Source of the DNA: Candidatus Eiseniibacteriota bacterium
GTDB taxonomy: Bacteria > Eisenbacteria > RBG-16-71-46
Length of the DNA: 64,000 bases
Direction of reading: 5' to 3'
Assembly: GCA_044222065.1 (NCBI GenBank)
Contig: JBGAOA010000014.1
Span: 1 to 64,000 of the forward strand
The notes beneath the pieces were generated by a model, which was not told where the DNA came from, did no database searches, and worked only from the letters and a program-made list of their open reading frames with translations. Positions 1 to 64,000 of this stretch are shown piece by piece. The first letter of the stretch is position 1. The number at the start of each line of letters is the position of its first letter. The position numbers and the translations under genes were made by a program.

Positions 1-589
1 ACGCCTCGACCGCGTGCACGTCGGCGCCGAGCACGCCGCGGTAGGCGGACGCGGGCCCGAGGTTACGGAGCGCCCACTGGCGACCGTCCACGAAGTGCGG
101 GTCGTTCGGCACGAACGAGTCGCCGGCCGCGGCCGCCCACAGCGGCACGGCGAGCGGGTCGGGCGGCGCGGCGTCGAACGCGGCGGCCGGCGCGTCGGCG
201 AGCGTGCGGATGCGCTCGGGCTCGTACCACTCGACGTCCGGATCGGCGGCGAGCGCGCCGAGCGCGGCGGCCGAGTCGGCGGCGTCGAACAACCACACGT
301 TCGAGGGGTCGAGGCCGAAGGGATCGCGCGCGGCGCCGGCGCGCGAGGCTTCGAGCCGCAGCGTCGTGCGCGGGTTCGCGCGCGCCGCGGCGAGCGGCAC
401 GCCGTCCGCGAGCGAGCGTCGCGGTGTGAGCCCGGCCGCGCGCAGCCGCTCGAGCGCGGGGCGAGCGCCGGCGCGCAGCGCGTCCGACGCCGCGGGCCTG
501 AGCCCCACGACGATGCGCGCGGCGACCGCGGGCGCGGGGAGCGCGAGCGCGAGCGCGGCGAACAGGGCGAGCGGGCGGAGTCGGTGCAT
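1..589 (-). CDS. S8 (subtilisin-like) serine peptidase, N-terminal part; truncated at window edge
   Basis: My translation from ATG at 589: signal peptide MHRLRPLALFAALALALPAPAVA, prodomain ending DPDVEWYEPE, then PNDPHFVDGRQWALRNLG...GADVHAVEA, the typical start of a mature subtilase. The catalytic triad lies outside the window. Confidence 0.75.
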   Translation of the reverse strand, partial: MHRLRPLALFAALALALPAPAVAARIVVGLRPAASDALRAGARPALERLRAAGLTPRRSLADGVPLAAARANPRTTLRLEASRAGAARDPFGLDPSNVWLFDAADSAAALGALAADPDVEWYEPERIRTLADAPAAAFDAAPPDPLAVPLWAAAAGDSFVPNDPHFVDGRQWALRNLGPASAYRGVLGADVHAVEA

Positions 590-870
590 GTCGGTTGGGG
601 CTCCCGGGGAACGTGCGTCACGGCGGGCGAGCCGCCACGACGCTAGCAACGTGCCGGGGAGCGCTCAATGGAAGTTCGCGCCCCGCCGGAACCGGGAGGC
701 CCGCGCGCTTCGGTCCGCCGTCGCCGTCGTGAACGCGCTGCCCTCGTCGTCGCCACCCCCGGCCGCCGGACGCGCCCGCCGGCGGATATGACGCTCGTCA
801 TGGCACGCTCGCGCGGCGGGAGGTTCAATGCGGGGGCACCGGTCCCACCTCATCCCGAAGGAGCCGAGCC

Positions 871-2160
871 ATGAAGGCCCAAGCCATCGCGCTGGCGGCG
901 GCGCTCTGTCTGAGCGCCGCGAGCACGCCGGCGCGCGCCGACGACTGCGTGGACTGTCACGCACAAAAGCACCCCGGCGTCGTCGCCGACTGGAAGGCGA
1001 GCAAGCACTTCACCGAAAACGTCGGCTGCACCGACTGTCACGGCAAGGATCACCACAGCGCGGCGGACGTCGCGAACGCCAAGCTGCCGACGCCCGAGAC
1101 GTGCGCGCCGTGTCACGCCGAACGCGTGAAGCAGTTCAAGAACGGCAAGCACGCCAAGGCGTGGATCGCGATGAACGCGATGCCGTCCATCCACGCGCAG
1201 CCCGTGTACCTGACCGAAGGCATGAAGGGCTGCGGCGGCTGTCACAAGATCGGCGTCAAGAGCGAGGCGGACCTGAAGGCCGTGTCTGCGCAGGGGCGCG
1301 GATTCGGAAATGCCTCGTGCGACGCCTGCCACACGCGTCACACGTTCTCGGTCGTCGAAGCGCGACAGCCGCAGGCGTGCATGACGTGCCACATGGGATT
1401 CGACCACCCGCAGTGGGAGATGTACTCGACCTCGAAGCACGGCGCGCGGAACGACCTCAAGCAGAAGCACCTGCTGCCCGAGTCCGCTTCCGCTCCGACG
1501 TGCCAGACCTGCCACATGCCGAACGGCGACCACGACGTCGGCACGGCGTGGGGCTTCCTCGCGGTGCGGCTGCCGATGCCCGAGGACAAGACGTGGGCGG
1601 CGGACCGCGCCACGATCCTGCAGGGGCTCGGCGTGCTCGATCCCGAGGGCAAGCCGACGGCGCGGCTCGAGGTCGTCAAGGCCGGCGACGTCGCGCGGCT
1701 CGACCATGAGTCCTGGCAGAAGCGGCGTGACCAGATGCTCGCGGCGTGCGGCCAGTGCCACTCGGGCAACTTCGCGCGCGAGCAGCTCGATCGCGGCGAT
1801 CAGATGATCCGCGAGGCCGATCACCTGATGGCCGAGGCGATCCGCATCGTGGCGTCGCTCTACGAGGACGGAGCGCTCGCGAAGCCGGCGGCGTACGCCG
1901 CGGCGTTCCCGGACCTGCTCACGTTCCACGACGCGCCGACGCCGATCGAGCAGAAGCTGTTCGTGATGTTCCTCGAGCACCGCATGCGCACGTTCCAGGG
2001 CACGTTCCACGCGAGCCCCGACTACGCGCTGTGGTACGGCTGGAGCGAGATGCAGCGCGACCTCACCGAGATCCGCACGCTCGCGAAGGAGCTGCGCGCG
2101 TCGCACAAGCCGATGCGCGCGCTGCCGAAGCCGGCGGCCAAAGCGTCCCCAAAGCGCTGA
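871..2160 (+). CDS. Octaheme c-type cytochrome, hydroxylamine oxidoreductase (HAO)-like family
   Basis: Signal peptide; 8 CxxCH motifs; CHMGFDHPQWEMYSTSKHG and FHASPDYALWYGW motifs typical of the HAO family; RBS AAGGAG upstream. Confidence 0.85.
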   Translation: MKAQAIALAAALCLSAASTPARADDCVDCHAQKHPGVVADWKASKHFTENVGCTDCHGKDHHSAADVANAKLPTPETCAPCHAERVKQFKNGKHAKAWIAMNAMPSIHAQPVYLTEGMKGCGGCHKIGVKSEADLKAVSAQGRGFGNASCDACHTRHTFSVVEARQPQACMTCHMGFDHPQWEMYSTSKHGARNDLKQKHLLPESASAPTCQTCHMPNGDHDVGTAWGFLAVRLPMPEDKTWAADRATILQGLGVLDPEGKPTARLEVVKAGDVARLDHESWQKRRDQMLAACGQCHSGNFAREQLDRGDQMIREADHLMAEAIRIVASLYEDGALAKPAAYAAAFPDLLTFHDAPTPIEQKLFVMFLEHRMRTFQGTFHASPDYALWYGWSEMQRDLTEIRTLAKELRASHKPMRALPKPAAKASPKR

Positions 2161-2173
2161 ACGCCGCCCAACC

Positions 2174-2201
2174 CGGGCCCGGGGCTCACACCCCGGGCCC
2201 G
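2174..2201. terminator. GC hairpin between convergent genes
   Basis: CGGGCCCGGGG-ctcaca-CCCCGGGCCCG is a perfect 11-bp stem just after the HAO-like stop codon. No strong U-tract. Confidence 0.55.
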
Positions 2202-2216
2202 CGCGTTGCGGCGTGG

Positions 2217-3482
2217 CTACACCGAACGCCGGGGCGAGACGATCACGTTCGCGATCAGGATGCCGGCGGCGAGCGCGATCCCGGCGAGCACGAGCGTGAA
2301 GCCGAACGCGACGCCCGCGACCACGTCGTGCTGGATGAGCGACGACACGCTGCGCACGCCGATCGCGCCCGGGATCATCATGAGGATGCCGGGCACCACG
2401 ACGACGGCGGACGGTCGCAGCCGCACGCGGCCGTAGACGTTCGCGACGATGCCGAGCAGCACGGCCGTGACGAGCGTGCCGGCCTCGGGCCCGAAGCGCG
2501 CCGTGAGCACGCGCGCGACGAGGAACGTCGCGACGCCGCTCACGACGATCCAGCCGACGTCGCGCCGGCGCGCGCGGAACAGCACGGCGATCGCGAGCGG
2601 CGAGAGCGCGAGCGCGGGGTACAGCGTCCAGGCGGGCAGGGGTGCTGCGGCGAGCGTCTGCGGCGCGTGCAGCAGCTGTTCGCCCGCTTCGGTGCCGAGC
2701 ACCATGCCGGCGCCGATGCCGAGGAACGTGATCGTTACGCCGGCGAGCCGCGCGGTGCCGGAGACGAGGTTGTCGGTCGCGAGTTCGGTGAGCGCGGTCG
2801 TGAGCGAGAGTCCCGGCAGCAGCACGACGATGCCGCCGACCGCCGCGAGGAACGGCGAGAACGGCGCCGCGCCGCCGCCCTGCGCCGCGAACAGCGCCGC
2901 CGCGAGCTGCGCGACGAACGCCGCGAGGAACGCGGCGGACGGTTCGAAGAGCCGCGCCGCGGCGCGCACGTGGCGCGCGACGCCCTGCAGCACGCCGAGG
3001 CCGAGGCCGATCGCGAACGCGATCGCAACTTCGCGCCAGCCGGCGCCGAAGAAGCGCGCGGACGTCGCGGAGGCGACGCCGTAGAAGAACGTCGCGAGCG
3101 CCGGCGTCACACGCGAGCGTTCGGCGACGATCGCTTCGATGCGCGCGCGCGCGGCTTCGGGCGCGAGGCGGCGTCCGATCACCTCGCCGACGACGTCGTT
3201 CAGCGACGCGAGCTTGCCGAGGTGCACGACGCCCGGCGAGACGCGCAGCAGGTACGTGCGCTGGGCGGGCGGCTCACCGAAGGCGAGCATCAGCGACGTC
3301 GGCGTCGAGAGGAAGTGGCCGTCCACGCCGAGCACGGGCGCGACGAGCGACATCGCTTCCTCGAGGCGGTGCGCCGGCGCGCCGTGCTCGTGCAGCGCGC
3401 GGCCGAGCGCGAGCAGGAATGCGACCGACGGCGGCGCGTCGTCGCGCGCGCCGGCCTCGCGCGGCGACGCGCGATCGCTCAC
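2217..3482 (-). CDS. thrE: Threonine/serine exporter family (ThrE) membrane protein
   Basis: LALGRALHEHGAPAHRLEE N-terminus, LLPGLSLT...LATDNLVSG and MIPG motifs, about 10 TM segments. The GTG start overlaps the upstream stop (GTGA). Confidence 0.8.
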   Translation of the reverse strand: MSDRASPREAGARDDAPPSVAFLLALGRALHEHGAPAHRLEEAMSLVAPVLGVDGHFLSTPTSLMLAFGEPPAQRTYLLRVSPGVVHLGKLASLNDVVGEVIGRRLAPEAARARIEAIVAERSRVTPALATFFYGVASATSARFFGAGWREVAIAFAIGLGLGVLQGVARHVRAAARLFEPSAAFLAAFVAQLAAALFAAQGGGAAPFSPFLAAVGGIVVLLPGLSLTTALTELATDNLVSGTARLAGVTITFLGIGAGMVLGTEAGEQLLHAPQTLAAAPLPAWTLYPALALSPLAIAVLFRARRRDVGWIVVSGVATFLVARVLTARFGPEAGTLVTAVLLGIVANVYGRVRLRPSAVVVVPGILMMIPGAIGVRSVSSLIQHDVVAGVAFGFTLVLAGIALAAGILIANVIVSPRRSV

Positions 3483-4396
3483 GGCGCGGCGGGCGCCTTC
3501 TCCCACGCGTAGCGCGCGTGCGGAAACTCGCGGCGCGCGGTGAGCGAGAGGCGCAGGTCGTCGAGGACGCCGTCGAAGGCGTAGTAGGGATTGGCGTCGC
3601 GGTTGGGGTCGAACCGCAGCTCGCCGCCGAAATCCGTCAGCGAACGCCAGTTGAAATAGTTGCCGACGAGCAGCGGCGCGCGGCTCGGACGGATGCGTCC
3701 GCGGACGGCGTACTGCGCGTCGAGCTGGCCGCCGACGTAGAAGCGCACGAGTTCGCCGTCGAACGTCACCGCGACGTGCGTCCAGCGCTCGAGCGGCAGC
3801 GTCTCGGACGAGAAGTAGACGTGCGGCGAGCCCGCTTCCTCGGGCTGGTAGAGGAAGAACAGCTTGCCCTCGACGCCGAGCACGCCCTGGATGCGCAGGA
3901 AGTCGGGGCCGGGGAGCGACGCGAGCGGCGGCCGGATGTCGAGCCCGAGCACGCCGAAGAGCCAGCTCTGTTCGCCCGCGGCTTCGGTCCAGCGGCCCAC
4001 GATCGGCGTCGCCTCGTACTGGCCGTAGGCGCTGACGTACACCCAGGCTTCGGCCGTGAGGCCGGCGCGCGCCTCGAGCGTCTCGCGGTAGGGCAGATAG
4101 ACGAACGAGTCGATGCTGCGCGTGAAGCGGCGGCCGTTGCGGATGCGGCCGAACTCGGTGCGCGTGTCCACGCCCGCGCGCGCGTCGAGCCGCTGCGGGC
4201 CCGAGTCGGCGAGGCGTGCGCCGCCGGTCTCGTCGAAGCGGTAGAGCACGAGCGTCGAGTCGTCCGCCGGCGCGGGCGAGGCGCTCGCGAGCAGCCGGCC
4301 TTCGCCGCCCTTGCCGGGCGCGTGCGCGCACGCGCCGAGGGCGAGCGCCACGAGCGCGGCGAACGCTCGCGCCGCGCCGCCCGCTCGCCCGCTCAT
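3479..4396 (-). CDS. LamG/concanavalin-like domain lipoprotein
   Basis: Lipobox LALGAC; LYRFDE...LTAEAWV...WTHVAVTFDG...YVGG...FDGVLDDLRL is the LamG-like jellyroll pattern. ATGA overlap with the upstream gene. Confidence 0.75.
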   Translation of the reverse strand: MSGRAGGAARAFAALVALALGACAHAPGKGGEGRLLASASPAPADDSTLVLYRFDETGGARLADSGPQRLDARAGVDTRTEFGRIRNGRRFTRSIDSFVYLPYRETLEARAGLTAEAWVYVSAYGQYEATPIVGRWTEAAGEQSWLFGVLGLDIRPPLASLPGPDFLRIQGVLGVEGKLFFLYQPEEAGSPHVYFSSETLPLERWTHVAVTFDGELVRFYVGGQLDAQYAVRGRIRPSRAPLLVGNYFNWRSLTDFGGELRFDPNRDANPYYAFDGVLDDLRLSLTARREFPHARYAWEKAPAAP

Positions 4397-6504
4397 CGCC
4401 CCGCTCCGAGCTGCAGTCGCCGCGAGCGCGCTTCGGCCGCGGCCTCGACGTCGCCGACGCTGCGGAACAGCTCTTCCATGCGCGCGAGCGAGCCCGGGTC
4501 GTTCGTGAGCCCGACGATCGAGCGCCACTCGCGCGCGGCGCCCGCCGCGTCGTCCGCGAGCAGGTAGCTCCAGCCGAGGCCGAGCCGCGCGCGCCGGCCG
4601 CCGCGCTCGAGCGGCAACGCCGCCTGGAACGCCTCGCGCGCGGCGTGCACGTCGCCGAGGTCGAGCGAGATCGTGCCGAGCAGCATGAAGGCCTCGAGCT
4701 TGTCCGCGTGGAAGCGCGTCGCGAGGCGCGCCGCTCGCTGCGCCGCACCGAGGTTCTGCATCGCGCGCGCGACCACCGCGAAGCCGTACCACGCGGCGCC
4801 GTCCTCGTCGTTCACCATGAGCCGGCCGCGCAGGATGTGGTAGGTGCGCAGCGTGTCGTTCTTGATCCACGACGGCGGCGTGCCGAGCTCGGGGCCGATC
4901 TCGTACAGGATGCCGGGCTTCGGATTCGCGAGGAACCGCTGCGTGAGGCCCGGCACGACGGCCGTGCTGTCGAGCAGGTAGAAGAGTCCGGGACGCATCT
5001 CGGCTTCGGGCCACGAGAACCACAGCCAGCGCACACTGTCCTTCTTCGCCGCGGCGGCGAGTGCGTCGAGCGAGTCGGCGAACGGGAACGGCAGCGCGCG
5101 CACGCCGGCGTAGTACGAGACGTGCGGCTTGCGCGCGATCAGCCGATCGCCGGGGCGCGCGAGCTTGCGGAGCGCCTCGCCGGCGGCACGGGTTTCGGTC
5201 GGGAGCTGCGTGACGATGTAGCGCTCGAACGCGAACGAGGCGCGGCCCGCGAGCACGAGCGGCACGAACGCGACCGCGGCCTTGAGCCACACGCGCCCGC
5301 CGGTCGCCGGCGCCGGCACCGCGAACGACGCGCCGCCGAACGCCACGCCCGCGGCGAGCGCCCACAGCGGAAGCACCGCGAGCGAGTAGCGCTCCGAGTG
5401 GAACGCCGGCACGAGCACGAGGAACCCGAGCGCCATCGCGAGCGCGAACGGCGCGAGCGCGCCGAGGCGCCGCTCGCGGATCGCGAGCAGCACGCCGAGC
5501 GCCGCCGCGATCGTGACCGGCACGCCGACGAGCTTCACGGCGTCGAGGCGCAGGTGGTCCCACGCGTTGTAGAGCATGCGGCCGAACACGGCGCCGGGAT
5601 CGTGCGCGATGACGTCGGCGAGCGAATGGAACTGGGGCTGGAGCGTGCGCTGATAGTCGTCCCACGTGATGCCTTTCGCGCGCGCGAACACCTCGTAGGC
5701 GATGTTGTGGTGGAGCTGGAACGAGAACTTCGCGCCGCTCGCGAGGCAGTAGAGGAGCCACGGCGCGACGGGCAGCGCGAAGCCGAGCGCGAAAACGAGC
5801 GCCGCGCGCCGCGTCGCGGGGCGCCACGCGAGCACGATCACGCCGAAGGCGAGCAGCGAGACGGCGCTGTAGCGCGTGAGGAACGCGACGCCGGCGAGCG
5901 CGCCCGTGAGCAGCGTCGCCGCGACCGGCGGCGCCGCGCCGGGCGCGCGCGGTGCGAGCAGGCGCATCAGCACGATCGCCTGCAGCAACAGCGCGAGCGC
6001 GTCGGTCGTGACGGCGTAGCCGTAGCGCAGGAAGTGCGTGTTCGTGACGAACACCGCGAGCGCGCCGAGCGCGATGCGCGGATCGGCGAGGCGGGCGATC
6101 GTGCGGTGCCAGCACCACAGCGTGCCGGCCATCGCGGCGACCGAGATCAGCTCGGCCGCGACGAACAGGTCGCGGATCACGAAGCCGACGAGCGCGAGCA
6201 CGACTTCGTAGACGGGGCCGATGACGCCGTAGCGCGACGGGTCCACGTGGAAGCGCTGCAGCATGCGCGCGCCGTCGGCGTAGGCGCCGTAGAAGTCGGT
6301 CTCGGTGAAGTAGTCGCCCACGGCGTGTGGCCCGAACGCCATGAAGCTCGCGACCGCGACGTAGGCGCCGCCGAGCACGAGCGCGAGGATCGAGAGCGTG
6401 CGCGCCTCGCCCGGGGCGAGCGTGGCGGGCGCGTGCAGGGCGGGAACGGCGGAGGAAGGCGAGCGAGGCTTCGAGGGCTTTCGCGGGGCCGGGCGACTCG
6501 TCAT
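4393..6504 (-). CDS. GT-C (ArnT/PMT-like) membrane glycosyltransferase with C-terminal TPR-like helices
   Basis: Many TM helices, an acidic first loop (ETDFY), TTDALA, GVAFLTRY and ERYSLAVLP motifs, and a TPR-like C-terminus. Confidence 0.65.
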   Translation of the reverse strand: MTSRPAPRKPSKPRSPSSAVPALHAPATLAPGEARTLSILALVLGGAYVAVASFMAFGPHAVGDYFTETDFYGAYADGARMLQRFHVDPSRYGVIGPVYEVVLALVGFVIRDLFVAAELISVAAMAGTLWCWHRTIARLADPRIALGALAVFVTNTHFLRYGYAVTTDALALLLQAIVLMRLLAPRAPGAAPPVAATLLTGALAGVAFLTRYSAVSLLAFGVIVLAWRPATRRAALVFALGFALPVAPWLLYCLASGAKFSFQLHHNIAYEVFARAKGITWDDYQRTLQPQFHSLADVIAHDPGAVFGRMLYNAWDHLRLDAVKLVGVPVTIAAALGVLLAIRERRLGALAPFALAMALGFLVLVPAFHSERYSLAVLPLWALAAGVAFGGASFAVPAPATGGRVWLKAAVAFVPLVLAGRASFAFERYIVTQLPTETRAAGEALRKLARPGDRLIARKPHVSYYAGVRALPFPFADSLDALAAAAKKDSVRWLWFSWPEAEMRPGLFYLLDSTAVVPGLTQRFLANPKPGILYEIGPELGTPPSWIKNDTLRTYHILRGRLMVNDEDGAAWYGFAVVARAMQNLGAAQRAARLATRFHADKLEAFMLLGTISLDLGDVHAAREAFQAALPLERGGRRARLGLGWSYLLADDAAGAAREWRSIVGLTNDPGSLARMEELFRSVGDVEAAAEARSRRLQLGAGR

Positions 6505-6751
6505 GGGGCGCGGAGTCTAGCAGACGGTCGCGGTCGGTCTCCGCCTGCGCTGCACCACGCGTTCGGGCCCGCGTCGCCGCGAAGTGCGTCTGGAGTGCCG
6601 GCGCTGCACGCCCTCGGGCCCGCTCGGCGTCTTTCCCGTTGCGGGGGTCGCGTCGCGGGCGTAGCGTCCGACCCGATCGAACCGGGGCCGCACCGCCATC
6701 CGGTTCGGCCCCATGGACCGGGGACCTCGCTCGCTCAGGGAGCGTCCGTCC

Positions 6752-9151
6752 ATGCCGCACCCCCAGCCGATGCGCAGCGCACGTTCGGCCGCGACGATCG
6801 CCTTCGCCCTCGCGATCTCCGTCGCGTTCTCGGCCTGCTCGAAGTCGGTGATCCAACCGCTGCTGCCCAACCAGCCGCCGACCGTGCGGCTCACGGGCGC
6901 GCCGTTGAGCCCACGGCAGGTGGATGCGGTGAACTACGAGGTGCGCTTCGAGTGGATCGGCGACGATCCCGACGGCCGCATCGCGCGGTTCCGCTACGTG
7001 AGCGATCCGCCGGCGACGGGCGACACGGCGTGGACCGAGACGCAGGCGAACGGCGTGACGATCCGCTTCAGCGCCTCGAACGCCGTCCCGTACACGGGCA
7101 CGTCCGACGAGCCGCACGTCTTCGTACTCGTGGCCGTGGACGATCGCGGCGCGAGGTCGCCGCTCGTGACGCGCGCGTTCTTCGCGAAGACCATCGCGCC
7201 GACGGTGCAGATCGAGCTTCCCGGGCCGACGCCTTTCGGGACCTCGTACCTGCCCCAGCGCTTCCGCGTGCGCTGGTCTGGAGAGGACCCGGACGGCGTC
7301 ACGACGCGGAAGCCCGTCCGGTACAAGTACACGCTGCTCACCGACGCGACCGACGTTTCGCTTGCCACGGCGCTCACGGATCGCGACTCGGTGCGCCGCT
7401 ACTACGCGCCGCGCGGATGGGCGGGCTGGGATTCGCTCCCGGGCGAGAGCCTGTCGGTCGTGATCGGGGACCTCGAAGAAGGCGGGGCCTATCTGTTCGT
7501 CGTCGTTGCCTTCGACGAGGCCGGGGCGTACTCGCCGGTCTTCTCGCGCACGACGAACATGCTGGTCGTGCGTGTGTCGCGTTCGGCCGGCGCGCCCGCG
7601 TTCGCGATCACCACGCCCTATTCGTCGCACTTCGGCTTTCCGAGCGAGGTTGGGCCAAACGTGCCTCCCCCGCGCGGCGACGTGGAATTTCCGGCCAACC
7701 GGCCGTTCCGCATCGGATGGCAGGTCTCGCCCTCTCTCCACGTCGCCACGGTCGGCACGAGGTGGGCGGTCGACATCGAGGACCTCGGCGACGAGACGCC
7801 ACGATCGGGCCCGCAGGATTACGCGCATTGGAGCGCGTGGGGGCCGGCCGCGGATTCCGCCCGGATCGATTCGTTCTCCGGCCTGCAGAACTTCCACACG
7901 TTCTGCCTCGAGTCTCTCGACGAGAACGGGGTCCGCTGGCTCATGCGAATTTCGCTGCGAGGGGTTTCGTTCAACGTCAGTCACGATCTTCTCATCGTGA
8001 AGGACACGCGCCTGCCGGTGGACCGGATCCTGCCGGGCCAGTCTTGCGTCGCCGCGCCGAGCGGACGCTGGCCGACCGCCGCCGAACTCGACACGTTCCT
8101 GTTCGCGCGCGGTGGCGCGCCGTGGCGCTGCTACCCCGCAGGCACGATCACGAAGCCGGGACTGTTCGCGGGCTACGACTTCGACACGCTCGGCACGCGC
8201 AACGGCGCCGTGAACCAGACGGTGCCGCTCCAGACGCTCGCGCAGTATCGGCACGTGATCTGGATCACGGATCGCAACGGAGCCATGAATGATTACGACG
8301 GCTCGTCGCCCAACTCGCCGGAGAGCGCCCTGCGGTACATGTCGGCCCCCAACCGCGCAAACACCCTCGCCGCCTACCTGAGCATGGGCGGCCGCGTGTG
8401 GCTCGTCGGGGGCGGCGCCCTCACGGCGCCGCTCGTGCCCTACGACCGCGTCGCGAACAACACCACGCCCCCCGCGCCGTGCACGACGTTCGACCGCCCG
8501 AACGGCGAGCTGATCCCGGGACGATTCACCTGGGACCACGCGCGGTGGCAGAGCCAGGTGAAGACGATCGTGGGCCGCTCGGAGATGCGCCACGACGCGC
8601 CGGCGATGGGGCAGCGCGCCGCGGATCCGTTCTACCTCGATCCGCTCCTGCCCGAGCGGCTGACGCCGCACAGCCTCGCGGCCGGCGACTCGATGCCGCC
8701 GAATCGCACGGGGACGAACAACTTCTATTGCACCGACGTCGCGGTCGAGTACCTGAGCCTCCCGAACGACGTGATCGTGGATCGCGATCCTTCCGCCGCC
8801 ACGGAGTACGTCGCGGCGCTGGACTCGCTGTATCGCGCCGTGGGCGCGACGCTCGTCTCGCCCGCGCTCAATGCGGCGAATACCAGCATGACCGTGTACC
8901 CGGCGCGGGCGCTGTGGGGCGCGCCCGGGTTCCCGGAAGGCCCGACCGTGATCGCGACGGGCTTCGACGTGTGGAGCTGGCAGCGCACGCAGTGCCAGGG
9001 CGTGGTGGACTTCGTGCTGCAGCGGTTGTGGGGTCTCCCGAAATCGCCGGTCGTGACGGCGAATGCGGCGGGCGCGCTGCCGGCGAGCCCGGCGGTGCGA
9101 CCCGCCGCCGAATCCCCGGGCGCGACCCGGAGCGTGGGCCGCTTCCGATAG
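6752..9151 (+). CDS. Large orphan lipoprotein with FN3/Ig-like repeats (paralog 1)
   Basis: RBS AGGGAG; lipobox VAFSAC; two WxGxDPDG beta-repeat units; C-terminal YRHVIW...YLSMGGRVWL domain. Colinear homology to 9346-11751. Confidence 0.75.
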   Translation: MPHPQPMRSARSAATIAFALAISVAFSACSKSVIQPLLPNQPPTVRLTGAPLSPRQVDAVNYEVRFEWIGDDPDGRIARFRYVSDPPATGDTAWTETQANGVTIRFSASNAVPYTGTSDEPHVFVLVAVDDRGARSPLVTRAFFAKTIAPTVQIELPGPTPFGTSYLPQRFRVRWSGEDPDGVTTRKPVRYKYTLLTDATDVSLATALTDRDSVRRYYAPRGWAGWDSLPGESLSVVIGDLEEGGAYLFVVVAFDEAGAYSPVFSRTTNMLVVRVSRSAGAPAFAITTPYSSHFGFPSEVGPNVPPPRGDVEFPANRPFRIGWQVSPSLHVATVGTRWAVDIEDLGDETPRSGPQDYAHWSAWGPAADSARIDSFSGLQNFHTFCLESLDENGVRWLMRISLRGVSFNVSHDLLIVKDTRLPVDRILPGQSCVAAPSGRWPTAAELDTFLFARGGAPWRCYPAGTITKPGLFAGYDFDTLGTRNGAVNQTVPLQTLAQYRHVIWITDRNGAMNDYDGSSPNSPESALRYMSAPNRANTLAAYLSMGGRVWLVGGGALTAPLVPYDRVANNTTPPAPCTTFDRPNGELIPGRFTWDHARWQSQVKTIVGRSEMRHDAPAMGQRAADPFYLDPLLPERLTPHSLAAGDSMPPNRTGTNNFYCTDVAVEYLSLPNDVIVDRDPSAATEYVAALDSLYRAVGATLVSPALNAANTSMTVYPARALWGAPGFPEGPTVIATGFDVWSWQRTQCQGVVDFVLQRLWGLPKSPVVTANAAGALPASPAVRPAAESPGATRSVGRFR
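8947..9055 (+). repeat. Direct repeat copy 1 (about 109 bp, 2 mismatches vs 11541-11649; first 78 bp identical)
   Basis: cgtgatcgcgacgggcttcgacgtgtggagctggcagcgcacgcagtgccagggcgtggtggacttcgtgctgcagcg is present in both paralogs. Confidence 0.9.
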
Positions 9152-9345
9152 TCGTCGCAGTGCCGCGCGCGACCGGGACGCGCGGATCGTGTCGCACCTT
9201 CGTTCGACCACGTGCGCCGCCGGGACGGACCGCACGCACGGGTACGCTGGACGCGAGTCGCGTCCACGGGCGACCGACGCGTCGTCGTCGCGTCCTTCCG
9301 CCCGCCGTCCCGACCGGGGACCTCCAGACAGCGAGGAGTGTCCCG

Positions 9346-11751
9346 ATGAAGCACCGCTTCGCTCTCCAGGCCCGAGGCCTCGCGCCACTCGCTCTGGCGT
9401 TCGTCACCTTCGCGGGCTGCGGCAAGCCGCCCATCGTCCCGGTGGCCAACCAGCCGCCGACCGTGCGCCTGACGGGGGCGCCGCTCAGTCCGCTCCGGAG
9501 GGACGCGGTCAACTACGTCGTCACGATGAACTGGATCGGAAACGACCCCGACGGCCGCATCGTGCGCTACCTGTACGCCGTCGATCCGCCGCCGGACGGC
9601 GACACGGTGTGGACCGCGACCCAACGCAGCGAACAGGTCATCCCGTTCCGCGCGAGCGTTCCCGACACCGCGACCGGCGTCGCGGAGGATCCGCACGTGT
9701 TCGTGCTCAAGGCCGAGGACGATCGGCACGCGTTTTCGCCGCTCGTGACGCGGGCCTTCTTCGCCCGCACGCTCGCGCCCACGTTGCAGATCCTGTCGCC
9801 GCGGCCGGCGCCGAGCGGGCGGAAGTACGTGACGCCGTCGGTGCGCATCACGTGGGACGGCGACGATCCGGACGGCGTGTTCACGAAGAAGCCCGTGAAG
9901 TACCGCTACACGCTGCTCTCGAGTTCGACCGAATTCTCGCTCGCGCGCGCGCTCGCGCACGGCGGAGGCGACGATCTGCGGCGCTTCTACGCGGCGCGCC
10001 GGTGGGCGGGATGGGATTCGCTGCCGCCCGAGACGACTTGGGTGCAGTACACGAACCTCACGCCGAGCGAGGAGTACCTGTTCGCGGTCGTCGCGTTCGA
10101 CGAAGCCGGCGCGTATTCGCCGGTGTTCACGCGCTCGACGAACCTGCTGTACTTCCGCGTCACGTACGCCGGACAGAACAACCCGGCATTCACGGTGTGG
10201 AACGAGTTCTTCTACTACAGCGAAGAGACCGGAACGTGGGACCCGTTCAATCCGCGGCGCGTGATCCGGCTCGACATTCCCGCGGGGCGCCCGGTGACGG
10301 TGAACTGGCTCGCCCGCCCGACCGAAGGTGCGGAGATCCGCTGCTACCGGTGGGCGCTCGACCTCGTGGATCTCGAGGACGAGTCGGAACGCACCGGGCC
10401 GAACGATCTCGCGCACTGGAGCACTTGCAGCGCGAACGTGACGTCGGCGACGGTCGGGCCGTTCGAGCCCAGCCTCACGCCGCACCGCCTGTACGTCGAG
10501 GCCTACGACACGAACGACCTTCGAAGCCTCGCGGTCGTGGAATTCGTGATCGTGGGATTCACCGGTGAACACGACCTGCTCGTGGTGATGGATACGCGCC
10601 TCAAGCCGGACAACCGGCTCGCGGGCCAGTCGTGCGTCTCGCGCCCGACCGGGCAGTGGCCGACGCAGGCGGAACTCGACACGTTCCTGTTCGCGCGCGG
10701 CGGCAAGCCCTGGCGCTGCTATCCGGACGGCGTCGTCACGAGGCCGGGCCTGTTCGCCGGCTACCGCTTCGACACCCTGGGCACGCGCACGGGACAGGCG
10801 GCGCAGGGCTACCCGCTCCGCTACCTCGCCAACTACCGCAATGTGGTGTGGATCAGCGAGCCCGCGGGCACATTCAGCGCGAACGAGTCGGGCGACTCCC
10901 CGCTGCCGATGAACTCGCTGCGCTGGATGTGCAGCCCCAACCGGCAGAACACGCTCGCCACCTACCTGCAGATGGGCGGGCGGGTGTGGCTGCTCGGGGG
11001 CGCGGCGCTCAGCGCGTCGCTCGTTCCGTACGACAACACCGCGAACAACAACCTGCCCCCGATCTCGGGCATGCGTTTCTCCTTCGACTACGGCGAACTC
11101 GTGCCCTCGCGCATGACGTACGACGCGGCGCGCTGGCGGAGCGAAGTGCGCCCGATCGCGGCGACCCGCGTCGAACTGCGGCGGGACGCGGCGGCGCTCG
11201 GACGCCAGCAGTCGAATCCGTTCTACCTCGATCCGCTCCTGCCGGCGCGCCTGCAGCGGCACAGCGAGGCGGCGGGCGATTCCTTCCCACCGAACCGGAC
11301 GTTCAACAGCGGCGACTTCTACTACGAGACGATTCCCGTCGAGTACCTGAGTGCGCCGAACGACGTGCAGGAGGACGTGGATCCGTCTCCGCGCGAGTCG
11401 TGGGCGCCGGTGCTCGACACGCTGTACCGCTGCCTCGGTCCCACCGTGCTCGGCCCGGCGTACAACCCCGCGAACGCCTGCATGACCGTGTATCCGTCGC
11501 GCGACCTGTGGGGGGTCGGCGACTTTCCTTGGGGCCCGAGCGTGATCGCGACGGGCTTCGACGTGTGGAGCTGGCAGCGCACGCAGTGCCAGGGCGTGGT
11601 GGACTTCGTGCTGCAGCGCTTGTGGGGCCTCCCGAAATCGCCGGTCGTGTCGGCGAGTGCGCCGCCGCCGAACCCGGCGGCGCGCGTCGCCCGGACGATG
11701 CCCGTGCCGCTCGATGCCGCGCGTCCGGGCGTCGGGGCACGGCGTCGCTGA
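9346..11751 (+). CDS. Large orphan lipoprotein with FN3/Ig-like repeats (paralog 2)
   Basis: RBS GAGGAG; lipobox TFAGC; NQPPTVRLTGAPLSP, AELDTFLFARGG and FYLDPLLP blocks shared with paralog 1. Confidence 0.78.
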   Translation: MKHRFALQARGLAPLALAFVTFAGCGKPPIVPVANQPPTVRLTGAPLSPLRRDAVNYVVTMNWIGNDPDGRIVRYLYAVDPPPDGDTVWTATQRSEQVIPFRASVPDTATGVAEDPHVFVLKAEDDRHAFSPLVTRAFFARTLAPTLQILSPRPAPSGRKYVTPSVRITWDGDDPDGVFTKKPVKYRYTLLSSSTEFSLARALAHGGGDDLRRFYAARRWAGWDSLPPETTWVQYTNLTPSEEYLFAVVAFDEAGAYSPVFTRSTNLLYFRVTYAGQNNPAFTVWNEFFYYSEETGTWDPFNPRRVIRLDIPAGRPVTVNWLARPTEGAEIRCYRWALDLVDLEDESERTGPNDLAHWSTCSANVTSATVGPFEPSLTPHRLYVEAYDTNDLRSLAVVEFVIVGFTGEHDLLVVMDTRLKPDNRLAGQSCVSRPTGQWPTQAELDTFLFARGGKPWRCYPDGVVTRPGLFAGYRFDTLGTRTGQAAQGYPLRYLANYRNVVWISEPAGTFSANESGDSPLPMNSLRWMCSPNRQNTLATYLQMGGRVWLLGGAALSASLVPYDNTANNNLPPISGMRFSFDYGELVPSRMTYDAARWRSEVRPIAATRVELRRDAAALGRQQSNPFYLDPLLPARLQRHSEAAGDSFPPNRTFNSGDFYYETIPVEYLSAPNDVQEDVDPSPRESWAPVLDTLYRCLGPTVLGPAYNPANACMTVYPSRDLWGVGDFPWGPSVIATGFDVWSWQRTQCQGVVDFVLQRLWGLPKSPVVSASAPPPNPAARVARTMPVPLDAARPGVGARRR
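11541..11649 (+). repeat. Direct repeat copy 2
   Basis: Near-identical to 8947-9055. Confidence 0.9.
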
Positions 11752-11773
11752 GCGCGTCCGCCCGAAAACGAGA

Positions 11774-11803
11774 CGGCGGCGGAACCGTGAGGTTCCGCCG
11801 CCG
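11774..11803 (-). terminator. Rho-independent terminator (possibly bidirectional)
   Basis: CGGCGGCGGAACC-gtga-GGTTCCGCCGCCG 13-bp stem; TTTT follows on the minus strand; lies between convergent genes. Confidence 0.7.
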
Positions 11804-11836
11804 CGCGGTCGGCTCGTCGTGGGGACGCCCGGCCGA

Positions 11837-12139
11837 TTAGTTACCGCGCCGCTTGCGCGCAGCCGCGCCCAGTGCGAGGAGGCCGATGGACGTCAGCGCC
11901 ATCGTGCCGGGCTCGGGCACCGGTCTCGTGGGGTTTTCCTCCCCGGCAGGGCCCTGCGGACCCTGCTGTCCCGTGATCGTGGGGTTGCGGTTCGACGACC
12001 CCGACTGTCCCTGGACGCTCGGATCGTCCGACACGGTTCCGCGCTGGGGGTCGCCGTTCACACGGTTGCCCTGCACGTAGGCCAAAGCCGAACCGGCGGT
12101 CAGCGACACCAGTAGGACACTGAGAAGCAACTTCTTCAT
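11837..12139 (-). CDS. Small PEP-CTERM sorting domain protein
   Basis: Signal peptide MKKLLLSVLLVSLTAGSALA; low-complexity G/Q/S/P body; VPEPGTMALTSIGLLALGAAARKRR tail. Confidence 0.92.
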   Translation of the reverse strand: MKKLLLSVLLVSLTAGSALAYVQGNRVNGDPQRGTVSDDPSVQGQSGSSNRNPTITGQQGPQGPAGEENPTRPVPEPGTMALTSIGLLALGAAARKRRGN

Positions 12140-12198
12140 CGGAGGGGGCCTTTCTATCGAAATCGGGGGACAAGGGGACTCTGGTAGCCCGTCCCTTC

Positions 12199-12214
12199 CG
12201 CAAGCCGCGTGCCC
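12199..12214 (-). promoter_or_regulatory. sigma54-type -24/-12 promoter upstream of the PEP-CTERM gene
   Basis: GGGCACGCGGCTTGCG (GG-N10-GC with GGCAC and TTGC), about 60 nt upstream of the ATG. Confidence 0.6.
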
Positions 12215-12550
12215 GATCGGGGCCGATCTCGGAAGTGCCTCGAATTGCTGGGCTCCGGGGCTTCGTGCGCCACTACGCACGGGGGTGTGAGAGGCCGCCG
12301 GCTTCAAACCTGTCGGCGGGGCCGACGATTGGCGGGTTTTCTCGGGGTTCCGAAGGGCCCGGTGTCGGCGCGGCCGACACTTCGAGCCGGGCGCCCGCAG
12401 GCGCGCCGAACGGTCCCGTCCCGGCTCGTCCGGCGAACCGGCGATCGAGCGGGCGCGCGGCCCTCCGGCCGGGCTAGATTGCTCGGGTCCGCGGTCAATT
12501 GCCCCGAATCGGGGGGCGTCCGCCGCGGCCGATTCGCCCCGCGAGGAGCC

Positions 12551-12760
12551 ATGACCGACCGTCCCGAGCCGATGAAGCACGCCCCGCCCGCCGGGCTCTG
12601 CGAGCGCTGCCGCCACGCGCGCGCGGTCGAGACGCCGCGCAGCCTGTTCCTGTTGTGCGAACGCTCGGCGACCGATTCGCGCTACGCCCGGTACCCGCGG
12701 CTGCCCGTGCTGGAGTGCGGGGGATTCGAGGAGCGGACGGCGGACGCGCCCGGTCGCTGA
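12551..12760 (+). CDS. Small Cys-rich conserved hypothetical protein (possible Zn-binding)
   Basis: RBS GAGGAG; GLCERCRHAR...LCERS...RYPRLPVLEC, four Cys. Confidence 0.65.
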   Translation: MTDRPEPMKHAPPAGLCERCRHARAVETPRSLFLLCERSATDSRYARYPRLPVLECGGFEERTADAPGR

Positions 12761-12779
12761 ACCGGGCGCCTCCCGCGTC

Positions 12780-14786
12780 TCACGGCAACAGAACGAGTCT
12801 CCGCGTGAACGACACGCCGCGCGCGGCGAAGCGCGCGAAGTAGAGGCCGGCCTCGAGCGCCGCGCCGTCGTCGCGCCGCGCACTCCACGAGAGTTCGCGG
12901 TGGCCGGCGTCCGCGTGGCCGTTCCAGACCGTCGCGACGCGGCGGCCCGAGAGGTCGTAGACCTCGAGCGCCACGTCCGAGTCCTCGGGCACGTCGAAGC
13001 GGAACGTCGCGGTACCGCGCGCGGGATTGGGGCGCGGCGGCGCGAACGCGAGCCGCGCGGGCAGGCCCGGCTCGACGGCGTTGTTGACGTGCTGCACGTA
13101 CGCCGCGATCTCGAGCGTGAGCGGCGACTGCGCGGCCGCGCCCGGCAGCGGCTCGTCGGCGGTCGTGAACGTGAGCGTCGCGGTGTACGCGGTGTCGGTC
13201 GAAGCGCCGGTGTCGTCGAAGTGCACGTTCCACGTGCGCGCGGTGCCGGAGACGAGATCGGGCGTGAACCCGCCCGCGATCGAGAAGCGGCCGTCGCCGC
13301 CCGTGATCACGGCGTTCGCGACCGAGAGCCGCGCGGTGAGCGCGTTCCAGCCGCGGTTGTGCACGCGCACGGTCTGGTCGATGAACTCGCCGGGCGCGTG
13401 CGCGCCGAAGCGCACGGAGTCCGAGAGCACGGCGGCGAGCGAATCGAGCGACGGAGTGGCGTGCGCGAGCACGGTGCCCGAGAGCTGCACCGGCTTCGAG
13501 AGCGAGTCGCGATCGTCGGTCGTCATCGTGAGCGTGCCGCTCTTCACGCCGGTCGTGGCGCTCGCCATCGTGAGCGTGTGCAGGTTCGCCGCAGCACCCG
13601 CGTTCGCGACGAAGCCGCCGGCGGGCGCCGTGAACCCCGAGGGCGCGGCGAACGAGTAGTTGAGCTCGTCGGCGGGCACGGGCGCGGGATTCGAGACGGC
13701 GAGGTCCTGCGTCGCGGTCGCTCCGACGAGCACCGGGCCGAACGACACGGCGGACGCCGCCTGCACCTTGGCCGCGAGCTGGACGGTCGCGATCACCGGC
13801 AGGTGGTCCGACGCGAAGCGCAGCGCGGTCGCGACGTCGAGCGGCACCGCGGCGTTGAAGCCGCCGGCGTCGAGGTCGGTGTTGTAGTGGTTGCCGTCGT
13901 TGCCGTAGGCGTCCAGCGCGGTGAAGTCCACGCCCTCGCCGTCCTGCATCGAGTAGGACGACAGCCACAGGTCGAAGCGGTCGTCGAGCCCGCCGCCCGA
14001 GAAGCTGCCGCAGCCCGTCGCGCACGGGCACTGCGTGAAGTACGGCCCGTAGGTCGCGTTCACGTGCCAGACGCCCGGCAGGTTCAGCAGATCCTTGAGC
14101 CTTCCGTCGTTGTCGATCTGCGACTCCGTGAGCCGGATGAACGCGCCTTCGTACGCGCCGTAGATGTTGCTGTCGCCTCCGAACAGGATGTTCGTGTTCG
14201 CGGGCGCGAGGTTGAGCGTGCCGCGCGCGTCGGTCGCTTCGAGCCGGCGCGTCGTCGAGTCCACGGTCGCGGGCCCGCCGGCCTTGAAGTGCATCGAGTA
14301 GACGCGGAACGTCGCGGAGATGTTCGTGTAGCCCACGGGCGTCACGCGGCCGAGAAGGATGTCGCGCGGACCCGAGGTCGCGAACGTGCCGACGAAGCCG
14401 ACCGACACCTTCGCGGGCTTCCAGAAGATCGCGCCGCCTTCGGGGCTCGGACTCGCCTGCAGGTTGAAGAACGCGGTGCCGGTCCACTCGCCGGGTTCCA
14501 CGACGTCGAGGACGTTCGTCAGGAACGAATCGCGGCCCGCCTGGCTCAGCAGCTCCTGCACGACGAGCACGTCGGCGTCGATGTTCGCCATGACCTTGCG
14601 GAACTGCGGCTGGCGTCCCGCGAGGTTGTAGTCGGGATAGGCGAAGAGGTTCCACGACACGACGCGCAGCGCGTGCGCCGGCGCGGGGGTGATGGACGCG
14701 AGCGCCGCGATCAGCAGGAACGCCGCGGGGCGCGGCGCCAACTGGCGCTCACGCCCCGAGTGACGGATCCGGTTCCATCCGAACAT
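12780..14786 (-). CDS. Secreted endonuclease/exonuclease/phosphatase (EEP) with Ig-like domains and FlgD-like C-terminal domain (paralog A)
   Basis: VSWN...VQE...HFKA...GDSN...DRFD...SDHLPV EEP motifs; PNP...YDLSGRRVA...GLYF tail; RBS GGAGGA. Confidence 0.85.
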   Translation of the reverse strand: MFGWNRIRHSGRERQLAPRPAAFLLIAALASITPAPAHALRVVSWNLFAYPDYNLAGRQPQFRKVMANIDADVLVVQELLSQAGRDSFLTNVLDVVEPGEWTGTAFFNLQASPSPEGGAIFWKPAKVSVGFVGTFATSGPRDILLGRVTPVGYTNISATFRVYSMHFKAGGPATVDSTTRRLEATDARGTLNLAPANTNILFGGDSNIYGAYEGAFIRLTESQIDNDGRLKDLLNLPGVWHVNATYGPYFTQCPCATGCGSFSGGGLDDRFDLWLSSYSMQDGEGVDFTALDAYGNDGNHYNTDLDAGGFNAAVPLDVATALRFASDHLPVIATVQLAAKVQAASAVSFGPVLVGATATQDLAVSNPAPVPADELNYSFAAPSGFTAPAGGFVANAGAAANLHTLTMASATTGVKSGTLTMTTDDRDSLSKPVQLSGTVLAHATPSLDSLAAVLSDSVRFGAHAPGEFIDQTVRVHNRGWNALTARLSVANAVITGGDGRFSIAGGFTPDLVSGTARTWNVHFDDTGASTDTAYTATLTFTTADEPLPGAAAQSPLTLEIAAYVQHVNNAVEPGLPARLAFAPPRPNPARGTATFRFDVPEDSDVALEVYDLSGRRVATVWNGHADAGHRELSWSARRDDGAALEAGLYFARFAARGVSFTRRLVLLP

Positions 14787-14799
14787 CGAGGTCCTCCGG

Positions 14800-16788
14800 T
14801 CAGCGCACGACGGCGATGCGCAGGTTCGACTGCGGCACCCCGTCACCGCTCATGCGGATGAAGTAGAGCCCCGCGCCGACCGGGCGGCCCGAGGCGTCGG
14901 TGCCGTCCCAGCGCGCGGCGTACGAGCCGGGCGAGAAGTCGCCGTCCTCCAGCGTCGCGACGCGGCGGCCGGCGAGATCGAACGCCTCGAGACGCACATG
15001 CGCGCGGCTCGCGAGGTCGAAGCGCACGCGGCTGAAGCTCACGAGCGGGTTCGGCGCCGGCGCGTAGAGCCGTGTCACGCTCGGCGTCGAGCCGAGCTCG
15101 ACCGCGACCGAGCCCGAGACGACCTTCGCGCGCAGGTGATAGGCGACGTTCGGGCGCGCGCTCGCGCCCGGCAGCGCCTCGTCGGACGAGCCGAACGTGA
15201 GGTCGGCCTCGTACGTCTGGTCGAGCGTGGCGCCCGTGGCGTCGAACGCCACGGGGAAGCTTGCGGCGACGCCCGAGACGAGCGACGGGGCGAAGCCGCC
15301 CGGGATCGAGAAGCGCGCGGCATCGGCGCCGGTGATCGCGGCACTCGCGAGCGCGAGCCGCGCCTGCAGAGCGCCGAAGCCGGTGTTGTGCACGCGCGCG
15401 AGCCGGTTCGTGAAGGCGCCGATCTCGTGGTCGCCGAAGTCGAGCGAGCCCGCGACGACGACGCTCGCGGAGTCGAGGGACGGCACCGCGTGCGCGAGCA
15501 CCGTGCCCGAGAGCGCGACGTTCAGCGTGGCGTGCTCGGGGTCGTCGGTCGCGATCGCGAGGTTGCCCGCGTAGTTGCCGGGGACGGCCGCGTTGAAGCC
15601 GATCGCATCCGAACTCGAGGCGCCCTCGTTCACGTTGAGCGTGCCGGCCGGCGCGGTGAAGCCCGCGGGCGGTGTGAACGAGTAGGTGAGCTCGTCGAGC
15701 GAGTCGGCGGGCGCGTCGGCGTTCGAGACCGCGAGCGTTTGCGACGTGCTGCCGCCCGTGATGATCGAGCCGAGGGCGAGCAGCGCCGGCGCGCTCGCCC
15801 GCGAGGGCAGCTGGAAGTCCACGCGCACGGGCAGGTGATCGCTCGCGTTCCAGAGCGCCGTCGCGTACGCCGAGCCCTCGGGGATCGTCGGCGCGTCGTT
15901 GATGTTGAGGTTGTAGTGCAGGCCGTCGTTGCCGACGGGCTTGTAGGTGCTGACGATGAAGTCGAGCCCCTCGCCGTCGTTCCAGTTCGGCGTCGGCAGC
16001 AGCATGTCGAAGCGGTCGTCGAGTCCGCCGCCCGAGAAGCCGGAGCCGGTCGGGCACGTCAGACACGGGCACTGCGTGTGGTACTGCGCGTACGCGCCGT
16101 TGTTGAACGTGCCCGTCATGGTGATGACGTCGATGAGGCGGCCGTCGTTGTCGGCCTGCACCTCTTGCAGCTTCTGATACGCGCCCTCGGTGCTCGTGTA
16201 GATGTTGAAGTCGCCGAGCAGCACCGCGTGGGTCCCGGGCGTCATCGCGTTCATGCTGTCGCGGATGCCCGTCGCCTCGGCGAGGCGCTGCGCGACGTTG
16301 GTCGAGCCGGTCGACGCCTTGAGGTGCTGCGAGTAGATGCGGAATTCGGAGCCTGCGCCGCTCGTGCCGACGAGGCGGAGGCGGTAGCAGTTCACGTAGC
16401 GCAGCAGGTTCGCGGGATTCGGGTACCAGGCCCAGCCGCCGAGGAACTCGACGCGCGAGGGCTTGTAGAAGAGCGCGTTGTCCGTGTCGTTCCCGTTCGT
16501 GAACGGCGCCGACGCCCACTGCCCGGGCTCGATGACGTTCAGCACGTTGGTGCGGAACGAGTCCACGCCGGCCTGGCTCTGGAACTCCTGGCACGTGACG
16601 ATGTCGGCGCCGAGCGGCGCGAGCACCGTGCGGAAGTTCGGCTGGCGCTGCGCGAGCAGCACGCCGGGGTAGTTCGTGACGTTGTAGTTGACGAGGCGGA
16701 ACGCGCTCGCAGGCGCAGCGAGCGAGAGCGTCGCGAAAGACGCGAGGAACAGCGCGCCGAAGGCGCGCCCGAGGCGCATGGGGGCCAT
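14800..16788 (-). CDS. Secreted EEP-family protein with Ig-like and FlgD-like C-terminal domains (paralog B)
   Basis: NYNV...CQE...HLKAS...GDFN...DRFD...SDHLPV; PNP...FDLAGRRVATL...WDGTD...GLYF tail. Confidence 0.85.
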   Translation of the reverse strand: MAPMRLGRAFGALFLASFATLSLAAPASAFRLVNYNVTNYPGVLLAQRQPNFRTVLAPLGADIVTCQEFQSQAGVDSFRTNVLNVIEPGQWASAPFTNGNDTDNALFYKPSRVEFLGGWAWYPNPANLLRYVNCYRLRLVGTSGAGSEFRIYSQHLKASTGSTNVAQRLAEATGIRDSMNAMTPGTHAVLLGDFNIYTSTEGAYQKLQEVQADNDGRLIDVITMTGTFNNGAYAQYHTQCPCLTCPTGSGFSGGGLDDRFDMLLPTPNWNDGEGLDFIVSTYKPVGNDGLHYNLNINDAPTIPEGSAYATALWNASDHLPVRVDFQLPSRASAPALLALGSIITGGSTSQTLAVSNADAPADSLDELTYSFTPPAGFTAPAGTLNVNEGASSSDAIGFNAAVPGNYAGNLAIATDDPEHATLNVALSGTVLAHAVPSLDSASVVVAGSLDFGDHEIGAFTNRLARVHNTGFGALQARLALASAAITGADAARFSIPGGFAPSLVSGVAASFPVAFDATGATLDQTYEADLTFGSSDEALPGASARPNVAYHLRAKVVSGSVAVELGSTPSVTRLYAPAPNPLVSFSRVRFDLASRAHVRLEAFDLAGRRVATLEDGDFSPGSYAARWDGTDASGRPVGAGLYFIRMSGDGVPQSNLRIAVVR

Positions 16789-17024
16789 GGAAACTCCGTG
16801 CAGAGATGCAATGAGGCCAGCCGGCGCGGCGTCCGCGCTGAACCCCGGGGACCATTCGGCAAGGGGAGTGTCGCGCAAGATTGTAGCGACCGGCCGCGCG
16901 CGATTGCCAGCACGGCGGCGTTCCGGAGGCGCCGGGCGGGCGCCGGTCGTGCGTCTCGCACGGCCGCGCCCCCGGACGTCTCATCCCGCCCGGAGCGGGC
17001 GAGGGACGCCGCGAATCGCGGCGC

Positions 17025-17276
17025 TCAGGACGTTCCGACGTCCCGGACCATCGCCTTCGCGGCTTCCTTGCTGAGCGAGCGCCGCGGCAGCTCCAGCACC
17101 TCGACCGTGCGCGCGCCGAGCGCGCCCACGAGCGTGATGCGGTCGCCCGGCGCGACCGTGCGGCTCGGCTTCGAAGGCTCGCCGTTCAGGAGCGCCTCGC
17201 CGCGCTCGATCGCCGCCGCGGCCTGAGAGCGGCTCTTCAAGAGCCGGAGTTCGTGGAGCGCGACGTCGAAGCGCAC
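17025..17276 (-). CDS. S4 domain RNA-binding protein (Hsp15/YabO-like)
   Basis: GTG start; RFDVALHELRLLKSRSQAAAAIERG...NG...KPSRTV..GDRI is the S4 signature. Confidence 0.85.
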   Translation of the reverse strand: MRFDVALHELRLLKSRSQAAAAIERGEALLNGEPSKPSRTVAPGDRITLVGALGARTVEVLELPRRSLSKEAAKAMVRDVGTS

Positions 17277-17283
17277 GCCCGCC

Positions 17284-18357
17284 TCAGAGCCCGGCGCCCG
17301 CGCCGGGCAGCAGGCGCGCGACGAACGTCCAGCCCCACGCGAGCCCGAGCGAGAGCGCGGCGAGCACGAGCCACTGGAGCGCCGCCGCGGCGATCGGGCG
17401 CGCACCGGCCGAGGCGATGTCGCGAAGCCCGGTCGCGAGCCCGACGCCCGCCATGCCGATGCACAGCAGCCACAGGTCCACGCGACGCACGAGTTCGAGC
17501 GCGGGCTTCGGAACGACGCCGAACGAGTTGAGCGCGGCGAAGACGACGAACAGCACGAGGAACCACGGCACGGGCGCGACGCGCGCGGCGCCCGCGGCCT
17601 CGTGGTGGCGGCGCAGGCTCCACGCGAGCCACAGGACGGTCGGCGCGAGCAGCGTGATGCGCGCGAGCTTGACGACCGTCGCGAGCCGGCCCGCCTCGTC
17701 GCTGAAGCCGAAGCCCGCGGCGACGACCTGCGCCATCTCGTGCAGGCTCGCGCCGTCCCACACGCCGTAGAGCCGGTCGCTCAGCCCGAGCAGGCGGCCG
17801 ATCGGCGGGTAGAGCACGATGCCGATCGTGCCGAGCAGCGTGATCGTGCCGAGCGCGATCGCCGCGTCGCGCTTCTCGGCCTGGACGACGCTGTCGGCCG
17901 CGACGACGGCGGACGCGCCGCAGATCGCGCCGCCGACGCCGAGCAGCAGCCCGAGCTTGTGCGGCAGGCCGAGCCGCCCGGCGATCCAGATGCCGAACGC
18001 GAGCGCCGCGCCGGTCGAGAGCAGGACGACGAACAGCGCCGCGGGGCCGAGCGCCCAGATCTCGCCGAGGCTCAGCCGAAAGCCGAGGCCCGCAACCGCC
18101 CAGCGCAGCACCGGGCGCTGCGCGAAGCGCACGCCGGCCTCGGCCGCGGCGGGCAGCGGCGCGAGCGTGCGCCACGCGATCCCGAGCAGGATCACGAGCA
18201 GCAGCGGGCTCCAGCGCAGCGTGTCCTTGCCGAACGGCGTCCCGACGAGCGCGCTCGCGCACGCCGCGAGCAACAGCGTGAGGATTACGCCCGGCGCGAT
18301 CGCCGCCCACGACGCGGCGCCGGCGCGGGACGCCGGGGCGGACTCCGCGCCGCTCAC
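17284..18357 (-). CDS. yeiH: YeiH family putative sulfate exporter
   Basis: GGAICGASAVVAA, LHEMAQVVAAG, VKLARI and VPWF motifs; about 10 TM segments. Confidence 0.9.
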   Translation of the reverse strand: MSGAESAPASRAGAASWAAIAPGVILTLLLAACASALVGTPFGKDTLRWSPLLLVILLGIAWRTLAPLPAAAEAGVRFAQRPVLRWAVAGLGFRLSLGEIWALGPAALFVVLLSTGAALAFGIWIAGRLGLPHKLGLLLGVGGAICGASAVVAADSVVQAEKRDAAIALGTITLLGTIGIVLYPPIGRLLGLSDRLYGVWDGASLHEMAQVVAAGFGFSDEAGRLATVVKLARITLLAPTVLWLAWSLRRHHEAAGAARVAPVPWFLVLFVVFAALNSFGVVPKPALELVRRVDLWLLCIGMAGVGLATGLRDIASAGARPIAAAALQWLVLAALSLGLAWGWTFVARLLPGAGAGL

Positions 18358-18412
18358 GCGCGGGGGCCGCGGCGCCTGAGCGCGCGCCGCGGAGCGTCGG
18401 GGGCGTGGCGCA

Positions 18413-18988
18413 TCAGACGGTGTACTTCAGTTCCTTGAAGCGCCGCTTCCAGCCGCCATCCACCGGTTCGTAGATGTGGCACGAGGTCATCTCGCCGCCG
18501 TAGACGTGGATCGTCACGGCCGGCGAGGCGTCGGCGTTCTCGAGCACGTGGTACTCGAACGGCGGGATGAGCGCGCCCGCTTCGCCCGGGCCCGCGTGGA
18601 TGACCGCTTCCTTCGCGAACTGGACGACGCCGCGTTCCGGGTCGCCGCCGCGCACCGAGTAGGAGGTCACGCGGATGCGGCCCTGGTACACGCACTCGAC
18701 GCACCACATGCCGGAATGATCATGAAGCGCCGTGCCCTGGCCGTTGTCCCACACCATGGCGAGCACCGTGTAGCGGCCCGCGGGGTCCCGGTGGATGAGC
18801 CGGCGCGCGTACGACGCGGCGGCCGGCGAGAGGAACCGCGCTTCGAGGAACGGCTCGGCGCCGCTCATGACCTGCTCGAGCACGGTCTTCACGTTGCGAC
18901 ATCGGGCTTCGTCGTCGGCGATCGCGACCGCCTCGTCGAGGCGGCGGATCAGGTCGTCGAGCTTCGCGCTCGGAGACAGTACGGCCAT
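18413..18988 (-). CDS. Cysteine dioxygenase family thiol dioxygenase
   Basis: YARRL, W..GQGTALHDH, YHVLEN and TIHVY form the 3-His cupin CDO pattern; RBS GGAGGA. Confidence 0.88.
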   Translation of the reverse strand: MAVLSPSAKLDDLIRRLDEAVAIADDEARCRNVKTVLEQVMSGAEPFLEARFLSPAAASYARRLIHRDPAGRYTVLAMVWDNGQGTALHDHSGMWCVECVYQGRIRVTSYSVRGGDPERGVVQFAKEAVIHAGPGEAGALIPPFEYHVLENADASPAVTIHVYGGEMTSCHIYEPVDGGWKRRFKELKYTV

Positions 18989-19083
18989 GGCGGGTTCCTC
19001 CGTGGGTCCTGAGCGCAGGTTAGCCCGTGCGCGCGACCCGCCGCGAGCCGAAAGTTCGCGCGCGCGCCGGCGGCAACGCGGCG

Positions 19084-19341
19084 TCAGACGCGGAGCAACG
19101 CGAGGAGCAGCGCGGCCGAGAGCAGCGAGGCCGAGACGAGCGCGGCGCCGATCGGACCCTCGGCGAACCAGCGGCGGTGGAACGCGGCCGTGAACAGCGC
19201 GGCGAGTTCGAGCGCCACGACCGCGACGCCCATCATGCGCCACGGGATCGGGAGTTCGGCGGCGGCGGCGGAGAGCGCCATCGAGACGAGACCGGCGAGG
19301 ACGAGGTGCGGTGCGAAGCGGTGATCGCGGGTGGCGTACAA
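19084..19341 (-). CDS. Small hydrophobic hypothetical membrane protein
   Basis: 85 aa with three hydrophobic stretches; TTG start with a purine-rich RBS. Confidence 0.4.
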   Translation of the reverse strand: MYATRDHRFAPHLVLAGLVSMALSAAAAELPIPWRMMGVAVVALELAALFTAAFHRRWFAEGPIGAALVSASLLSAALLLALLRV

Positions 19342-19471
19342 GGCGGAGCCCCTCGGAGGTTGGGACGCCCGGTCGCGACTTGGTACTCCGGGGCGGGGCG
19401 CACGGTTCCTCGGAGATCTCCTCGGACCGGCAAATCCACACCGAGCCCTGCGTCAGTCCGGAACTCCCGGG

Positions 19472-20293
19472 CTACGGACTCCGCGCGGGGCGCCGGCCTC
19501 GGAGGTCATCCGCTAGCGCCATTGCCAGCGAGTCGAGCCGTTTCGCCGAGACCTCGCGACATTCGAGGGCGTGCATCGCGGCGATTTCCGAGTCGTGCCA
19601 GGCCACGAACCGATCCGCATCGAATCGCCTGCCGCGCCACAAGTCCGCCACCTGATGGCGCCCCAGAGCGTCCGTGAAATCCACTCGAACCAGTTGAAGG
19701 AACTCGGGCAGGGAGTTTCGCCAGCTTCGGCCGGAGCGCGCGAGCTCCAACATCGCGCCTGCAACGAGCGCCCAATTGCCCGGGGAGATGTTCACCAGAT
19801 TCGCGAAGGTCCAGAGGGTGTCTTGAGACGTTCCTCCATCCCAGGACACGTCGTAGTAATCCGTCACGGGGATCATCAGCGAATCGAGTCGCATCGGGAG
19901 TGTGTCGGAGTAAACGGGCACGATGAATGCCGTGTAGGCCCTCGCCGAAACATCCAGCGCGACGCCCTTGTCCTTGAAAACGTGCAGCGCTTCCCAGCTG
20001 TAGAAGCGAGTGCGGTCGTCCATCCGGAGATCGGACAGCAAGCGGAAATGGGGCGCGCTCTCACTCTCCATGATCCGAGTCTGGAGATCGGCGATCTGAG
20101 TCTGGCGCTTCGAAAGTTCGTTCTGCTGCCAGGACACGAAGATCGACGCGCACGTCAGTGCGGCTGCGGCGATGGTCTCGAAAAACACCCGGTTCGTATC
20201 GAGCCATCCGCGCACGGCGGCCCATGCGCCTTCCCGCCTGGTTGGGTCGACCGGCGGCTCCGGTCGCTTCCGATCGTGAGGGGCGTCCTTCAC
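19472..20293 (-). CDS. Hypothetical membrane-anchored protein with lower GC
   Basis: GTG start overlaps the cax stop (GTGA); one TM followed by a Gln-rich coiled segment; visibly more A/T than neighbouring genes. Confidence 0.6.
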
Positions 20294-21372
20294 GGCAGGA
20301 AGTAGAACGCCAGCGCCAGGATCACGTACACGGCGAGCAGCATCGCGCCCTCGAGCCAGTTCGACTCGCCGTCCTGCGACACGAGGTTCACGATCGCGAC
20401 CGAGATGCCGACCGCGAGCACCTCGAACGGGCTGAAGCGCAGGTCCATCGGACCGTGCGGCATCAGGTACGAGGCGAACACGAGCACCGACGCGACGAAC
20501 AGCGCGATCTGGATGCTCGAGCCGATCGCGATGTTGAGCGCCAGGTCCATCTTGTTCTTCATCGCCACGATCACGGCGGTCGAGTGCTCGGCGGCATTTC
20601 CGATCACGGCCACGACGATCACGCCGACGAACACTTCCGTGAGCCCGAGCGCGTGCGAGGCTTCCTCCACCGCGCCGACGAGCAGCTCGCTCATCCACGC
20701 GACGAGCGCGGTCGCGACGAGCAGCGTGACGATCGAGCGGCCGAGCGGCGCGGACGTCGGCGCGTGCGCCTCGGCACCCTCCTGTCCGGCGTAGAGGTGC
20801 TTGTGCGTGCGCAGGCTGAACAGCAGGCTCAGCACGTACGCCACCGCGAGCACGACCGCGATCTCGAGCGACAGGCTGCGCTCGATCGCGATCTCCTTCT
20901 GCGCCGTGAGCGCCTCGCGCGCGACGGCGGCGTCGGCGACGAAGTGGAACATCGCCGGCACGACGAGGCCGATCGCGGCGAGCGCGAGCATCGTCGAGCC
21001 CGCGGCGGCGGCGGCGCGGTCGAAGGTCTGGCGTTCGCGCCGCGCGCCGCCCGCGACGATCGACAGCCCGAGCACGAGCAGCGCGTTCCCGATGATCGAA
21101 CCCGTGAGGCTGGCTTTCACGACGTCGTAGAGGCCGCGCTGGAGCGCGACGAGCGCGATGATCAGCTCGGCCGCGTTCCCGAACGTCGCATTGAGGAGTC
21201 CGCCGACGCCGGCGCCGAGCCGCGACGCGACGTGCTCCGTCGCCTCGCCCATGAGCCCGGCGAGCGGCACGATCGCGAGGCACGCGAACACGAACACCGT
21301 GACGCCGCCCCAGTGCATCCACTCGGCCACCGCCGCGAGCGGGACGAACACGAGCAGCACGCGCAGCAGCAT
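20290..21372 (-). CDS. cax: Ca2+/H+ antiporter (CAX/ChaA family); start may be up to ~80 nt further upstream
   Basis: [32 protein letters not shown] and SNWLEG motifs. Confidence 0.93.
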
Positions 21373-21608
21373 CTCGGGCGAGAACGCGAACGGGCGCGCG
21401 GCGGCGGCGCCCGAGGCCGAATGATGCCGGTTCGTGAGGATCACGGCGCGGCACATTGCCGCAGGGCGGCGCCGCGCGCAACGCGTTCAGAGCGCGGGCC
21501 GGCGTGCCGATACCGCGCGGAGCCGGCCTCGGCCGGCGCCGTTCGACCGAGGCGCGCGGGCCGCGCGCGGGGCGGCCGCCGGGGGCAGGAGCCAGGGAGG
21601 ATCCGATC

Positions 21609-22034
21609 ATGCGGAAGCGAATCACGACGATCGCGATGGCCGCGGGCGCGCTGCTCGCGCTCGGCGCGTGCGCGAAGTCGAACCAGGCGATGCTGCCCGA
21701 CTCGGTGTTCGCCGCCGACCTCGTGCCCGTCTACAAGAACTGCGAACTCACCGACCAGATGGGCAACGAGAGCTGGGGGGACGAGCCGGAGTCCTACACG
21801 AAGGGCAACACGTGGTTCTTCAAGACGAAGGCGTCGCAGGACGAACTCGTGGCGTTCTACGAGAAGCAGTTTCCGAACGCCGAGCGTCAGGTGATGGACG
21901 ACGGCGGGATCGAGTTCACGCTCTATCCGGCGGACGCCGTGAAGCCGTACGAGAGCGTGAGCGTCGTCGTGCGTGACGGGTCGCTGCAGATCGGCGAGAG
22001 CTTCCAGCCGCGGCGCAAGGCGAAGAAGAGCTAG
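21609..22034 (+). CDS. Hypothetical lipoprotein
   Basis: RBS GGAGG; lipobox LALGAC; typical codon usage. Confidence 0.75.
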   Translation: MRKRITTIAMAAGALLALGACAKSNQAMLPDSVFAADLVPVYKNCELTDQMGNESWGDEPESYTKGNTWFFKTKASQDELVAFYEKQFPNAERQVMDDGGIEFTLYPADAVKPYESVSVVVRDGSLQIGESFQPRRKAKKS

Positions 22035-22096
22035 CCCGGCCCACTCGTGCACGCGCGGCCTGCGAACGCCGGCTCGCGATGCCTGAATAACTCGGG

Positions 22097-23188
22097 CTAG
22101 GGCAGCCGCACGAAGCGCGCCGCGTACGCGCGCGCGGAGGCGCGGACGCTCGCGAAGTAGACGCCGGGCGGCGCGATCCGTCCGGCGTCGTCCGTTCCGT
22201 CCCAGCGCCACTCGGACGCGCCGGAGCCGAGCGCGAAGCGGCGCCACGCGCGGCCGGACGCATCGAGGATGCGCGCCTCGCCGCCGCCGTCGAGCCGGAC
22301 GTCGAAGCGGATCGATTCCCCGCGCCGCATCGGGTTCGGAGCGAACGCGAGCGCTCCGATGCGCGCCGTCGGCGACGCCGCGTCGAGCACGGGCGGCGGC
22401 ACGAGCGTGGTCTCGACCATCGCGATCTCCTCGGCCCAGTAGGGCGGGATCGTGTCCCACGGATTCGGGAGCGTGTCGCTCACGACCAGCACCGCGCCGA
22501 CGTTGCGGCGCGCCGCGAGTGCGATGGCATCGCGCATGAGCGTGGCGTTCGAGACGCGGTAGAACAGGTTCACGAAGCGCTCGGGCCCGTAGCCCGCCGT
22601 CCATGCGGGCGGCGTCGCGGCGAGGTAGCCCGCGGAGTTCTCCCACGTCACGAGCGCGTCGGCGCACGGCCACGCGAGGTACAGCTCGCTCGTCGTCGTG
22701 CCGGGATTGCCGAGCACGTTCCAGGCGCGCGGCGCGGCCGCGGCGAAGTCGTAGATCGCGCGGTAGTAGTCGAGCGTGGCGGTGTCGGTCGCGTTCGACA
22801 TCTCGTCCACGAACAGCGCGTCGGGTCCGTAGAGCGTCTGCCACGCCGCGACGTCGGCGAGCACGGTGGCGAGCGGGCGCGCGCCGTAGGACGAGTACAC
22901 GTAGCCGTACAGGAACGCGCCGTGCGCGCGCAGGTTCGCGACCGCCGCGACGTAGTTGGGATCGGCGGCCGCGCCGGGACCGCTCGCGGGATTCAGGATG
23001 ACGCCGAGCGGCACGCGATCGGCCGCCGCCGCGAGCGAGTCCCAGTAGGCGCTGCCGGGCGCGGGGTACTCGTATGCCGGCACGAGCAGCCGCATCGGCT
23101 GCGATTCGGCGAGTGCTGCGGGCGCGAGGCCGGCGAGCGCGAGGATTGCGGCGAGGGCGGCGAGGGGCGTGCGCACGCGGCGCAGCAT
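22097..23188 (-). CDS. Spherulin-4 (GH135-like) family protein with FlgD-like C-terminal domain
   Basis: LLVPAYEYP, ILNPASGPG, YGYV, LFVDE, GNPG, TWEN and NPWDTIPPYW motifs; PNP...WDGTDDAG...GVYF tail. Confidence 0.85.
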   Translation of the reverse strand: MLRRVRTPLAALAAILALAGLAPAALAESQPMRLLVPAYEYPAPGSAYWDSLAAAADRVPLGVILNPASGPGAAADPNYVAAVANLRAHGAFLYGYVYSSYGARPLATVLADVAAWQTLYGPDALFVDEMSNATDTATLDYYRAIYDFAAAAPRAWNVLGNPGTTTSELYLAWPCADALVTWENSAGYLAATPPAWTAGYGPERFVNLFYRVSNATLMRDAIALAARRNVGAVLVVSDTLPNPWDTIPPYWAEEIAMVETTLVPPPVLDAASPTARIGALAFAPNPMRRGESIRFDVRLDGGGEARILDASGRAWRRFALGSGASEWRWDGTDDAGRIAPPGVYFASVRASARAYAARFVRLP

Positions 23189-23205
23189 ACACCGCCGAAA
23201 ACGCG

Positions 23206-23233
23206 ACGGGCGGGAGCCGAAGCTCCCGCCCGT
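23206..23233 (-). terminator. nrdJ terminator
   Basis: ACGGGCGGGAGC-cgaa-GCTCCCGCCCGT 12-bp stem (TTCG loop on the minus strand) followed by TTTT. Confidence 0.75.
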
Positions 23234-23264
23234 GCGCGGATCCGCCGTCAGCGGCGCGCGACGC

Positions 23265-26200
23265 TCACGAACAGCCGAGGCTCGTCCCGCAGTTCAGGCA
23301 CTTGAAGCACGTGCCGTTGCGGATCGTGAGGTGGCCGCAGTTGTCGCACATCGGCGCGTCGCCTTTAAACTTCTTGATCTGCTCTGCCATGCCGCCGTCG
23401 GGCGCCGTGCTCTCGGACGGATTCGGGGTGCGCATCCGGGCGCGCGCCGCGATCGCCGCGCCGTTCGCCGGACCCTTGACGTGGTCGCGGCCGACCCCGG
23501 GGGGCTTCGGATGGCCCTGGATGTTCTCGTCCACGATGTGAACGAGATCGTCGCGCCCCTGGTACTCGTAGCCGAGCACGCGGAACACGTAGTCGATCAC
23601 GCTCGTGCACGCGCGGATGTTGTCGTGCCCGTCCACACGGCCGTTCGGCTCGAAGCGCGTGAAGCAGAACTGGTCCACGAGGTCGCCGAGGGGGACGCCG
23701 TACTGGAGGCCCATCGAGACCGAGATCGCGAAGCAGTTCATGAGGCTTCGGAACGCCGCGCCTTCCTTGTGCATGTCGATGAAGATCTCGCCGAGCGTGC
23801 CGTCGTCGTACTCGCCGGAGCGCAGGAAGACCTTGTGCCCGGCGATGCGCGCCTCCTGCGTGACGCCGAAGCGGCGCTTCGGCAGGCGGCGGCGCTGGAG
23901 CTGGGCCGGAGGAACGATTCCGGCGGCTTCGGGCTTCGCGGCCGAATCGGAGTCCTTCTCCTTGTCCTTCTTGCTCGTCGCGAGCGGCTGGCTGAACTTG
24001 CAGCCGTCGCGGTAGAGCGCCACGGCCTTGAGACCCAGCCGCCACGACTGCGTGTAGATGTGCTCGATGTCGGCGACCGACGCCTCGTTCGGCAGGTTCA
24101 CGGTCTTGCTGATCGCGCCCGAGATGAACGGCTGCACCGCCGCCATCATGCGCACGTGGCCCATCGGTTCGATGAAGCGCGTGCCGTGCGATCCGCAGCG
24201 GTTCGCGCAGTCGAACACGGGCAGGTGCTCGGGCTTGAGTCCCGGCGCCCCTTCGACGGTCTGCGTGCCGCAGATGTAGGCGTTCGCGGCCTCGATCTGC
24301 TCGTCGGTGAAGCCCAGGACCGGCAGGACGTTGAACGCGGGCTTCTCGCGTTCGGCGATCGTGACGCCGAGCCGCGTGAGCGTGTCGTCGCCGATCATGC
24401 CGCGGCCGAACGCGGAGCGGATGTCGAGCATCGTCGGGAGCGAGCGCTCGATGCGGTCGATCTCCTCGTTCGTGAAGCCCTTCTGCGCGAGCGACGTGTG
24501 ATGGACGTGCGGCGCACCTTCGAGCGTGCCCGAGCCGATCGCGTGCTGGATCATGCGCGCGATCGCCGGGTCGTCGTAGCCGAGCGAGTGGAGCGCGAGC
24601 GGCACCGACTGGTTCACGATCTTGAAGTAGCCGCCGCCCGCGAGCTTCTTGAACTTCACGAGCGCGAAGTCGGGTTCGACGCCGGTCGTGTCGCAGTCCA
24701 TCAGGAGCCCGATCGTGCCGGTCGGCGCGAGCACGGTCGCCTGCGCGTTGCGATAGCCGTGGAGCGATCCGAACGCGACCGCGCGATCCCAGCACTCCAT
24801 CGCCGCCTGCCGCAGTTCGCGCGGCGCGGACTTGGGATCGATCGCGCGCGACGCGTCGCGGTGCATGCGCATGACGTCGAGCATCGAGTCGCGGTTCTCG
24901 TCGAAACCTTCGAACGGACCCTTGCTCGCCGCCATCTCGGCCGAGAGCGCGTAGGCCTCGCCCGTCATCATCGCCGTGACGCACGCGGCGTAGGAGCGCG
25001 CGGCGTCGCTGTCGTAAGGCAGCCCGTTCACCATGAGCAGCGTGCCCAGGTTCGCGTAGCCGAGTCCGAGCGGACGGAAGCGCTCGCTCTTCTCGGCGAT
25101 CCGTTCGGTGGGGTAGCTCGCGAAGCTCACGGCGATCTCCTGCGCGAGGAAGAACACCCGGTTCGCGTGCTGGTAGCCCGCGACGTCGAACGAGCCGTCG
25201 GCGTTGCGGAACTTCATGAGATTGATCGAGGCGAGGTTGCACGCCGTGTCGTCGAGGAACACGAACTCGCTGCACGGATTCGTCGCGTGGATGCGGTCCG
25301 TGCCCTTGCAGGTGTGCCAGCGCTGGATCGTGTCGTCGAACTGGACGCCGGGGTCCGCGCAGTGCCACGCCGCGTCGGCGATCGTCTGCCACAGCGCGCG
25401 GGCGCGGTGCGTCTCGTGGACGGCGCCGGTCGTGCGCATCGTGGTCTTCCACTCACCGTCGTTCTCGACCGCGGTCATGAACGCGTCAGGCACGCGCACC
25501 GAGTTGTTCGAGTTCTGGCCCGAGACGGTCGCGTAGGCCTCGCCGTTGAAGTCCGACGAGTAGCCGGCCTGCACGAGCGCACCGACCTTCTTCTCTTCGC
25601 GGACCTTCCACAACACGAAGTCCACGATCTCGGGGTGGTCCATGTCGAGCACGACCATCTTGGCCGCGCGCCGCGTCGTGCCGCCCGACTTGGTCGCGCC
25701 GGCGCCGCGGTCGAGCACCTCGAGGAAGCTCATGAGTCCCGACGACGTGCCGCCGCCCGAGAGCTTCTCCATGCGCCCGCGCAGCTTCGAGAAGTTGGTC
25801 CCGGTGCCCGAGCCGAACTTGAACACGCGCGCTTCGTTGCGCGCGAGTTCGAAGATGCTCATGAGGTCGTCGCCGACCGACTGGATGAAGCACGCCGACA
25901 CCTGCGGGCGCGAGTACGAGTCCGCGGTCTCGCGCACGGTGCGCGTGTCCGGGTCCCAGTAGAAGTTCCCGCCGCTGCCGCCGATGCCGTACTCGTGGAA
26001 CAGGCCGCAGTTGAACCACACCGGCGAATTGAAGGCGCCGATCTGGTGCACGAGCATGTACGCGAGTTCGGATTCGAACGCGTCGGCGTCCTCGCGCGAC
26101 GCGAAGTAGCCGCCCAGGCGTTCACCCTCGACGCGCAGCGTGCGCGCGATGCGGTGCACGACCTGGCGCACGCTCGTCTCGTGCCCCGGCGCCGTTTGCA

Positions 26201-26459
26201 GGCCGGCCTTGCGGAAGTACTTGCTCACGACGATGTCGGTCGCGAGCTGTGACCAGCCGGCCGGGACTTCGACCGCGTCCATCTTGAACACGATCGATCC
26301 GTCGGGGTTCGAGATCACCGTGGAGCGGCGATCCCACGTCACTTCATCGAGCGGATTCGTTCCCGCCTGCGTGAAGCGGCGCGGCACGCGAAGTCCCGCG
26401 AGAGTCGGCGCGGCGCTGGTCGAGGTGGTGCGGATGGATTCGTTGAGCGTCTGGGTCAT
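23265..26459 (-). CDS. nrdJ: Class II (adenosylcobalamin-dependent) ribonucleotide reductase with fused TSCPD domain and C-terminal Zn ribbon
   Basis: [39 protein letters not shown] and C-terminal CDNCG...CLNCG...GCS; RBS GGAGG. Confidence 0.97.
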
Positions 26460-27298
26460 TGCGGACCTCCCTGGTCCCTCGCGTTGCGCGATGACACCCT
26501 TCCGGTGCTTCGATCGAATCGCGGAGGCGACGATGAACTCATCAGCCTGCGCGGGACGACCCGCCTCGACTGCGAACTGCCCTGCGTCTGTGCGTGATTG
26601 GAAGGAGATGATGCCGTTCACTCGCGAGGTCGATCGTTGCGAACGGTGCCGAGCTTTTTCCCACCTCGGACGAAGTCGCGTCCAGAATTTTTTTCGCCGC
26701 GGAATTCCTGATCAACTTCGCTCTTGATTTCGAAAGCGTGCGTTTGGATCAGGATTCATGCGGTCGAAACGAGTGCGTGTTTTCGTGTTCCTCCCGACGA
26801 CCACGCGCGTCTCGCGCTCGTCGCACGACGAACGTCGCAGGCCGCGCGCGCACGCGATCCCCGTCGCGAAGCCGGGATTCGGCGCGCGCGAGCGAAGAGC
26901 GTGTGCGGTGGTCTCCGAGGCTCGAGCGCCGAACGCGCTCCGGCGTGAGTCGACGCCGTGCGGTCCCGCGCGTGAGCAGGCGAACGCGAGGAGCGAGTGC
27001 GTTCGGGTCGGGGGCGGGCACTATAGAGAGGAGGCGCCGATCGCGCCACCCGCGCATTCAAGCGCCGCGTTCGCAGCGCGTTCGACGCGGCGGCGTTTCG
27101 CGGCGGCACTTTCGGACGCGCGAGTCGAAGCGCGCGTGCGCGAACTCCGGCAATTCCCTCCGGACGATTCGTTCGCGCGCCGCGGACGGAATCGCCGACG
27201 CTCGTCGTGCGATGTGGCCTTCAACGCGCACGCGTCGGGTGACGGCGCCTCGAGCGCGCCTCGAGTGGCGCGCCGGGGAAATGAAAACGCGCCCGCGC

Positions 27299-27385
27299 CT
27301 CCCACCGGCTCCCGTCTTTTGACGGTCTCATCGGGGCCGGCCCTTCGGCCGGGATACCCGCGCGTCGTACGGAGCCGTATGGGAG
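27299..27385 (-). ncRNA. Candidate structured RNA (nrdJ RNA motif-like)
   Basis: On the minus strand, CGGCTCC pairs with GGAGCCG and encloses GTACG, a CCGGCC-gaag-GGCCGG hairpin and CCGTC-AAAA-GACGG. It lies about 840 nt upstream of nrdJ in a gene-free region. Confidence 0.45.
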
Positions 27386-27764
27386 AGCGCGAGCGCGCGC
27401 CGCAACATCCACGTTCGACGTCAGCGAACGCATCCCTCCCTTCGTGCGGACGCCTCTTCTCGACGGGCGCCCGCCCGACGCACGAACCGGATCGCGCCCG
27501 GAGCGTGCGGTGCGCGAGGATGCAGCGACCTCGCGCTGGAGCATCGTTACCGCATCGCGCGTGCCAGCGGAGGCGTCCGTTGTGCCCGCGCGACTTCGGC
27601 CTCCGACACGCACTTGGAGGAGCGGGACATCGTGCGCACCGCACGCGCGGGCGTTGCACGGCCAGCCTGGCAGGCAGGGGCCCGGCGGAGTGGCAGCCCG
27701 AGGCCGGAACGACGGCGGGCGCGCCCCGAGGTTCGGAGCGCGCCCGCCATTCGATCGTGTCCGG

Positions 27765-28580
27765 TCAGGGCTGCGCCGGCGTGTTCGAAATGACCCGGAT
27801 GTAGCTGATGAGGTCCTTGATCTGGTTCGGCTTGAGCGTGACCGTCCAGGCCGGCATGAAGGGCGACTTCTTGGCGTGCCCGCCGCCGAGCTCGATCGTC
27901 ACGAACAGCTCCTGGTCGCTCTTCTTCGCGAAGTAGGCCGTCTCGGTGAGGTTGCGCGGCCAGATGTTGTGGAGCTTCCGCAGCGTCGCGGCGTTGGGGC
28001 CGTCGCCCTTGCCCTCGGGGCCGTGGCAGCCGGAGCAGTAGTACACGAACCAGTGCCGGCCCTCGGTCGGGCTGCCGGGAGGTGCCGCGAGGTACTTCTC
28101 GATCGTCGCGCGCGGCACTTCGGGGTTGAGCGACGTCAGCTGCTGGACGAACTCCACGAGGCTGTCGAGTTCGGCCGGCTCGAGCTTGTCGCCCCACGCC
28201 GGCATGAGGTTCGAACGCCCGGTGTGTGCGCCGCCCTTCCTGATCACGTTGGTCAGGCCGGCCTTGCCGAGCTGGGCGATCCGCGCGCCGTTGGAAAGGT
28301 TCGGCGGCTGCACGCCGCTGCGCTCCTTCAGTTCGCGGGCGATCGGGCCGTCGCCGGCGCCGCCGTTGCCGTGGCACATGGCGCAGTTGGCGAGGAAGAC
28401 CTGCATGCCCCGCTGATTGATGGCGACGGCGGCGGGCGCGGGCTCGGGCTTGTAGTTCTGGGCCGTGGCCGTCGAATCGGTGGTCGCGGTCTGCGCCGGC
28501 TGCTTCTGGCACGACATCACGAACGCCGCGAGCCCGAACGCGAGCGTCGCCGTGACGAGCAATCGAATCACGACTCTCAT
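27765..28580 (-). CDS. Diheme class I cytochrome c lipoprotein
   Basis: Lipobox VMSC; CAMCH and CSGCH, each followed by a distal MPAW motif. Confidence 0.88.
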   Translation of the reverse strand: MRVVIRLLVTATLAFGLAAFVMSCQKQPAQTATTDSTATAQNYKPEPAPAAVAINQRGMQVFLANCAMCHGNGGAGDGPIARELKERSGVQPPNLSNGARIAQLGKAGLTNVIRKGGAHTGRSNLMPAWGDKLEPAELDSLVEFVQQLTSLNPEVPRATIEKYLAAPPGSPTEGRHWFVYYCSGCHGPEGKGDGPNAATLRKLHNIWPRNLTETAYFAKKSDQELFVTIELGGGHAKKSPFMPAWTVTLKPNQIKDLISYIRVISNTPAQP

Positions 28581-28656
28581 GCGGTCCATTCCTCCCCTGA
28601 AGGGTGACGGGTGCGCAGCATAGCCAGCGTGCGATGGCGCGCCAAGCGCGCGCCCG

Positions 28657-30882
28657 TCAGCGGGGTCGATCCCCGCCCTGCTCCGTCGCGTCCGGGGGCT
28701 CCGCCGCGCCCTTGCCGTCGGCGGCGCCGTTCGCGTCTTCGCCCTCGATCTCGGCCTTCGTCAGCTCGTCGTACCAGGCGCGGTGCTCGTGCTTCATCTG
28801 CTCTTCCGAGATGCGGCCGTGCAGCCACGTCCAGTTCATCGGGTACACCTCGGGGTTCGCGATGTTCTGGTACAGGTGCCACACCACGATCGCGAGGAAC
28901 GCGAGCCACGCCTCGTAGTAATGGACGAGCGTCGCCGCGTTGATGACCCACAGGTTCACGTGGCGCAGGGACTCGTTCTCGAACCACAGGATGAAGCCCG
29001 TGACCGTCATGACGATCGTGCCCCACACGAGCGCCCAGTACTCCGCCTTCTCGATGTAGCTGAAGCGCGCGAAGCGCGGCGGATGGCTGCGCAGGCCGGC
29101 GAGGTAGAGGCCGTTGCCGATCACGTCCCACGCGTCGGACGGCTGCGGAGCGAGGTCGCGCACGAGCGCGCGGCCGCGCTTCGTGAACAGGTAGCCGACG
29201 TGGATCACGGACACCGCCACCATCGCGATCGCCGCGATGCGGTGCAGCAGGCTGCGCCACGAGTGCCCGCCCTCGAGCCGCGCGATCCACTCGAACAGCG
29301 GGGCCTCGGGGAACTTGAGAGCGAAGCCGGTGCCGACGAGCGTGAAGAAGCTCACGGCGAGCAGCCCGTGCTGGATCCGCTCGACCGTCGTCATGCGCTC
29401 GAACCAGCGGCGCGGCCCCTCGGGGTGCGTCTCGGGCTCGAACTGCGCGCGCCAGCGAGCCCGCATCTGGCGCACGAAGTGCAGCCCCTGGTGCACCGTC
29501 ATGCCGCCGATCGTGAGCGCGATGAGCCACAGGTAGCTGATGCGCACCCAGTACGACACCGGCTCCTCGCGCCGCGCCATCACGACGTGGACGCGGCCCC
29601 GGGCGAAGCTCGCGCTGTCGCCGGGGTGGCAGCGGCCGCAGGTCGTCGCGAGGCTGTCGCGCGACACCGTCGAGCGCGGATCGCTCGACGGCAGGATCTC
29701 GTGCGCGCCGTGGCAGCTCGCGCAGTTCGCGACCACCTTGGAGCCGCCGCGCGCCGCGAGGCCGTGGAAGCTGTCCGTGTAGCTCGACAGCCGGCCGGCC
29801 GGCAGGCCGAACGTCTCGCGGATGGCCGTCGCCTCGTGGCAGCTCACGCACGTCGAGGTGACCGAGCCGGCAGCGACGGGGGAGTTCGGGTCGTGCGGCC
29901 CCGTGATGCGGTGCTCGCCGTGGCAGTCGGTGCAGACGGGCGTGCGCGTGACGCCGCGCGCGAGCGCCTGCCCGTGCACGCCGAGCGTGTACTGCTTCGC
30001 CTCGGCTTCGTGGCAGCGCCCGCAGGTCTTCGGAATGTTCGCGCGGTAGACGCTCGAGGTCGGGTCGTTCGCGCGCTTCATCCGGTGGCTCTCGTGGCAG
30101 TCGTCGCACGTCGCCGCCTTCGGGTCCTTCGAGCGACCGTGGATGCTCTGGCGGTAGAGCGCGACCGCCGACGGGATCGTGATCTTGCGGCGCTCGACGA
30201 TCCGGCGGTCCTCGTGGCAGCGCGCGCACGTGGTCGCGAGCGAGTCGTGCGAAACCGGCGACGTCGGATCCGTGTGCTTCTTCACCTGGTGCGTGCCGCC
30301 GTGGCAGTCGCGGCAGGTCGAGGCGTCGTTGTCGCCGCTCGCGAGCGCCCGGCCGTGCACCGACTCGCGGTACTGCGCGGCGACGTCGGCGTGACACGAC
30401 TCGCACGCGGCGCGCGTCATCTGCTTCGCCGGCCGCACGTCGTGCGTGCCGTGGCAGCCGCGGCAGCCGTCCTTGCCGTTCTTCTCGGGCAGCCGGTGGA
30501 CGCCCTCGGCCATGCCCTTCACGACGTCCTTGTGGCACGGCTCGCACTGGACGCGCGGCAGCCGGTCGGGATGCGGATCACGCCCGGCGCCGAGATGGCA
30601 GGCAACACACTGGAGCTTGCCGTGCACCGAGGTCGCGAGACGGCTTTCCTGCACCGACACGTTCGAGCCGTCCCGCGAGCGCGACAGCTCGTGGTTGCGG
30701 TGGCACGTCAGGCACTTCTCGGACGTGTCGTCGAGCGCGGAGGCCGTCCGGCTCGCGAGGAGCGCGCCCGCGAGCACGACGAAAGAAACGACGCGCGCGC
30801 GCCGCCACCGGGATGGACCGGCGATGCGGCGCGCCCGCGCGGATCGGAGGATCCAGGCGAAGGCCCTGGCGAAGAGCGACAT
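28657..30882 (-). CDS. 13-heme cytochrome c fused to FdnI/HyaC-type cytochrome b (CbcL-like quinol oxidoreductase)
   Basis: 13 CxxCH motifs; membrane domain with RIQH, LHR...IH, FSYIEKAEYWA and VHYYEAWLA...WH. Confidence 0.88.
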   Translation of the reverse strand: MSLFARAFAWILRSARARRIAGPSRWRRARVVSFVVLAGALLASRTASALDDTSEKCLTCHRNHELSRSRDGSNVSVQESRLATSVHGKLQCVACHLGAGRDPHPDRLPRVQCEPCHKDVVKGMAEGVHRLPEKNGKDGCRGCHGTHDVRPAKQMTRAACESCHADVAAQYRESVHGRALASGDNDASTCRDCHGGTHQVKKHTDPTSPVSHDSLATTCARCHEDRRIVERRKITIPSAVALYRQSIHGRSKDPKAATCDDCHESHRMKRANDPTSSVYRANIPKTCGRCHEAEAKQYTLGVHGQALARGVTRTPVCTDCHGEHRITGPHDPNSPVAAGSVTSTCVSCHEATAIRETFGLPAGRLSSYTDSFHGLAARGGSKVVANCASCHGAHEILPSSDPRSTVSRDSLATTCGRCHPGDSASFARGRVHVVMARREEPVSYWVRISYLWLIALTIGGMTVHQGLHFVRQMRARWRAQFEPETHPEGPRRWFERMTTVERIQHGLLAVSFFTLVGTGFALKFPEAPLFEWIARLEGGHSWRSLLHRIAAIAMVAVSVIHVGYLFTKRGRALVRDLAPQPSDAWDVIGNGLYLAGLRSHPPRFARFSYIEKAEYWALVWGTIVMTVTGFILWFENESLRHVNLWVINAATLVHYYEAWLAFLAIVVWHLYQNIANPEVYPMNWTWLHGRISEEQMKHEHRAWYDELTKAEIEGEDANGAADGKGAAEPPDATEQGGDRPR

Positions 30883-31151
30883 CGAGACCGTAGCCCCGGA
30901 GCGAGCCGTGAACGTCGGGCGCGTGAGACGCGCGCCTTCGTATCAAGCAAGAGCCGCGCTAGTGGCGGCTCGACGTGGTCGTGCCGCGCCTCGCTCCTCG
31001 CGTTGCGTCGCCGGGCGCGAGCCGCGCGAGCCCGCGCCGCTCGCGAGCTTGCGCGCGGCCGGGCCGCCGCGCGGGCGCTGCGGCGCCGTGGCGAGGACGC
31101 GACAACCCGGGATCGTCCGCAGGCGCGCGAGACGGCTCCTTGACCGCCAAG

Positions 31152-31178
31152 CTGACAGGGCAAGAGCCCGGCTGTCAG
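31152..31178. promoter_or_regulatory. Palindrome CTGACAG-N13-CTGTCAG, candidate enhancer-binding-protein site
   Basis: Perfect 7-bp inverted repeat about 100 bp upstream of a sigma54-type motif, in the divergent intergenic region. Confidence 0.45.
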
Positions 31179-31276
31179 GCCGAAACCTCGTAAGCGCGCG
31201 TCCACAGGTCCGTTGCCGGTGGTGCATCCGTCGGAGAGTCAGTAGTTTCCCGGAGCAGGCGCCTCAAGTCGCTGTC

Positions 31277-31292
31277 TGGCCTGAAGGTTGCC
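31277..31292 (+). promoter_or_regulatory. sigma54-type promoter
   Basis: TGGCCTGAAGGTTGCC (GG-N10-GC with TTGC), about 90 nt upstream of the pentaheme gene. Confidence 0.55.
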
Positions 31293-31382
31293 AATGCAAG
31301 AGAGTGCGCCCCCGGCGCTTCGTTCCGCCGGATCGGCCGCCACGGAAGTCATCCCTGCCGACAAGCAGAAGGAGTTCGCGAC

Positions 31383-32051
31383 GTGAAGAAGACCTTCGCC
31401 GTTCTCGCTCTCGCGGTGCTCGGCATCGCGCTGGTCGCCGCCAGCGCCGGTGCGTTCCCCGACGCCGCCCGCTCGACCAAGATGAGCTGCGCCACCTGTC
31501 ACTCGAACGTCGCCGGCGGTGCGGACCTGACCGACGCGGGCAAGGCGTTCAAGTCCGACAAGAAAGTGCCCGCCGCTTCGGTGGAAGGCACCGAATATTC
31601 GGGCACGGCCTCGTGCCGCAAGTGCCACAGCAAGTACGTGAAGGCGTGGGGCGAGACCGATCACGCGAAGGCGCTGTCGGTGCTCACGTCGGCCGATCCG
31701 AAGCGGGTCGGCGAGATCGCGGCCCTGCTCAAGGTCACGCTCAAGGGCCCCGCGGACAAGGAAGACGCGTGCTTGAACTGCCACGTCGTGGGCTTCCACC
31801 TCACGGGCGGTTTCCCCGCGGCGGACACGAGCAAGGTCGAGTCGGTGTCGAACGTGGGCTGCGAGAACTGCCACGGGCCGGGCGCGAAGCACATCGCGAT
31901 TCCGAAGGAAGAAAAGGACGCGAAGAAGGCCGCGATCAACGGCAAGGTCACCGAAGTGATGTGCAAGAACTGCCACACGCCCGAGATGAGCCCGAAGTTC
32001 AACTTCGAGGAGTACAAGAAGAAGGGCGTGCACGTCATTCCGACCGAGTAA
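31383..32051 (+). CDS. Periplasmic pentaheme cytochrome c (c554-like domain)
   Basis: Signal peptide; 5 CxxCH motifs; VGCENCHGPG..H motif; RBS AAGGAG with GTG start. Confidence 0.9.
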   Translation: MKKTFAVLALAVLGIALVAASAGAFPDAARSTKMSCATCHSNVAGGADLTDAGKAFKSDKKVPAASVEGTEYSGTASCRKCHSKYVKAWGETDHAKALSVLTSADPKRVGEIAALLKVTLKGPADKEDACLNCHVVGFHLTGGFPAADTSKVESVSNVGCENCHGPGAKHIAIPKEEKDAKKAAINGKVTEVMCKNCHTPEMSPKFNFEEYKKKGVHVIPTE

Positions 32052-32178
32052 CGCCGTGTGTGCCGCGCGTGGCTCTTCCGGAGGTCGCGCGTCGGGGGGG
32101 TTGGGTCCGGATCGGGGCGCGGGCGAGTGCGGCGCGGCATGGGACGCCGCCCCCCCGCGCGGTGGGGATGATGCGGTG

Positions 32179-35064
32179 ATGGAAGGGCCCGAAGGGCGGA
32201 CGATGGTGCGGCGGGTCCTCGAGGCCGGTCGCGAGCGGTGCGCGGCGACGCGCCGGCTCGCGGCCGGCTTCTCGTTGGGCGTCGCACTCCTCGCGGCCGT
32301 GGCGTGGAACGCGGCCCCCGCGGCGGAATCGCCGGGCGGCGCGCCGTCGCGCGCGGCGGTCGTGCTGCCGGGCTCCGAAGACTGCTTCATGTGTCATCGG
32401 GACGGCGCGGGCCGCAAGCCGAACGACGAAGAGCCGCCGGTGGACGGCAACGTGCTGCGCGGCTCCGCGCACGCGGGCGTGCGCTGCGACGGCTGCCACG
32501 CGGACCTGCGCGACCAGGAGATGCCGCACGAGAAGCGGCTCAAGCCGGTCGAGTGCGGTTCGTGCCACAAGGAAGAGAAGTCGCAGCACGACGAGAGCCT
32601 GCACGGCGTGGCCGAGGCGCGCGGCGAACGGCTCGCGCCGACCTGCAAGGGATGCCACGGGACGCACAACGTGCTGCGGAAGTCGGATCCGCGCGCCGAC
32701 GTCTACACGGTCAACATCCCGTTCCTCTGCAACCGCTGCCACCGCGAAGGGTCGCAGGTGCAGAGCTTCTATCACATCCCTCAGGACTCGATCCTCAAGA
32801 ACTACTCCGAGTCCATCCACGGCGAGGGCCTGTTCAGGAAGGGCCTGCTGAACACGGCGACGTGCATCAGCTGCCACACCTCGCACCACCAGCTGCCGCA
32901 CACCGATCCGCGCTCCTCGATCGCGCGCGGCAGCGTTGCGAAGACCTGCGAGCAGTGCCACGTGCGCATCGAGCAGGTGCACGCGAAGGTCGTGCGCGGC
33001 GAGCTGTGGCAGAAGAGCCCGAACCAGGTGCCGGTGTGCGTGGACTGCCACGAACCCCACAAGGCGCGGCGCGTGTTCTACACCGGCGGACTGTCGGACC
33101 GCGACTGCATGACCTGCCACGGCAAGCGCGACCTCGCGGTGAAGCGCGCCGGCAAGACCGTGTCGCTGTTCGTGGACGCGAACACGCTCGAACACTCGCG
33201 CCACCAGAAGATCGCGTGCGCTCAGTGCCACACCGGCTCGACTGCCGGTCACGCGCGCCCGTGCGACACCGCGATCGCGAAGGTGGACTGCTCGACGTGC
33301 CACGCCGAGGTCGCGGCCGTGTGGCAGGGCAGCACGCACGGCCAGCTCGCGGCGAAGGGCAGCCCCGACGCGCCCGAGTGCCGCGACTGCCACGGCACGC
33401 ACGGCATCCGCGGCAAGAACGAGCCCGACTCGCCGACGTTCGCGAAGAACGTCCCGACGCTCTGCGGCAATTGCCACCGCACCGGCAACAAGGCCGCGGT
33501 GCGCTACAAGGGCGAGCAGAAGGACATCGTCGAGCACTACGAAGAGAGCATCCACGGCAAGGGCCTGCTGAAGAGCGGCCTCGTCGTGACGGCGACCTGC
33601 GCCGACTGCCACTCGCCGCACGGCGAGCTGCCGAGCAAGGACCCGAACTCCACGGTGAATCCCGCGAACGTCGCGACCACGTGCGCGAAGTGCCACCGCG
33701 GAATCTACGAACAGTTCGAGACGAGCATCCACGCGACGGCGGCCGGGCACACGAAGGAGAAGCTGCCGGTGTGTTCCGACTGCCACTCGGCGCACACGAT
33801 CGGACGCACGGACACCGAAGGGTTCCGGCTCACGATCATGAACCAGTGCGGCAACTGCCACCGCGACCTCGCCGAGAGCTACTTCGAGACCTATCACGGC
33901 AAGGTCTCGAAGCTCGGCTATCTCAAGACCGCGAAGTGCTACGACTGCCACGGCGCGCACGACATCCGGCGCGTCCGCGACGCCGAATCGCACCTGTCGC
34001 GCAAGAACATCGTGAAGACGTGCGAAGGCTGTCACAAGGGATCGAACATCAACTTCGCCGGCTACCTCGCGCACGGCACGCACCACGATCGCGACCGCTA
34101 CCCGGCGTTGTTCTACGCGTTCTGGGGCATGACGTCCCTGCTCGTCGTGACGTTCGTCGCCGCCGGCATCCACACGCTCGCGTGGCTGCCGCGCTCGCTC
34201 GCCTATCGCAAGCAGCTCGAGCAGTCGCACGCGCTCGAGTCGCCGACGCACGTGCGGCGCTTCCCGAAGCTCTACCGCAACCTGCACCTCATGGTGATCA
34301 CGAGCTTCCTCGCGCTCGCCGTGACCGGCATGACGCTCAAGTTCTCGCACACCGGCTGGGCGTGGGTGCTGTCGCGGCTGCTCGGCGGCTTCGAAGCCGC
34401 GGGCTTCATCCACCGCGTCGGCGCCGTCGTGACGTTCAGCTATTTCGCGATCCACATCACCGACCTGTTCCGGCGCCGCGCCGCGAGCAAGCAGTCGTGG
34501 GCGCAGTTCATCCTCGGCCCCGACGGCATGATGTTCAGCCTCACCGACCTCAAGGAAGTGATCGGCTCGGTGAAGTGGTTCCTCGGGCTCGGACCGCGAC
34601 CCGCCTACGGGCGCTGGACGTACTGGGAGAAGTTCGACTACTTCGCCGTGTTCTGGGGCGTCGCGGTGATCGGGATGTCCGGGCTGCTGCTGTGGTTCCC
34701 GACGTTCTTCACGCGCTTCGTGCCGGGCTGGGTGCTGAACGTCGCGACCATCATCCACTCGGACGAGGCGCTGCTCGCGGTGGGATTCATCTTCACGGTG
34801 CACTTCTTCAACACCCACTTCCGGCCCGAGAAGTTCCCGATGGACACGGTGATCTTCACGGGCACGATCCCGCTGGAGGAGTTCAAGCAGGATCGCCCGC
34901 GCGAGTACGAGGCGCTCGTGAAGAGCGGCGAGCTGGAGGCGCGGACCGAGCCCGCGCCCGACCCGCGCGACGTGAAGAAGTGGCGCGTGATCGGCTGGGT
35001 GGCGCTGACGATCGGCATCCTGCTCGTCATCGGCATCCTGTTCGCGGTGCTGGGCGGGCGGTAG
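32179..35064 (+). CDS. 19-heme cytochrome c fused to FdnI-type cytochrome b (CbcL-like); start could be 32203
   Basis: 19 CxxCH motifs; membrane domain with NLH, IHR...IH, GRWTYWEKFDYFAVFWG and IHSDEALLA...VHFFNTH. Confidence 0.9.
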   Translation: MEGPEGRTMVRRVLEAGRERCAATRRLAAGFSLGVALLAAVAWNAAPAAESPGGAPSRAAVVLPGSEDCFMCHRDGAGRKPNDEEPPVDGNVLRGSAHAGVRCDGCHADLRDQEMPHEKRLKPVECGSCHKEEKSQHDESLHGVAEARGERLAPTCKGCHGTHNVLRKSDPRADVYTVNIPFLCNRCHREGSQVQSFYHIPQDSILKNYSESIHGEGLFRKGLLNTATCISCHTSHHQLPHTDPRSSIARGSVAKTCEQCHVRIEQVHAKVVRGELWQKSPNQVPVCVDCHEPHKARRVFYTGGLSDRDCMTCHGKRDLAVKRAGKTVSLFVDANTLEHSRHQKIACAQCHTGSTAGHARPCDTAIAKVDCSTCHAEVAAVWQGSTHGQLAAKGSPDAPECRDCHGTHGIRGKNEPDSPTFAKNVPTLCGNCHRTGNKAAVRYKGEQKDIVEHYEESIHGKGLLKSGLVVTATCADCHSPHGELPSKDPNSTVNPANVATTCAKCHRGIYEQFETSIHATAAGHTKEKLPVCSDCHSAHTIGRTDTEGFRLTIMNQCGNCHRDLAESYFETYHGKVSKLGYLKTAKCYDCHGAHDIRRVRDAESHLSRKNIVKTCEGCHKGSNINFAGYLAHGTHHDRDRYPALFYAFWGMTSLLVVTFVAAGIHTLAWLPRSLAYRKQLEQSHALESPTHVRRFPKLYRNLHLMVITSFLALAVTGMTLKFSHTGWAWVLSRLLGGFEAAGFIHRVGAVVTFSYFAIHITDLFRRRAASKQSWAQFILGPDGMMFSLTDLKEVIGSVKWFLGLGPRPAYGRWTYWEKFDYFAVFWGVAVIGMSGLLLWFPTFFTRFVPGWVLNVATIIHSDEALLAVGFIFTVHFFNTHFRPEKFPMDTVIFTGTIPLEEFKQDRPREYEALVKSGELEARTEPAPDPRDVKKWRVIGWVALTIGILLVIGILFAVLGGR

Positions 35065-35239
35065 CGTCGCGGCCGCGGTCACGCCGCGGTCAATCCTGAC
35101 GGCGGCGCGACGCCGGGACGCAGTTCGCGCTTGAGACGTCCGCATCGCCGCGCCATCCTGCGCGCTTGTCTCGCCACGTGACTCGGCGATCGCCGCGCAC
35201 GTTTCCGGCCACCGACCCCGGACCCGAGGAGGTTCTTCC

Positions 35240-35677
35240 ATGAAGCGCATCGCTCTCGCCGCCGCCGTGCTCGCGCTCGCCGCGACCGCGGCGTTCGTCA
35301 CCGCCGACGACTCGCACAACCACGGCGCCGCTACGAAGACGGCCGCCACGAAGGCCGTCGCCGCCAGTCCGGCGGGCGCGGGGGCCGTCACCGGCGAGGT
35401 CGTGGACATGGGCTGCTACCTCGGCCACGGCGCGAAGGGCGAGAAGCACATCGGCTGCGCGACCAAGTGCATCGCGAACGGCATGCCGATGGGCATCCTC
35501 ACCGACGACGGCGCGCTGTACCTGGTGACGATGAACCACGAGAACGCCGACCCCTACAACCAACTCAAGAACCTCGCCGGCAAGCGCGTCACGGTGTCGG
35601 GCGAGAGGGTCGAGCGCAACGGCGTGAAGGGCATCGACGTGACGGGCGTGAAGCCGCTCGCCGCGGCGACGAAGTGA
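35240..35677 (+). CDS. Secreted hypothetical protein with Cys/His cluster
   Basis: Signal peptide; GEVVDMGCY...HIGCATKCI...GMPMGIL; RBS GAGGAGG. Confidence 0.8.
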   Translation: MKRIALAAAVLALAATAAFVTADDSHNHGAATKTAATKAVAASPAGAGAVTGEVVDMGCYLGHGAKGEKHIGCATKCIANGMPMGILTDDGALYLVTMNHENADPYNQLKNLAGKRVTVSGERVERNGVKGIDVTGVKPLAAATK

Positions 35678-35723
35678 ACGCGGGCGCACGGCGGAGCGCG
35701 CCGGCGCGCGCGCCTCGTCCGCG

Positions 35724-36527
35724 ATGAAGTTCGCGATTCGCATCGCGGCCCTGCTCGTTCTCGCGGGCGGGGCCGCGTTGTTCGTGGCGCGCCGCCCGGA
35801 CCTGCCCGCGGCCGAGCGCGGCCGGCGGCTCGCCGAGCGCACGGGTTGCTTCGCGTGCCACGGACCGGGCGGTGTGCGCGGCGCCGCGAACCACGGGCGT
35901 CTCGACCGCACCGTGCCGACGTTCGAAGGCGACGTGATGATGTACGCGAAGACGCGCGCCGAAGTGCGCGAGTGGATCGCGGACGGCGTTCCCGCGCGGC
36001 GCGCGCGAAGCGAGACGTGGCGCACCGAGCGCGAGCGCGGCGCGCTGCGGATGCCGGCGTTCGGACGCAGGCTCGGCGCGGGCGAGATCGACGACCTCGT
36101 CGAGTTCGTGCTCGCGAGCGCCGGATCACCCGCGCCCGCGGACTCGCTCGCCGCGCGCGGCCTCGCGCGCGCGGAGGCGCTCGGCTGCACCGGCTGTCAC
36201 GGCGCGGGCGGACGGTTCGCGCGCCCGAATCCCGGCTCGTTCAAGGGCGTCGTGCCGTCGTGGGACGGCGCGGACTTCGCCGACCTCGTGCGCGATCGCG
36301 CCGAGTTCGACGCGTGGGTGAAGGACGGCGTGAGCCGTCGCCTCGCGTCGAACCCGCTCGCGCGCTACTTCCTGCGCCGCGCGGCACTCCACATGCCGCG
36401 CTTCGAGCGCCACCTCGAGCCCGGCGACCTCGATGCGCTGTGGGCGTACGTGACGTGGCTGCGCTCGCCCGCAGGAAGGCTCGCGGACGCGCAGCCGATC
36501 GCGTCGAGCCCGGGGGCCTCGGAATGA
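35724..36527 (+). CDS. Membrane-anchored diheme cytochrome c
   Basis: N-terminal TM; GCFACH and GCTGCH, with MPAF and MPRF distal Met motifs. Confidence 0.85.
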   Translation: MKFAIRIAALLVLAGGAALFVARRPDLPAAERGRRLAERTGCFACHGPGGVRGAANHGRLDRTVPTFEGDVMMYAKTRAEVREWIADGVPARRARSETWRTERERGALRMPAFGRRLGAGEIDDLVEFVLASAGSPAPADSLAARGLARAEALGCTGCHGAGGRFARPNPGSFKGVVPSWDGADFADLVRDRAEFDAWVKDGVSRRLASNPLARYFLRRAALHMPRFERHLEPGDLDALWAYVTWLRSPAGRLADAQPIASSPGASE

Positions 36528-37252
36528 GCGACGTTCGCGTGCCGAAGCTCGCCCCGTTCACGACCACCGCGTCGCGGCTCGAACTCGTCGAGCGCTTCTT
36601 CGCCGGCACGGGCCCGAGCTACGACTGGATCGTGAACGCCACGACGCTCGGCGCCGATCGGCGCTGGAAGCGCGCGATCGTCAACGCGATCCCGGCGCAC
36701 GCCGAACGCATCCTCGACCTCGCCTCCGGCACCGGCATCCTGACGTTCGCGATCGCGGAGCGCTTCCCGGGCGCCCGTGTCGTCGGCGTCGAGTTGCGCG
36801 ACGAATACCTGCAGCTCGCACGGCGGAGAGCGGCGGCGCTCGGGTACGAAGGCGTCCAGTTCGTGCTCTCGCGCGCCGAGGACTACGCGCCGGCGGAGCC
36901 GTGCGACGCGATCGTGTCGTCGTACCTCGCGAAGTACGCCGAGCTGCCCGCGCTCGCGCGCAACGGCCGCGCGATGCTGCGTCCCGGCGGCGTGCTCGTG
37001 ATGCACGACTTCAGCTATCCCTCGACGCCGCGCACCGAGCGCTACTGGAAGCTGCAGTTCGCCGCCATCCGCCTGCTCGGAGCGACCGCCTTCCGGCCGT
37101 GGCGCACGGCGTTCGACGGCCTGCCCGAGCTGATCCGCCGCACGCGCTGGGTGGCGGAGCTGCCCGAATGCCTGCGGCGCGAGGGCTTCCGCGACATCCG
37201 CGTGGAAGAGCTGTCGAAGCACGGCGCGACGATGGTGTCGGCGCGGGTGTGA
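36524..37252 (+). CDS. Class I SAM-dependent methyltransferase, UbiE/MenG-like
   Basis: F...SYD..N...TLG.DRRWK and ILDLASGTG motifs, LRPGG; ATGA overlap with the cytochrome gene. Confidence 0.8.
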   Translation: MSDVRVPKLAPFTTTASRLELVERFFAGTGPSYDWIVNATTLGADRRWKRAIVNAIPAHAERILDLASGTGILTFAIAERFPGARVVGVELRDEYLQLARRRAAALGYEGVQFVLSRAEDYAPAEPCDAIVSSYLAKYAELPALARNGRAMLRPGGVLVMHDFSYPSTPRTERYWKLQFAAIRLLGATAFRPWRTAFDGLPELIRRTRWVAELPECLRREGFRDIRVEELSKHGATMVSARV

Positions 37253-37291
37253 GCGACGGCCCGCGCGACACCGCCCGATCGCCGCGCGTTC

Positions 37292-38524
37292 CTAAGGCCC
37301 CGCGACACCTTCCACGCACCGCACCGTGTCGCGTGCGATCAGCAGCTCTTCGTTCGTCGGAATGACGAGCGTGCGCGCACTCGCGCCTTCGGCCGACACG
37401 TCCGCCTCGCGCCCGATCGCGGCCGCGTTCTTCGCCGCGTCCACGCCGAGCCCCATGAACTCGAGGCCCTGGAGCGAACGCGCGCGGATCGGCGCCGCGT
37501 TCTCGCCGATGCCGCCCGTGAAGATCACGGCGTCGAGCCCGCCCATGGCGCCCGCGTACGCAGCGACGTACTTGCGCACGCGGTAGCAGAACAGGTCGAG
37601 CGCGAGCTTCGCGCGCTCGTTGCCCTGCGACTCCGCCTGCAGCAGCTCGCGCATGTCGTGCGTGAGACCCGAGACGCCGAAGAGCCCCGAGTGCTTGTTC
37701 AGCATCGTCGTCGCCTGGTGCTCGCTCAGGTCTTCCGCGTGCATGACGTGGAACACGACCGACGGATCGAGATCGCCCGCGCGCGTGCCCATCAAGAGAC
37801 CCTCGAGCGGCGTGAAGCCCATGGACGTGTCCACCGATTTACCGTTCGCGATCGCGCAGATGCTCGCGCCGTTCCCGAGGTGGCACGTCACGAGCCGCGT
37901 CTCTTCGCGCGGACGTCCGAGCAGCGCATTCGAACGCCAGCCGACGTAGCGGTGCGAGGTGCCGTGGAAGCCGTAGCGCCGGATGCCGTGGCGCTGATAG
38001 AGCACGTACGGCAGGCCGTAGAGGTAGGCGCGCGGCGGCATCGTCTGGTGGTACGCGGTGTCGAACACCGCGACGTGCGGCTGGTCCTTCAAGACGGCGC
38101 GCGCGGCCTCGTAGCCGCGCAGGTTGTGCGGGTTGTGGAGCGGCGCGAGCGTCGAGCACTCCTCGATCTCGGCCTTCACCTCGGCCGTGATCAACGACGA
38201 GCGCGAGAACTTCTCGCCGCCGTGCACCATGCGATGGCCGACGGCCGCGATCTCGCCCGGGTCCTTCACGACGCCGCGCTCCGAGCTCGTGAGCATCTTC
38301 AGAACGTCGGCGATCGCTTCGCGGTGCTCGAGGATCTCGCGCGAGGTCGTGTGCTTCTCGCCGCCTTCGGGCTGGTAGACGTGCAGCGCGCTCGCGGTGC
38401 CGATGCGTTCGACCGAGCCCTTCGCGAGCGCGCGGTCGGCGTTCGCCTCGATCGCTTCGAGGCTCGTCTCGATGAGCTGGTACTTCACGCTGGAGGAGCC
38501 GCAGTTCAGGACGAGGACCTTCAC
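37292..38524 (-). CDS. ackA: Acetate kinase
   Basis: LVLNCGSSSVKY, GHRMVHGG, APLHNP, RYGFHGTSH, HLGNGAS, TSMGFTPLEG, FTGGIGEN and PTNEE motifs. Confidence 0.97.
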   Translation of the reverse strand: MKVLVLNCGSSSVKYQLIETSLEAIEANADRALAKGSVERIGTASALHVYQPEGGEKHTTSREILEHREAIADVLKMLTSSERGVVKDPGEIAAVGHRMVHGGEKFSRSSLITAEVKAEIEECSTLAPLHNPHNLRGYEAARAVLKDQPHVAVFDTAYHQTMPPRAYLYGLPYVLYQRHGIRRYGFHGTSHRYVGWRSNALLGRPREETRLVTCHLGNGASICAIANGKSVDTSMGFTPLEGLLMGTRAGDLDPSVVFHVMHAEDLSEHQATTMLNKHSGLFGVSGLTHDMRELLQAESQGNERAKLALDLFCYRVRKYVAAYAGAMGGLDAVIFTGGIGENAAPIRARSLQGLEFMGLGVDAAKNAAAIGREADVSAEGASARTLVIPTNEELLIARDTVRCVEGVAGP

Positions 38525-39417
38525 GCGGCACCTCCGCTCGCGGCGGGCGCCGCCAGGCGTTCGCCCTTCTCCCAGCGGAAGAACCCGCGGCCGGACTTGC
38601 GGCCGAGGTGCCCCGCGCGCACGAGCTTCCGCAGCAGCGGGCACGGGCGGTATTTGAAGTCGCCGAGTTCGCGGAACAGGTGCTCCATCCAGCCGAGCAC
38701 CTTGTCGAGCCCGACGCGGTCGCAGTACTCGAGCGGTCCCATCTTGAATTCGTAGCCGAGGCGGATCGCGCGGTCCACGTCGTCGGCGCTCGCCACACCC
38801 TCGAGCACGAGGTGCATCGCCTCGTTCAGGAACGGGATCATCGCGCGCGTCACGACGTAGCCCGGCGTCTCGAACACCTCGATGACCTGCTTGCCGAGCA
38901 CGCCGGCGAGCGCGTGCGCCACGGCGAGCGTCGCGTCGCTCGTCTCGGCGCCGCGCACGAGTTCGACGATCGGGCTCGTCGTGACGGGATACAGGAAGTG
39001 CATGCCGACGACGCGATCGGGACGGCCGGACGCGGCGGCGATCTCGGTGATGCTGAGCGTCGAGGTGTTCGTCACGATGACGCGCTCCGGGGGACACACG
39101 GCGGCGATCGTGCGCATGACGTTCTTCTTGACCTCGAGGTCCTCGCTCACGGTCTCGATCACGAGGTCGCAGTCGGACGCCGGCCCCGGATCGGCGACGA
39201 ACGAAACGCGTCCGAGGATCGCTTTCTTCTCGGACGCCGTGATGCCCCACTTCGCGAGTTCCTGGTCGAGCGTCGCGACCAGTTCGGCGCGCGCCTCCTC
39301 GGCGCGCTGCGGCGACACCTCGAGCACGACGACGTCGATGCCGCTCGAGGCGACCTTCTCGGCGATGGACTTGCCCATCTGTCCGCCGCCCACGATTCCG
39401 ATCCTGCGGAATTCCAC
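38521..39417 (-). CDS. hbd: 3-hydroxybutyryl-CoA/3-hydroxyacyl-CoA dehydrogenase
   Basis: GIVGGGQMG, TNTSTLS, GMHF, NEA, MGPL..D.VGLD and LGRKSGRGF motifs; RBS GGAGG with GTG start. Confidence 0.9.
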   Translation of the reverse strand: MEFRRIGIVGGGQMGKSIAEKVASSGIDVVVLEVSPQRAEEARAELVATLDQELAKWGITASEKKAILGRVSFVADPGPASDCDLVIETVSEDLEVKKNVMRTIAAVCPPERVIVTNTSTLSITEIAAASGRPDRVVGMHFLYPVTTSPIVELVRGAETSDATLAVAHALAGVLGKQVIEVFETPGYVVTRAMIPFLNEAMHLVLEGVASADDVDRAIRLGYEFKMGPLEYCDRVGLDKVLGWMEHLFRELGDFKYRPCPLLRKLVRAGHLGRKSGRGFFRWEKGERLAAPAASGGAA

Positions 39418-39588
39418 GACCCACCTCCAGATGGCGTCCACGCCGGAATTGCACGACTCCGGCAAGCTACCAGAACGACTGCACGACCCGTGCCGCTCCG
39501 AGCCTCACAAGACGAGCGCCCCAGCCTTTCGAGGAAGGCCAGGGCGCCGTCGTCGTCACGCCGGGTCGGTGACCCCCGGCGCGAGGTG

Positions 39589-40161
39589 TCATCGGAAGTG
39601 CAGCGCCAGCGAGCCCATCGCGAAGAGATCGCCGCGCACGCTCGCCGTCTCACCGCCTCGAATGCCGCGGAAGCGGGTGGCGTACTCGCGCGCCTCCAAG
39701 CGCAGCGCGAGCCGGTGCGACTGAGTCTCGACGCCGAGGGCGCCGAACACCGCCGGACAGTTCTCCGCCTTCGACTCGCGATTGCCGTAGTCGAAGATCC
39801 GGACACCCGCCCCGAGCCCCGCGAACGGGCGCAGCCGCCACGTATTCGAGGGCGAGAAGGCGCTCACCTTCTCGAGACCGACATCCATCTGCCAGACGTT
39901 GACCGCGTTTCGCGACGCGAGCGCGCGATGCTCGCTGCGCGCGTACGCGAACGTCCCGCACAAATGGAGATCGCGATGCAGCTCGAGGCCGAACTGGACG
40001 CCCCCGAGCGGGGCGTCCTCGATCACGTCGCGCTGATCGCCGGTGGGGACGAGCGCCCCGACGATGGGGCGGAACTCGGGCGTGGCGGCGTGATCGGATT
40101 GCGCGAGCACGGGGCTCGCGACGAGCGAAACGAGCACGAGGGAAACGAGGACCGCACGCAT
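39589..40161 (-). CDS. Small outer-membrane beta-barrel protein (OmpA-like 8-strand)
   Basis: Signal peptide; LRPFAGLGAG, LALRLEAREY and alternating beta pattern with terminal LHF. Confidence 0.75.
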   Translation of the reverse strand: MRAVLVSLVLVSLVASPVLAQSDHAATPEFRPIVGALVPTGDQRDVIEDAPLGGVQFGLELHRDLHLCGTFAYARSEHRALASRNAVNVWQMDVGLEKVSAFSPSNTWRLRPFAGLGAGVRIFDYGNRESKAENCPAVFGALGVETQSHRLALRLEAREYATRFRGIRGGETASVRGDLFAMGSLALHFR

Positions 40162-40368
40162 GACGGCGCTCCCTTCGATCCGCCGCGCACGAGCGCGCCG
40201 GATCGAACCTGGCGCGCGCCGCGCCGGGACCGGCCGGGTCTCGATCCGATGTTTCGCAGCCGGTCCGGCATCCGCCTCGCGGTTTCGACCGCCCGGTTCG
40301 CCAGAGCCTTGTCCTTCGAAGGCGGTCGCTTTCGCCGCGGGGCGTGCGGCGCGCGAGCGTGCGACGGC

Positions 40369-40384
40369 TGCGACATCCGTGCCA
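40369..40384 (-). promoter_or_regulatory. sigma54-type promoter upstream of the OMP gene
   Basis: TGGCACGGATGTCGCA (TGGCACG...GC, GG-N10-GC); CTGAC/TGTCAG half-sites at 40422-40475. Confidence 0.45.
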
Positions 40385-40527
40385 TGCGTGAGGCGGCGCG
40401 ATGTGCTTGGCGCGCGCGCGACTGACAGGTACATGACCCGCCGCAGGGACTGACGAAGCGCGCGCGAGGTGTCAGGGTGGCAGCGGAATCTGGCGCGACG
40501 GCGCGCGCCGAACGGCGGCCCCTCGAC

Positions 40528-42342
40528 TCAATCCACGTGGCACTCGGCGCACACGGTGCGCGCGGGGATCGGGTCCTCGTTCTGCATCGTGTGGCACTTC
40601 TTGCAGTCGAGTCCCTGTTCGTCGTGCGCGACGTGCGAGAACTCGCCGAGGCGGCTCGCGATCGTGCGCTTCTTCACGTCGCCGTGGCAGGAGGCGCACT
40701 TCGCCTCCGGCATCCCGGGCGTGTGGTGGCAGTTCGCGCATCCGCTGCGGCCGAACTTCACGACCTCGCCCGGCGGCTTCTCGGCGTGCGGCCGGTGGCA
40801 CGCGCCGCACTCGAGCTTCGCCTCGCCGAGGTGCGAGCCGTGCGAGAACGCGTGGCCCTCGAACGCGCCCGTGCGCCGGTCGATGCCCATGTGACAGCTC
40901 AGGCACGCGGCCGAGTTCGGCGCGATGACCTTCCACGGCCGTCCGAGCGCCGCCATGCCCTTCGACTGGCGCGCCGCGTTCATCTGGTTGAACGCCTTCT
41001 CGAGCAGCGCGTACGAGTAGCTCACGTTGTGCACGCCGTGGCCGCGCGCAACGAGGCGGAAGTTCCAGAGCGCGTCCTCGAACGGCTTCGGCGGATCGGC
41101 GCCCATCGCGCCGACGGTCGCATCGAGCTGGCGGCGCAGCCCCTCGACGCGGTCGCCGATGCTCGCCTTCCACGTCGCGAACATGCCCTTGTACCTCGGG
41201 CCGTGGCACGCCATGCACGACACGTCGCTCGCCGTCGCGTTGTGCGGCCCCGCTTCGTCGGAAGCGTTCGCGGCCGGCGAGAGGCGCACGTCGTGGCAGC
41301 CCTCGCACGTCACGCCCGCGAGGAACATCGGCGACGGGCCGTCGGGCACGCCGCGTCCGCCGCGGCCCGAGTAGAGCTGCTGCTGCGGCGAGTGCCCGCT
41401 GCCGTGGCAGCGCTCGCAGTCGCCGGCGGCCTCGGCGATCGCCGGCACCGGCGGCTTCTGCCCGTGCTCGATCGTGAGGTGGCAGTCCACGCAGTCCACC
41501 TTGTGCTCGGTGACGTGCATCTGGTGCAGGAAATCGGGCTCGTTGATCTTCTCGAGCCGGTCGGGCTGGTTGTGACAGCTCTGGCAGCGCTCCTTCGGCA
41601 CCGCGCCGTCGCCGCTCACGACCGCGGCGTGGCAGCCGCGGCAGTCCATGCCGCTCTCGCGCACCTGCTTGTGGTTGAACGGCGCGCCGCTCGCCGTCTG
41701 CACGCGGTCCGGAATCGTGTGGCACGTCAGGCAGCGGCCCGTGCCGGCGTTCGGCGCCTGGCCCTTGAAGTGGCAGATCGCGCACGTGCTCGTCGTCACC
41801 GCGATGTGCGTGCCCTGTACGATCTGCGAGTGGCACGACGTGCAGCGCAACTTCATGCCGCGGCGCGTCTCGGTGAGGTGCGGGCGGTGATCGAACGTCA
41901 CCATGTGGTACTGCACCTTGCCTTCGATCAGGCGGCGGTCGTGGCAGCGCAGGCACGCGGCGTCGTCCACCTCGGCCCACGGCTTCGTGCCGTAGGTGGC
42001 CGTGAAGTACTTCACGACCATGGACATGGCCTCGTACTTCTTGCGGATCTCGGCGCCGACGCCGGGCGAGATGTGGCACTCGACGCACGCGATCTTCGAA
42101 TGCGCCGACACCTTCCACGACTCGTAGTACGGCTTCATGATGTGGCACGTCCCGCAGAACTGCGGCGTAGACGACACCTGGATGAAGCCGAACAGCGCGA
42201 CGAACCCGAGCGCGAGGGCGAGTCCGGCGGCGAACGTGACGATGCGAGTGGCGTTCGGCGCGAGCCGTCCGCCGCTGACGCGCGTCACCCACTTCGCGAG
42301 CGCCGAGTCGGGGCCGAGGCCGAAGCCCGGCAGTCGCGCCAC
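40528..42342 (-). CDS. Membrane-anchored 18-heme cytochrome c with NapC/NirT-like N-terminal domain
   Basis: Single TM followed by SSTPQFCGTCHIMKPYYESW..S.H..IACVECH (NapC/NirT signature); 18 CxxCH motifs in total. Confidence 0.9.
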   Translation of the reverse strand: MARLPGFGLGPDSALAKWVTRVSGGRLAPNATRIVTFAAGLALALGFVALFGFIQVSSTPQFCGTCHIMKPYYESWKVSAHSKIACVECHISPGVGAEIRKKYEAMSMVVKYFTATYGTKPWAEVDDAACLRCHDRRLIEGKVQYHMVTFDHRPHLTETRRGMKLRCTSCHSQIVQGTHIAVTTSTCAICHFKGQAPNAGTGRCLTCHTIPDRVQTASGAPFNHKQVRESGMDCRGCHAAVVSGDGAVPKERCQSCHNQPDRLEKINEPDFLHQMHVTEHKVDCVDCHLTIEHGQKPPVPAIAEAAGDCERCHGSGHSPQQQLYSGRGGRGVPDGPSPMFLAGVTCEGCHDVRLSPAANASDEAGPHNATASDVSCMACHGPRYKGMFATWKASIGDRVEGLRRQLDATVGAMGADPPKPFEDALWNFRLVARGHGVHNVSYSYALLEKAFNQMNAARQSKGMAALGRPWKVIAPNSAACLSCHMGIDRRTGAFEGHAFSHGSHLGEAKLECGACHRPHAEKPPGEVVKFGRSGCANCHHTPGMPEAKCASCHGDVKKRTIASRLGEFSHVAHDEQGLDCKKCHTMQNEDPIPARTVCAECHVD

Positions 42343-42343
42343 G

Positions 42344-43585
42344 TCAGGCGCCCTTCGTGCTCCGCTCCCGGAATCGCCGCAGCACGAGGAGCGTGAGGCC
42401 GACGTAGAACCAGAACAGCACGAGACCGACTTTCCGCCAGACGAGATCGTCGAGCTTGTGCTTCAACTCGCTGCGCACCTCGTGAGCGACCGACTTCGCG
42501 CGCGACGTGAAGCTCGCGACGGTGGTCGAGTCGAGCGAGTGCGCGGCGGGCAGCGCCTCGCGCAGCAACGTGCGGCCTTCTTCGACGCGCGACAGGTAGT
42601 CCTCGGTGCGGATCGGCACCGCGTCGGCCCTGGCCACGATCGCGGACGCCTGGTCGAGTTCGGCGGCGGCGTCCTTGTAGCTGTCGAACAGGCGCGCGCC
42701 GAGCCGCGTGAGCGGGGACGTCGCGCCGTGGCACTTCGCGCACGCCGACTCGAGCTTCTCGGGCGTCACGGTCGCGATGTCGTGGTGGCCGTGGCACCAC
42801 GCGCACTCGGAGTAGCCGGCCTTCGCGAGGTACGTGTTGTGGCCGCCCGCCATGAAGTAGCGGCGTTCCGCCGTGTGGCAGCGGCCGCAGACCTTGCTGA
42901 CGTCACCGACCGCGGGGGGCGAGGCGCCGTGGACGCCGTGGCAGCTCACGCACGTCGGCGCGCGGCGGTTGCCGTTGTCGAACAGTTCGTGCGCGTGGAC
43001 GCTCTTCGCGTAGTCGGTCGCGGCGCGCGCGGCCTTCGTGTCGCCGAGCTTCTTCGGATCGCCGTGGCACTCGCCGCAGGTGCGCGGGATGTTCGTGACG
43101 TACGTGCGGCTCGCGGGATCGTCCGCCGCGCGGATGTCGTGCGCGCCGTGACAGCTCGAGCACACGGCGACCTTCGTGTCGCCCTGCGCGAGCTTCTTCC
43201 CGTGGTCGGACGTCTGGTAGAGCGCGTACTGGTCCACCGGGAGGTCGTAGGGCCGCATCTGCGCTTCGTCGGAGTGGCAGGAGGCGCAGATCTTCGGCTC
43301 CTCGGCGCGCGTGATGCGGCCGACGAAGCCGCGGTGCGCTTCGCCCTGGTCGAGCGAGTGGTCGTTGCCGCCGTGGCACGAGACGCACTTCACGCCCTCG
43401 CGCGCGTGCGCGCTCGCGTCGTGCTGGACGCGCTCGGCCGGATGGCACGCGCCGCAGGTGCCGGCGTTCGGCGACAGCGGGCCGGGATCGCGCGGCGCCG
43501 CCGCGGCGCTCGCCGACGACGACGCGGCGGCGATCCACGCCGCGCATGCGAGCGCTGCCGCGAGTCGGATCGTGCGCGCGCTCAT
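42344..43585 (-). CDS. Nonaheme cytochrome c with C-terminal membrane anchor
   Basis: Signal peptide, 9 CxxCH motifs, helical region and TM (VGLVLFWFYVGLTLLVL); ATGA overlap with cytochrome b. Confidence 0.87.
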   Translation of the reverse strand: MSARTIRLAAALACAAWIAAASSSASAAAAPRDPGPLSPNAGTCGACHPAERVQHDASAHAREGVKCVSCHGGNDHSLDQGEAHRGFVGRITRAEEPKICASCHSDEAQMRPYDLPVDQYALYQTSDHGKKLAQGDTKVAVCSSCHGAHDIRAADDPASRTYVTNIPRTCGECHGDPKKLGDTKAARAATDYAKSVHAHELFDNGNRRAPTCVSCHGVHGASPPAVGDVSKVCGRCHTAERRYFMAGGHNTYLAKAGYSECAWCHGHHDIATVTPEKLESACAKCHGATSPLTRLGARLFDSYKDAAAELDQASAIVARADAVPIRTEDYLSRVEEGRTLLREALPAAHSLDSTTVASFTSRAKSVAHEVRSELKHKLDDLVWRKVGLVLFWFYVGLTLLVLRRFRERSTKGA

Positions 43586-44688
43586 CGGACGAACGCTCCC
43601 GCGATCGTGAGCGCGAGCCACACGCCGAACAGCGCGACGCCGCCGAGCTTCACGCGCTTCTCGTTCGCTTCGCCGCCGCGCGCGGCCCACACCGGCAGCA
43701 GCAGCACGGCGAACGCGATCACGAGCAGCACGAGTCCGATGATCCAGTCCGGCACCGGGAGCTTCTCGTACAGAAGCCAGGGCGCGAGCATGTACCACGG
43801 CGGCCGCACGCCTTCGGGCGTCGCGTACGGGTCCGCCGCCATCGAGAAGCGGAACGGCGCGAGCACCGCGGCGCTGACGAGCCCGGCGAACACGAGCAGC
43901 ATGAGGTTCGCGAGCGAGTAGTAGTGCTCGCGGTAGGTCACGGTCGGAGCGCCGGGATTCGAGACGCTCGACAGCCCGACGCGGCGGATCGTCGCGTAGG
44001 TCGCCCAGATCAGCACCGCGAACGCGACCGGGAACGTGATGATGTGGAACACGTAGAAACGGATCAGCACGTTCTCGGTGATGACGCGGCCGCCGAGCAG
44101 GAACGACAGGAAGCCGCCGACCACCGGCAGCGAGAACACGATCTCCATGCCGCGCACCGCCCGCCAGTAGGTGCCCGAATCCCACACGAGCAGCTGGCCC
44201 GTGAAGTCGGCCTGCAGCGCGAGCCACGCCATTGCGACCGCGCTCCACCACAGGATCTCGCGCGGCGCGCGCCACAGCCCGTCCCAGAAGAGGCGCACGA
44301 GCCGGACCGCCACGACGACGACGAGTGCGACGGCGCCCCACGCGTGGAGCTGGTGGATGAACCAGCCGAACGGCAGGTCGCGCACGATCGTGCGCGTACT
44401 CTCGAACGCGACCGTCGGCGACGGCACGTAGTAGAAGGCGAGCAGCAGCCCGGTCACGACTTCGATCGCGAACAGCACGACCGTGAGCGGCGCGAGCACC
44501 ATGGGCCAGCGATGGAAGTGCGGGATGCGGCGCGCGGCGAGCGCGTTCATCTCCTCGCGCAGAGGCTTCGACGCGTCCACCGGCGTGTACACCATGAGGA
44601 AGTGCGAGACGAACGCGAACGCCTCGGTGAGGTGGAGGCGCTGCTCGAGCCAGTCGAGCACGCCGCGAGTCGGCCGGGTCGCGCTCAT
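43582..44688 (-). CDS. Cytochrome b of bc-type complex (b6 + subunit IV fused), atypical His ligands
   Basis: TGLLLAFYYVPS...AFES, GWFI.QLHAWGA, FTGQLL.WD..YW, RFY.FH and P....PPWY (PEWY-like) motifs. Confidence 0.9.
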   Translation of the reverse strand: MSATRPTRGVLDWLEQRLHLTEAFAFVSHFLMVYTPVDASKPLREEMNALAARRIPHFHRWPMVLAPLTVVLFAIEVVTGLLLAFYYVPSPTVAFESTRTIVRDLPFGWFIHQLHAWGAVALVVVVAVRLVRLFWDGLWRAPREILWWSAVAMAWLALQADFTGQLLVWDSGTYWRAVRGMEIVFSLPVVGGFLSFLLGGRVITENVLIRFYVFHIITFPVAFAVLIWATYATIRRVGLSSVSNPGAPTVTYREHYYSLANLMLLVFAGLVSAAVLAPFRFSMAADPYATPEGVRPPWYMLAPWLLYEKLPVPDWIIGLVLLVIAFAVLLLPVWAARGGEANEKRVKLGGVALFGVWLALTIAGAFVR

Positions 44689-45158
44689 AGCCGGACGTAC
44701 ACCTCGCCCGCCCGCACCGCGACCTCGTAGGTCTTGAGCGGCTTCGGGGGCGGTCCCGAGATGACGTTGCCGCCGAGGTCGAAGCGACCGTCGTGGCACG
44801 GGCACACGATGATGCGGCGCTCGCGATCGAAGCCGAGGATGCAGCGCACGTGCGTGCACACGGCGCTCATCGCGACGACCTTCGTCGCGTCGGTGCGGAT
44901 CACGAAGAACGGCGTCGAGCCGTGGCGCACGAACTTCGCCTCGCCGACGCGCAGCGCCTCGAGCGGTCCGACGGGAACGATGCGCTCCGCCAGGTGGCGC
45001 TCGCGTTCGGGGGCGCGCAGGTACGAGAGCGTCGCGCCGAGGCCTCCGAGCGCCCACAGGCCGAGCAGCGCCTTGCTCATGTAGCCGAGAAAACCGCGCC
45101 GCGTGGTGGCCGAGTCGAGGACTCCGGCGTCACCCGCGGCGGGATCGTGCTCCGCCAT
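44685..45158 (-). CDS. Rieske 2Fe-2S protein of bc-type complex
   Basis: Tat motif TRRGFL plus TM; CTHVRC and CPCHDG boxes; GPPPKPL. Confidence 0.93.
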   Translation of the reverse strand: MAEHDPAAGDAGVLDSATTRRGFLGYMSKALLGLWALGGLGATLSYLRAPERERHLAERIVPVGPLEALRVGEAKFVRHGSTPFFVIRTDATKVVAMSAVCTHVRCILGFDRERRIIVCPCHDGRFDLGGNVISGPPPKPLKTYEVAVRAGEVYVRL

Positions 45159-45224
45159 GGCGGTCTCCGTGTGGGTTCGAGGCGGTCCGGCGAGCGGTCC
45201 GCGGCAGCTGCCGCGACCACGGAA

Positions 45225-45240
45225 GGCAACGGATATGCCG
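45225..45240 (-). promoter_or_regulatory. sigma54-type promoter upstream of the Rieske operon
   Basis: CGGCATATCCGTTGCC (GG-N10-GC with TTGC), about 67 nt upstream of the ATG. Confidence 0.5.
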
Positions 45241-45467
45241 ACGCCAAGACGGGGTCAAGTGCGGGTTTCCCGGGGGCCCGGCGCGCGACTCCGTCCCTGA
45301 GGCGTCGTCGTCGCGTGACGGAGTGGCAGGCGCGCTGACGCTTCGGGCATGCGGGCGGGCCGAATCGGCAGCGCCGGGCTTCCTCGCGACGGTCGAGGCG
45401 AGCGAGCGAGGAATTGACGCTTCGCGTATGGCGCGGCCCCGTGGCGAGCCGATATTGTCGCCACCTC

Positions 45468-45938
45468 ATGAAGCTCTCGGCCCTCCGATCCCGGCTCACC
45501 GCGCCGCTCGCGCTCGCGCTCTTCCTCACGGGCACGAACTGGTGCGCGCTCGCGGCCGTTCCGGGGCTCGTGCGCGCCGCGCGGCTGCCGGCCTGCGACC
45601 GCATCGCGGCCGCGACCGCTTCGCCGCGTTCGGCCGCTCGTTGCAGCCACTGCTGCGGCTCGACTTCGGCGGCCCGGCGCCCCGCCGCGCCCCAGCCGGC
45701 GAAGGCGCGCGGCACGATGCCGTGCTGCCTCGCGTTCGCCCCGGTCGTCGGCGCCTCGGCGGACGGGCTCGCCCCGAAGCTCGTCGCCGCCGGGTTCGTC
45801 GCGCTGTTCGCGCCCGTGCCCGCGAGCGGCGATCCGGACGTCGCCACGATCCGGCTGCGCCCGCCCGCGCGCAGCGAACGGCCTCCGGCCGCGCTCCACG
45901 CGTCCCCGCTCGCGGGACGCGCGCCTCCTTCGGCCTAG
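45468..45938 (+). CDS. Cys-rich leader protein ending in RAPP (DUF2946/CruR/CutF-like upstream ORF)
   Basis: Hydrophobic N-terminus, CSHCC and PCC, Pro-rich C-terminus GRAPPSA-stop; directly upstream of the cus operon. Confidence 0.7.
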   Translation: MKLSALRSRLTAPLALALFLTGTNWCALAAVPGLVRAARLPACDRIAAATASPRSAARCSHCCGSTSAARRPAAPQPAKARGTMPCCLAFAPVVGASADGLAPKLVAAGFVALFAPVPASGDPDVATIRLRPPARSERPPAALHASPLAGRAPPSA

Positions 45939-46106
45939 TCCGCGCGCTCTTCGGCGAGCGCCGCGCGTTGCGCGCGCCCGCCGCAAGCTGACGCGGCGTC
46001 GATCCCCGTCCGCCGAAGGCGCGCCGGCCGCTCCGGCAACCGCCTTCCCGATCGACTCGAGCCTCGAATCCGCCCGGGCGTGGTCCCGGCGGAAGGAGTG
46101 CGTCGC

Positions 46107-47492
46107 ATGTGGAAGTTCGCTTCGGGCGCGCGCGTGTGCGCGCTCGTCCTCGTGGCCGCGGCGCCGGCGCTCGCCCGCGCCGATGCGCCGTCCCGCGAAA
46201 CGCTGCCCGACCGCATCGTGTCCGTCGATTCGCTGTGGGTGCGCGGGAACGGCGACGTCACGTCGTCGCCCCCCGCGGGCGCCGAGCTGTCGCTCGACTG
46301 GGTCGAGCGGACCGTGCTCGAGCGCAACCCGACGCTCGCCGCAGCACGCGCCGCGGCGTCCGCCGCGGAGGCGGCCGCGCGCGCCGCCCGCGGGCTCGAA
46401 CCGCTGCGCGTCGCGGGCCTGGTGGCGCCGCGCACGCTCGGCGGCTACGACGCCGAGCTGCCGGGCGGCATGGGCACGATGCGCGCCGAGGCGGCGTGGA
46501 GCGTTTCCGCGTCTCAGCGGCTGCCGCTCTTCGGACGCCGCGGCGCGGCGGGCAGCGCCGCGCGCGGCGAGGCGCTCGCCGCGGGCGAAGCGCGCGAAGC
46601 GACGCGGCTCGATCTGCTCTACGAGGCGCGCGCGGCGTTCTACGAGGACTGGCGTCTCGCGCGCGAGCTCGAGACCAATCGCGAGCTGGTCACGCTCGTG
46701 AGCGCGACCCGCTCGGCGGCGCTCGCGCGCTACGGCGCGGGGCTCGCGCCGCAGGCCGATCCGCTGCGCGCCGAGGTCGAGCTCGCGCGGCTCGACCACG
46801 ATCGCGCGATGATCGAGCGCGACCAGCGCATCGTGCGCGCGCGGCTCGCCGCGCTGCTCCACGCGCCGCCGCGCGCCGAGCTGCCGCCGGCGCCGGCGTT
46901 CCTTCCGCATCTCGCCATCACCGCCGGAGAGGACGTCGAGCGCGCGCCCGAGGTTCGCGCGGCGGGCGCAATGCTCGACGCCTCGCGCGCGATGCTCGCG
47001 CTCGCCGGGCGCGAACGCCTGCCGGAGCTCGAACTCGAGGCGCGCTACGATCGCTTCATGGCCGACCCCGAGATGCGCTTCGCCGCGGGGCTCTCGATGG
47101 AGCTGCCGACGTGGCTCGGCGGCGCGGCTGCGAACGAGCGCTCGGCGCGGGCGCTCGTCGCGCGCGCCGAGGCCGAACGCGCGGCCGCCGTCGCCGAGTC
47201 CGCGAGGCGCAGGACCGAGGCGCGGGCGCGTCTCGAGGACGCGCGGCACGAACTCGCGATCCTCGTCGAGCGCGTCGTTCCGGCGAGCGAAGCGGCGCAG
47301 CGCGCGGCGCTGGCCGCCTACGAGGCGGGCCGGCTCGAGTTCGGCGCGCTGATCGCCACGACACGGGAGTGGGCCGAGGCGCGTCTCGACCGGTCGCGCG
47401 CCGAGGCGGACGAACGGCTCGCGGAGGCCGCGGTGGCGCGGGCGTCGTCGAACGACGCGCGGCCCGTGCGGCTCGAAGAGGAGGAGCGATGA
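46107..47492 (+). CDS. TolC-family outer-membrane efflux protein (CusC/CzcC-like)
   Basis: LERNPTLAAA, SQRLPLFG and AYEAGRLEF motifs; RBS AAGGAG. Confidence 0.88.
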   Translation: MWKFASGARVCALVLVAAAPALARADAPSRETLPDRIVSVDSLWVRGNGDVTSSPPAGAELSLDWVERTVLERNPTLAAARAAASAAEAAARAARGLEPLRVAGLVAPRTLGGYDAELPGGMGTMRAEAAWSVSASQRLPLFGRRGAAGSAARGEALAAGEAREATRLDLLYEARAAFYEDWRLARELETNRELVTLVSATRSAALARYGAGLAPQADPLRAEVELARLDHDRAMIERDQRIVRARLAALLHAPPRAELPPAPAFLPHLAITAGEDVERAPEVRAAGAMLDASRAMLALAGRERLPELELEARYDRFMADPEMRFAAGLSMELPTWLGGAAANERSARALVARAEAERAAAVAESARRRTEARARLEDARHELAILVERVVPASEAAQRAALAAYEAGRLEFGALIATTREWAEARLDRSRAEADERLAEAAVARASSNDARPVRLEEEER

Positions 47493-48931
47493 TCCGGAAC
47501 GTGAAGTCGGGATTGCTCGCCGCGTTCGCGGCGTTCGCGCTCGCGGGCTGCGGCGAGCGTGCGCCTTTAGATCTCGCGCTCCAGCGGGCCGGGTCGCTCG
47601 CCGTCGGCATCGCGACCACGCCCGATCCGCCCGCGACCGGGAGCAACGCGCTCACGGTCGTCGTGCGGGATGCGTCCGGGAGTCCGGTGCGCGGCGCCGC
47701 GATCGAGGCGGTCGTGTTCATGCCCGCGATGGGCGCGATGCCGTACATGGAGAGCCGCGGCACCGTTACCGAACGCGGCCCCGGCCTCTACCGCGTCCGC
47801 TACGGCCTCTCGATGCAGGGCGACTGGGACGTGACGCTGCGCGTCACGCCGCCGGGCGGCGCGCCCTCGCGGTCGGCGTGGCGGCTCAGCACGAACCGCA
47901 AGGGCGTCGCGTTCGTGAGCGCCGACGCGCCCGCGGGCGCGGGCGCGGACACGGCGACGGCGGCGTCCGACTCGGGCGTCGTCGTGCTCGACGCCTCGCG
48001 CCGCCAGGCGCTCGGCATCCGGCTCGGCACCGTCGAATCGCGCGTGCTCGCCGTGCCGATCCGCGCCTCGGGGCGGATCGCGTGGGACGAGACGCGCCGC
48101 AGCGACGTCACGCTCCAGTTCGGCGGCTTCGTGCGCGAGCTGCACGCCGACTTCGTCGGCAAGCCGGTCTCGAAGGGCGCCGTGCTGTTCACCGTGAACA
48201 GTCCCGACCTGCTCGCGGCGGAGCACGAGTACCTCGACGCGCTCACGGCGCAGGGTTCGTCGCTCGCGGTCGCCTCTCGGCGCAAGCTCGAGCGCTGGGG
48301 CATCGGCGCGGACGTGCTCGACGACCTCGCGCGCACGCACCTCGCGCGCGAGGCGCTGCCCGTCACGGCGCCGTCGTCGGGCGTGATCGTCGAGAAGAAC
48401 GTCGTGCAGGGAAGCGCGTTCCAGCCCGGCGAAGTGCTGTTCCGCATCGCCCCCCTCGATCCGGTGTGGGTCGTCGCGGCGCTGTTCCCGGCGGACCTGC
48501 CGCTCGTGCGCGTCGGACAGAGCGCGCGCCTGCGCGATCCCTACGGCGGCGGCGCCGAGCGCACGGGCCGCATCGCGTTCGTCGCGCCCTCGGTGGACGG
48601 GATGACGCGCACCGGCGAGGTGCGCATCGAGGTCTCGAATCGCGACGGCGCGCTGCGCCCCGGTGCGTTCGTGGACGTCGAGCTCGACGTGCCGCTCGGC
48701 AAGCGCGTCGCGGTGCCCGAGGGCGCGGTGCTTCCCACCGGCGAGCGCACGCTCGTGTTCGTGGACCTCGGCGGCGGACGGCTCGCGCCGCGCGACGTCG
48801 TGCTCGGCGCGCGCGCCGGCGACTGGTACGAGGTGCGCTCGGGACTCGTTCCGGGCGAGGCGGTCGTGACGTCGGGCAACTTCCTCGTCGCGGCCGAGAG
48901 CCGGCTGCGCTCGGCGACGGGCAAGTGGTGA
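47489..48931 (+). CDS. cusB: CusB-like RND periplasmic adaptor with N-terminal YtkA/FixH-like Met-rich domain
   Basis: Lipobox LAGC; MPAMGAMPYM; SPDLLAAEHEYL, APSSGVI and VVTSGNFL.AAES motifs. Confidence 0.85.
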   Translation: MIRNVKSGLLAAFAAFALAGCGERAPLDLALQRAGSLAVGIATTPDPPATGSNALTVVVRDASGSPVRGAAIEAVVFMPAMGAMPYMESRGTVTERGPGLYRVRYGLSMQGDWDVTLRVTPPGGAPSRSAWRLSTNRKGVAFVSADAPAGAGADTATAASDSGVVVLDASRRQALGIRLGTVESRVLAVPIRASGRIAWDETRRSDVTLQFGGFVRELHADFVGKPVSKGAVLFTVNSPDLLAAEHEYLDALTAQGSSLAVASRRKLERWGIGADVLDDLARTHLAREALPVTAPSSGVIVEKNVVQGSAFQPGEVLFRIAPLDPVWVVAALFPADLPLVRVGQSARLRDPYGGGAERTGRIAFVAPSVDGMTRTGEVRIEVSNRDGALRPGAFVDVELDVPLGKRVAVPEGAVLPTGERTLVFVDLGGGRLAPRDVVLGARAGDWYEVRSGLVPGEAVVTSGNFLVAAESRLRSATGKW

Positions 48932-48938
48932 GGCGGCG

Positions 48939-51900
48939 ATGATCGAACGGCTCATCGGCTGGTGCGCGACGCGGCGCGGCGTCACGCTCGCGATCGTGCT
49001 CGCGGCGCTCGGCGCGGGGTTGTTCGCGCTCACGCGCACGCCGCTCGACGCGATTCCGGATCTTTCGGACACGCAGGTGATCGTCGCGACCGAGTGGCCG
49101 GGGCGCAGTCCCGGGCTCGTCGAGGACCAGGTCACGTATCCGCTCGTCTCGACGCTGCGCGCCGCGCCCGGCGTGCGCTACGTGCGCGGCTTCTCGATGT
49201 TCGGCGATTCGTTCGTGTACGTCGTGTTCGAAGACGGCGTGGACCCCTACTGGGCGAGGAGCCGCGTCGTCGAGATCCTCGCCGGGATCCGCGACCGGCT
49301 GCCGTCCGGCGTCACGCCGCGGCTCGGGCCCGACGCGACCGGCGTCGGCTGGGTGTTCGAATACGCGCTCGTGGACTCGAGCGGCAAGAACGACCTCGCC
49401 GACCTGCGCGCGTTCCAGGACTGGACCCTGCGCTACTGGCTCCAGAGCGTGGACGGCGTCGCGGAGGTCGCGCCGATCGGCGGCTTCGTGCGCGAGTACC
49501 AGGTGGACCTCGACCCCGCGCGGCTGCAGGCCTACGGCGTGGCGATCGACGAGGTCGCGGGCGCGATCCGGCGCGCGAGCGCCGAAACCGGCGGCGGCGC
49601 GCTCGAGATCGCCGAGCACGAGTTCGTCGTGCGCGGCCGCGGCTACGTGAAGCGCGCCTCCGATCTCGAGGCGACGCCGGTGCGCGCGAGCGACGCGGGC
49701 GTTCCCGTGCGCCTCGGCGACCTCGGCCGCGTCGTGCTGGGCCCCGAGCCGCGACGCGGCATCGCCGAGCTGAACGGCGAGGGCGAGGTGGTCGGCGGCA
49801 TCGTCGTGATGCGCCACGGCGAGAACGCGCTGCGCGTGATCCGCGACGTGAAGCACCGCCTCGCCGAGGTGCGGGGCGCGCTGCCCGAAGGCGTACGCCT
49901 CGAGGTCACGTACGACCGCTCGATCCTGATCGAGCGCGCGAACGAGCACCTGCGCCGGGTGCTGATCGAGGAAATGCTGATCGTGAGCGCCGTCATCGTG
50001 CTGTTCCTGTGGCACGTGCCGAGCGCGCTCGTCCCCGTGCTGTCGCTGCCGGCCGCGGTCCTGCTCGCGTTCGTGCCGATGTTCGGCCAGAAGCTCGGCG
50101 CGAACATCATGTCGCTCGGCGGCATCGCGATCGCGATCGGTGCGATGGTGGACGCCTCGATCATCATGATCGAGAACGTGCACAAGCGGCTCGAAGCGTG
50201 GCAGCTCGCGGGCCGTCCGGGCGCTCGCGATGCGGTCGTGATCGGCGCGCTGCGCGAGGTCGGGCGCCCGGTGTTCTTCGCGCTGCTCGTCATCACGGTG
50301 TCGTTCCTGCCGATCTTCACGCTCGAGGGCGTCGAGGGCCGGCTGTTCCGGCCGCTCGCGTTCACGAAGACGTACTCGATGGCGTTCGCGGCGCTGCTGG
50401 CCGTGACGCTCACGCCCGCGCTCACGATGTGGTTCGTGCGCGGCCGGATCCGCCCCGAATCCGAGCAGCCGATCGCGCGCGCGATCCAGCGCGCGTACGT
50501 CCCGGTGCTGCGCTTCGCGGTGCGCCGACGGCGCTGGGTCGTCGCCGGCGCGGTGCTGCTCGTGCTCTCGACCGTTCCCGTGTGGCTCTCGCTCGGGCGC
50601 GAGTTCATGCCGCCGCTCAACGAGGGCACGATCCTCTTCATGCCGACGGCGCCGCCCGGCATGTCCGAGACCGAATCGGCTTCGGTGCTGCAGAACATGG
50701 ACCGCCGGATCCGCGAGGTGCCCGAGGTCGAGAGCGTGTTCGGCAAGATCGGCCGCGCGCGCACGGCGACCGATCCCGCGCCCCCGGGCATGGTCGAGAC
50801 GACGATCCAGCTCAAGCCCGAGCGCGAGTGGCGCAAAGGCGTGACGTGGGAGGGGATCGTGTCCGAACTCGACCGGCGCGTGCGATTCCCCGGCATGCCG
50901 AACCTGTGGTGGATGCCGGTGCAGACGCGCAACGAGATGCTCTCGACCGGCGTGCGGAGCCCCGTCGCCGTGAAGGTGTACGGGGACGACGTCGCCGGGA
51001 TCGAGCGCGTCGCGATCGGCGTCGAGGCCGCGCTGCGCGGCGTGCGCGGCACGCGCAGCGCCTACGCGGAGCGACTCACGGGCGGCCTGTACGTGGACGT
51101 GACGCCGCGCCGCGCCGAGGCCGCGCGCTACGGGCTCGCGGCCGGCGACGTGCTGGACGTCGTCGAGGCATCGGTCGGCGGACTGCCGGTGGCCGAGACG
51201 ATCGAAGGCCGGCGGCGCGTCGGCATACGCGTGCGCTACGCGCGCGAGCGCCGCGACGACGTCGAATCGCTCAAGCGCGTGCTCGTGCCGACGCGCTCGG
51301 GCGCGCAGGTGCCGCTCTCCGAGATCGCCGACATCGCGTTCGAGCCGGGGCCGCCGATGCTCCAGAGCGAGGACGGGCAGTTGTTCGCGCTCGTGTCGGT
51401 GGACGTGGACGGCCGCTCGCTCGGCGACTACGTGCGCGACGCGCGCCGCGTCGTGTCCGAGCGCGTGCGGCTGCCGGCGGGCGTGCGGCTCGCGTGGGCG
51501 GGCCAGTTCGAGCATCTCGAGCGCGCGGAGAAGCGGCTCGCGTTCGTCGTGCCGCTCACGCTGCTGCTCGTCGCGACGCTGCTGTGGATCAACCTGCGCT
51601 CCAAGGCCGAGACCGCGCTCGTGCTGCTCGCGGTGCCGTTCTCGCTCGTCGGCGCGGTGTGGCTCGTGTGGCTCCTGAACTACAACCTGAGCGTGGCCGT
51701 GTGGGTCGGGATGATCGCGCTCGCCGGGCTCGACGCCGAGACCGGCATCCTGATGCTGCTGTACCTCAACCTCGCGCATCGCGAGCGGGTCGAGCGCGGC
51801 GCGCTGCGCGACCGTCGCGACCTGATGGAGGCGATCGTCGAGGGCGCCGCGCACCGCATCCGCCCGAAGCACATGACCGTGCTCGCGATCCTGTTCGGTT

Positions 51901-52115
51901 TGCTGCCCATCCTGTGGGGCCACGGGACGGGCGCGGACGTGATGAAGCGCATCGCCGCGCCAATGCTCGGCGGCGTCGTCAGCTCGTTCGTGCTCGAACT
52001 GCTCGTGTACCCCGCGATCTTCGCGTGGTGGAAGGGTCGCGGCCTGCCCGAGGCCGCACCCGCCGGCGCGCATTCACCGGTCGCCCTCGCGGCGCCGAAC
52101 CCGGAGGACTCATGA
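48939..52115 (+). CDS. cusA: CusA/SilA heavy-metal RND efflux pump (Cu+/Ag+)
   Basis: DAIPDLSDTQVI, GPDATGVGW, NIMSLGGIAIAIGAMVDA; Met triad equivalents (LFMP, PGMVET, NEMLSTG) present. Confidence 0.95.
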   Translation: MIERLIGWCATRRGVTLAIVLAALGAGLFALTRTPLDAIPDLSDTQVIVATEWPGRSPGLVEDQVTYPLVSTLRAAPGVRYVRGFSMFGDSFVYVVFEDGVDPYWARSRVVEILAGIRDRLPSGVTPRLGPDATGVGWVFEYALVDSSGKNDLADLRAFQDWTLRYWLQSVDGVAEVAPIGGFVREYQVDLDPARLQAYGVAIDEVAGAIRRASAETGGGALEIAEHEFVVRGRGYVKRASDLEATPVRASDAGVPVRLGDLGRVVLGPEPRRGIAELNGEGEVVGGIVVMRHGENALRVIRDVKHRLAEVRGALPEGVRLEVTYDRSILIERANEHLRRVLIEEMLIVSAVIVLFLWHVPSALVPVLSLPAAVLLAFVPMFGQKLGANIMSLGGIAIAIGAMVDASIIMIENVHKRLEAWQLAGRPGARDAVVIGALREVGRPVFFALLVITVSFLPIFTLEGVEGRLFRPLAFTKTYSMAFAALLAVTLTPALTMWFVRGRIRPESEQPIARAIQRAYVPVLRFAVRRRRWVVAGAVLLVLSTVPVWLSLGREFMPPLNEGTILFMPTAPPGMSETESASVLQNMDRRIREVPEVESVFGKIGRARTATDPAPPGMVETTIQLKPEREWRKGVTWEGIVSELDRRVRFPGMPNLWWMPVQTRNEMLSTGVRSPVAVKVYGDDVAGIERVAIGVEAALRGVRGTRSAYAERLTGGLYVDVTPRRAEAARYGLAAGDVLDVVEASVGGLPVAETIEGRRRVGIRVRYARERRDDVESLKRVLVPTRSGAQVPLSEIADIAFEPGPPMLQSEDGQLFALVSVDVDGRSLGDYVRDARRVVSERVRLPAGVRLAWAGQFEHLERAEKRLAFVVPLTLLLVATLLWINLRSKAETALVLLAVPFSLVGAVWLVWLLNYNLSVAVWVGMIALAGLDAETGILMLLYLNLAHRERVERGALRDRRDLMEAIVEGAAHRIRPKHMTVLAILFGLLPILWGHGTGADVMKRIAAPMLGGVVSSFVLELLVYPAIFAWWKGRGLPEAAPAGAHSPVALAAPNPEDS

Positions 52116-52441
52116 AGAAGCTCCCGCTGTTGGCGCTCGCACTCGCGCTGGCCGGCTGCGCCGCGCCGTCGTCGGCCCCGAAGGAAGTCGTGCTGGAAGT
52201 GACGGACGAGGGCTTCGTACCCGCGGTCGCCGAGGTGCCGAAGGGCGGCGGCTACACGCTCGTCGTGACGCGGCGCACGGACAAGACGTGCGCGACCGAG
52301 ATCGTGATGCCGGCGCTCGGCACGACGACGAACCTGCCGCTCGGCGAGACGGTGCGCATCGCGATCCCGGCGGGCGCGCCGGACACGCTCGACTACGCGT
52401 GCGCGATGGACATGATCAAGGGCCGGCTCGTCGCGAAGTAG
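52112..52441 (+). CDS. Cupredoxin-like domain lipoprotein
   Basis: Lipobox LAGC; GFVP...CATEIV...YACAMDM.KG.L (Cupredoxin_1/CupA-like). Confidence 0.85.
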   Translation: MKKLPLLALALALAGCAAPSSAPKEVVLEVTDEGFVPAVAEVPKGGGYTLVVTRRTDKTCATEIVMPALGTTTNLPLGETVRIAIPAGAPDTLDYACAMDMIKGRLVAK

Positions 52442-52459
52442 ACGAATGCGGAAACGAAG

Positions 52460-52490
52460 CGGGGGGCGCGGGTCGAACCCGCGCCCCCCG
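52460..52490. terminator. Hairpin between convergent cus and mtrB genes
   Basis: CGGGGGGCGCGGGT-cga-ACCCGCGCCCCCCG 14-bp stem. Confidence 0.7.
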
Positions 52491-52506
52491 TACGTTGGAG
52501 GTCCTG

Positions 52507-54630
52507 CTAGAACCCGTATCGCGCCGCGATGGAGATGCGGTGCGAGTTGTACGGCTGCAGCGAGTCGCCGAAGTAGATCGCCGTGACGGAACCCGTCAGC
52601 GGGAACACCCGCGGCACGTTCACGCTGCTGAAGTCGATGACCTTGTACTCCTCGTACGCGTAGCGGAAGTCGAGCGACATCGTCTTGCTCACCTTCCACA
52701 GGCTGCGGAAGATCGCGTCCTGCCGCAACTGGTACGTGCTCGGCACGTCGACCGCCGTGTTCTTGTAGTTCGCGAGGTCGTACTCGCCGATATTGCGCGT
52801 CGCCTCGTAGCCGAACGTCAGCGTGAGCTTGTTCTTCTGCGCGACCCAGTCCACGGTTGCGAAGTAGTACCAGCTCTTGTCGGTGAGTTCGGCCGTCCAG
52901 CTCGTCGTGTCCGAGTTCACGACCATGGTCGCGCCCACGGATTCGCGCGACTTCTGGTTCGTGACGCCCTGGCCCAGCGTGTAGCCGCCGTTCACGCTCC
53001 ACGCCTCGTTCAGGACGTACGTGCCCTCGGCGGAGACGAGGTTCTGAGTGTTGTCGAGCAGGCCGAGCTGCGTGTCCGGATATTCGTCCTTCAGATACGA
53101 GTAGTCGGCCGAGCCCATGAATTTCTCGCCCACCATGAAGCCGATCGATCCGCCCGCGTCGTCACGAGTGCGGTTCGCGACGTCGTAGCGACGGAGCCCC
53201 GGCTGCTCGATGAACGCGCCCAGCTCGTTCTTGTAGTCCTCGTCGAGGAACGTGTCGAGCTCGCGCTCGCCGTGCTTGTAGCGGGCGCCGACCTCCACGC
53301 CGTCCGCCGGACGCAGGTGCGCGTTCACGCCGTAGATCAGCTCGTCGTCCTTCTCGACTTCGCGGTGCGTCCGCTCGCGGTTCTTCTGCTCCACGAGCGC
53401 CCCGATCGAGCCGATGTGGCCGAGCGAGTAGTCGAGGTCGAGTCCGGCGGCGAGTTCGGTGTGCGACTCCGGCTTCGAGGTCTGATCCGTCGCGTTGAAC
53501 GACTGGTCGTACGGCGACATGCCGACGAACGTGAGCGGATCGGTCTGGTTGTCGTAGTCGCGGTAGTTCACGCGCAGCGCGCCCTTGAGCTTCTCGCTCG
53601 CGTACGACGCGAGACGCGCGTCGGCGGTGATCACGGTCACCTTCGCGTCGAGGCTCGCGGCCGGCAGCGAGTCGTGCGCCGCGATCGCGGGATTCACGGT
53701 GAGCGGCAGGAACGTGTCGTCCTGCGAGTGCTGCGCGACGCCGGCGTTCAGCGTGAGCACGTGGTGATGCGGCAGATCCATGCCGAGCGCCACGTTCCCG
53801 CGGATGACGGTGTTGTCCGGCGGCATCGCCATCTGGCCGACGACCGAACCGGTCGCGCTGTTCGTGTAGCGCTGGGGGTTGTCCCAGCGCAGCGCCGTGA
53901 TCGCGTCGTCGAACGTGGACATCCCCGCGGTCGCCTGCAGCTTCACGCGGTTCTTGTGCCAGTCGGCGGTCGCGTCCACGTCCGTCATCGTCTGGTCGAT
54001 CGGCTGCGGCAGCTCGATCGCGCTCGAGAACCCAAAGATGCCCGCGTACGGAACGTTTCCGCTCCTCTGGATGCGGCGCGCCTTCACGTCCAGCTTCAGC
54101 GCTTCCGACGGACGGCCGCGCAGCCGCGCGGTCGAGTAGTCGGACTGGAGCGAGAGCGGAATGCGCGGCGAGTTGCGGAGCAGGTCGTTCATCGTGGCCG
54201 CGTACGACGTGCCCGCCGGGTACTCCTGGTTCACGCGCTGCAGCGAGTCCGGCAGGACGTAGACGCCGGGCGCCGCGAGCGTGTACGGCGAGACGGCGAT
54301 CTGGCTGTAGAGGTGCGGAATCCCGGTGTACCCGAGATCCAGCCGCCAGGCGCCGCGCCGCATGTTGAAGTTGTAGTTCTGGTCGTCCTGCAGCGCGTTG
54401 ACCCCGTTCAGCGACCAGCTGTACGGACCGGTCTTGTCGCGCAGCATGAACGACTCGAGGTAACCGCCCTGCGGCAGCACACGGAACTGCTGGAACAGGG
54501 CCTCCTGGCGATTCTGCGTCCACCACTGCGAGCCGAAGGTGGCTTCACCCGCGGCGAGGACGGCGTGCGCGTTCGCGGCGAGCGCGAGCGCCACGAACGT
54601 CCCGATCAGGACCTTGCGTGCGTTCGTCAT
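52507..54630 (-). CDS. mtrB: MtrB/PioB family outer-membrane porin for a decaheme cytochrome
   Basis: Signal peptide; ELPQPID, MPPDN and LRRYDVANR.RD motifs; terminal YGF; directly follows the decaheme gene. Confidence 0.87.
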   Translation of the reverse strand: MTNARKVLIGTFVALALAANAHAVLAAGEATFGSQWWTQNRQEALFQQFRVLPQGGYLESFMLRDKTGPYSWSLNGVNALQDDQNYNFNMRRGAWRLDLGYTGIPHLYSQIAVSPYTLAAPGVYVLPDSLQRVNQEYPAGTSYAATMNDLLRNSPRIPLSLQSDYSTARLRGRPSEALKLDVKARRIQRSGNVPYAGIFGFSSAIELPQPIDQTMTDVDATADWHKNRVKLQATAGMSTFDDAITALRWDNPQRYTNSATGSVVGQMAMPPDNTVIRGNVALGMDLPHHHVLTLNAGVAQHSQDDTFLPLTVNPAIAAHDSLPAASLDAKVTVITADARLASYASEKLKGALRVNYRDYDNQTDPLTFVGMSPYDQSFNATDQTSKPESHTELAAGLDLDYSLGHIGSIGALVEQKNRERTHREVEKDDELIYGVNAHLRPADGVEVGARYKHGERELDTFLDEDYKNELGAFIEQPGLRRYDVANRTRDDAGGSIGFMVGEKFMGSADYSYLKDEYPDTQLGLLDNTQNLVSAEGTYVLNEAWSVNGGYTLGQGVTNQKSRESVGATMVVNSDTTSWTAELTDKSWYYFATVDWVAQKNKLTLTFGYEATRNIGEYDLANYKNTAVDVPSTYQLRQDAIFRSLWKVSKTMSLDFRYAYEEYKVIDFSSVNVPRVFPLTGSVTAIYFGDSLQPYNSHRISIAARYGF

Positions 54631-54639
54631 GTTCGCCTC

Positions 54640-55536
54640 CTAGCGCAAGAAGTACTTGCCCGACGGATGATTCGACCCGTGGACCTGGGAGTGGCAGTTC
54701 GTGCACGAGCGGTTGAACAACCGGTTCCCGACGAGGTCCGGATTGTCGTAGAGCGTCGCGGGGTGACGCGTCGCGACGTGGCACCGCTGGCACAGGTACG
54801 GCTTCTTGCTCGCGAGCGACTTGTCGTTGTTCGACCCGTGCGCCTCGTGGCAGTTCAGGCAGTTCTCGCGAACCGGAGCGTGGTCCCAGAGCAGCGGGCC
54901 GCGCTTGTCGGCATGGCACGACGTGCACAGGCCGTTCACGGAATCGCCCTTGAGCATGCGCTCGGTCGTCGAACCGTGCGGGTTGTGACAGCTCGCGCAG
55001 TTCATGCTGCCTTCGCGCAGCGGCATGTGCGCCGAACGCGCGAGGCTGCCGCGCTTGTTCTTGTGGCACGACATGCACAGCTCGTTGACGTCGGCCTTCG
55101 CGATCAGCCCCTTCGCATTCTCGGCCGTCTTCGCGCCGTGAATGTTGTGGCAGCTGACGCAGCTCACGTCCTTGCGCGCGTGCGTGCTGTGCTCCCAGTA
55201 GAACTGGTCGCCACCGGAGTGGCACTCGGAGCAGGCTTCGGACACGGCCTCGGCCGACATGTTCTTGAAGTTGCGGATCGACGCGAAGCCGGGCGCCTTT
55301 TCGTCGCCGTCCGCCGCCACGTGCTGCGAGCCGGGACCGTGGCACGACTCGCACTCGACGGCAGCCGAGCCGTGCGGACCCTGCAGGTGCTTCGCCAGTA
55401 CGTCCTCGTGGCATTCCTTGCACGCATCGCTTCCCGCCCGGGTGGGCGCGGGCTGCGACATCGGCGTCGTCGCGAACGTCCAGACGACGGCCGATGCTGC
55501 GAGAAGGGCCAGCACGAAGACGAAGGAACGCTTCAT
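54640..55536 (-). CDS. mtrA: DmsE/MtrA family decaheme cytochrome c
   Basis: 10 CxxCH motifs; CESCHGPGS.H, KRGP..W.HAPV.ENC and CHSQVHGSNHPSG motifs; RBS GGAGG. Confidence 0.95.
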   Translation of the reverse strand: MKRSFVFVLALLAASAVVWTFATTPMSQPAPTRAGSDACKECHEDVLAKHLQGPHGSAAVECESCHGPGSQHVAADGDEKAPGFASIRNFKNMSAEAVSEACSECHSGGDQFYWEHSTHARKDVSCVSCHNIHGAKTAENAKGLIAKADVNELCMSCHKNKRGSLARSAHMPLREGSMNCASCHNPHGSTTERMLKGDSVNGLCTSCHADKRGPLLWDHAPVRENCLNCHEAHGSNNDKSLASKKPYLCQRCHVATRHPATLYDNPDLVGNRLFNRSCTNCHSQVHGSNHPSGKYFLR

Positions 55537-55845
55537 CGCCTCCTCCTTCTTCCCTGAATACCGAATCGCGGACTCGCGGAGCGCCTCGAAACGCCGCAAG
55601 TACCCGTGAACCGGCTCCGGAGGTGCGGGGACGCGACGCGTCCACGCGGCCAGCTTCCACTGCTCGCCGGAGTTTCGTGAGGGCCGGGGGGTGGTAGAGG
55701 TGAGCGACCGGCCTCACGCGTGCAACATACGCACGCGCCCTACGAAGTCAATGATCGGCTTTCCGCGCGCTCGCTTCAGCGGATTCGTGCGGGCGGGCAA
55801 TTGACCGCTCGACGGAACGGCCGCGATGCGCTATCCACGTCGTGC

Positions 55846-57195
55846 ATGGCTCCTGGGAATCGGACTGTCGGCGCGAGACCGAGCGGCAGAATTTTCCGTA
55901 CCGCGGTCTTCGTCGCCGCCCTAGTGACGTTCTTGCCGTCGCTTGCGTGCGCATCCGGCGGCGAGGCCGTCACGCTCATGCCCGTGCTCGAGGCGCTCAC
56001 CCTGATCCTGCTCGGAGCCAAGCTCGGCGGGGCGGCGTTCGAGCGGCTGCGCCTGCCCTCGGTGCTGGGCGAGTTGTGCGTCGGAGTCCTCATCGGGAAT
56101 CTCGGACTCGTCGGGTTGCACGAATTCGACCGCCTGCGTCACGACCCGACGCTCGACGTGCTGGCCCAGATCGGCGTCCTGTTCCTGCTGTTCGAGGTCG
56201 GGCTGCACTCCGACGTGCGGCAGATGCTGGCCGTCGGCGCTTCGTCGCTGCTCGTCGCCGTGCTCGGCGTGATCGCTCCGATCGTGCTCGGCTTCGCCTG
56301 CTCGCGAGCGTTCTTCCCGGGGCACGACACGCTCACCCACGCGTTCGTGGGCGCGACGCTGTGCGCGACGAGCGTCGGGATCACGGCGCGGGTGCTCAAG
56401 GACCTCGGCCGCGCCGAGAGCCTCGAGGGCCGCATCATCCTCGGCGCCGCCGTCCTCGACGACGTGCTCGGCCTGATCGTGCTCGCGGTCGTCCAGGGCG
56501 TGATCGTCGCCGCCGGGAGCGGGCGCTCGTTCGAGCCGGCCGGTGCGGCGCTGATCCTCGTGAAGGCGCTCGGTTTCCTGGTCGCGGCGGTGTTCGTGGG
56601 GCAGTGGCTCGCGCGCTACTCGTTCCGTATTGCGTCCCGGCTCGCCGTGGAGGGCGTGCTGCTCGCGTTCGCGCTCGCGTTCTGCTTCCTGCTCGCCTGG
56701 CTCGCGGGCGTCGCGGGCCTCGCGCCGATCGTCGGCGCGTTCGCCGCCGGGCTCGTGCTCGACGAGGTGCACTACCGCGAACTGCGCGAGCGCGACCGCC
56801 AGCGCCGCAGCATCCCCGAGCTGATGCAGCCGATCTCGGCGTTCCTCGTGCCGGTGTTCTTCGTGCTGATGGGCATGCGCGTGGACCTGACGACGTTCGT
56901 GCGCGGCGACATCGTGGGCTTCGCGCTCGTCCTGACGCTCGCGGCGATCGCCGGCAAGCAGCTGTGCTCGCTCGGCGTGCTCGAGCGCGGCGTGGACCGT
57001 CTCGCCGTCGGGCTCGGCATGATCCCGCGCGGCGAGGTCGGGCTGATCTTCGCCGGCATCGGCGCGACGCTCACGCTGCACGGCGAGCGCGTCGTGGACG
57101 ACGCCATCTATTCGGCCGTCGTCGTGATGGTCGCGCTCACGACGCTGCTCACGCCGCCGCTGCTCGTCTGGAAGCTCAGGGGCGCGCGACGGTGA
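55846..57195 (+). CDS. CPA2 cation:proton antiporter (NapA/KefB-like); start approximate
   Basis: LPSVLGEL..G, GVLFLLFEVGL, ATSVGIT, AAVLDDVLG and GMIPRGEVGL motifs. Confidence 0.9.
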   Translation: MAPGNRTVGARPSGRIFRTAVFVAALVTFLPSLACASGGEAVTLMPVLEALTLILLGAKLGGAAFERLRLPSVLGELCVGVLIGNLGLVGLHEFDRLRHDPTLDVLAQIGVLFLLFEVGLHSDVRQMLAVGASSLLVAVLGVIAPIVLGFACSRAFFPGHDTLTHAFVGATLCATSVGITARVLKDLGRAESLEGRIILGAAVLDDVLGLIVLAVVQGVIVAAGSGRSFEPAGAALILVKALGFLVAAVFVGQWLARYSFRIASRLAVEGVLLAFALAFCFLLAWLAGVAGLAPIVGAFAAGLVLDEVHYRELRERDRQRRSIPELMQPISAFLVPVFFVLMGMRVDLTTFVRGDIVGFALVLTLAAIAGKQLCSLGVLERGVDRLAVGLGMIPRGEVGLIFAGIGATLTLHGERVVDDAIYSAVVVMVALTTLLTPPLLVWKLRGARR

Positions 57196-60130
57196 CACGC
57201 CGCATCGCGTGGGCCGTTGCGCTGGCCGTGACGTTCGGCGCCGCGCCGGCCGCGCGCGCGGCCGAGCCGTGGGCCGCTTGGAGCGTGCCCGACAGCGCGC
57301 TCGCCGCGGCGCTCCAGTCGGGCCGCGCGGCGCACGAGGCGACGTGGAACGCGCTGCTCGTCGCGGAGCTGCGCGCGCGGCTCTCGGGCGATCCGCGCGC
57401 CGCGGGGCTCCTCGAGCTCGCGCTGCGCGTCGCGCGCGCCGAGCCCGCGGCGCTCGGCAGCGGCATCGCGACGGACGCGATGAAGCTGCGCGCGCGCTGG
57501 TCGAAGGCCGAGATGCGCGAACGCGTGCTCGCCGCCGAGGCCGAATCGCTCGCGGTCGCGGCCGAGAACGCGCGCCGCGCCGACGACGCCGACCGGCTCT
57601 ACCCGGTCGCGCTCGCGCGATACCGCGCGTGCGGCGAGCGGCGCCGCGCGGCGTGGATGCTCGGCTTCCGCGGTCGCAACGCGTTCACGGCGGGACGCGT
57701 CGCCGACGCCGACGGCATCGTGCGCGAGGCGCTCGCGGCGCGGCGCGCTCGGCGACGCGCGCATGGTCGGCGCGAGCCTCTACGCTGGGCTCGATCGCGA
57801 TCGCGGCCGAGCGCTGGGCCGACGCGCTCGCGTTCGCGGGCGAAGCGTGCGAGGTGCGCACCGGCACCGGCGAATGGGCGGGGCTCGGGCAGGCGCTCAA
57901 CAACCTCGCGCTCGCGCACCAGAATCTCGGCCGCCCGGACTCGGCCGCGGCCGCCTACGAGCGCGGCCTCGGCTACACGGTCGCCGCCGGGGACAGCGGG
58001 CGCACGCTCGAGCTGCTCGTCAACTACGGGACGCTGCTCGCGCACCGCGAGAACGACGCGCGCAGCGAGGCGATCCTCGCGCGCGCGCTGTCGCTCGCCC
58101 GCGCCCGCGGCGACCTGCCGAACGAGGCGCGCGCGCGCACCGGGCTCGCGCTGCGGCTCGTCGGCGCGGGCCGCTTCACCGAGGCGCGCGCGGCGCTCGA
58201 GCTGCCGGCGGGCGCCGAGGCGCGGCTCGGCGTGCGCGAGCGCACCGCGCTGTGGATCGAGCGCGGCCACGTCGAGCTCGCGCAGCAGAACGCGGCGGCC
58301 TCGCGCCCGGCGTTCGAGCGGGCGCTCGCGCTCGCGGACTCGAGCGGCGCCGTCGCCGCGCGCATCGACGCGCTCGACGACCTCGCGATCGCGGCACGGC
58401 TCGAGCGCGACCTCGCCGCGGCAGAGCGGCGCGCGCGCGCGGCGCTCGAGGCGGCCGTGGCGGCGGGCGACTCGTTCCGCGTGCGCCAGGTGTCGAGCAC
58501 GCTCGGCCAGATCGCTTCCGACCGCCGCGACGGCGCGGCCGCGCTCGCGTGGTTCGGCCGTGCGGCCGGGCTCGCGCCGACGGTCGCGCCAGGCAAGCTG
58601 CCCGAGGACCTCGTGAACCTGGGCGTCGTCGCGCGCGACGCGGGGCGGCTCGACGACGCCGCACGGCGATTCGAATCCGCACGCGACGCCGCGCTCGCCG
58701 CGGGCGCCACGGATCTCGTGTGGCCGGCGCTCATCGGGCTCGCCGACGTCGCGAAGACGCGCGGCGACCTCGCGGGCGCGCTCCGCTACGGCCGCGCGGC
58801 CGCGACGTGCATCGACACGCTGCGCGCGAAGCAGGGCGAACGGCAGGCGATCGGCGTGCTCGCGCGCCGCCGCTTCGCGGTGGACCAGCTCATCGACGTG
58901 CTCGCACGCCACGACGGCGCGCACCCCGACAGCGGATTCTCGGCCGAGGCGTTCGCGTGGGCGGAGCGCGCGCGGGCGCGGGCGCTGCTCGACCTCGTCG
59001 CTTCGCGCTCGGGCGAGGCGCCGCGTCTCGTCACGCTCGAAGCGACGCGCGCAACGCTCGCGAAGGACGAGGCGCTGCTCGAATACAGCGTCGGCGACTC
59101 GAGCACCGCGCTGTGGGTGATCACGCGCCGCGGCTCCACGCTGCACGTGCTGCCGGGACGCGCGGCGCTTCAGGCGCGCGTCGGGCCGCTGCGGCGCGGG
59201 CTCGCGGATCCCGAGCGCGCGCTCGCGGGCGCGTCGCTCGACGCCGCCTTCGGCCTGTACCGGATCGCGCTCGAGCCGGCGCGCCGCTCGCTGCGCGGCG
59301 CGAAGCGGCTCGTCGTTTCGGCCGACGGGCCGCTGTCGCTCGTGCCGTTCGAGGCGCTGCTCACGGCCGAGCCCCGGCGCGGCTCCGACGGCGAAACTCG
59401 CCCGCCCGCGGCGCGCGACTGGCTCGCCTCGGCCTTCGACGTCTCGTACGCGTTCTCGGCCTCGGCGCGCGCGGCCGAGGCCGCGCGGCCGGGCGCGGCG
59501 GGGCGCGGCGTCGTCGCGGTCGGCGACGCGCGCTTCGCGGGCCGGCTTTCGGCGCTGCCGAACACCGCGCGCGAACTCGAGACGCTGCGCCGGCTCGCCG
59601 GGACGCGCCCCTTCGCGGCGCTCGCGGGCGCGGCGGCGACGCGCGACTCGGTGCGCGCGCTCCCGGCGCTCCGGACGGCCGCGCTCGTCCACTTCGCGAC
59701 GCACGGCGAAGCGAACGAGATCGAGCCCGACCGCTCGGGACTGTGGCTGAGCCCCGCCGCGGGCGACAGTCTGCCCGGGTTCCTGGACGTCGCCGACGTG
59801 CGCGGACTCGCGCTCGACGCGTCGCTCGTCACGCTGTCGGCGTGCGAGACCGGGCTCGGCCGCCTCGAGCGCGGCGAGGGCGTGGTCGGGCTCACGCGCG
59901 CGTTCGTCGCGGCCGGCGCGCGCAGCGTGCTCGTGAGCCTGTGGAAGGTGGACGACCGTTCGACCGAGTTCCTGATGAGCGCCTTCTACGAGGGCCTGCT
60001 CGAAAAGGGGCTGCCGAGCGATCGCGCGCTCGCGCGCGCGCGCCGTTCGCTGCTCGCGTCACCGGGAACGCGGGCGCCGTTCCACTGGGCGGCCTTCGTG
60101 CTCGCCGGCGCTCCGGGCCCGCTCGACTGA
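57192..60130 (+). pseudogene. Secreted TPR-CHAT (caspase-like) protease with two apparent frameshifts at about 57747 and 57781 (real or assembly error)
   Basis: GTG start overlaps the antiporter stop; signal peptide and TPRs lie in one frame, MVGASL in a second, and the TPR plus CHAT region (HFATHG, LSACETG, SLWKVDD, PFHWAAF) in the third. Confidence 0.8.
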
Positions 60131-60146
60131 TCCGCCCGGGAACGGC

Positions 60147-60179
60147 GCGGCGCCCGGACGACGAGCGTCCGGGCGCCGC
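60147..60179. terminator. Hairpin between convergent genes
   Basis: GCGGCGCCCGGACG-acgag-CGTCCGGGCGCCGC 14-bp stem. Confidence 0.6.
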
Positions 60180-60193
60180 TCGCTCGCCTCGCG

Positions 60194-60619
60194 TCAGCGC
60201 TTCCCGCGCGGCTTCACGACCTCCACGTCCGGTCCCCGGCGCCGCTGTCCCGCAGGCTCGACGATCACCTTGCGCGCGGCGCTCGGGTGATGACGCCAGT
60301 GACGCTGCGGCACGTTCGTCACCGCGACGGGCACGAGCCGCGTCTCGCACGACTCGAACGGGCCCTTCCAGTGGCGCGCGCGATACCAGTGTCCGCCGCG
60401 CCAGCCGTACCACCAGCCGCCGTGACGGAAGCAGTCCCAGTCCCAGTCGTCCTGCACGACCCACACGGTCGTGCGCGGCACGAGCACCACGTGCGGTTCG
60501 CGCGCGATCACCGGCGGAGTGGAGTCGCCGATCTGGACGTTCACCGAAACGCTCGTGCCCGCGGCGGCCGCGGACGCGATCGTGAGGCCGAGCAAAGCGG
60601 CGACGAGGCGTCGCTTCAT
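60194..60619 (-). CDS. Small secreted Trp-rich hypothetical protein
   Basis: RBS AAGGAG; signal peptide; VSVNVQIG..PP, GGWWY.WRGGHWYRA..W.GP. Confidence 0.75.
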   Translation of the reverse strand: MKRRLVAALLGLTIASAAAAGTSVSVNVQIGDSTPPVIAREPHVVLVPRTTVWVVQDDWDWDCFRHGGWWYGWRGGHWYRARHWKGPFESCETRLVPVAVTNVPQRHWRHHPSAARKVIVEPAGQRRRGPDVEVVKPRGKR

Positions 60620-60676
60620 CGTGGTCTCCTTTCGGCCGGACGGGCGCGGAGGGCGCCGCCGGACACCCCGGCACGC

Positions 60677-60692
60677 TGCAGCCCACGTGCCA
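60677..60692 (-). promoter_or_regulatory. sigma54-type promoter
   Basis: TGGCACGTGGGCTGCA (TGGCACG-N4-CTGCA), about 58 nt upstream of the ATG. Confidence 0.55.
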
Positions 60693-61049
60693 CGCGGCCT
60701 CCGGCGGCGCCCAAGTCGCTGCGGCGGGGCGCGAAGAACGCGTGGCACGGCGCCGCACGCGCCGCGAAGGCGGTGCATTTCGCACGCGCCGTCGCGCAAA
60801 GCGGAGGGCGCGAGCCGCGCCTCGGGTGATTTCGCGCGAGCCGGCCCGAGCGCGAACGAGTCGCGGCGCGCGGGATGCGCGGCCAGGGCGCGGTGCGCGC
60901 GCGCCGCGCCCCGCACTCGTGACCGCGAAACCCCGCGTTCGTCCCGGTGATTTGCGCCCCTTTCTTCGAGGTCTTGTCGCGCCTCGGAGCGCGGCCCCGA
61001 CCTCACCGCTCGCACGGTCGTCCGCCACGCCTGCCACCGAGGAGTTCCC

Positions 61050-64000
61050 ATGCCCGACGCTCCCTCGCGCGCGCGCCGTCCGCGCGCGTCCGGCCCGCTC
61101 GTCGCCGCACTCGCCGCGGCGCTCGCGCTCGTTCCCACCGCACGCGCCGCGACGCCGCGCGTCCACGCGATCGTGGGCGCGCGCATCGTGCCCGCGCCCG
61201 GCGTCGTGATTCCGCGCGGCACCGTCGTGATGCGCGACGGCATCGTCGTCGCGTGCGGCGCGAACGTCGTCGTGCCCGCCGACGCGCGCGTGTGGAACGG
61301 CGACAGCCTCACGGTCTACGCCGGGCTCATCGACGCGTTCGTGACGCCGGCCGATCCGCCCGCGGCGCCGGGCCGTCCCGCCGGCGGTCCTCCCGGCCGC
61401 CCCGTGCCGGCCGATCCCAATGCGCCCGGACGCGGCGCGGCCTCGGCGCTCGCCTCGGTCGCGCCCGAGTTCCGGGTCGCTCAGAACCTGCCGCTCGCGA
61501 AGGAGCAGCTCGAGAACCTGCGCGCGGCGGGCTTCGCGCTCGCGCAGGTCGCGCCGCGCCGCGGCATCGTGCGCGGTCAGTCGGCGGTCGTCGGGCTCGG
61601 CGACGGCAGCGCGAACGCGAACGTCGTGCGCGCCGACGCGGCGCAGGTGGTCTCGATCGAACCCGTGCCCCAGGCCTACCCGGGCTCGCTCATGGGCGCG
61701 ATCGCGGTGATCCGTCAGACGTTCCTCGATGCCGCGTGGTACCGCGACGCGAACGCCGCGTACGCGCGCAACGCGGCGCGCGCGCAGCGGCCGGACGCGA
61801 ACGTCTCGCTTCAGGCGCTGCAGGGCGCGCTCGCGGGGACGCAGCCCGTGCTGTTCGTCGCGGACGACATGCTCGAGGTGCTGCGCGCCGGTGCGCTCGC
61901 GAAGGAGGCCGACGTCGCGCCGTGGATCGTCGGGAACGGCGACGAGTACAAGCGGCCGGGCGCGATCGCCGCGATCGGCGCGCCGCTCGTCGTGCCGGTG
62001 AACTTTCCCGAGGCGCCCGAGGTGTCGGACGCGGACCTCGCGATGGACGTGACGACGGAGCAGCTCCGCCACTGGCAGAACGCGCCCGGGAACGCGGCGG
62101 AACTCGCGAAGCGCAACGTGGTGTTCGCGCTCACGTCGAACGGGCTCAAGGACGTGAAGGGCTTCCGCGCGAACGTGGCGAAGGCGGTCGCGCGCGGACT
62201 CGATCCGGCGCGTGCGCTCGCCGCGGTGACGACCGAGCCTGCGCGCATGCTCGGGCTCGGCGAACGCGCGGGAACGATCGCGCCGGGCCGCATCGCGAAC
62301 CTGACGGTGACGCGCGGCGAGCTGTTCTCGGAGCAGGGCGCCGTGCGCGAGGTGTGGGTGGACGGCAATCGCTACGAGGTCGCGAAGGACGAGACGACGC
62401 CGAAGGGCGAGTGGAGCGTGGACTGGGGTGCGGGCCCGCACGTGCTCATCGTGGCGGCGGACAAGGACACGACCGTGAAGCTCGTGCTCGGCGCCGACAC
62501 GCTGCGCGCGACGAACGTGGCGCTCGACGGAAAGCGCGCGCGCTTCACTCTGACCGCGCCCGGGAAGGCGGCCGAGGACTTCGACGTCACGGTCGCGAAC
62601 GACGCGATGACCGGCTCGCTCGCCGTGAAGGGGGCCGGCTCGCACGCCGTGAGCGGGCGCGCGATGAAGAAGGACGAGCGCAAGACCGCGCCGAAGGACG
62701 AACTCGTTCCGTCGCCCGCCGTGATGGGCAACACCGAGGCGTTCCGCGCGGCGGAGCCGACGCAGCAGACGGTGCTCGTGAAGAACGCCACGGTGTGGAC
62801 GGCCGGGCCGAAGGGCACGATCGCGAACGCCGACGTGCTCGTGCGCGGCGGCAAGTTCGCGGCCGTCGGCGCGAACCTCGCCGCGCCCGCGGGCGCGATC
62901 GTCGTGGACGGCACCGGCAAGCACGTCGCGCCGGGCGTCATCGACGAGCACAGCCACGCCGCGGTCCTCGGCAACGTCAACGAGTGCACGAACAACGTGA
63001 CGTGCGAGGTGCGCATCCAGGACGTCCTCAATTCCGAGAGCATCAACATCTACCGCCAGCTCGCGGGCGGCACGACGATCATGCACCTGCTCCACGGCTC
63101 GTGTAACGCGATCGGCGGGCAGTGCGCGGTGATCAAGAACAAGTGGGGCGGGGCGCCGGACGAGATCTTCATGGCGTCGGCGCCGCCGACGGTGAAGTTC
63201 GCGCTCGGCGAGAATCCGAAGCAGGCGAACTGGGGCGTCGAGCGCACGGGGCGCTATCCGCAGAGCCGCGCCGGCGTCGAGCAGTCCATCCGCGAGGCGT
63301 TCACGGCGGCGAAGGACTACCAGGCGCGCTGGGCCGAATACCGCGCGGGCAAGCGCGCGCTGCCGCCGCGCCGCGACCTTCAGCTCGACGCGCTCGTCGA
63401 GATCGTGACGGGCAAGCGGCTCGTGCACTGCCACTCGTACCGGCAGGACGAGATCCTCATGCTGATGCGGCTCGCCGAGGAGTTCGGATTCCGCATCAAC
63501 ACGTTCACGCACATCCTCGAGGGCTACAAGGTCGCCGACGAGATGGCGGCGCACGGCGCCTCGGGCATGGGCTTCACCGACTGGTGGCAGTACAAGCAGG
63601 AAGTGATCGACGCGATTCCGTGGAACGGCTGGCTGATGTGGGACCGCGGCGTGAACGTGGGCTTCAACTCCGACAGCGACGAGCTGGCGCGGCGCCTGAA
63701 CACCGAGGCCGCGAAGGCGATCAAGTACGGCGGCATGCCGCCCGAGGAGGCGATCAAGACCGTGACGATCAACCCGGCGCGTTCGCTCGAGATCGACGCG
63801 CGCGTCGGCTCGCTCGAGCCGGGCAAGGACGCCGACTTCGCGATCTGGAGCGGCTCGCCGCTGTCGCCCTACTCGCGCTGCGAGCAGACGTGGATCGAAG
63901 GCCGCAAGTACTTCGACCGCGCCGAGGACCTGGCCGGCCGCGAGGCGCTGGCGAAGGAGCGCGCCGCGCTGATCGCGCGCGCGCGGGCCGCGAAGGAGAG
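61050..64000 (+). CDS. Secreted double-domain amidohydrolase family protein, truncated at window end
   Basis: RBS GAGGAG; signal peptide; VYPGLIDA (first domain, no HxH), PGVIDEHSH, KFALGENPK, HCHSYR and GSLEPGKDADF motifs; open to 64000. Confidence 0.88.
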   Translation, partial: MPDAPSRARRPRASGPLVAALAAALALVPTARAATPRVHAIVGARIVPAPGVVIPRGTVVMRDGIVVACGANVVVPADARVWNGDSLTVYAGLIDAFVTPADPPAAPGRPAGGPPGRPVPADPNAPGRGAASALASVAPEFRVAQNLPLAKEQLENLRAAGFALAQVAPRRGIVRGQSAVVGLGDGSANANVVRADAAQVVSIEPVPQAYPGSLMGAIAVIRQTFLDAAWYRDANAAYARNAARAQRPDANVSLQALQGALAGTQPVLFVADDMLEVLRAGALAKEADVAPWIVGNGDEYKRPGAIAAIGAPLVVPVNFPEAPEVSDADLAMDVTTEQLRHWQNAPGNAAELAKRNVVFALTSNGLKDVKGFRANVAKAVARGLDPARALAAVTTEPARMLGLGERAGTIAPGRIANLTVTRGELFSEQGAVREVWVDGNRYEVAKDETTPKGEWSVDWGAGPHVLIVAADKDTTVKLVLGADTLRATNVALDGKRARFTLTAPGKAAEDFDVTVANDAMTGSLAVKGAGSHAVSGRAMKKDERKTAPKDELVPSPAVMGNTEAFRAAEPTQQTVLVKNATVWTAGPKGTIANADVLVRGGKFAAVGANLAAPAGAIVVDGTGKHVAPGVIDEHSHAAVLGNVNECTNNVTCEVRIQDVLNSESINIYRQLAGGTTIMHLLHGSCNAIGGQCAVIKNKWGGAPDEIFMASAPPTVKFALGENPKQANWGVERTGRYPQSRAGVEQSIREAFTAAKDYQARWAEYRAGKRALPPRRDLQLDALVEIVTGKRLVHCHSYRQDEILMLMRLAEEFGFRINTFTHILEGYKVADEMAAHGASGMGFTDWWQYKQEVIDAIPWNGWLMWDRGVNVGFNSDSDELARRLNTEAAKAIKYGGMPPEEAIKTVTINPARSLEIDARVGSLEPGKDADFAIWSGSPLSPYSRCEQTWIEGRKYFDRAEDLAGREALAKERAALIARARAAKE

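Follow-up and report, generated by a model that had tools for sequence, protein, structure and literature searches.

A multi-phylum cytochrome b clade without the heme bH histidines, encoded with Rieske and multiheme cytochrome c genes: a candidate menaquinol oxidase lacking a Q-cycle

The window analysed here, a 64,000-nucleotide stretch of a Candidatus Eiseniibacteriota contig, carries a cytochrome b gene in an operon with a Rieske gene and two multiheme cytochrome c genes (Table 1). The reading frame (44688-43582, reverse strand) translates into 368 amino acids with no internal stop, confirming the intact frame noted in the initial annotation. Both the b6 and the subunit IV parts lie on this one chain and the split b6f arrangement is absent; the N- and C-terminal cytochrome b families of Pfam were both recognized (PF00033 above cut-off; PF00032 with 24.5 vs 20.7 bits). 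The 368-residue protein matched solved cytochromes b6 and b, and the predicted monomer model (pLDDT 86.9) matched canonical cytochrome b in Foldseek (TM about 0.7) and in VIA (Z 29, rmsd 4.0 Å over 342 residues). A search of the ESM Atlas yielded cytochrome b clusters only. The source genome (94% complete) holds a single cytochrome b match, which is the present gene. Contigs from RNA runs carried parts of the operon, which attests to the presence of the contigs alone and is no sign of transcription, and a promoter and terminator scan revealed nothing above chance.

Table 1. Positions of the genes and residues discussed, numbered from the first nucleotide of the window
Feature	Position	Strand	Remark
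13-heme cytochrome fused to formate-dehydrogenase-gamma-like b-heme domain	28657..30777	-	associated, not obligatory
19-heme cytochrome, same kind of membrane domain	32203..35064	+	associated
18-heme cytochrome c, NapC/NirT (NrfH-like) domain	40528..42342	-	N-terminal membrane helix
9-heme cytochrome c	42344..43585	-	C-terminal membrane anchor; overlaps cytochrome b stop
Cytochrome b (368 residues), b6 and subunit IV parts fused	43582..44688	-	without both bH ligands
PPWY Qo motif, residues 296-299	43792..43803	-	Glu to Pro
Thr230, replacing helix-D bH His (b6 H202 position)	43999..44001	-	ungapped alignment to b6
His215, heme bL ligand, helix D	44044..44046	-	kept
Arg179, Qo helix cd1	44152..44154	-	Val/Ile in canonical proteins; clade-fixed
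Arg129, replacing helix-B bH His	44302..44304	-	clade-fixed; ungapped alignment to cytochrome b6
His115, heme bL ligand, helix B	44344..44346	-	kept
Clade-specific insertion before helix A, about 22 residues	approx. 44566..44631	-	model: helix at residues 20-31
Rieske [2Fe-2S] protein, CTHVRC / CPCHDGRF	44685..45158	-	overlaps cytochrome b start
MtrB/PioB porin	52507-54630	-	associated
DmsE/MtrA-family decaheme	54640-55536	-	associated

The module showed a constant order of Rieske, cytochrome b, 9-heme and NapC-like 18-heme genes; in loci with enough flanking sequence, the Rieske neighbour was found in 54/54, the 9-heme gene in 51/51 and the 18-heme gene in 48/48, and the last was present in all 40 carrier genomes. 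The four products are likely to form one complex. The Rieske protein, whose gene adjoins that of cytochrome b, contains both cluster-binding boxes; at its potential-tuning positions, all 43 clade rows that were parsed have Gly for Ser and Phe for Tyr. Loss of this Ser or Tyr is known to lower the potential by about 130 or 65 mV, respectively, and the same anammox study reports a Rieske protein without the Tyr whose potential is nonetheless high (PMC12954380); the clade Rieske protein is predicted to be of low potential, below about +100 mV. A shortened Rieske linker or hinge was looked for and not seen, and hence there is no sign of a fixed head.

The 18-heme protein matched PF03264 above cut-off and NrfH with an E value of 3.8e-07. 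Residues C63, C66, H67 and M69 of its first heme (CxxCHxM) are invariant in 30 rows, Lys102 is kept, and Val109, likewise invariant (30/30 rows), falls at the position of the NrfH Asp, one residue beyond the end of the printed NrfH alignment. We take Lys102 and Val109 to stand at the positions of Lys82 and Asp89 of the NrfH quinol site. The Asp to Val replacement was rejected as an operon-specific trait, as it also occurs in homologs from genomes without the bH-less cytochrome b (clearly in four of five distant ones, the fifth having a deletion there).

Of the further electron-transfer genes in the window, the 13-heme and 19-heme neighbours matched the formate-dehydrogenase-gamma-like domain below the NCBIfam cut-off, the 19-heme protein presumably having a CbcL-like architecture. 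The 13-heme ortholog is present in 34/40 carriers vs 1/85 other genomes and lies directly upstream of the module in 15/52 loci; four carriers (G109, G111, G112, G114) have neither a 13-heme nor a CbcL-type match. An MtrB-like porin occurs in 21/40 carrier genomes and directly upstream of the module in 5/52 loci. A search with TIGR04519 gave no match anywhere, the controls being likewise blank. The source genome has menaquinone genes of the futalosine pathway, and as it also carries an alternative-complex-III-like operon and oxidases, it need not depend on the bH-less complex for a proton-pumping step.

Ungapped alignment to cytochrome b6 confirmed that helix B keeps its bL ligand (His115) and has Arg129 in place of the bH histidine at +14, as first described. 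The Ala and Thr reported at +14 and +15 of the helix-D bL ligand (His215) are there as well, but only Thr230 at +15 occupies the bH position, since the spacing is of the b6 type and Ala229 is thus not a ligand position. With both bH histidines absent and the bL histidines kept, this cytochrome b likely binds heme bL only.

Of the 150 top-ranking representatives of the wider family, 127 keep all four histidines, whereas Arg129 is fixed in the clade, which speaks against a chance change. Arg129 was found in each of the 119 listed homologs (120/120 rows with the query), in 57 GTDB rows of the clade, which was taken from a quick tree with one short row (L109) left out, and in 17 representative rows. 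Position 230 carries Thr or Ser in 120/120 rows, the query included; among the 57 GTDB rows it is Thr in 33/33 of the subclade, while the 24 distant rows have His (18), Asn (4), Gly (1) or Ser (1), a variability that is unlike a required ligand. Conservation within the GTDB set is biased at positions 112, 113, 115, 117 and 161-165, which the scan patterns cover, positions 129, 132, 179, 230, 235 and 297 lying outside these patterns. The loss had been described as paired; both histidines are indeed gone in the present protein, but by the alignments the loss is stepwise, the helix-B change from His to Arg defining the clade and the acidobacterial and other relatives, which share the Arg, retaining the helix-D His in 18/24. 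That the change was selected, as proposed initially, is supported by purifying selection (dN/dS 0.06-0.27 in 10 close clade pairs vs 0.09-0.15 in 3 canonical pairs) and by the fixation of Arg129, which is spelled with five different codons across the clade; close homologs in the same operon type share both substitutions and do not retain the histidines.

Wherever they are present in the 58 clade rows, the bL histidines and the two bL glycines (G80, G164) show no variation. On the bH side, the helix-C packing Gly is relaxed, being Ala in 118/120 rows (Ala 11, Gly 5 and Asn 1 of the 17 representatives) as against Gly in 127/128 His-bearing rows, and of the residues that flank bH in canonical proteins, the helix-A Gly (Gly66) is kept in 114/120 rows and Arg132 in 120/120. 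In the Eisenbacteria subclade, His29 and His255 are conserved in 115/120 and 116/120 rows, and His29, Thr230 and His255 occur together in 30/58 clade rows. Tyr228 was rejected as an alternative ligand, position 228 being Trp in the present protein. The Cys of the heme ci motif CxGG was found in none of the 120 rows, the sequence being VLAP here and mostly VLGL in the homologs. The Qi-equivalent acid at the start of helix E is absent in the present protein, and an acid occurs within the five-residue Qi window in 13/57 clade rows vs 16/16 canonical rows, with a register uncertain by one residue in both statements. The N-side insertion is present in 55/55 spanning rows.

The Qo motif was initially said to survive as PPWY, and PPWY is present; however, the acidic residue of PEWY/PDWY is gone, with Pro at the second position in 119/120 rows, and as read from the alignments the clade Qo site is rebuilt (Val to Arg in cd1, Tyr to Arg, Glu to Pro, Arg to His). 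The counterparts by motif of the canonical proton-path residues R94, Y147 and E295 (PMC10583091) are H112, position 165 (mostly Arg, Gln here) and P297. In the available part of a large survey (PMC4122944), PPWY is reported from Acidithiobacillus ferrooxidans and ascribed to low-pH adaptation, APWY from a Geobacter complex proposed to run backwards, and persisting quinol oxidation from the yeast mutant E272P; as working complexes with Glu-less motifs exist, such a motif alone does not exclude catalysis. Furthermore, the four-His relative P0136 already carries His112, Gln159 and Arg179, and these residues are therefore compatible with an intact heme chain.

The reading that we favour, at slightly less than even confidence, is that the clade protein acts as a bL-only menaquinol oxidase without a Q-cycle, both electrons leaving via the Rieske protein; the passage of both electrons to the multiheme subunits, suggested initially, agrees with this reading. 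A first quinol would deliver one electron to the Rieske cluster and park the other on bL; the next quinol would pass one electron to the re-oxidised cluster, and the bL electron would be returned to the semiquinone. On balance, two electrons would enter the 9-heme and 18-heme chain via the Rieske protein and two protons would be released outside, with no charge crossing the membrane. The rebuilt Qo site would lift the gating that slows this short circuit in canonical enzymes, and the complex would serve as an outlet from the menaquinol pool to acceptors of low potential in the periplasm or outside the cell, for which the driving force may be too small for a Q-cycle. The fixed Arg129, the variable position 230, the relaxed helix-C Gly, the lack of the ci Cys, the N-side insertion, the invariant bL site, the constant gene order and the Rieske replacements speak for this reading. 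The short-circuit route is described as very hard to suppress, with 2 H+ released and none taken up (PMC7908018), and a b6 H202Q strain without bH grows at about 5% turnover, the ping-pong route being proposed for it in the accessible text (PMC3112540). Several points weigh against this reading: the same text gives only 4-20 per s for the route in engineered knockouts and its acceleration by the clade Qo site is a proposal; Gly66 and Arg132 are kept; the helix-D His of most distant members and the conserved His29 and His255 make some N-side cofactor conceivable; the Rieske linker is not shortened, the Tyr-less Rieske protein of the anammox study has a high potential, and barely half of the carriers have the porin.

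The clade shares with canonical bc1/b6f complexes, including the four-His PEWY paralog, the fold, the Rieske partner, the bL site, the PxWY motif and the b6-type His spacing; that paralog lies beside the module in many relatives. In contrast to these complexes, the clade lacks the bH ligands and the ci Cys and appears mostly to have lost the Qi acid, and it has the N-side insertion, a rebuilt Qo site and, where those complexes have c1 or f, two multiheme subunits. Chlamydomonas b6 H202Q (QiKO) and Rhodobacter H212N are engineered losses of a bH ligand with bL kept, as in the clade; in QiKO, altered at the position of Thr230, turnover persists although bH and ci are missing, according to the accessible text (PMC3112540). 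If our favoured reading holds, for which the chances are not quite even, the clade would be the natural counterpart of these knockouts. Weaker precedents exist in nature. The available part of PMC4122944 describes Pyrobaculum cytochromes b in which a bH ligand is lost and the authors infer that the heme is absent; these are archaeal and lack the fourth His alone, and neither an Arg substitution nor a multiheme operon is mentioned there. In cyanobacterial subfamily K, a heme-binding His of helix 2 has been exchanged, and the part of the report at hand calls both the function and the number of hemes obscure (PMC5600118); its members are short, b6-type proteins with Glu or Gln for His and no helix-1 Gly, unlike the long clade protein with Arg for His and a mostly kept Gly66. 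The menaquinol-to-periplasm routes of Geobacter (ImcH, CbcL, CbcBA, Cbc3-6 and the Rieske/cytochrome b cluster GSU2930-2937) likewise employ multiheme cytochromes, with several quinol oxidases per cell among which the acceptor potential decides; the excerpts of the two sources make no mention of a bH-less Rieske/cytochrome b (PMC13591261, PMC2825233). A description of the bH-less clade was not found in the literature searched, and the large survey, in its available part, dropped sequences without four heme histidines before analysis (PMC4122944).

These histidines are usually treated as invariant, and here a multi-phylum clade of uncultured bacteria has replaced them under selection. It would be a Rieske/cytochrome b lineage likely running without a Q-cycle as its normal mode, and it offers a natural experiment on how the Qo site suppresses short circuits; should its Qo and Rieske changes speed turnover, they would mark the gate. 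In Eisenbacteria and Acidobacteria from sludge, soil and sediment, the module would also give electrons a new way from the inner membrane into multiheme electron transfer.

Bifurcation on the periplasmic side, though unlikely, is the main rival. Here quinol would still be split at Qo, but the bL electron would pass to the membrane-level first heme of the 18-heme protein, acting as a low-potential wire, and the Rieske electron to the 9-heme protein. A single enzyme would then power the export of low-potential electrons or supply them to a separate di-heme-b protein; some genomes could return them to the membrane via the 13-heme/di-heme-b neighbour, amounting to an outsourced Q-cycle. In the loci read, the canonical paralog module (Rieske, cytochrome b, 9-heme) comes without its own 18-heme gene, the 18-heme protein accompanies every carrier, its NapC domain with CxxCHxM, Lys and Val at the Asp position looks more like an acceptor than like a quinol site, and the 13-heme ortholog is concentrated in carriers. 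Heme bL is buried, however, and the NapC-like family with Val also occurs in 7 genomes without the bH-less cytochrome b, five of which have it next to CbcL-like genes, and is therefore not specific to bL. The four carriers without a 13-heme or CbcL-type match led us to reject an obligatory outsourced Q-cycle on co-occurrence.

Reverse operation, which we regard as improbable, would bring in electrons from outside, supplied by an MtrA/MtrB-type conduit or by donors in the periplasm. They would run through the multiheme chain and then the Rieske protein, bL acting as a buffer, and reduce menaquinone at the site on the periplasmic side. The Glu-less Qo motifs of A. ferrooxidans and of the Geobacter complex proposed to run backwards, the predicted low Rieske potential and the few loci with MtrB directly upstream agree with it. 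Yet PPWY was ascribed to low pH and yeast E272P still oxidises quinol, as the survey excerpt has it (PMC4122944), proton uptake from outside would cost proton-motive force, and sequence cannot tell direction.

It is somewhat less probable still that an altered N-side cofactor survives and electrons cross the membrane, be it a heme that is displaced or has a single ligand, or a quinone bound by Arg129, Arg132, Arg235 and Thr/His230. In favour of this, Gly66, Arg132 and Arg235 persist, residues at position 230 are almost without exception either His or small and polar, and the Thr230 subclade conserves His29 and His255; but the His230 group mostly has Ser or Asn at position 29, several rows lack both histidines, the helix-C Gly is lost and the Qi acid appears mostly lost. 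To our knowledge, Arg would be a very unusual axial heme ligand.

A heterodimer with a canonical four-His cytochrome b, in which bL would pass electrons to the partner bL and bH and the Q-cycle would be kept, is very improbable. Transfer from bL to bL is catalytically competent in cross-inactivated bc1 (PMC4330944), and 10/20 fully flanked loci have the canonical paralog no more than about 9 kb away, several Acidobacteria in the same gene run. Against this, the source genome has the one cytochrome b match only, 12/40 carriers, including G118 (5 contigs), lack a second match at E <= 1e-17, and the paralog comes with a separate set of Rieske and 9-heme genes; an obligatory heterodimer was rejected on co-occurrence. 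Equally remote is a protein with no quinone chemistry, in which Arg179, Asp161 and Gln159 would close the Qo pocket and the protein would serve the Rieske and multiheme subunits as scaffold and relay: charged residues do replace Val, Gly/Ala and Tyr around Qo, but P296, W298, Y299, W175 and the bL site are conserved, and P0136 combines His112, Gln159 and Arg179 with four histidines.

Finally, sequencing error or gene decay, for which an in-frame TAG in the cytochrome b gene of one relative (G003) might speak, is refuted by contigs of two other public DNA runs, which cover both substituted codons with no listed difference there, by the fixation of the substitutions across phyla and by the dN/dS values.

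Translation of the cytochrome b gene gives an uninterrupted 368 aa protein in which Pfam detects both cytochrome b domains, N- and C-terminal, and whose four ligand positions align without gaps with solved cytochromes b6. In this alignment the bL ligands H115 and H215 are retained and the bH pair is replaced by R129 and T230, the latter at the position of b6 H202; no heme ci Cys was found, and the Qo motif is PPWY. Contigs from two other public DNA runs covered both bH codons with no difference listed, and an AlphaFold2 model (pLDDT 86.9) matched cytochrome b structures over almost the full length. The loss of both bH histidines noticed in the initial annotation is genuine, conserved and under selection; by its defining ligands, as read from the sequence, the protein is placed outside the canonical (four-His) Q-cycle group and inside the Rieske/cytochrome b kind.

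A homolog search gave 259 matches; the 120 listed comprise the query and a further 119 proteins of 54-62% identity, three of which are named Candidatus Eisenbacteria or Eiseniibacteriota. Arg129 was found in all 120 rows listed of the 259, with Thr (118) or Ser (2) at position 230. The GTDB scan yielded 74 cytochrome b rows from 58 loci, two row pairs each coming from one genome, with Arg (57) or His (17) at position 129. All 33 close Arg129 rows, mostly Eisenbacteria, have Thr230. In the 24 distant ones, most of which are Acidobacteriota, with one each labelled Gemmatimonadota, Clostridia and Patescibacteria, this position is His (18), Asn (4), Gly (1) or Ser (1). In a quick, midpoint-rooted tree of 85 rows, all Arg rows fell on one side of a branch with an SH-aLRT of 100, the Thr rows forming one group inside. 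Ligand states were also scored in the best 150 of 6995 proteins from an unfiltered profile search, a set that includes fragments and one apparently chimeric protein (P0127): 127 had four His and 17 had Arg129, 11 of these with the helix-D His. As Arg129 is fixed while position 230 varies between His, Asn, Gly, Ser and Thr, the helix-B His to Arg exchange is, on these alignments, the clade-defining change, and the helix-D His was probably relaxed after it. Ten close pairs within the clade gave dN/dS values of 0.06-0.27 and three canonical pairs 0.09-0.15; a single distant pair that includes the query gave 0.42. Five different codons spell Arg129 across the clade. One clade gene (G003:C19:36662-37744) contains an in-frame TAG, either a sequencing error or a recent break. 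Two other proteins of the profile search, P0145 and P0149, lack bH ligands, with Phe and Leu at both positions, and P0145 combines this with PPWY and a long insert at its N-terminus. The helix-B bH position is Tyr in P0258, and the helix-D one is Gln in P0193.

The accessible text of PMC4122944 describes Pyrobaculum cytochromes b as a natural exception without the fourth His, in a survey that discarded other His-less sequences, and that of PMC5600118 adds cyanobacterial subfamily K as a second. As described in these texts, neither fits the clade, and no description of it was found in the search listings and papers covered, drawn largely from outside subscription journals.

The N side is altered around the lost ligands. 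Ala replaces the helix-C Gly in 118 of the 120 homolog rows listed of the 259, and Gly was kept in 5/17 Arg129 representatives versus 127/128 His-bearing rows. Trp13 and the helix-A Gly position are 53 residues apart in 55/55 spanning clade rows and 31-33 in 17/17 canonical rows; this fixed insertion is a helix in the AlphaFold2 model and may occupy Qi or ci space. The Qi-equivalent acid is present in 13/57 clade and 16/16 canonical rows. Two features argue against clean loss of bH: Gly66 and Arg132 are retained (114 and 120 of the 120 homolog rows listed), and His29 and His255 are conserved within the Thr230 subclade. The bL site (H115, H215, G80, G164) is invariant in the clade.

The Qo side is, as far as its residues indicate, rebuilt rather than lost. 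Arg179 of helix cd1 is present in 58/58 clade rows, 120/120 homolog rows listed and 16/16 covered representatives, the position being Val or Ile in 120/128 His-bearing rows. At the equivalents, matched by motif, of Rhodobacter R94, Y147 and E295, which belong to the Qo proton network (PMC10583091, accessible text), the clade has His, mostly Arg, and Pro. Since the four-His relative P0136 carries His112, Gln159 and Arg179 without the N-side insertion, the Qo change may have preceded the others. The Rieske motif is CTHx[R/H]C in 45 clade rows; the Ser and Tyr reported, in the part of PMC12954380 available, to raise Rieske potential are Gly and Phe in 43/43 parsed clade rows, the Tyr being retained in 13/15 other Rieske rows.

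Cytochrome b lies second in a run of four genes that overlap or abut: Rieske precedes it, and a C-terminally anchored 9-heme cytochrome and an 18-heme cytochrome bearing a NapC/NirT head follow. This order is kept in all loci with sufficient flank (Rieske 54/54, 9-heme 51/51, 18-heme 48/48). The clade gene, recognised by its score (E <= 6.3e-53), is present in 40 of the 125 genomes from the phylum that are at least 90% complete; the 18-heme protein occurs in all 40 and in 7 others, the 13-heme/di-heme-b neighbour (E <= 1e-70) in 34/40 versus 1/85 and an MtrB-like porin in 21/40 versus 14/85, counts that are purely descriptive, as kin genomes are not independent. A paralogous canonical module, made up of Rieske, a four-His cytochrome b with PEWY and a 9-heme gene, lies nearby in 10/20 fully flanked loci, and a second cytochrome b was not found at E <= 1e-17 in 12/40 carriers, the window's genome included. 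That genome has futalosine-pathway menaquinone genes, two heme-copper oxidases, one bd oxidase, one clade II NosZ and one operon putatively named alternative complex III from its order and matches. Runs with most of the operon came chiefly from activated sludge, wastewater and bioreactors.

With all readings combined, a Q-cycle very probably does not operate within this cytochrome b. Without bH, the bL electron could return to Qo, exit to the periplasm, cross the dimer or pass to another N-side cofactor. Return to Qo would require no new component, b6f lacking bH and ci retains ~5% turnover and supports growth, its authors proposing a bL-semiquinone ping-pong (PMC3112540, accessible text), and a review describes the short circuit, with 2 H+ out and none in, as very hard to suppress (PMC7908018, part available). 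For these reasons we tentatively favour, at slightly under even chances, a menaquinol:multiheme oxidoreductase whose normal cycle would be the bL-semiquinone short circuit. It would be a low gear for acceptors whose potential is so near that of menaquinol as to leave no room for a Q-cycle, and so a parallel to the potential-dependent Geobacter quinol oxidases (PMC13591261, in part). Bifurcation on the periplasmic side, the bL electron entering the 18-heme protein, would explain the constant presence of that subunit, but the 18-heme family is also found without the clade cytochrome b, and we consider this bifurcation unlikely. Operation of the module in reverse is less probable still, and persistence of an altered N-side cofactor slightly less probable again; a heterodimer passing the bL electron across the dimer (PMC4330944, accessible part) and a non-catalytic scaffold are both very improbable.

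Operon genes and neighbouring features of the window
Feature	Position	Strand	Remark
Octaheme cytochrome	871-2160		weak hydrazine dehydrogenase (HAO-like fold family) match, far below cut-off
c-type cytochrome cluster	27765-36527
Di-heme cytochrome c	27765-28580
13-heme cytochrome with b-heme membrane domain	28657-30777
5-heme cytochrome c	31383-32051
19-heme cytochrome with b-heme membrane domain	32203-35064
Di-heme cytochrome c	35724-36527
Secreted protein, 190 aa	39589-40161	minus	downstream of operon
18-heme cytochrome	40528-42342	minus
9-heme cytochrome	42344-43585	minus
Cytochrome b	44688-43582	minus
Rieske protein	44685-45158	minus
Heavy-metal-efflux-like RND cluster	46107-52441		between operon and MtrA/MtrB-type pair
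DmsE/MtrA-family decaheme and MtrB/PioB porin	52507-55536		decaheme above, porin just below NCBIfam cut-off

The 190-aa protein had no NCBIfam match, nor a Pfam match in its longer reading, and was not seen as a conserved neighbour. In genome G003 a canonical Rieske/cytochrome b/9-heme module sits between the 13-heme gene and a gene we take to be ribonucleotide-reductase-like; it is absent at the corresponding place of the window. An 8-heme, iron-sulfur and NrfD-like trio, absent from the window, lies downstream of the 18-heme gene in seven loci (L052, L053, L060, L062, L065, L067 and L068, the last with a fused 7-heme in place of the 8-heme). Genome G000 encodes very large multiheme cytochromes with 42, 34 and 20 CxxCH motifs (G000:C89:47283-50444 and G000:C85:17939-22421); the Rieske gene of locus L077 has a relative of the 42-heme protein immediately upstream, and in L121 such a relative precedes both the 13-heme and the Rieske gene. 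Downstream of a four-His PEWF cytochrome b in two further loci, L122:6182-11343 (G086) and L123:1373-7742 (G091), lie an HAO-like octaheme cytochrome, then a large oxidoreductase-like protein and then a tetraheme, gene sets resembling anammox-type Rieske/cytochrome b operons.
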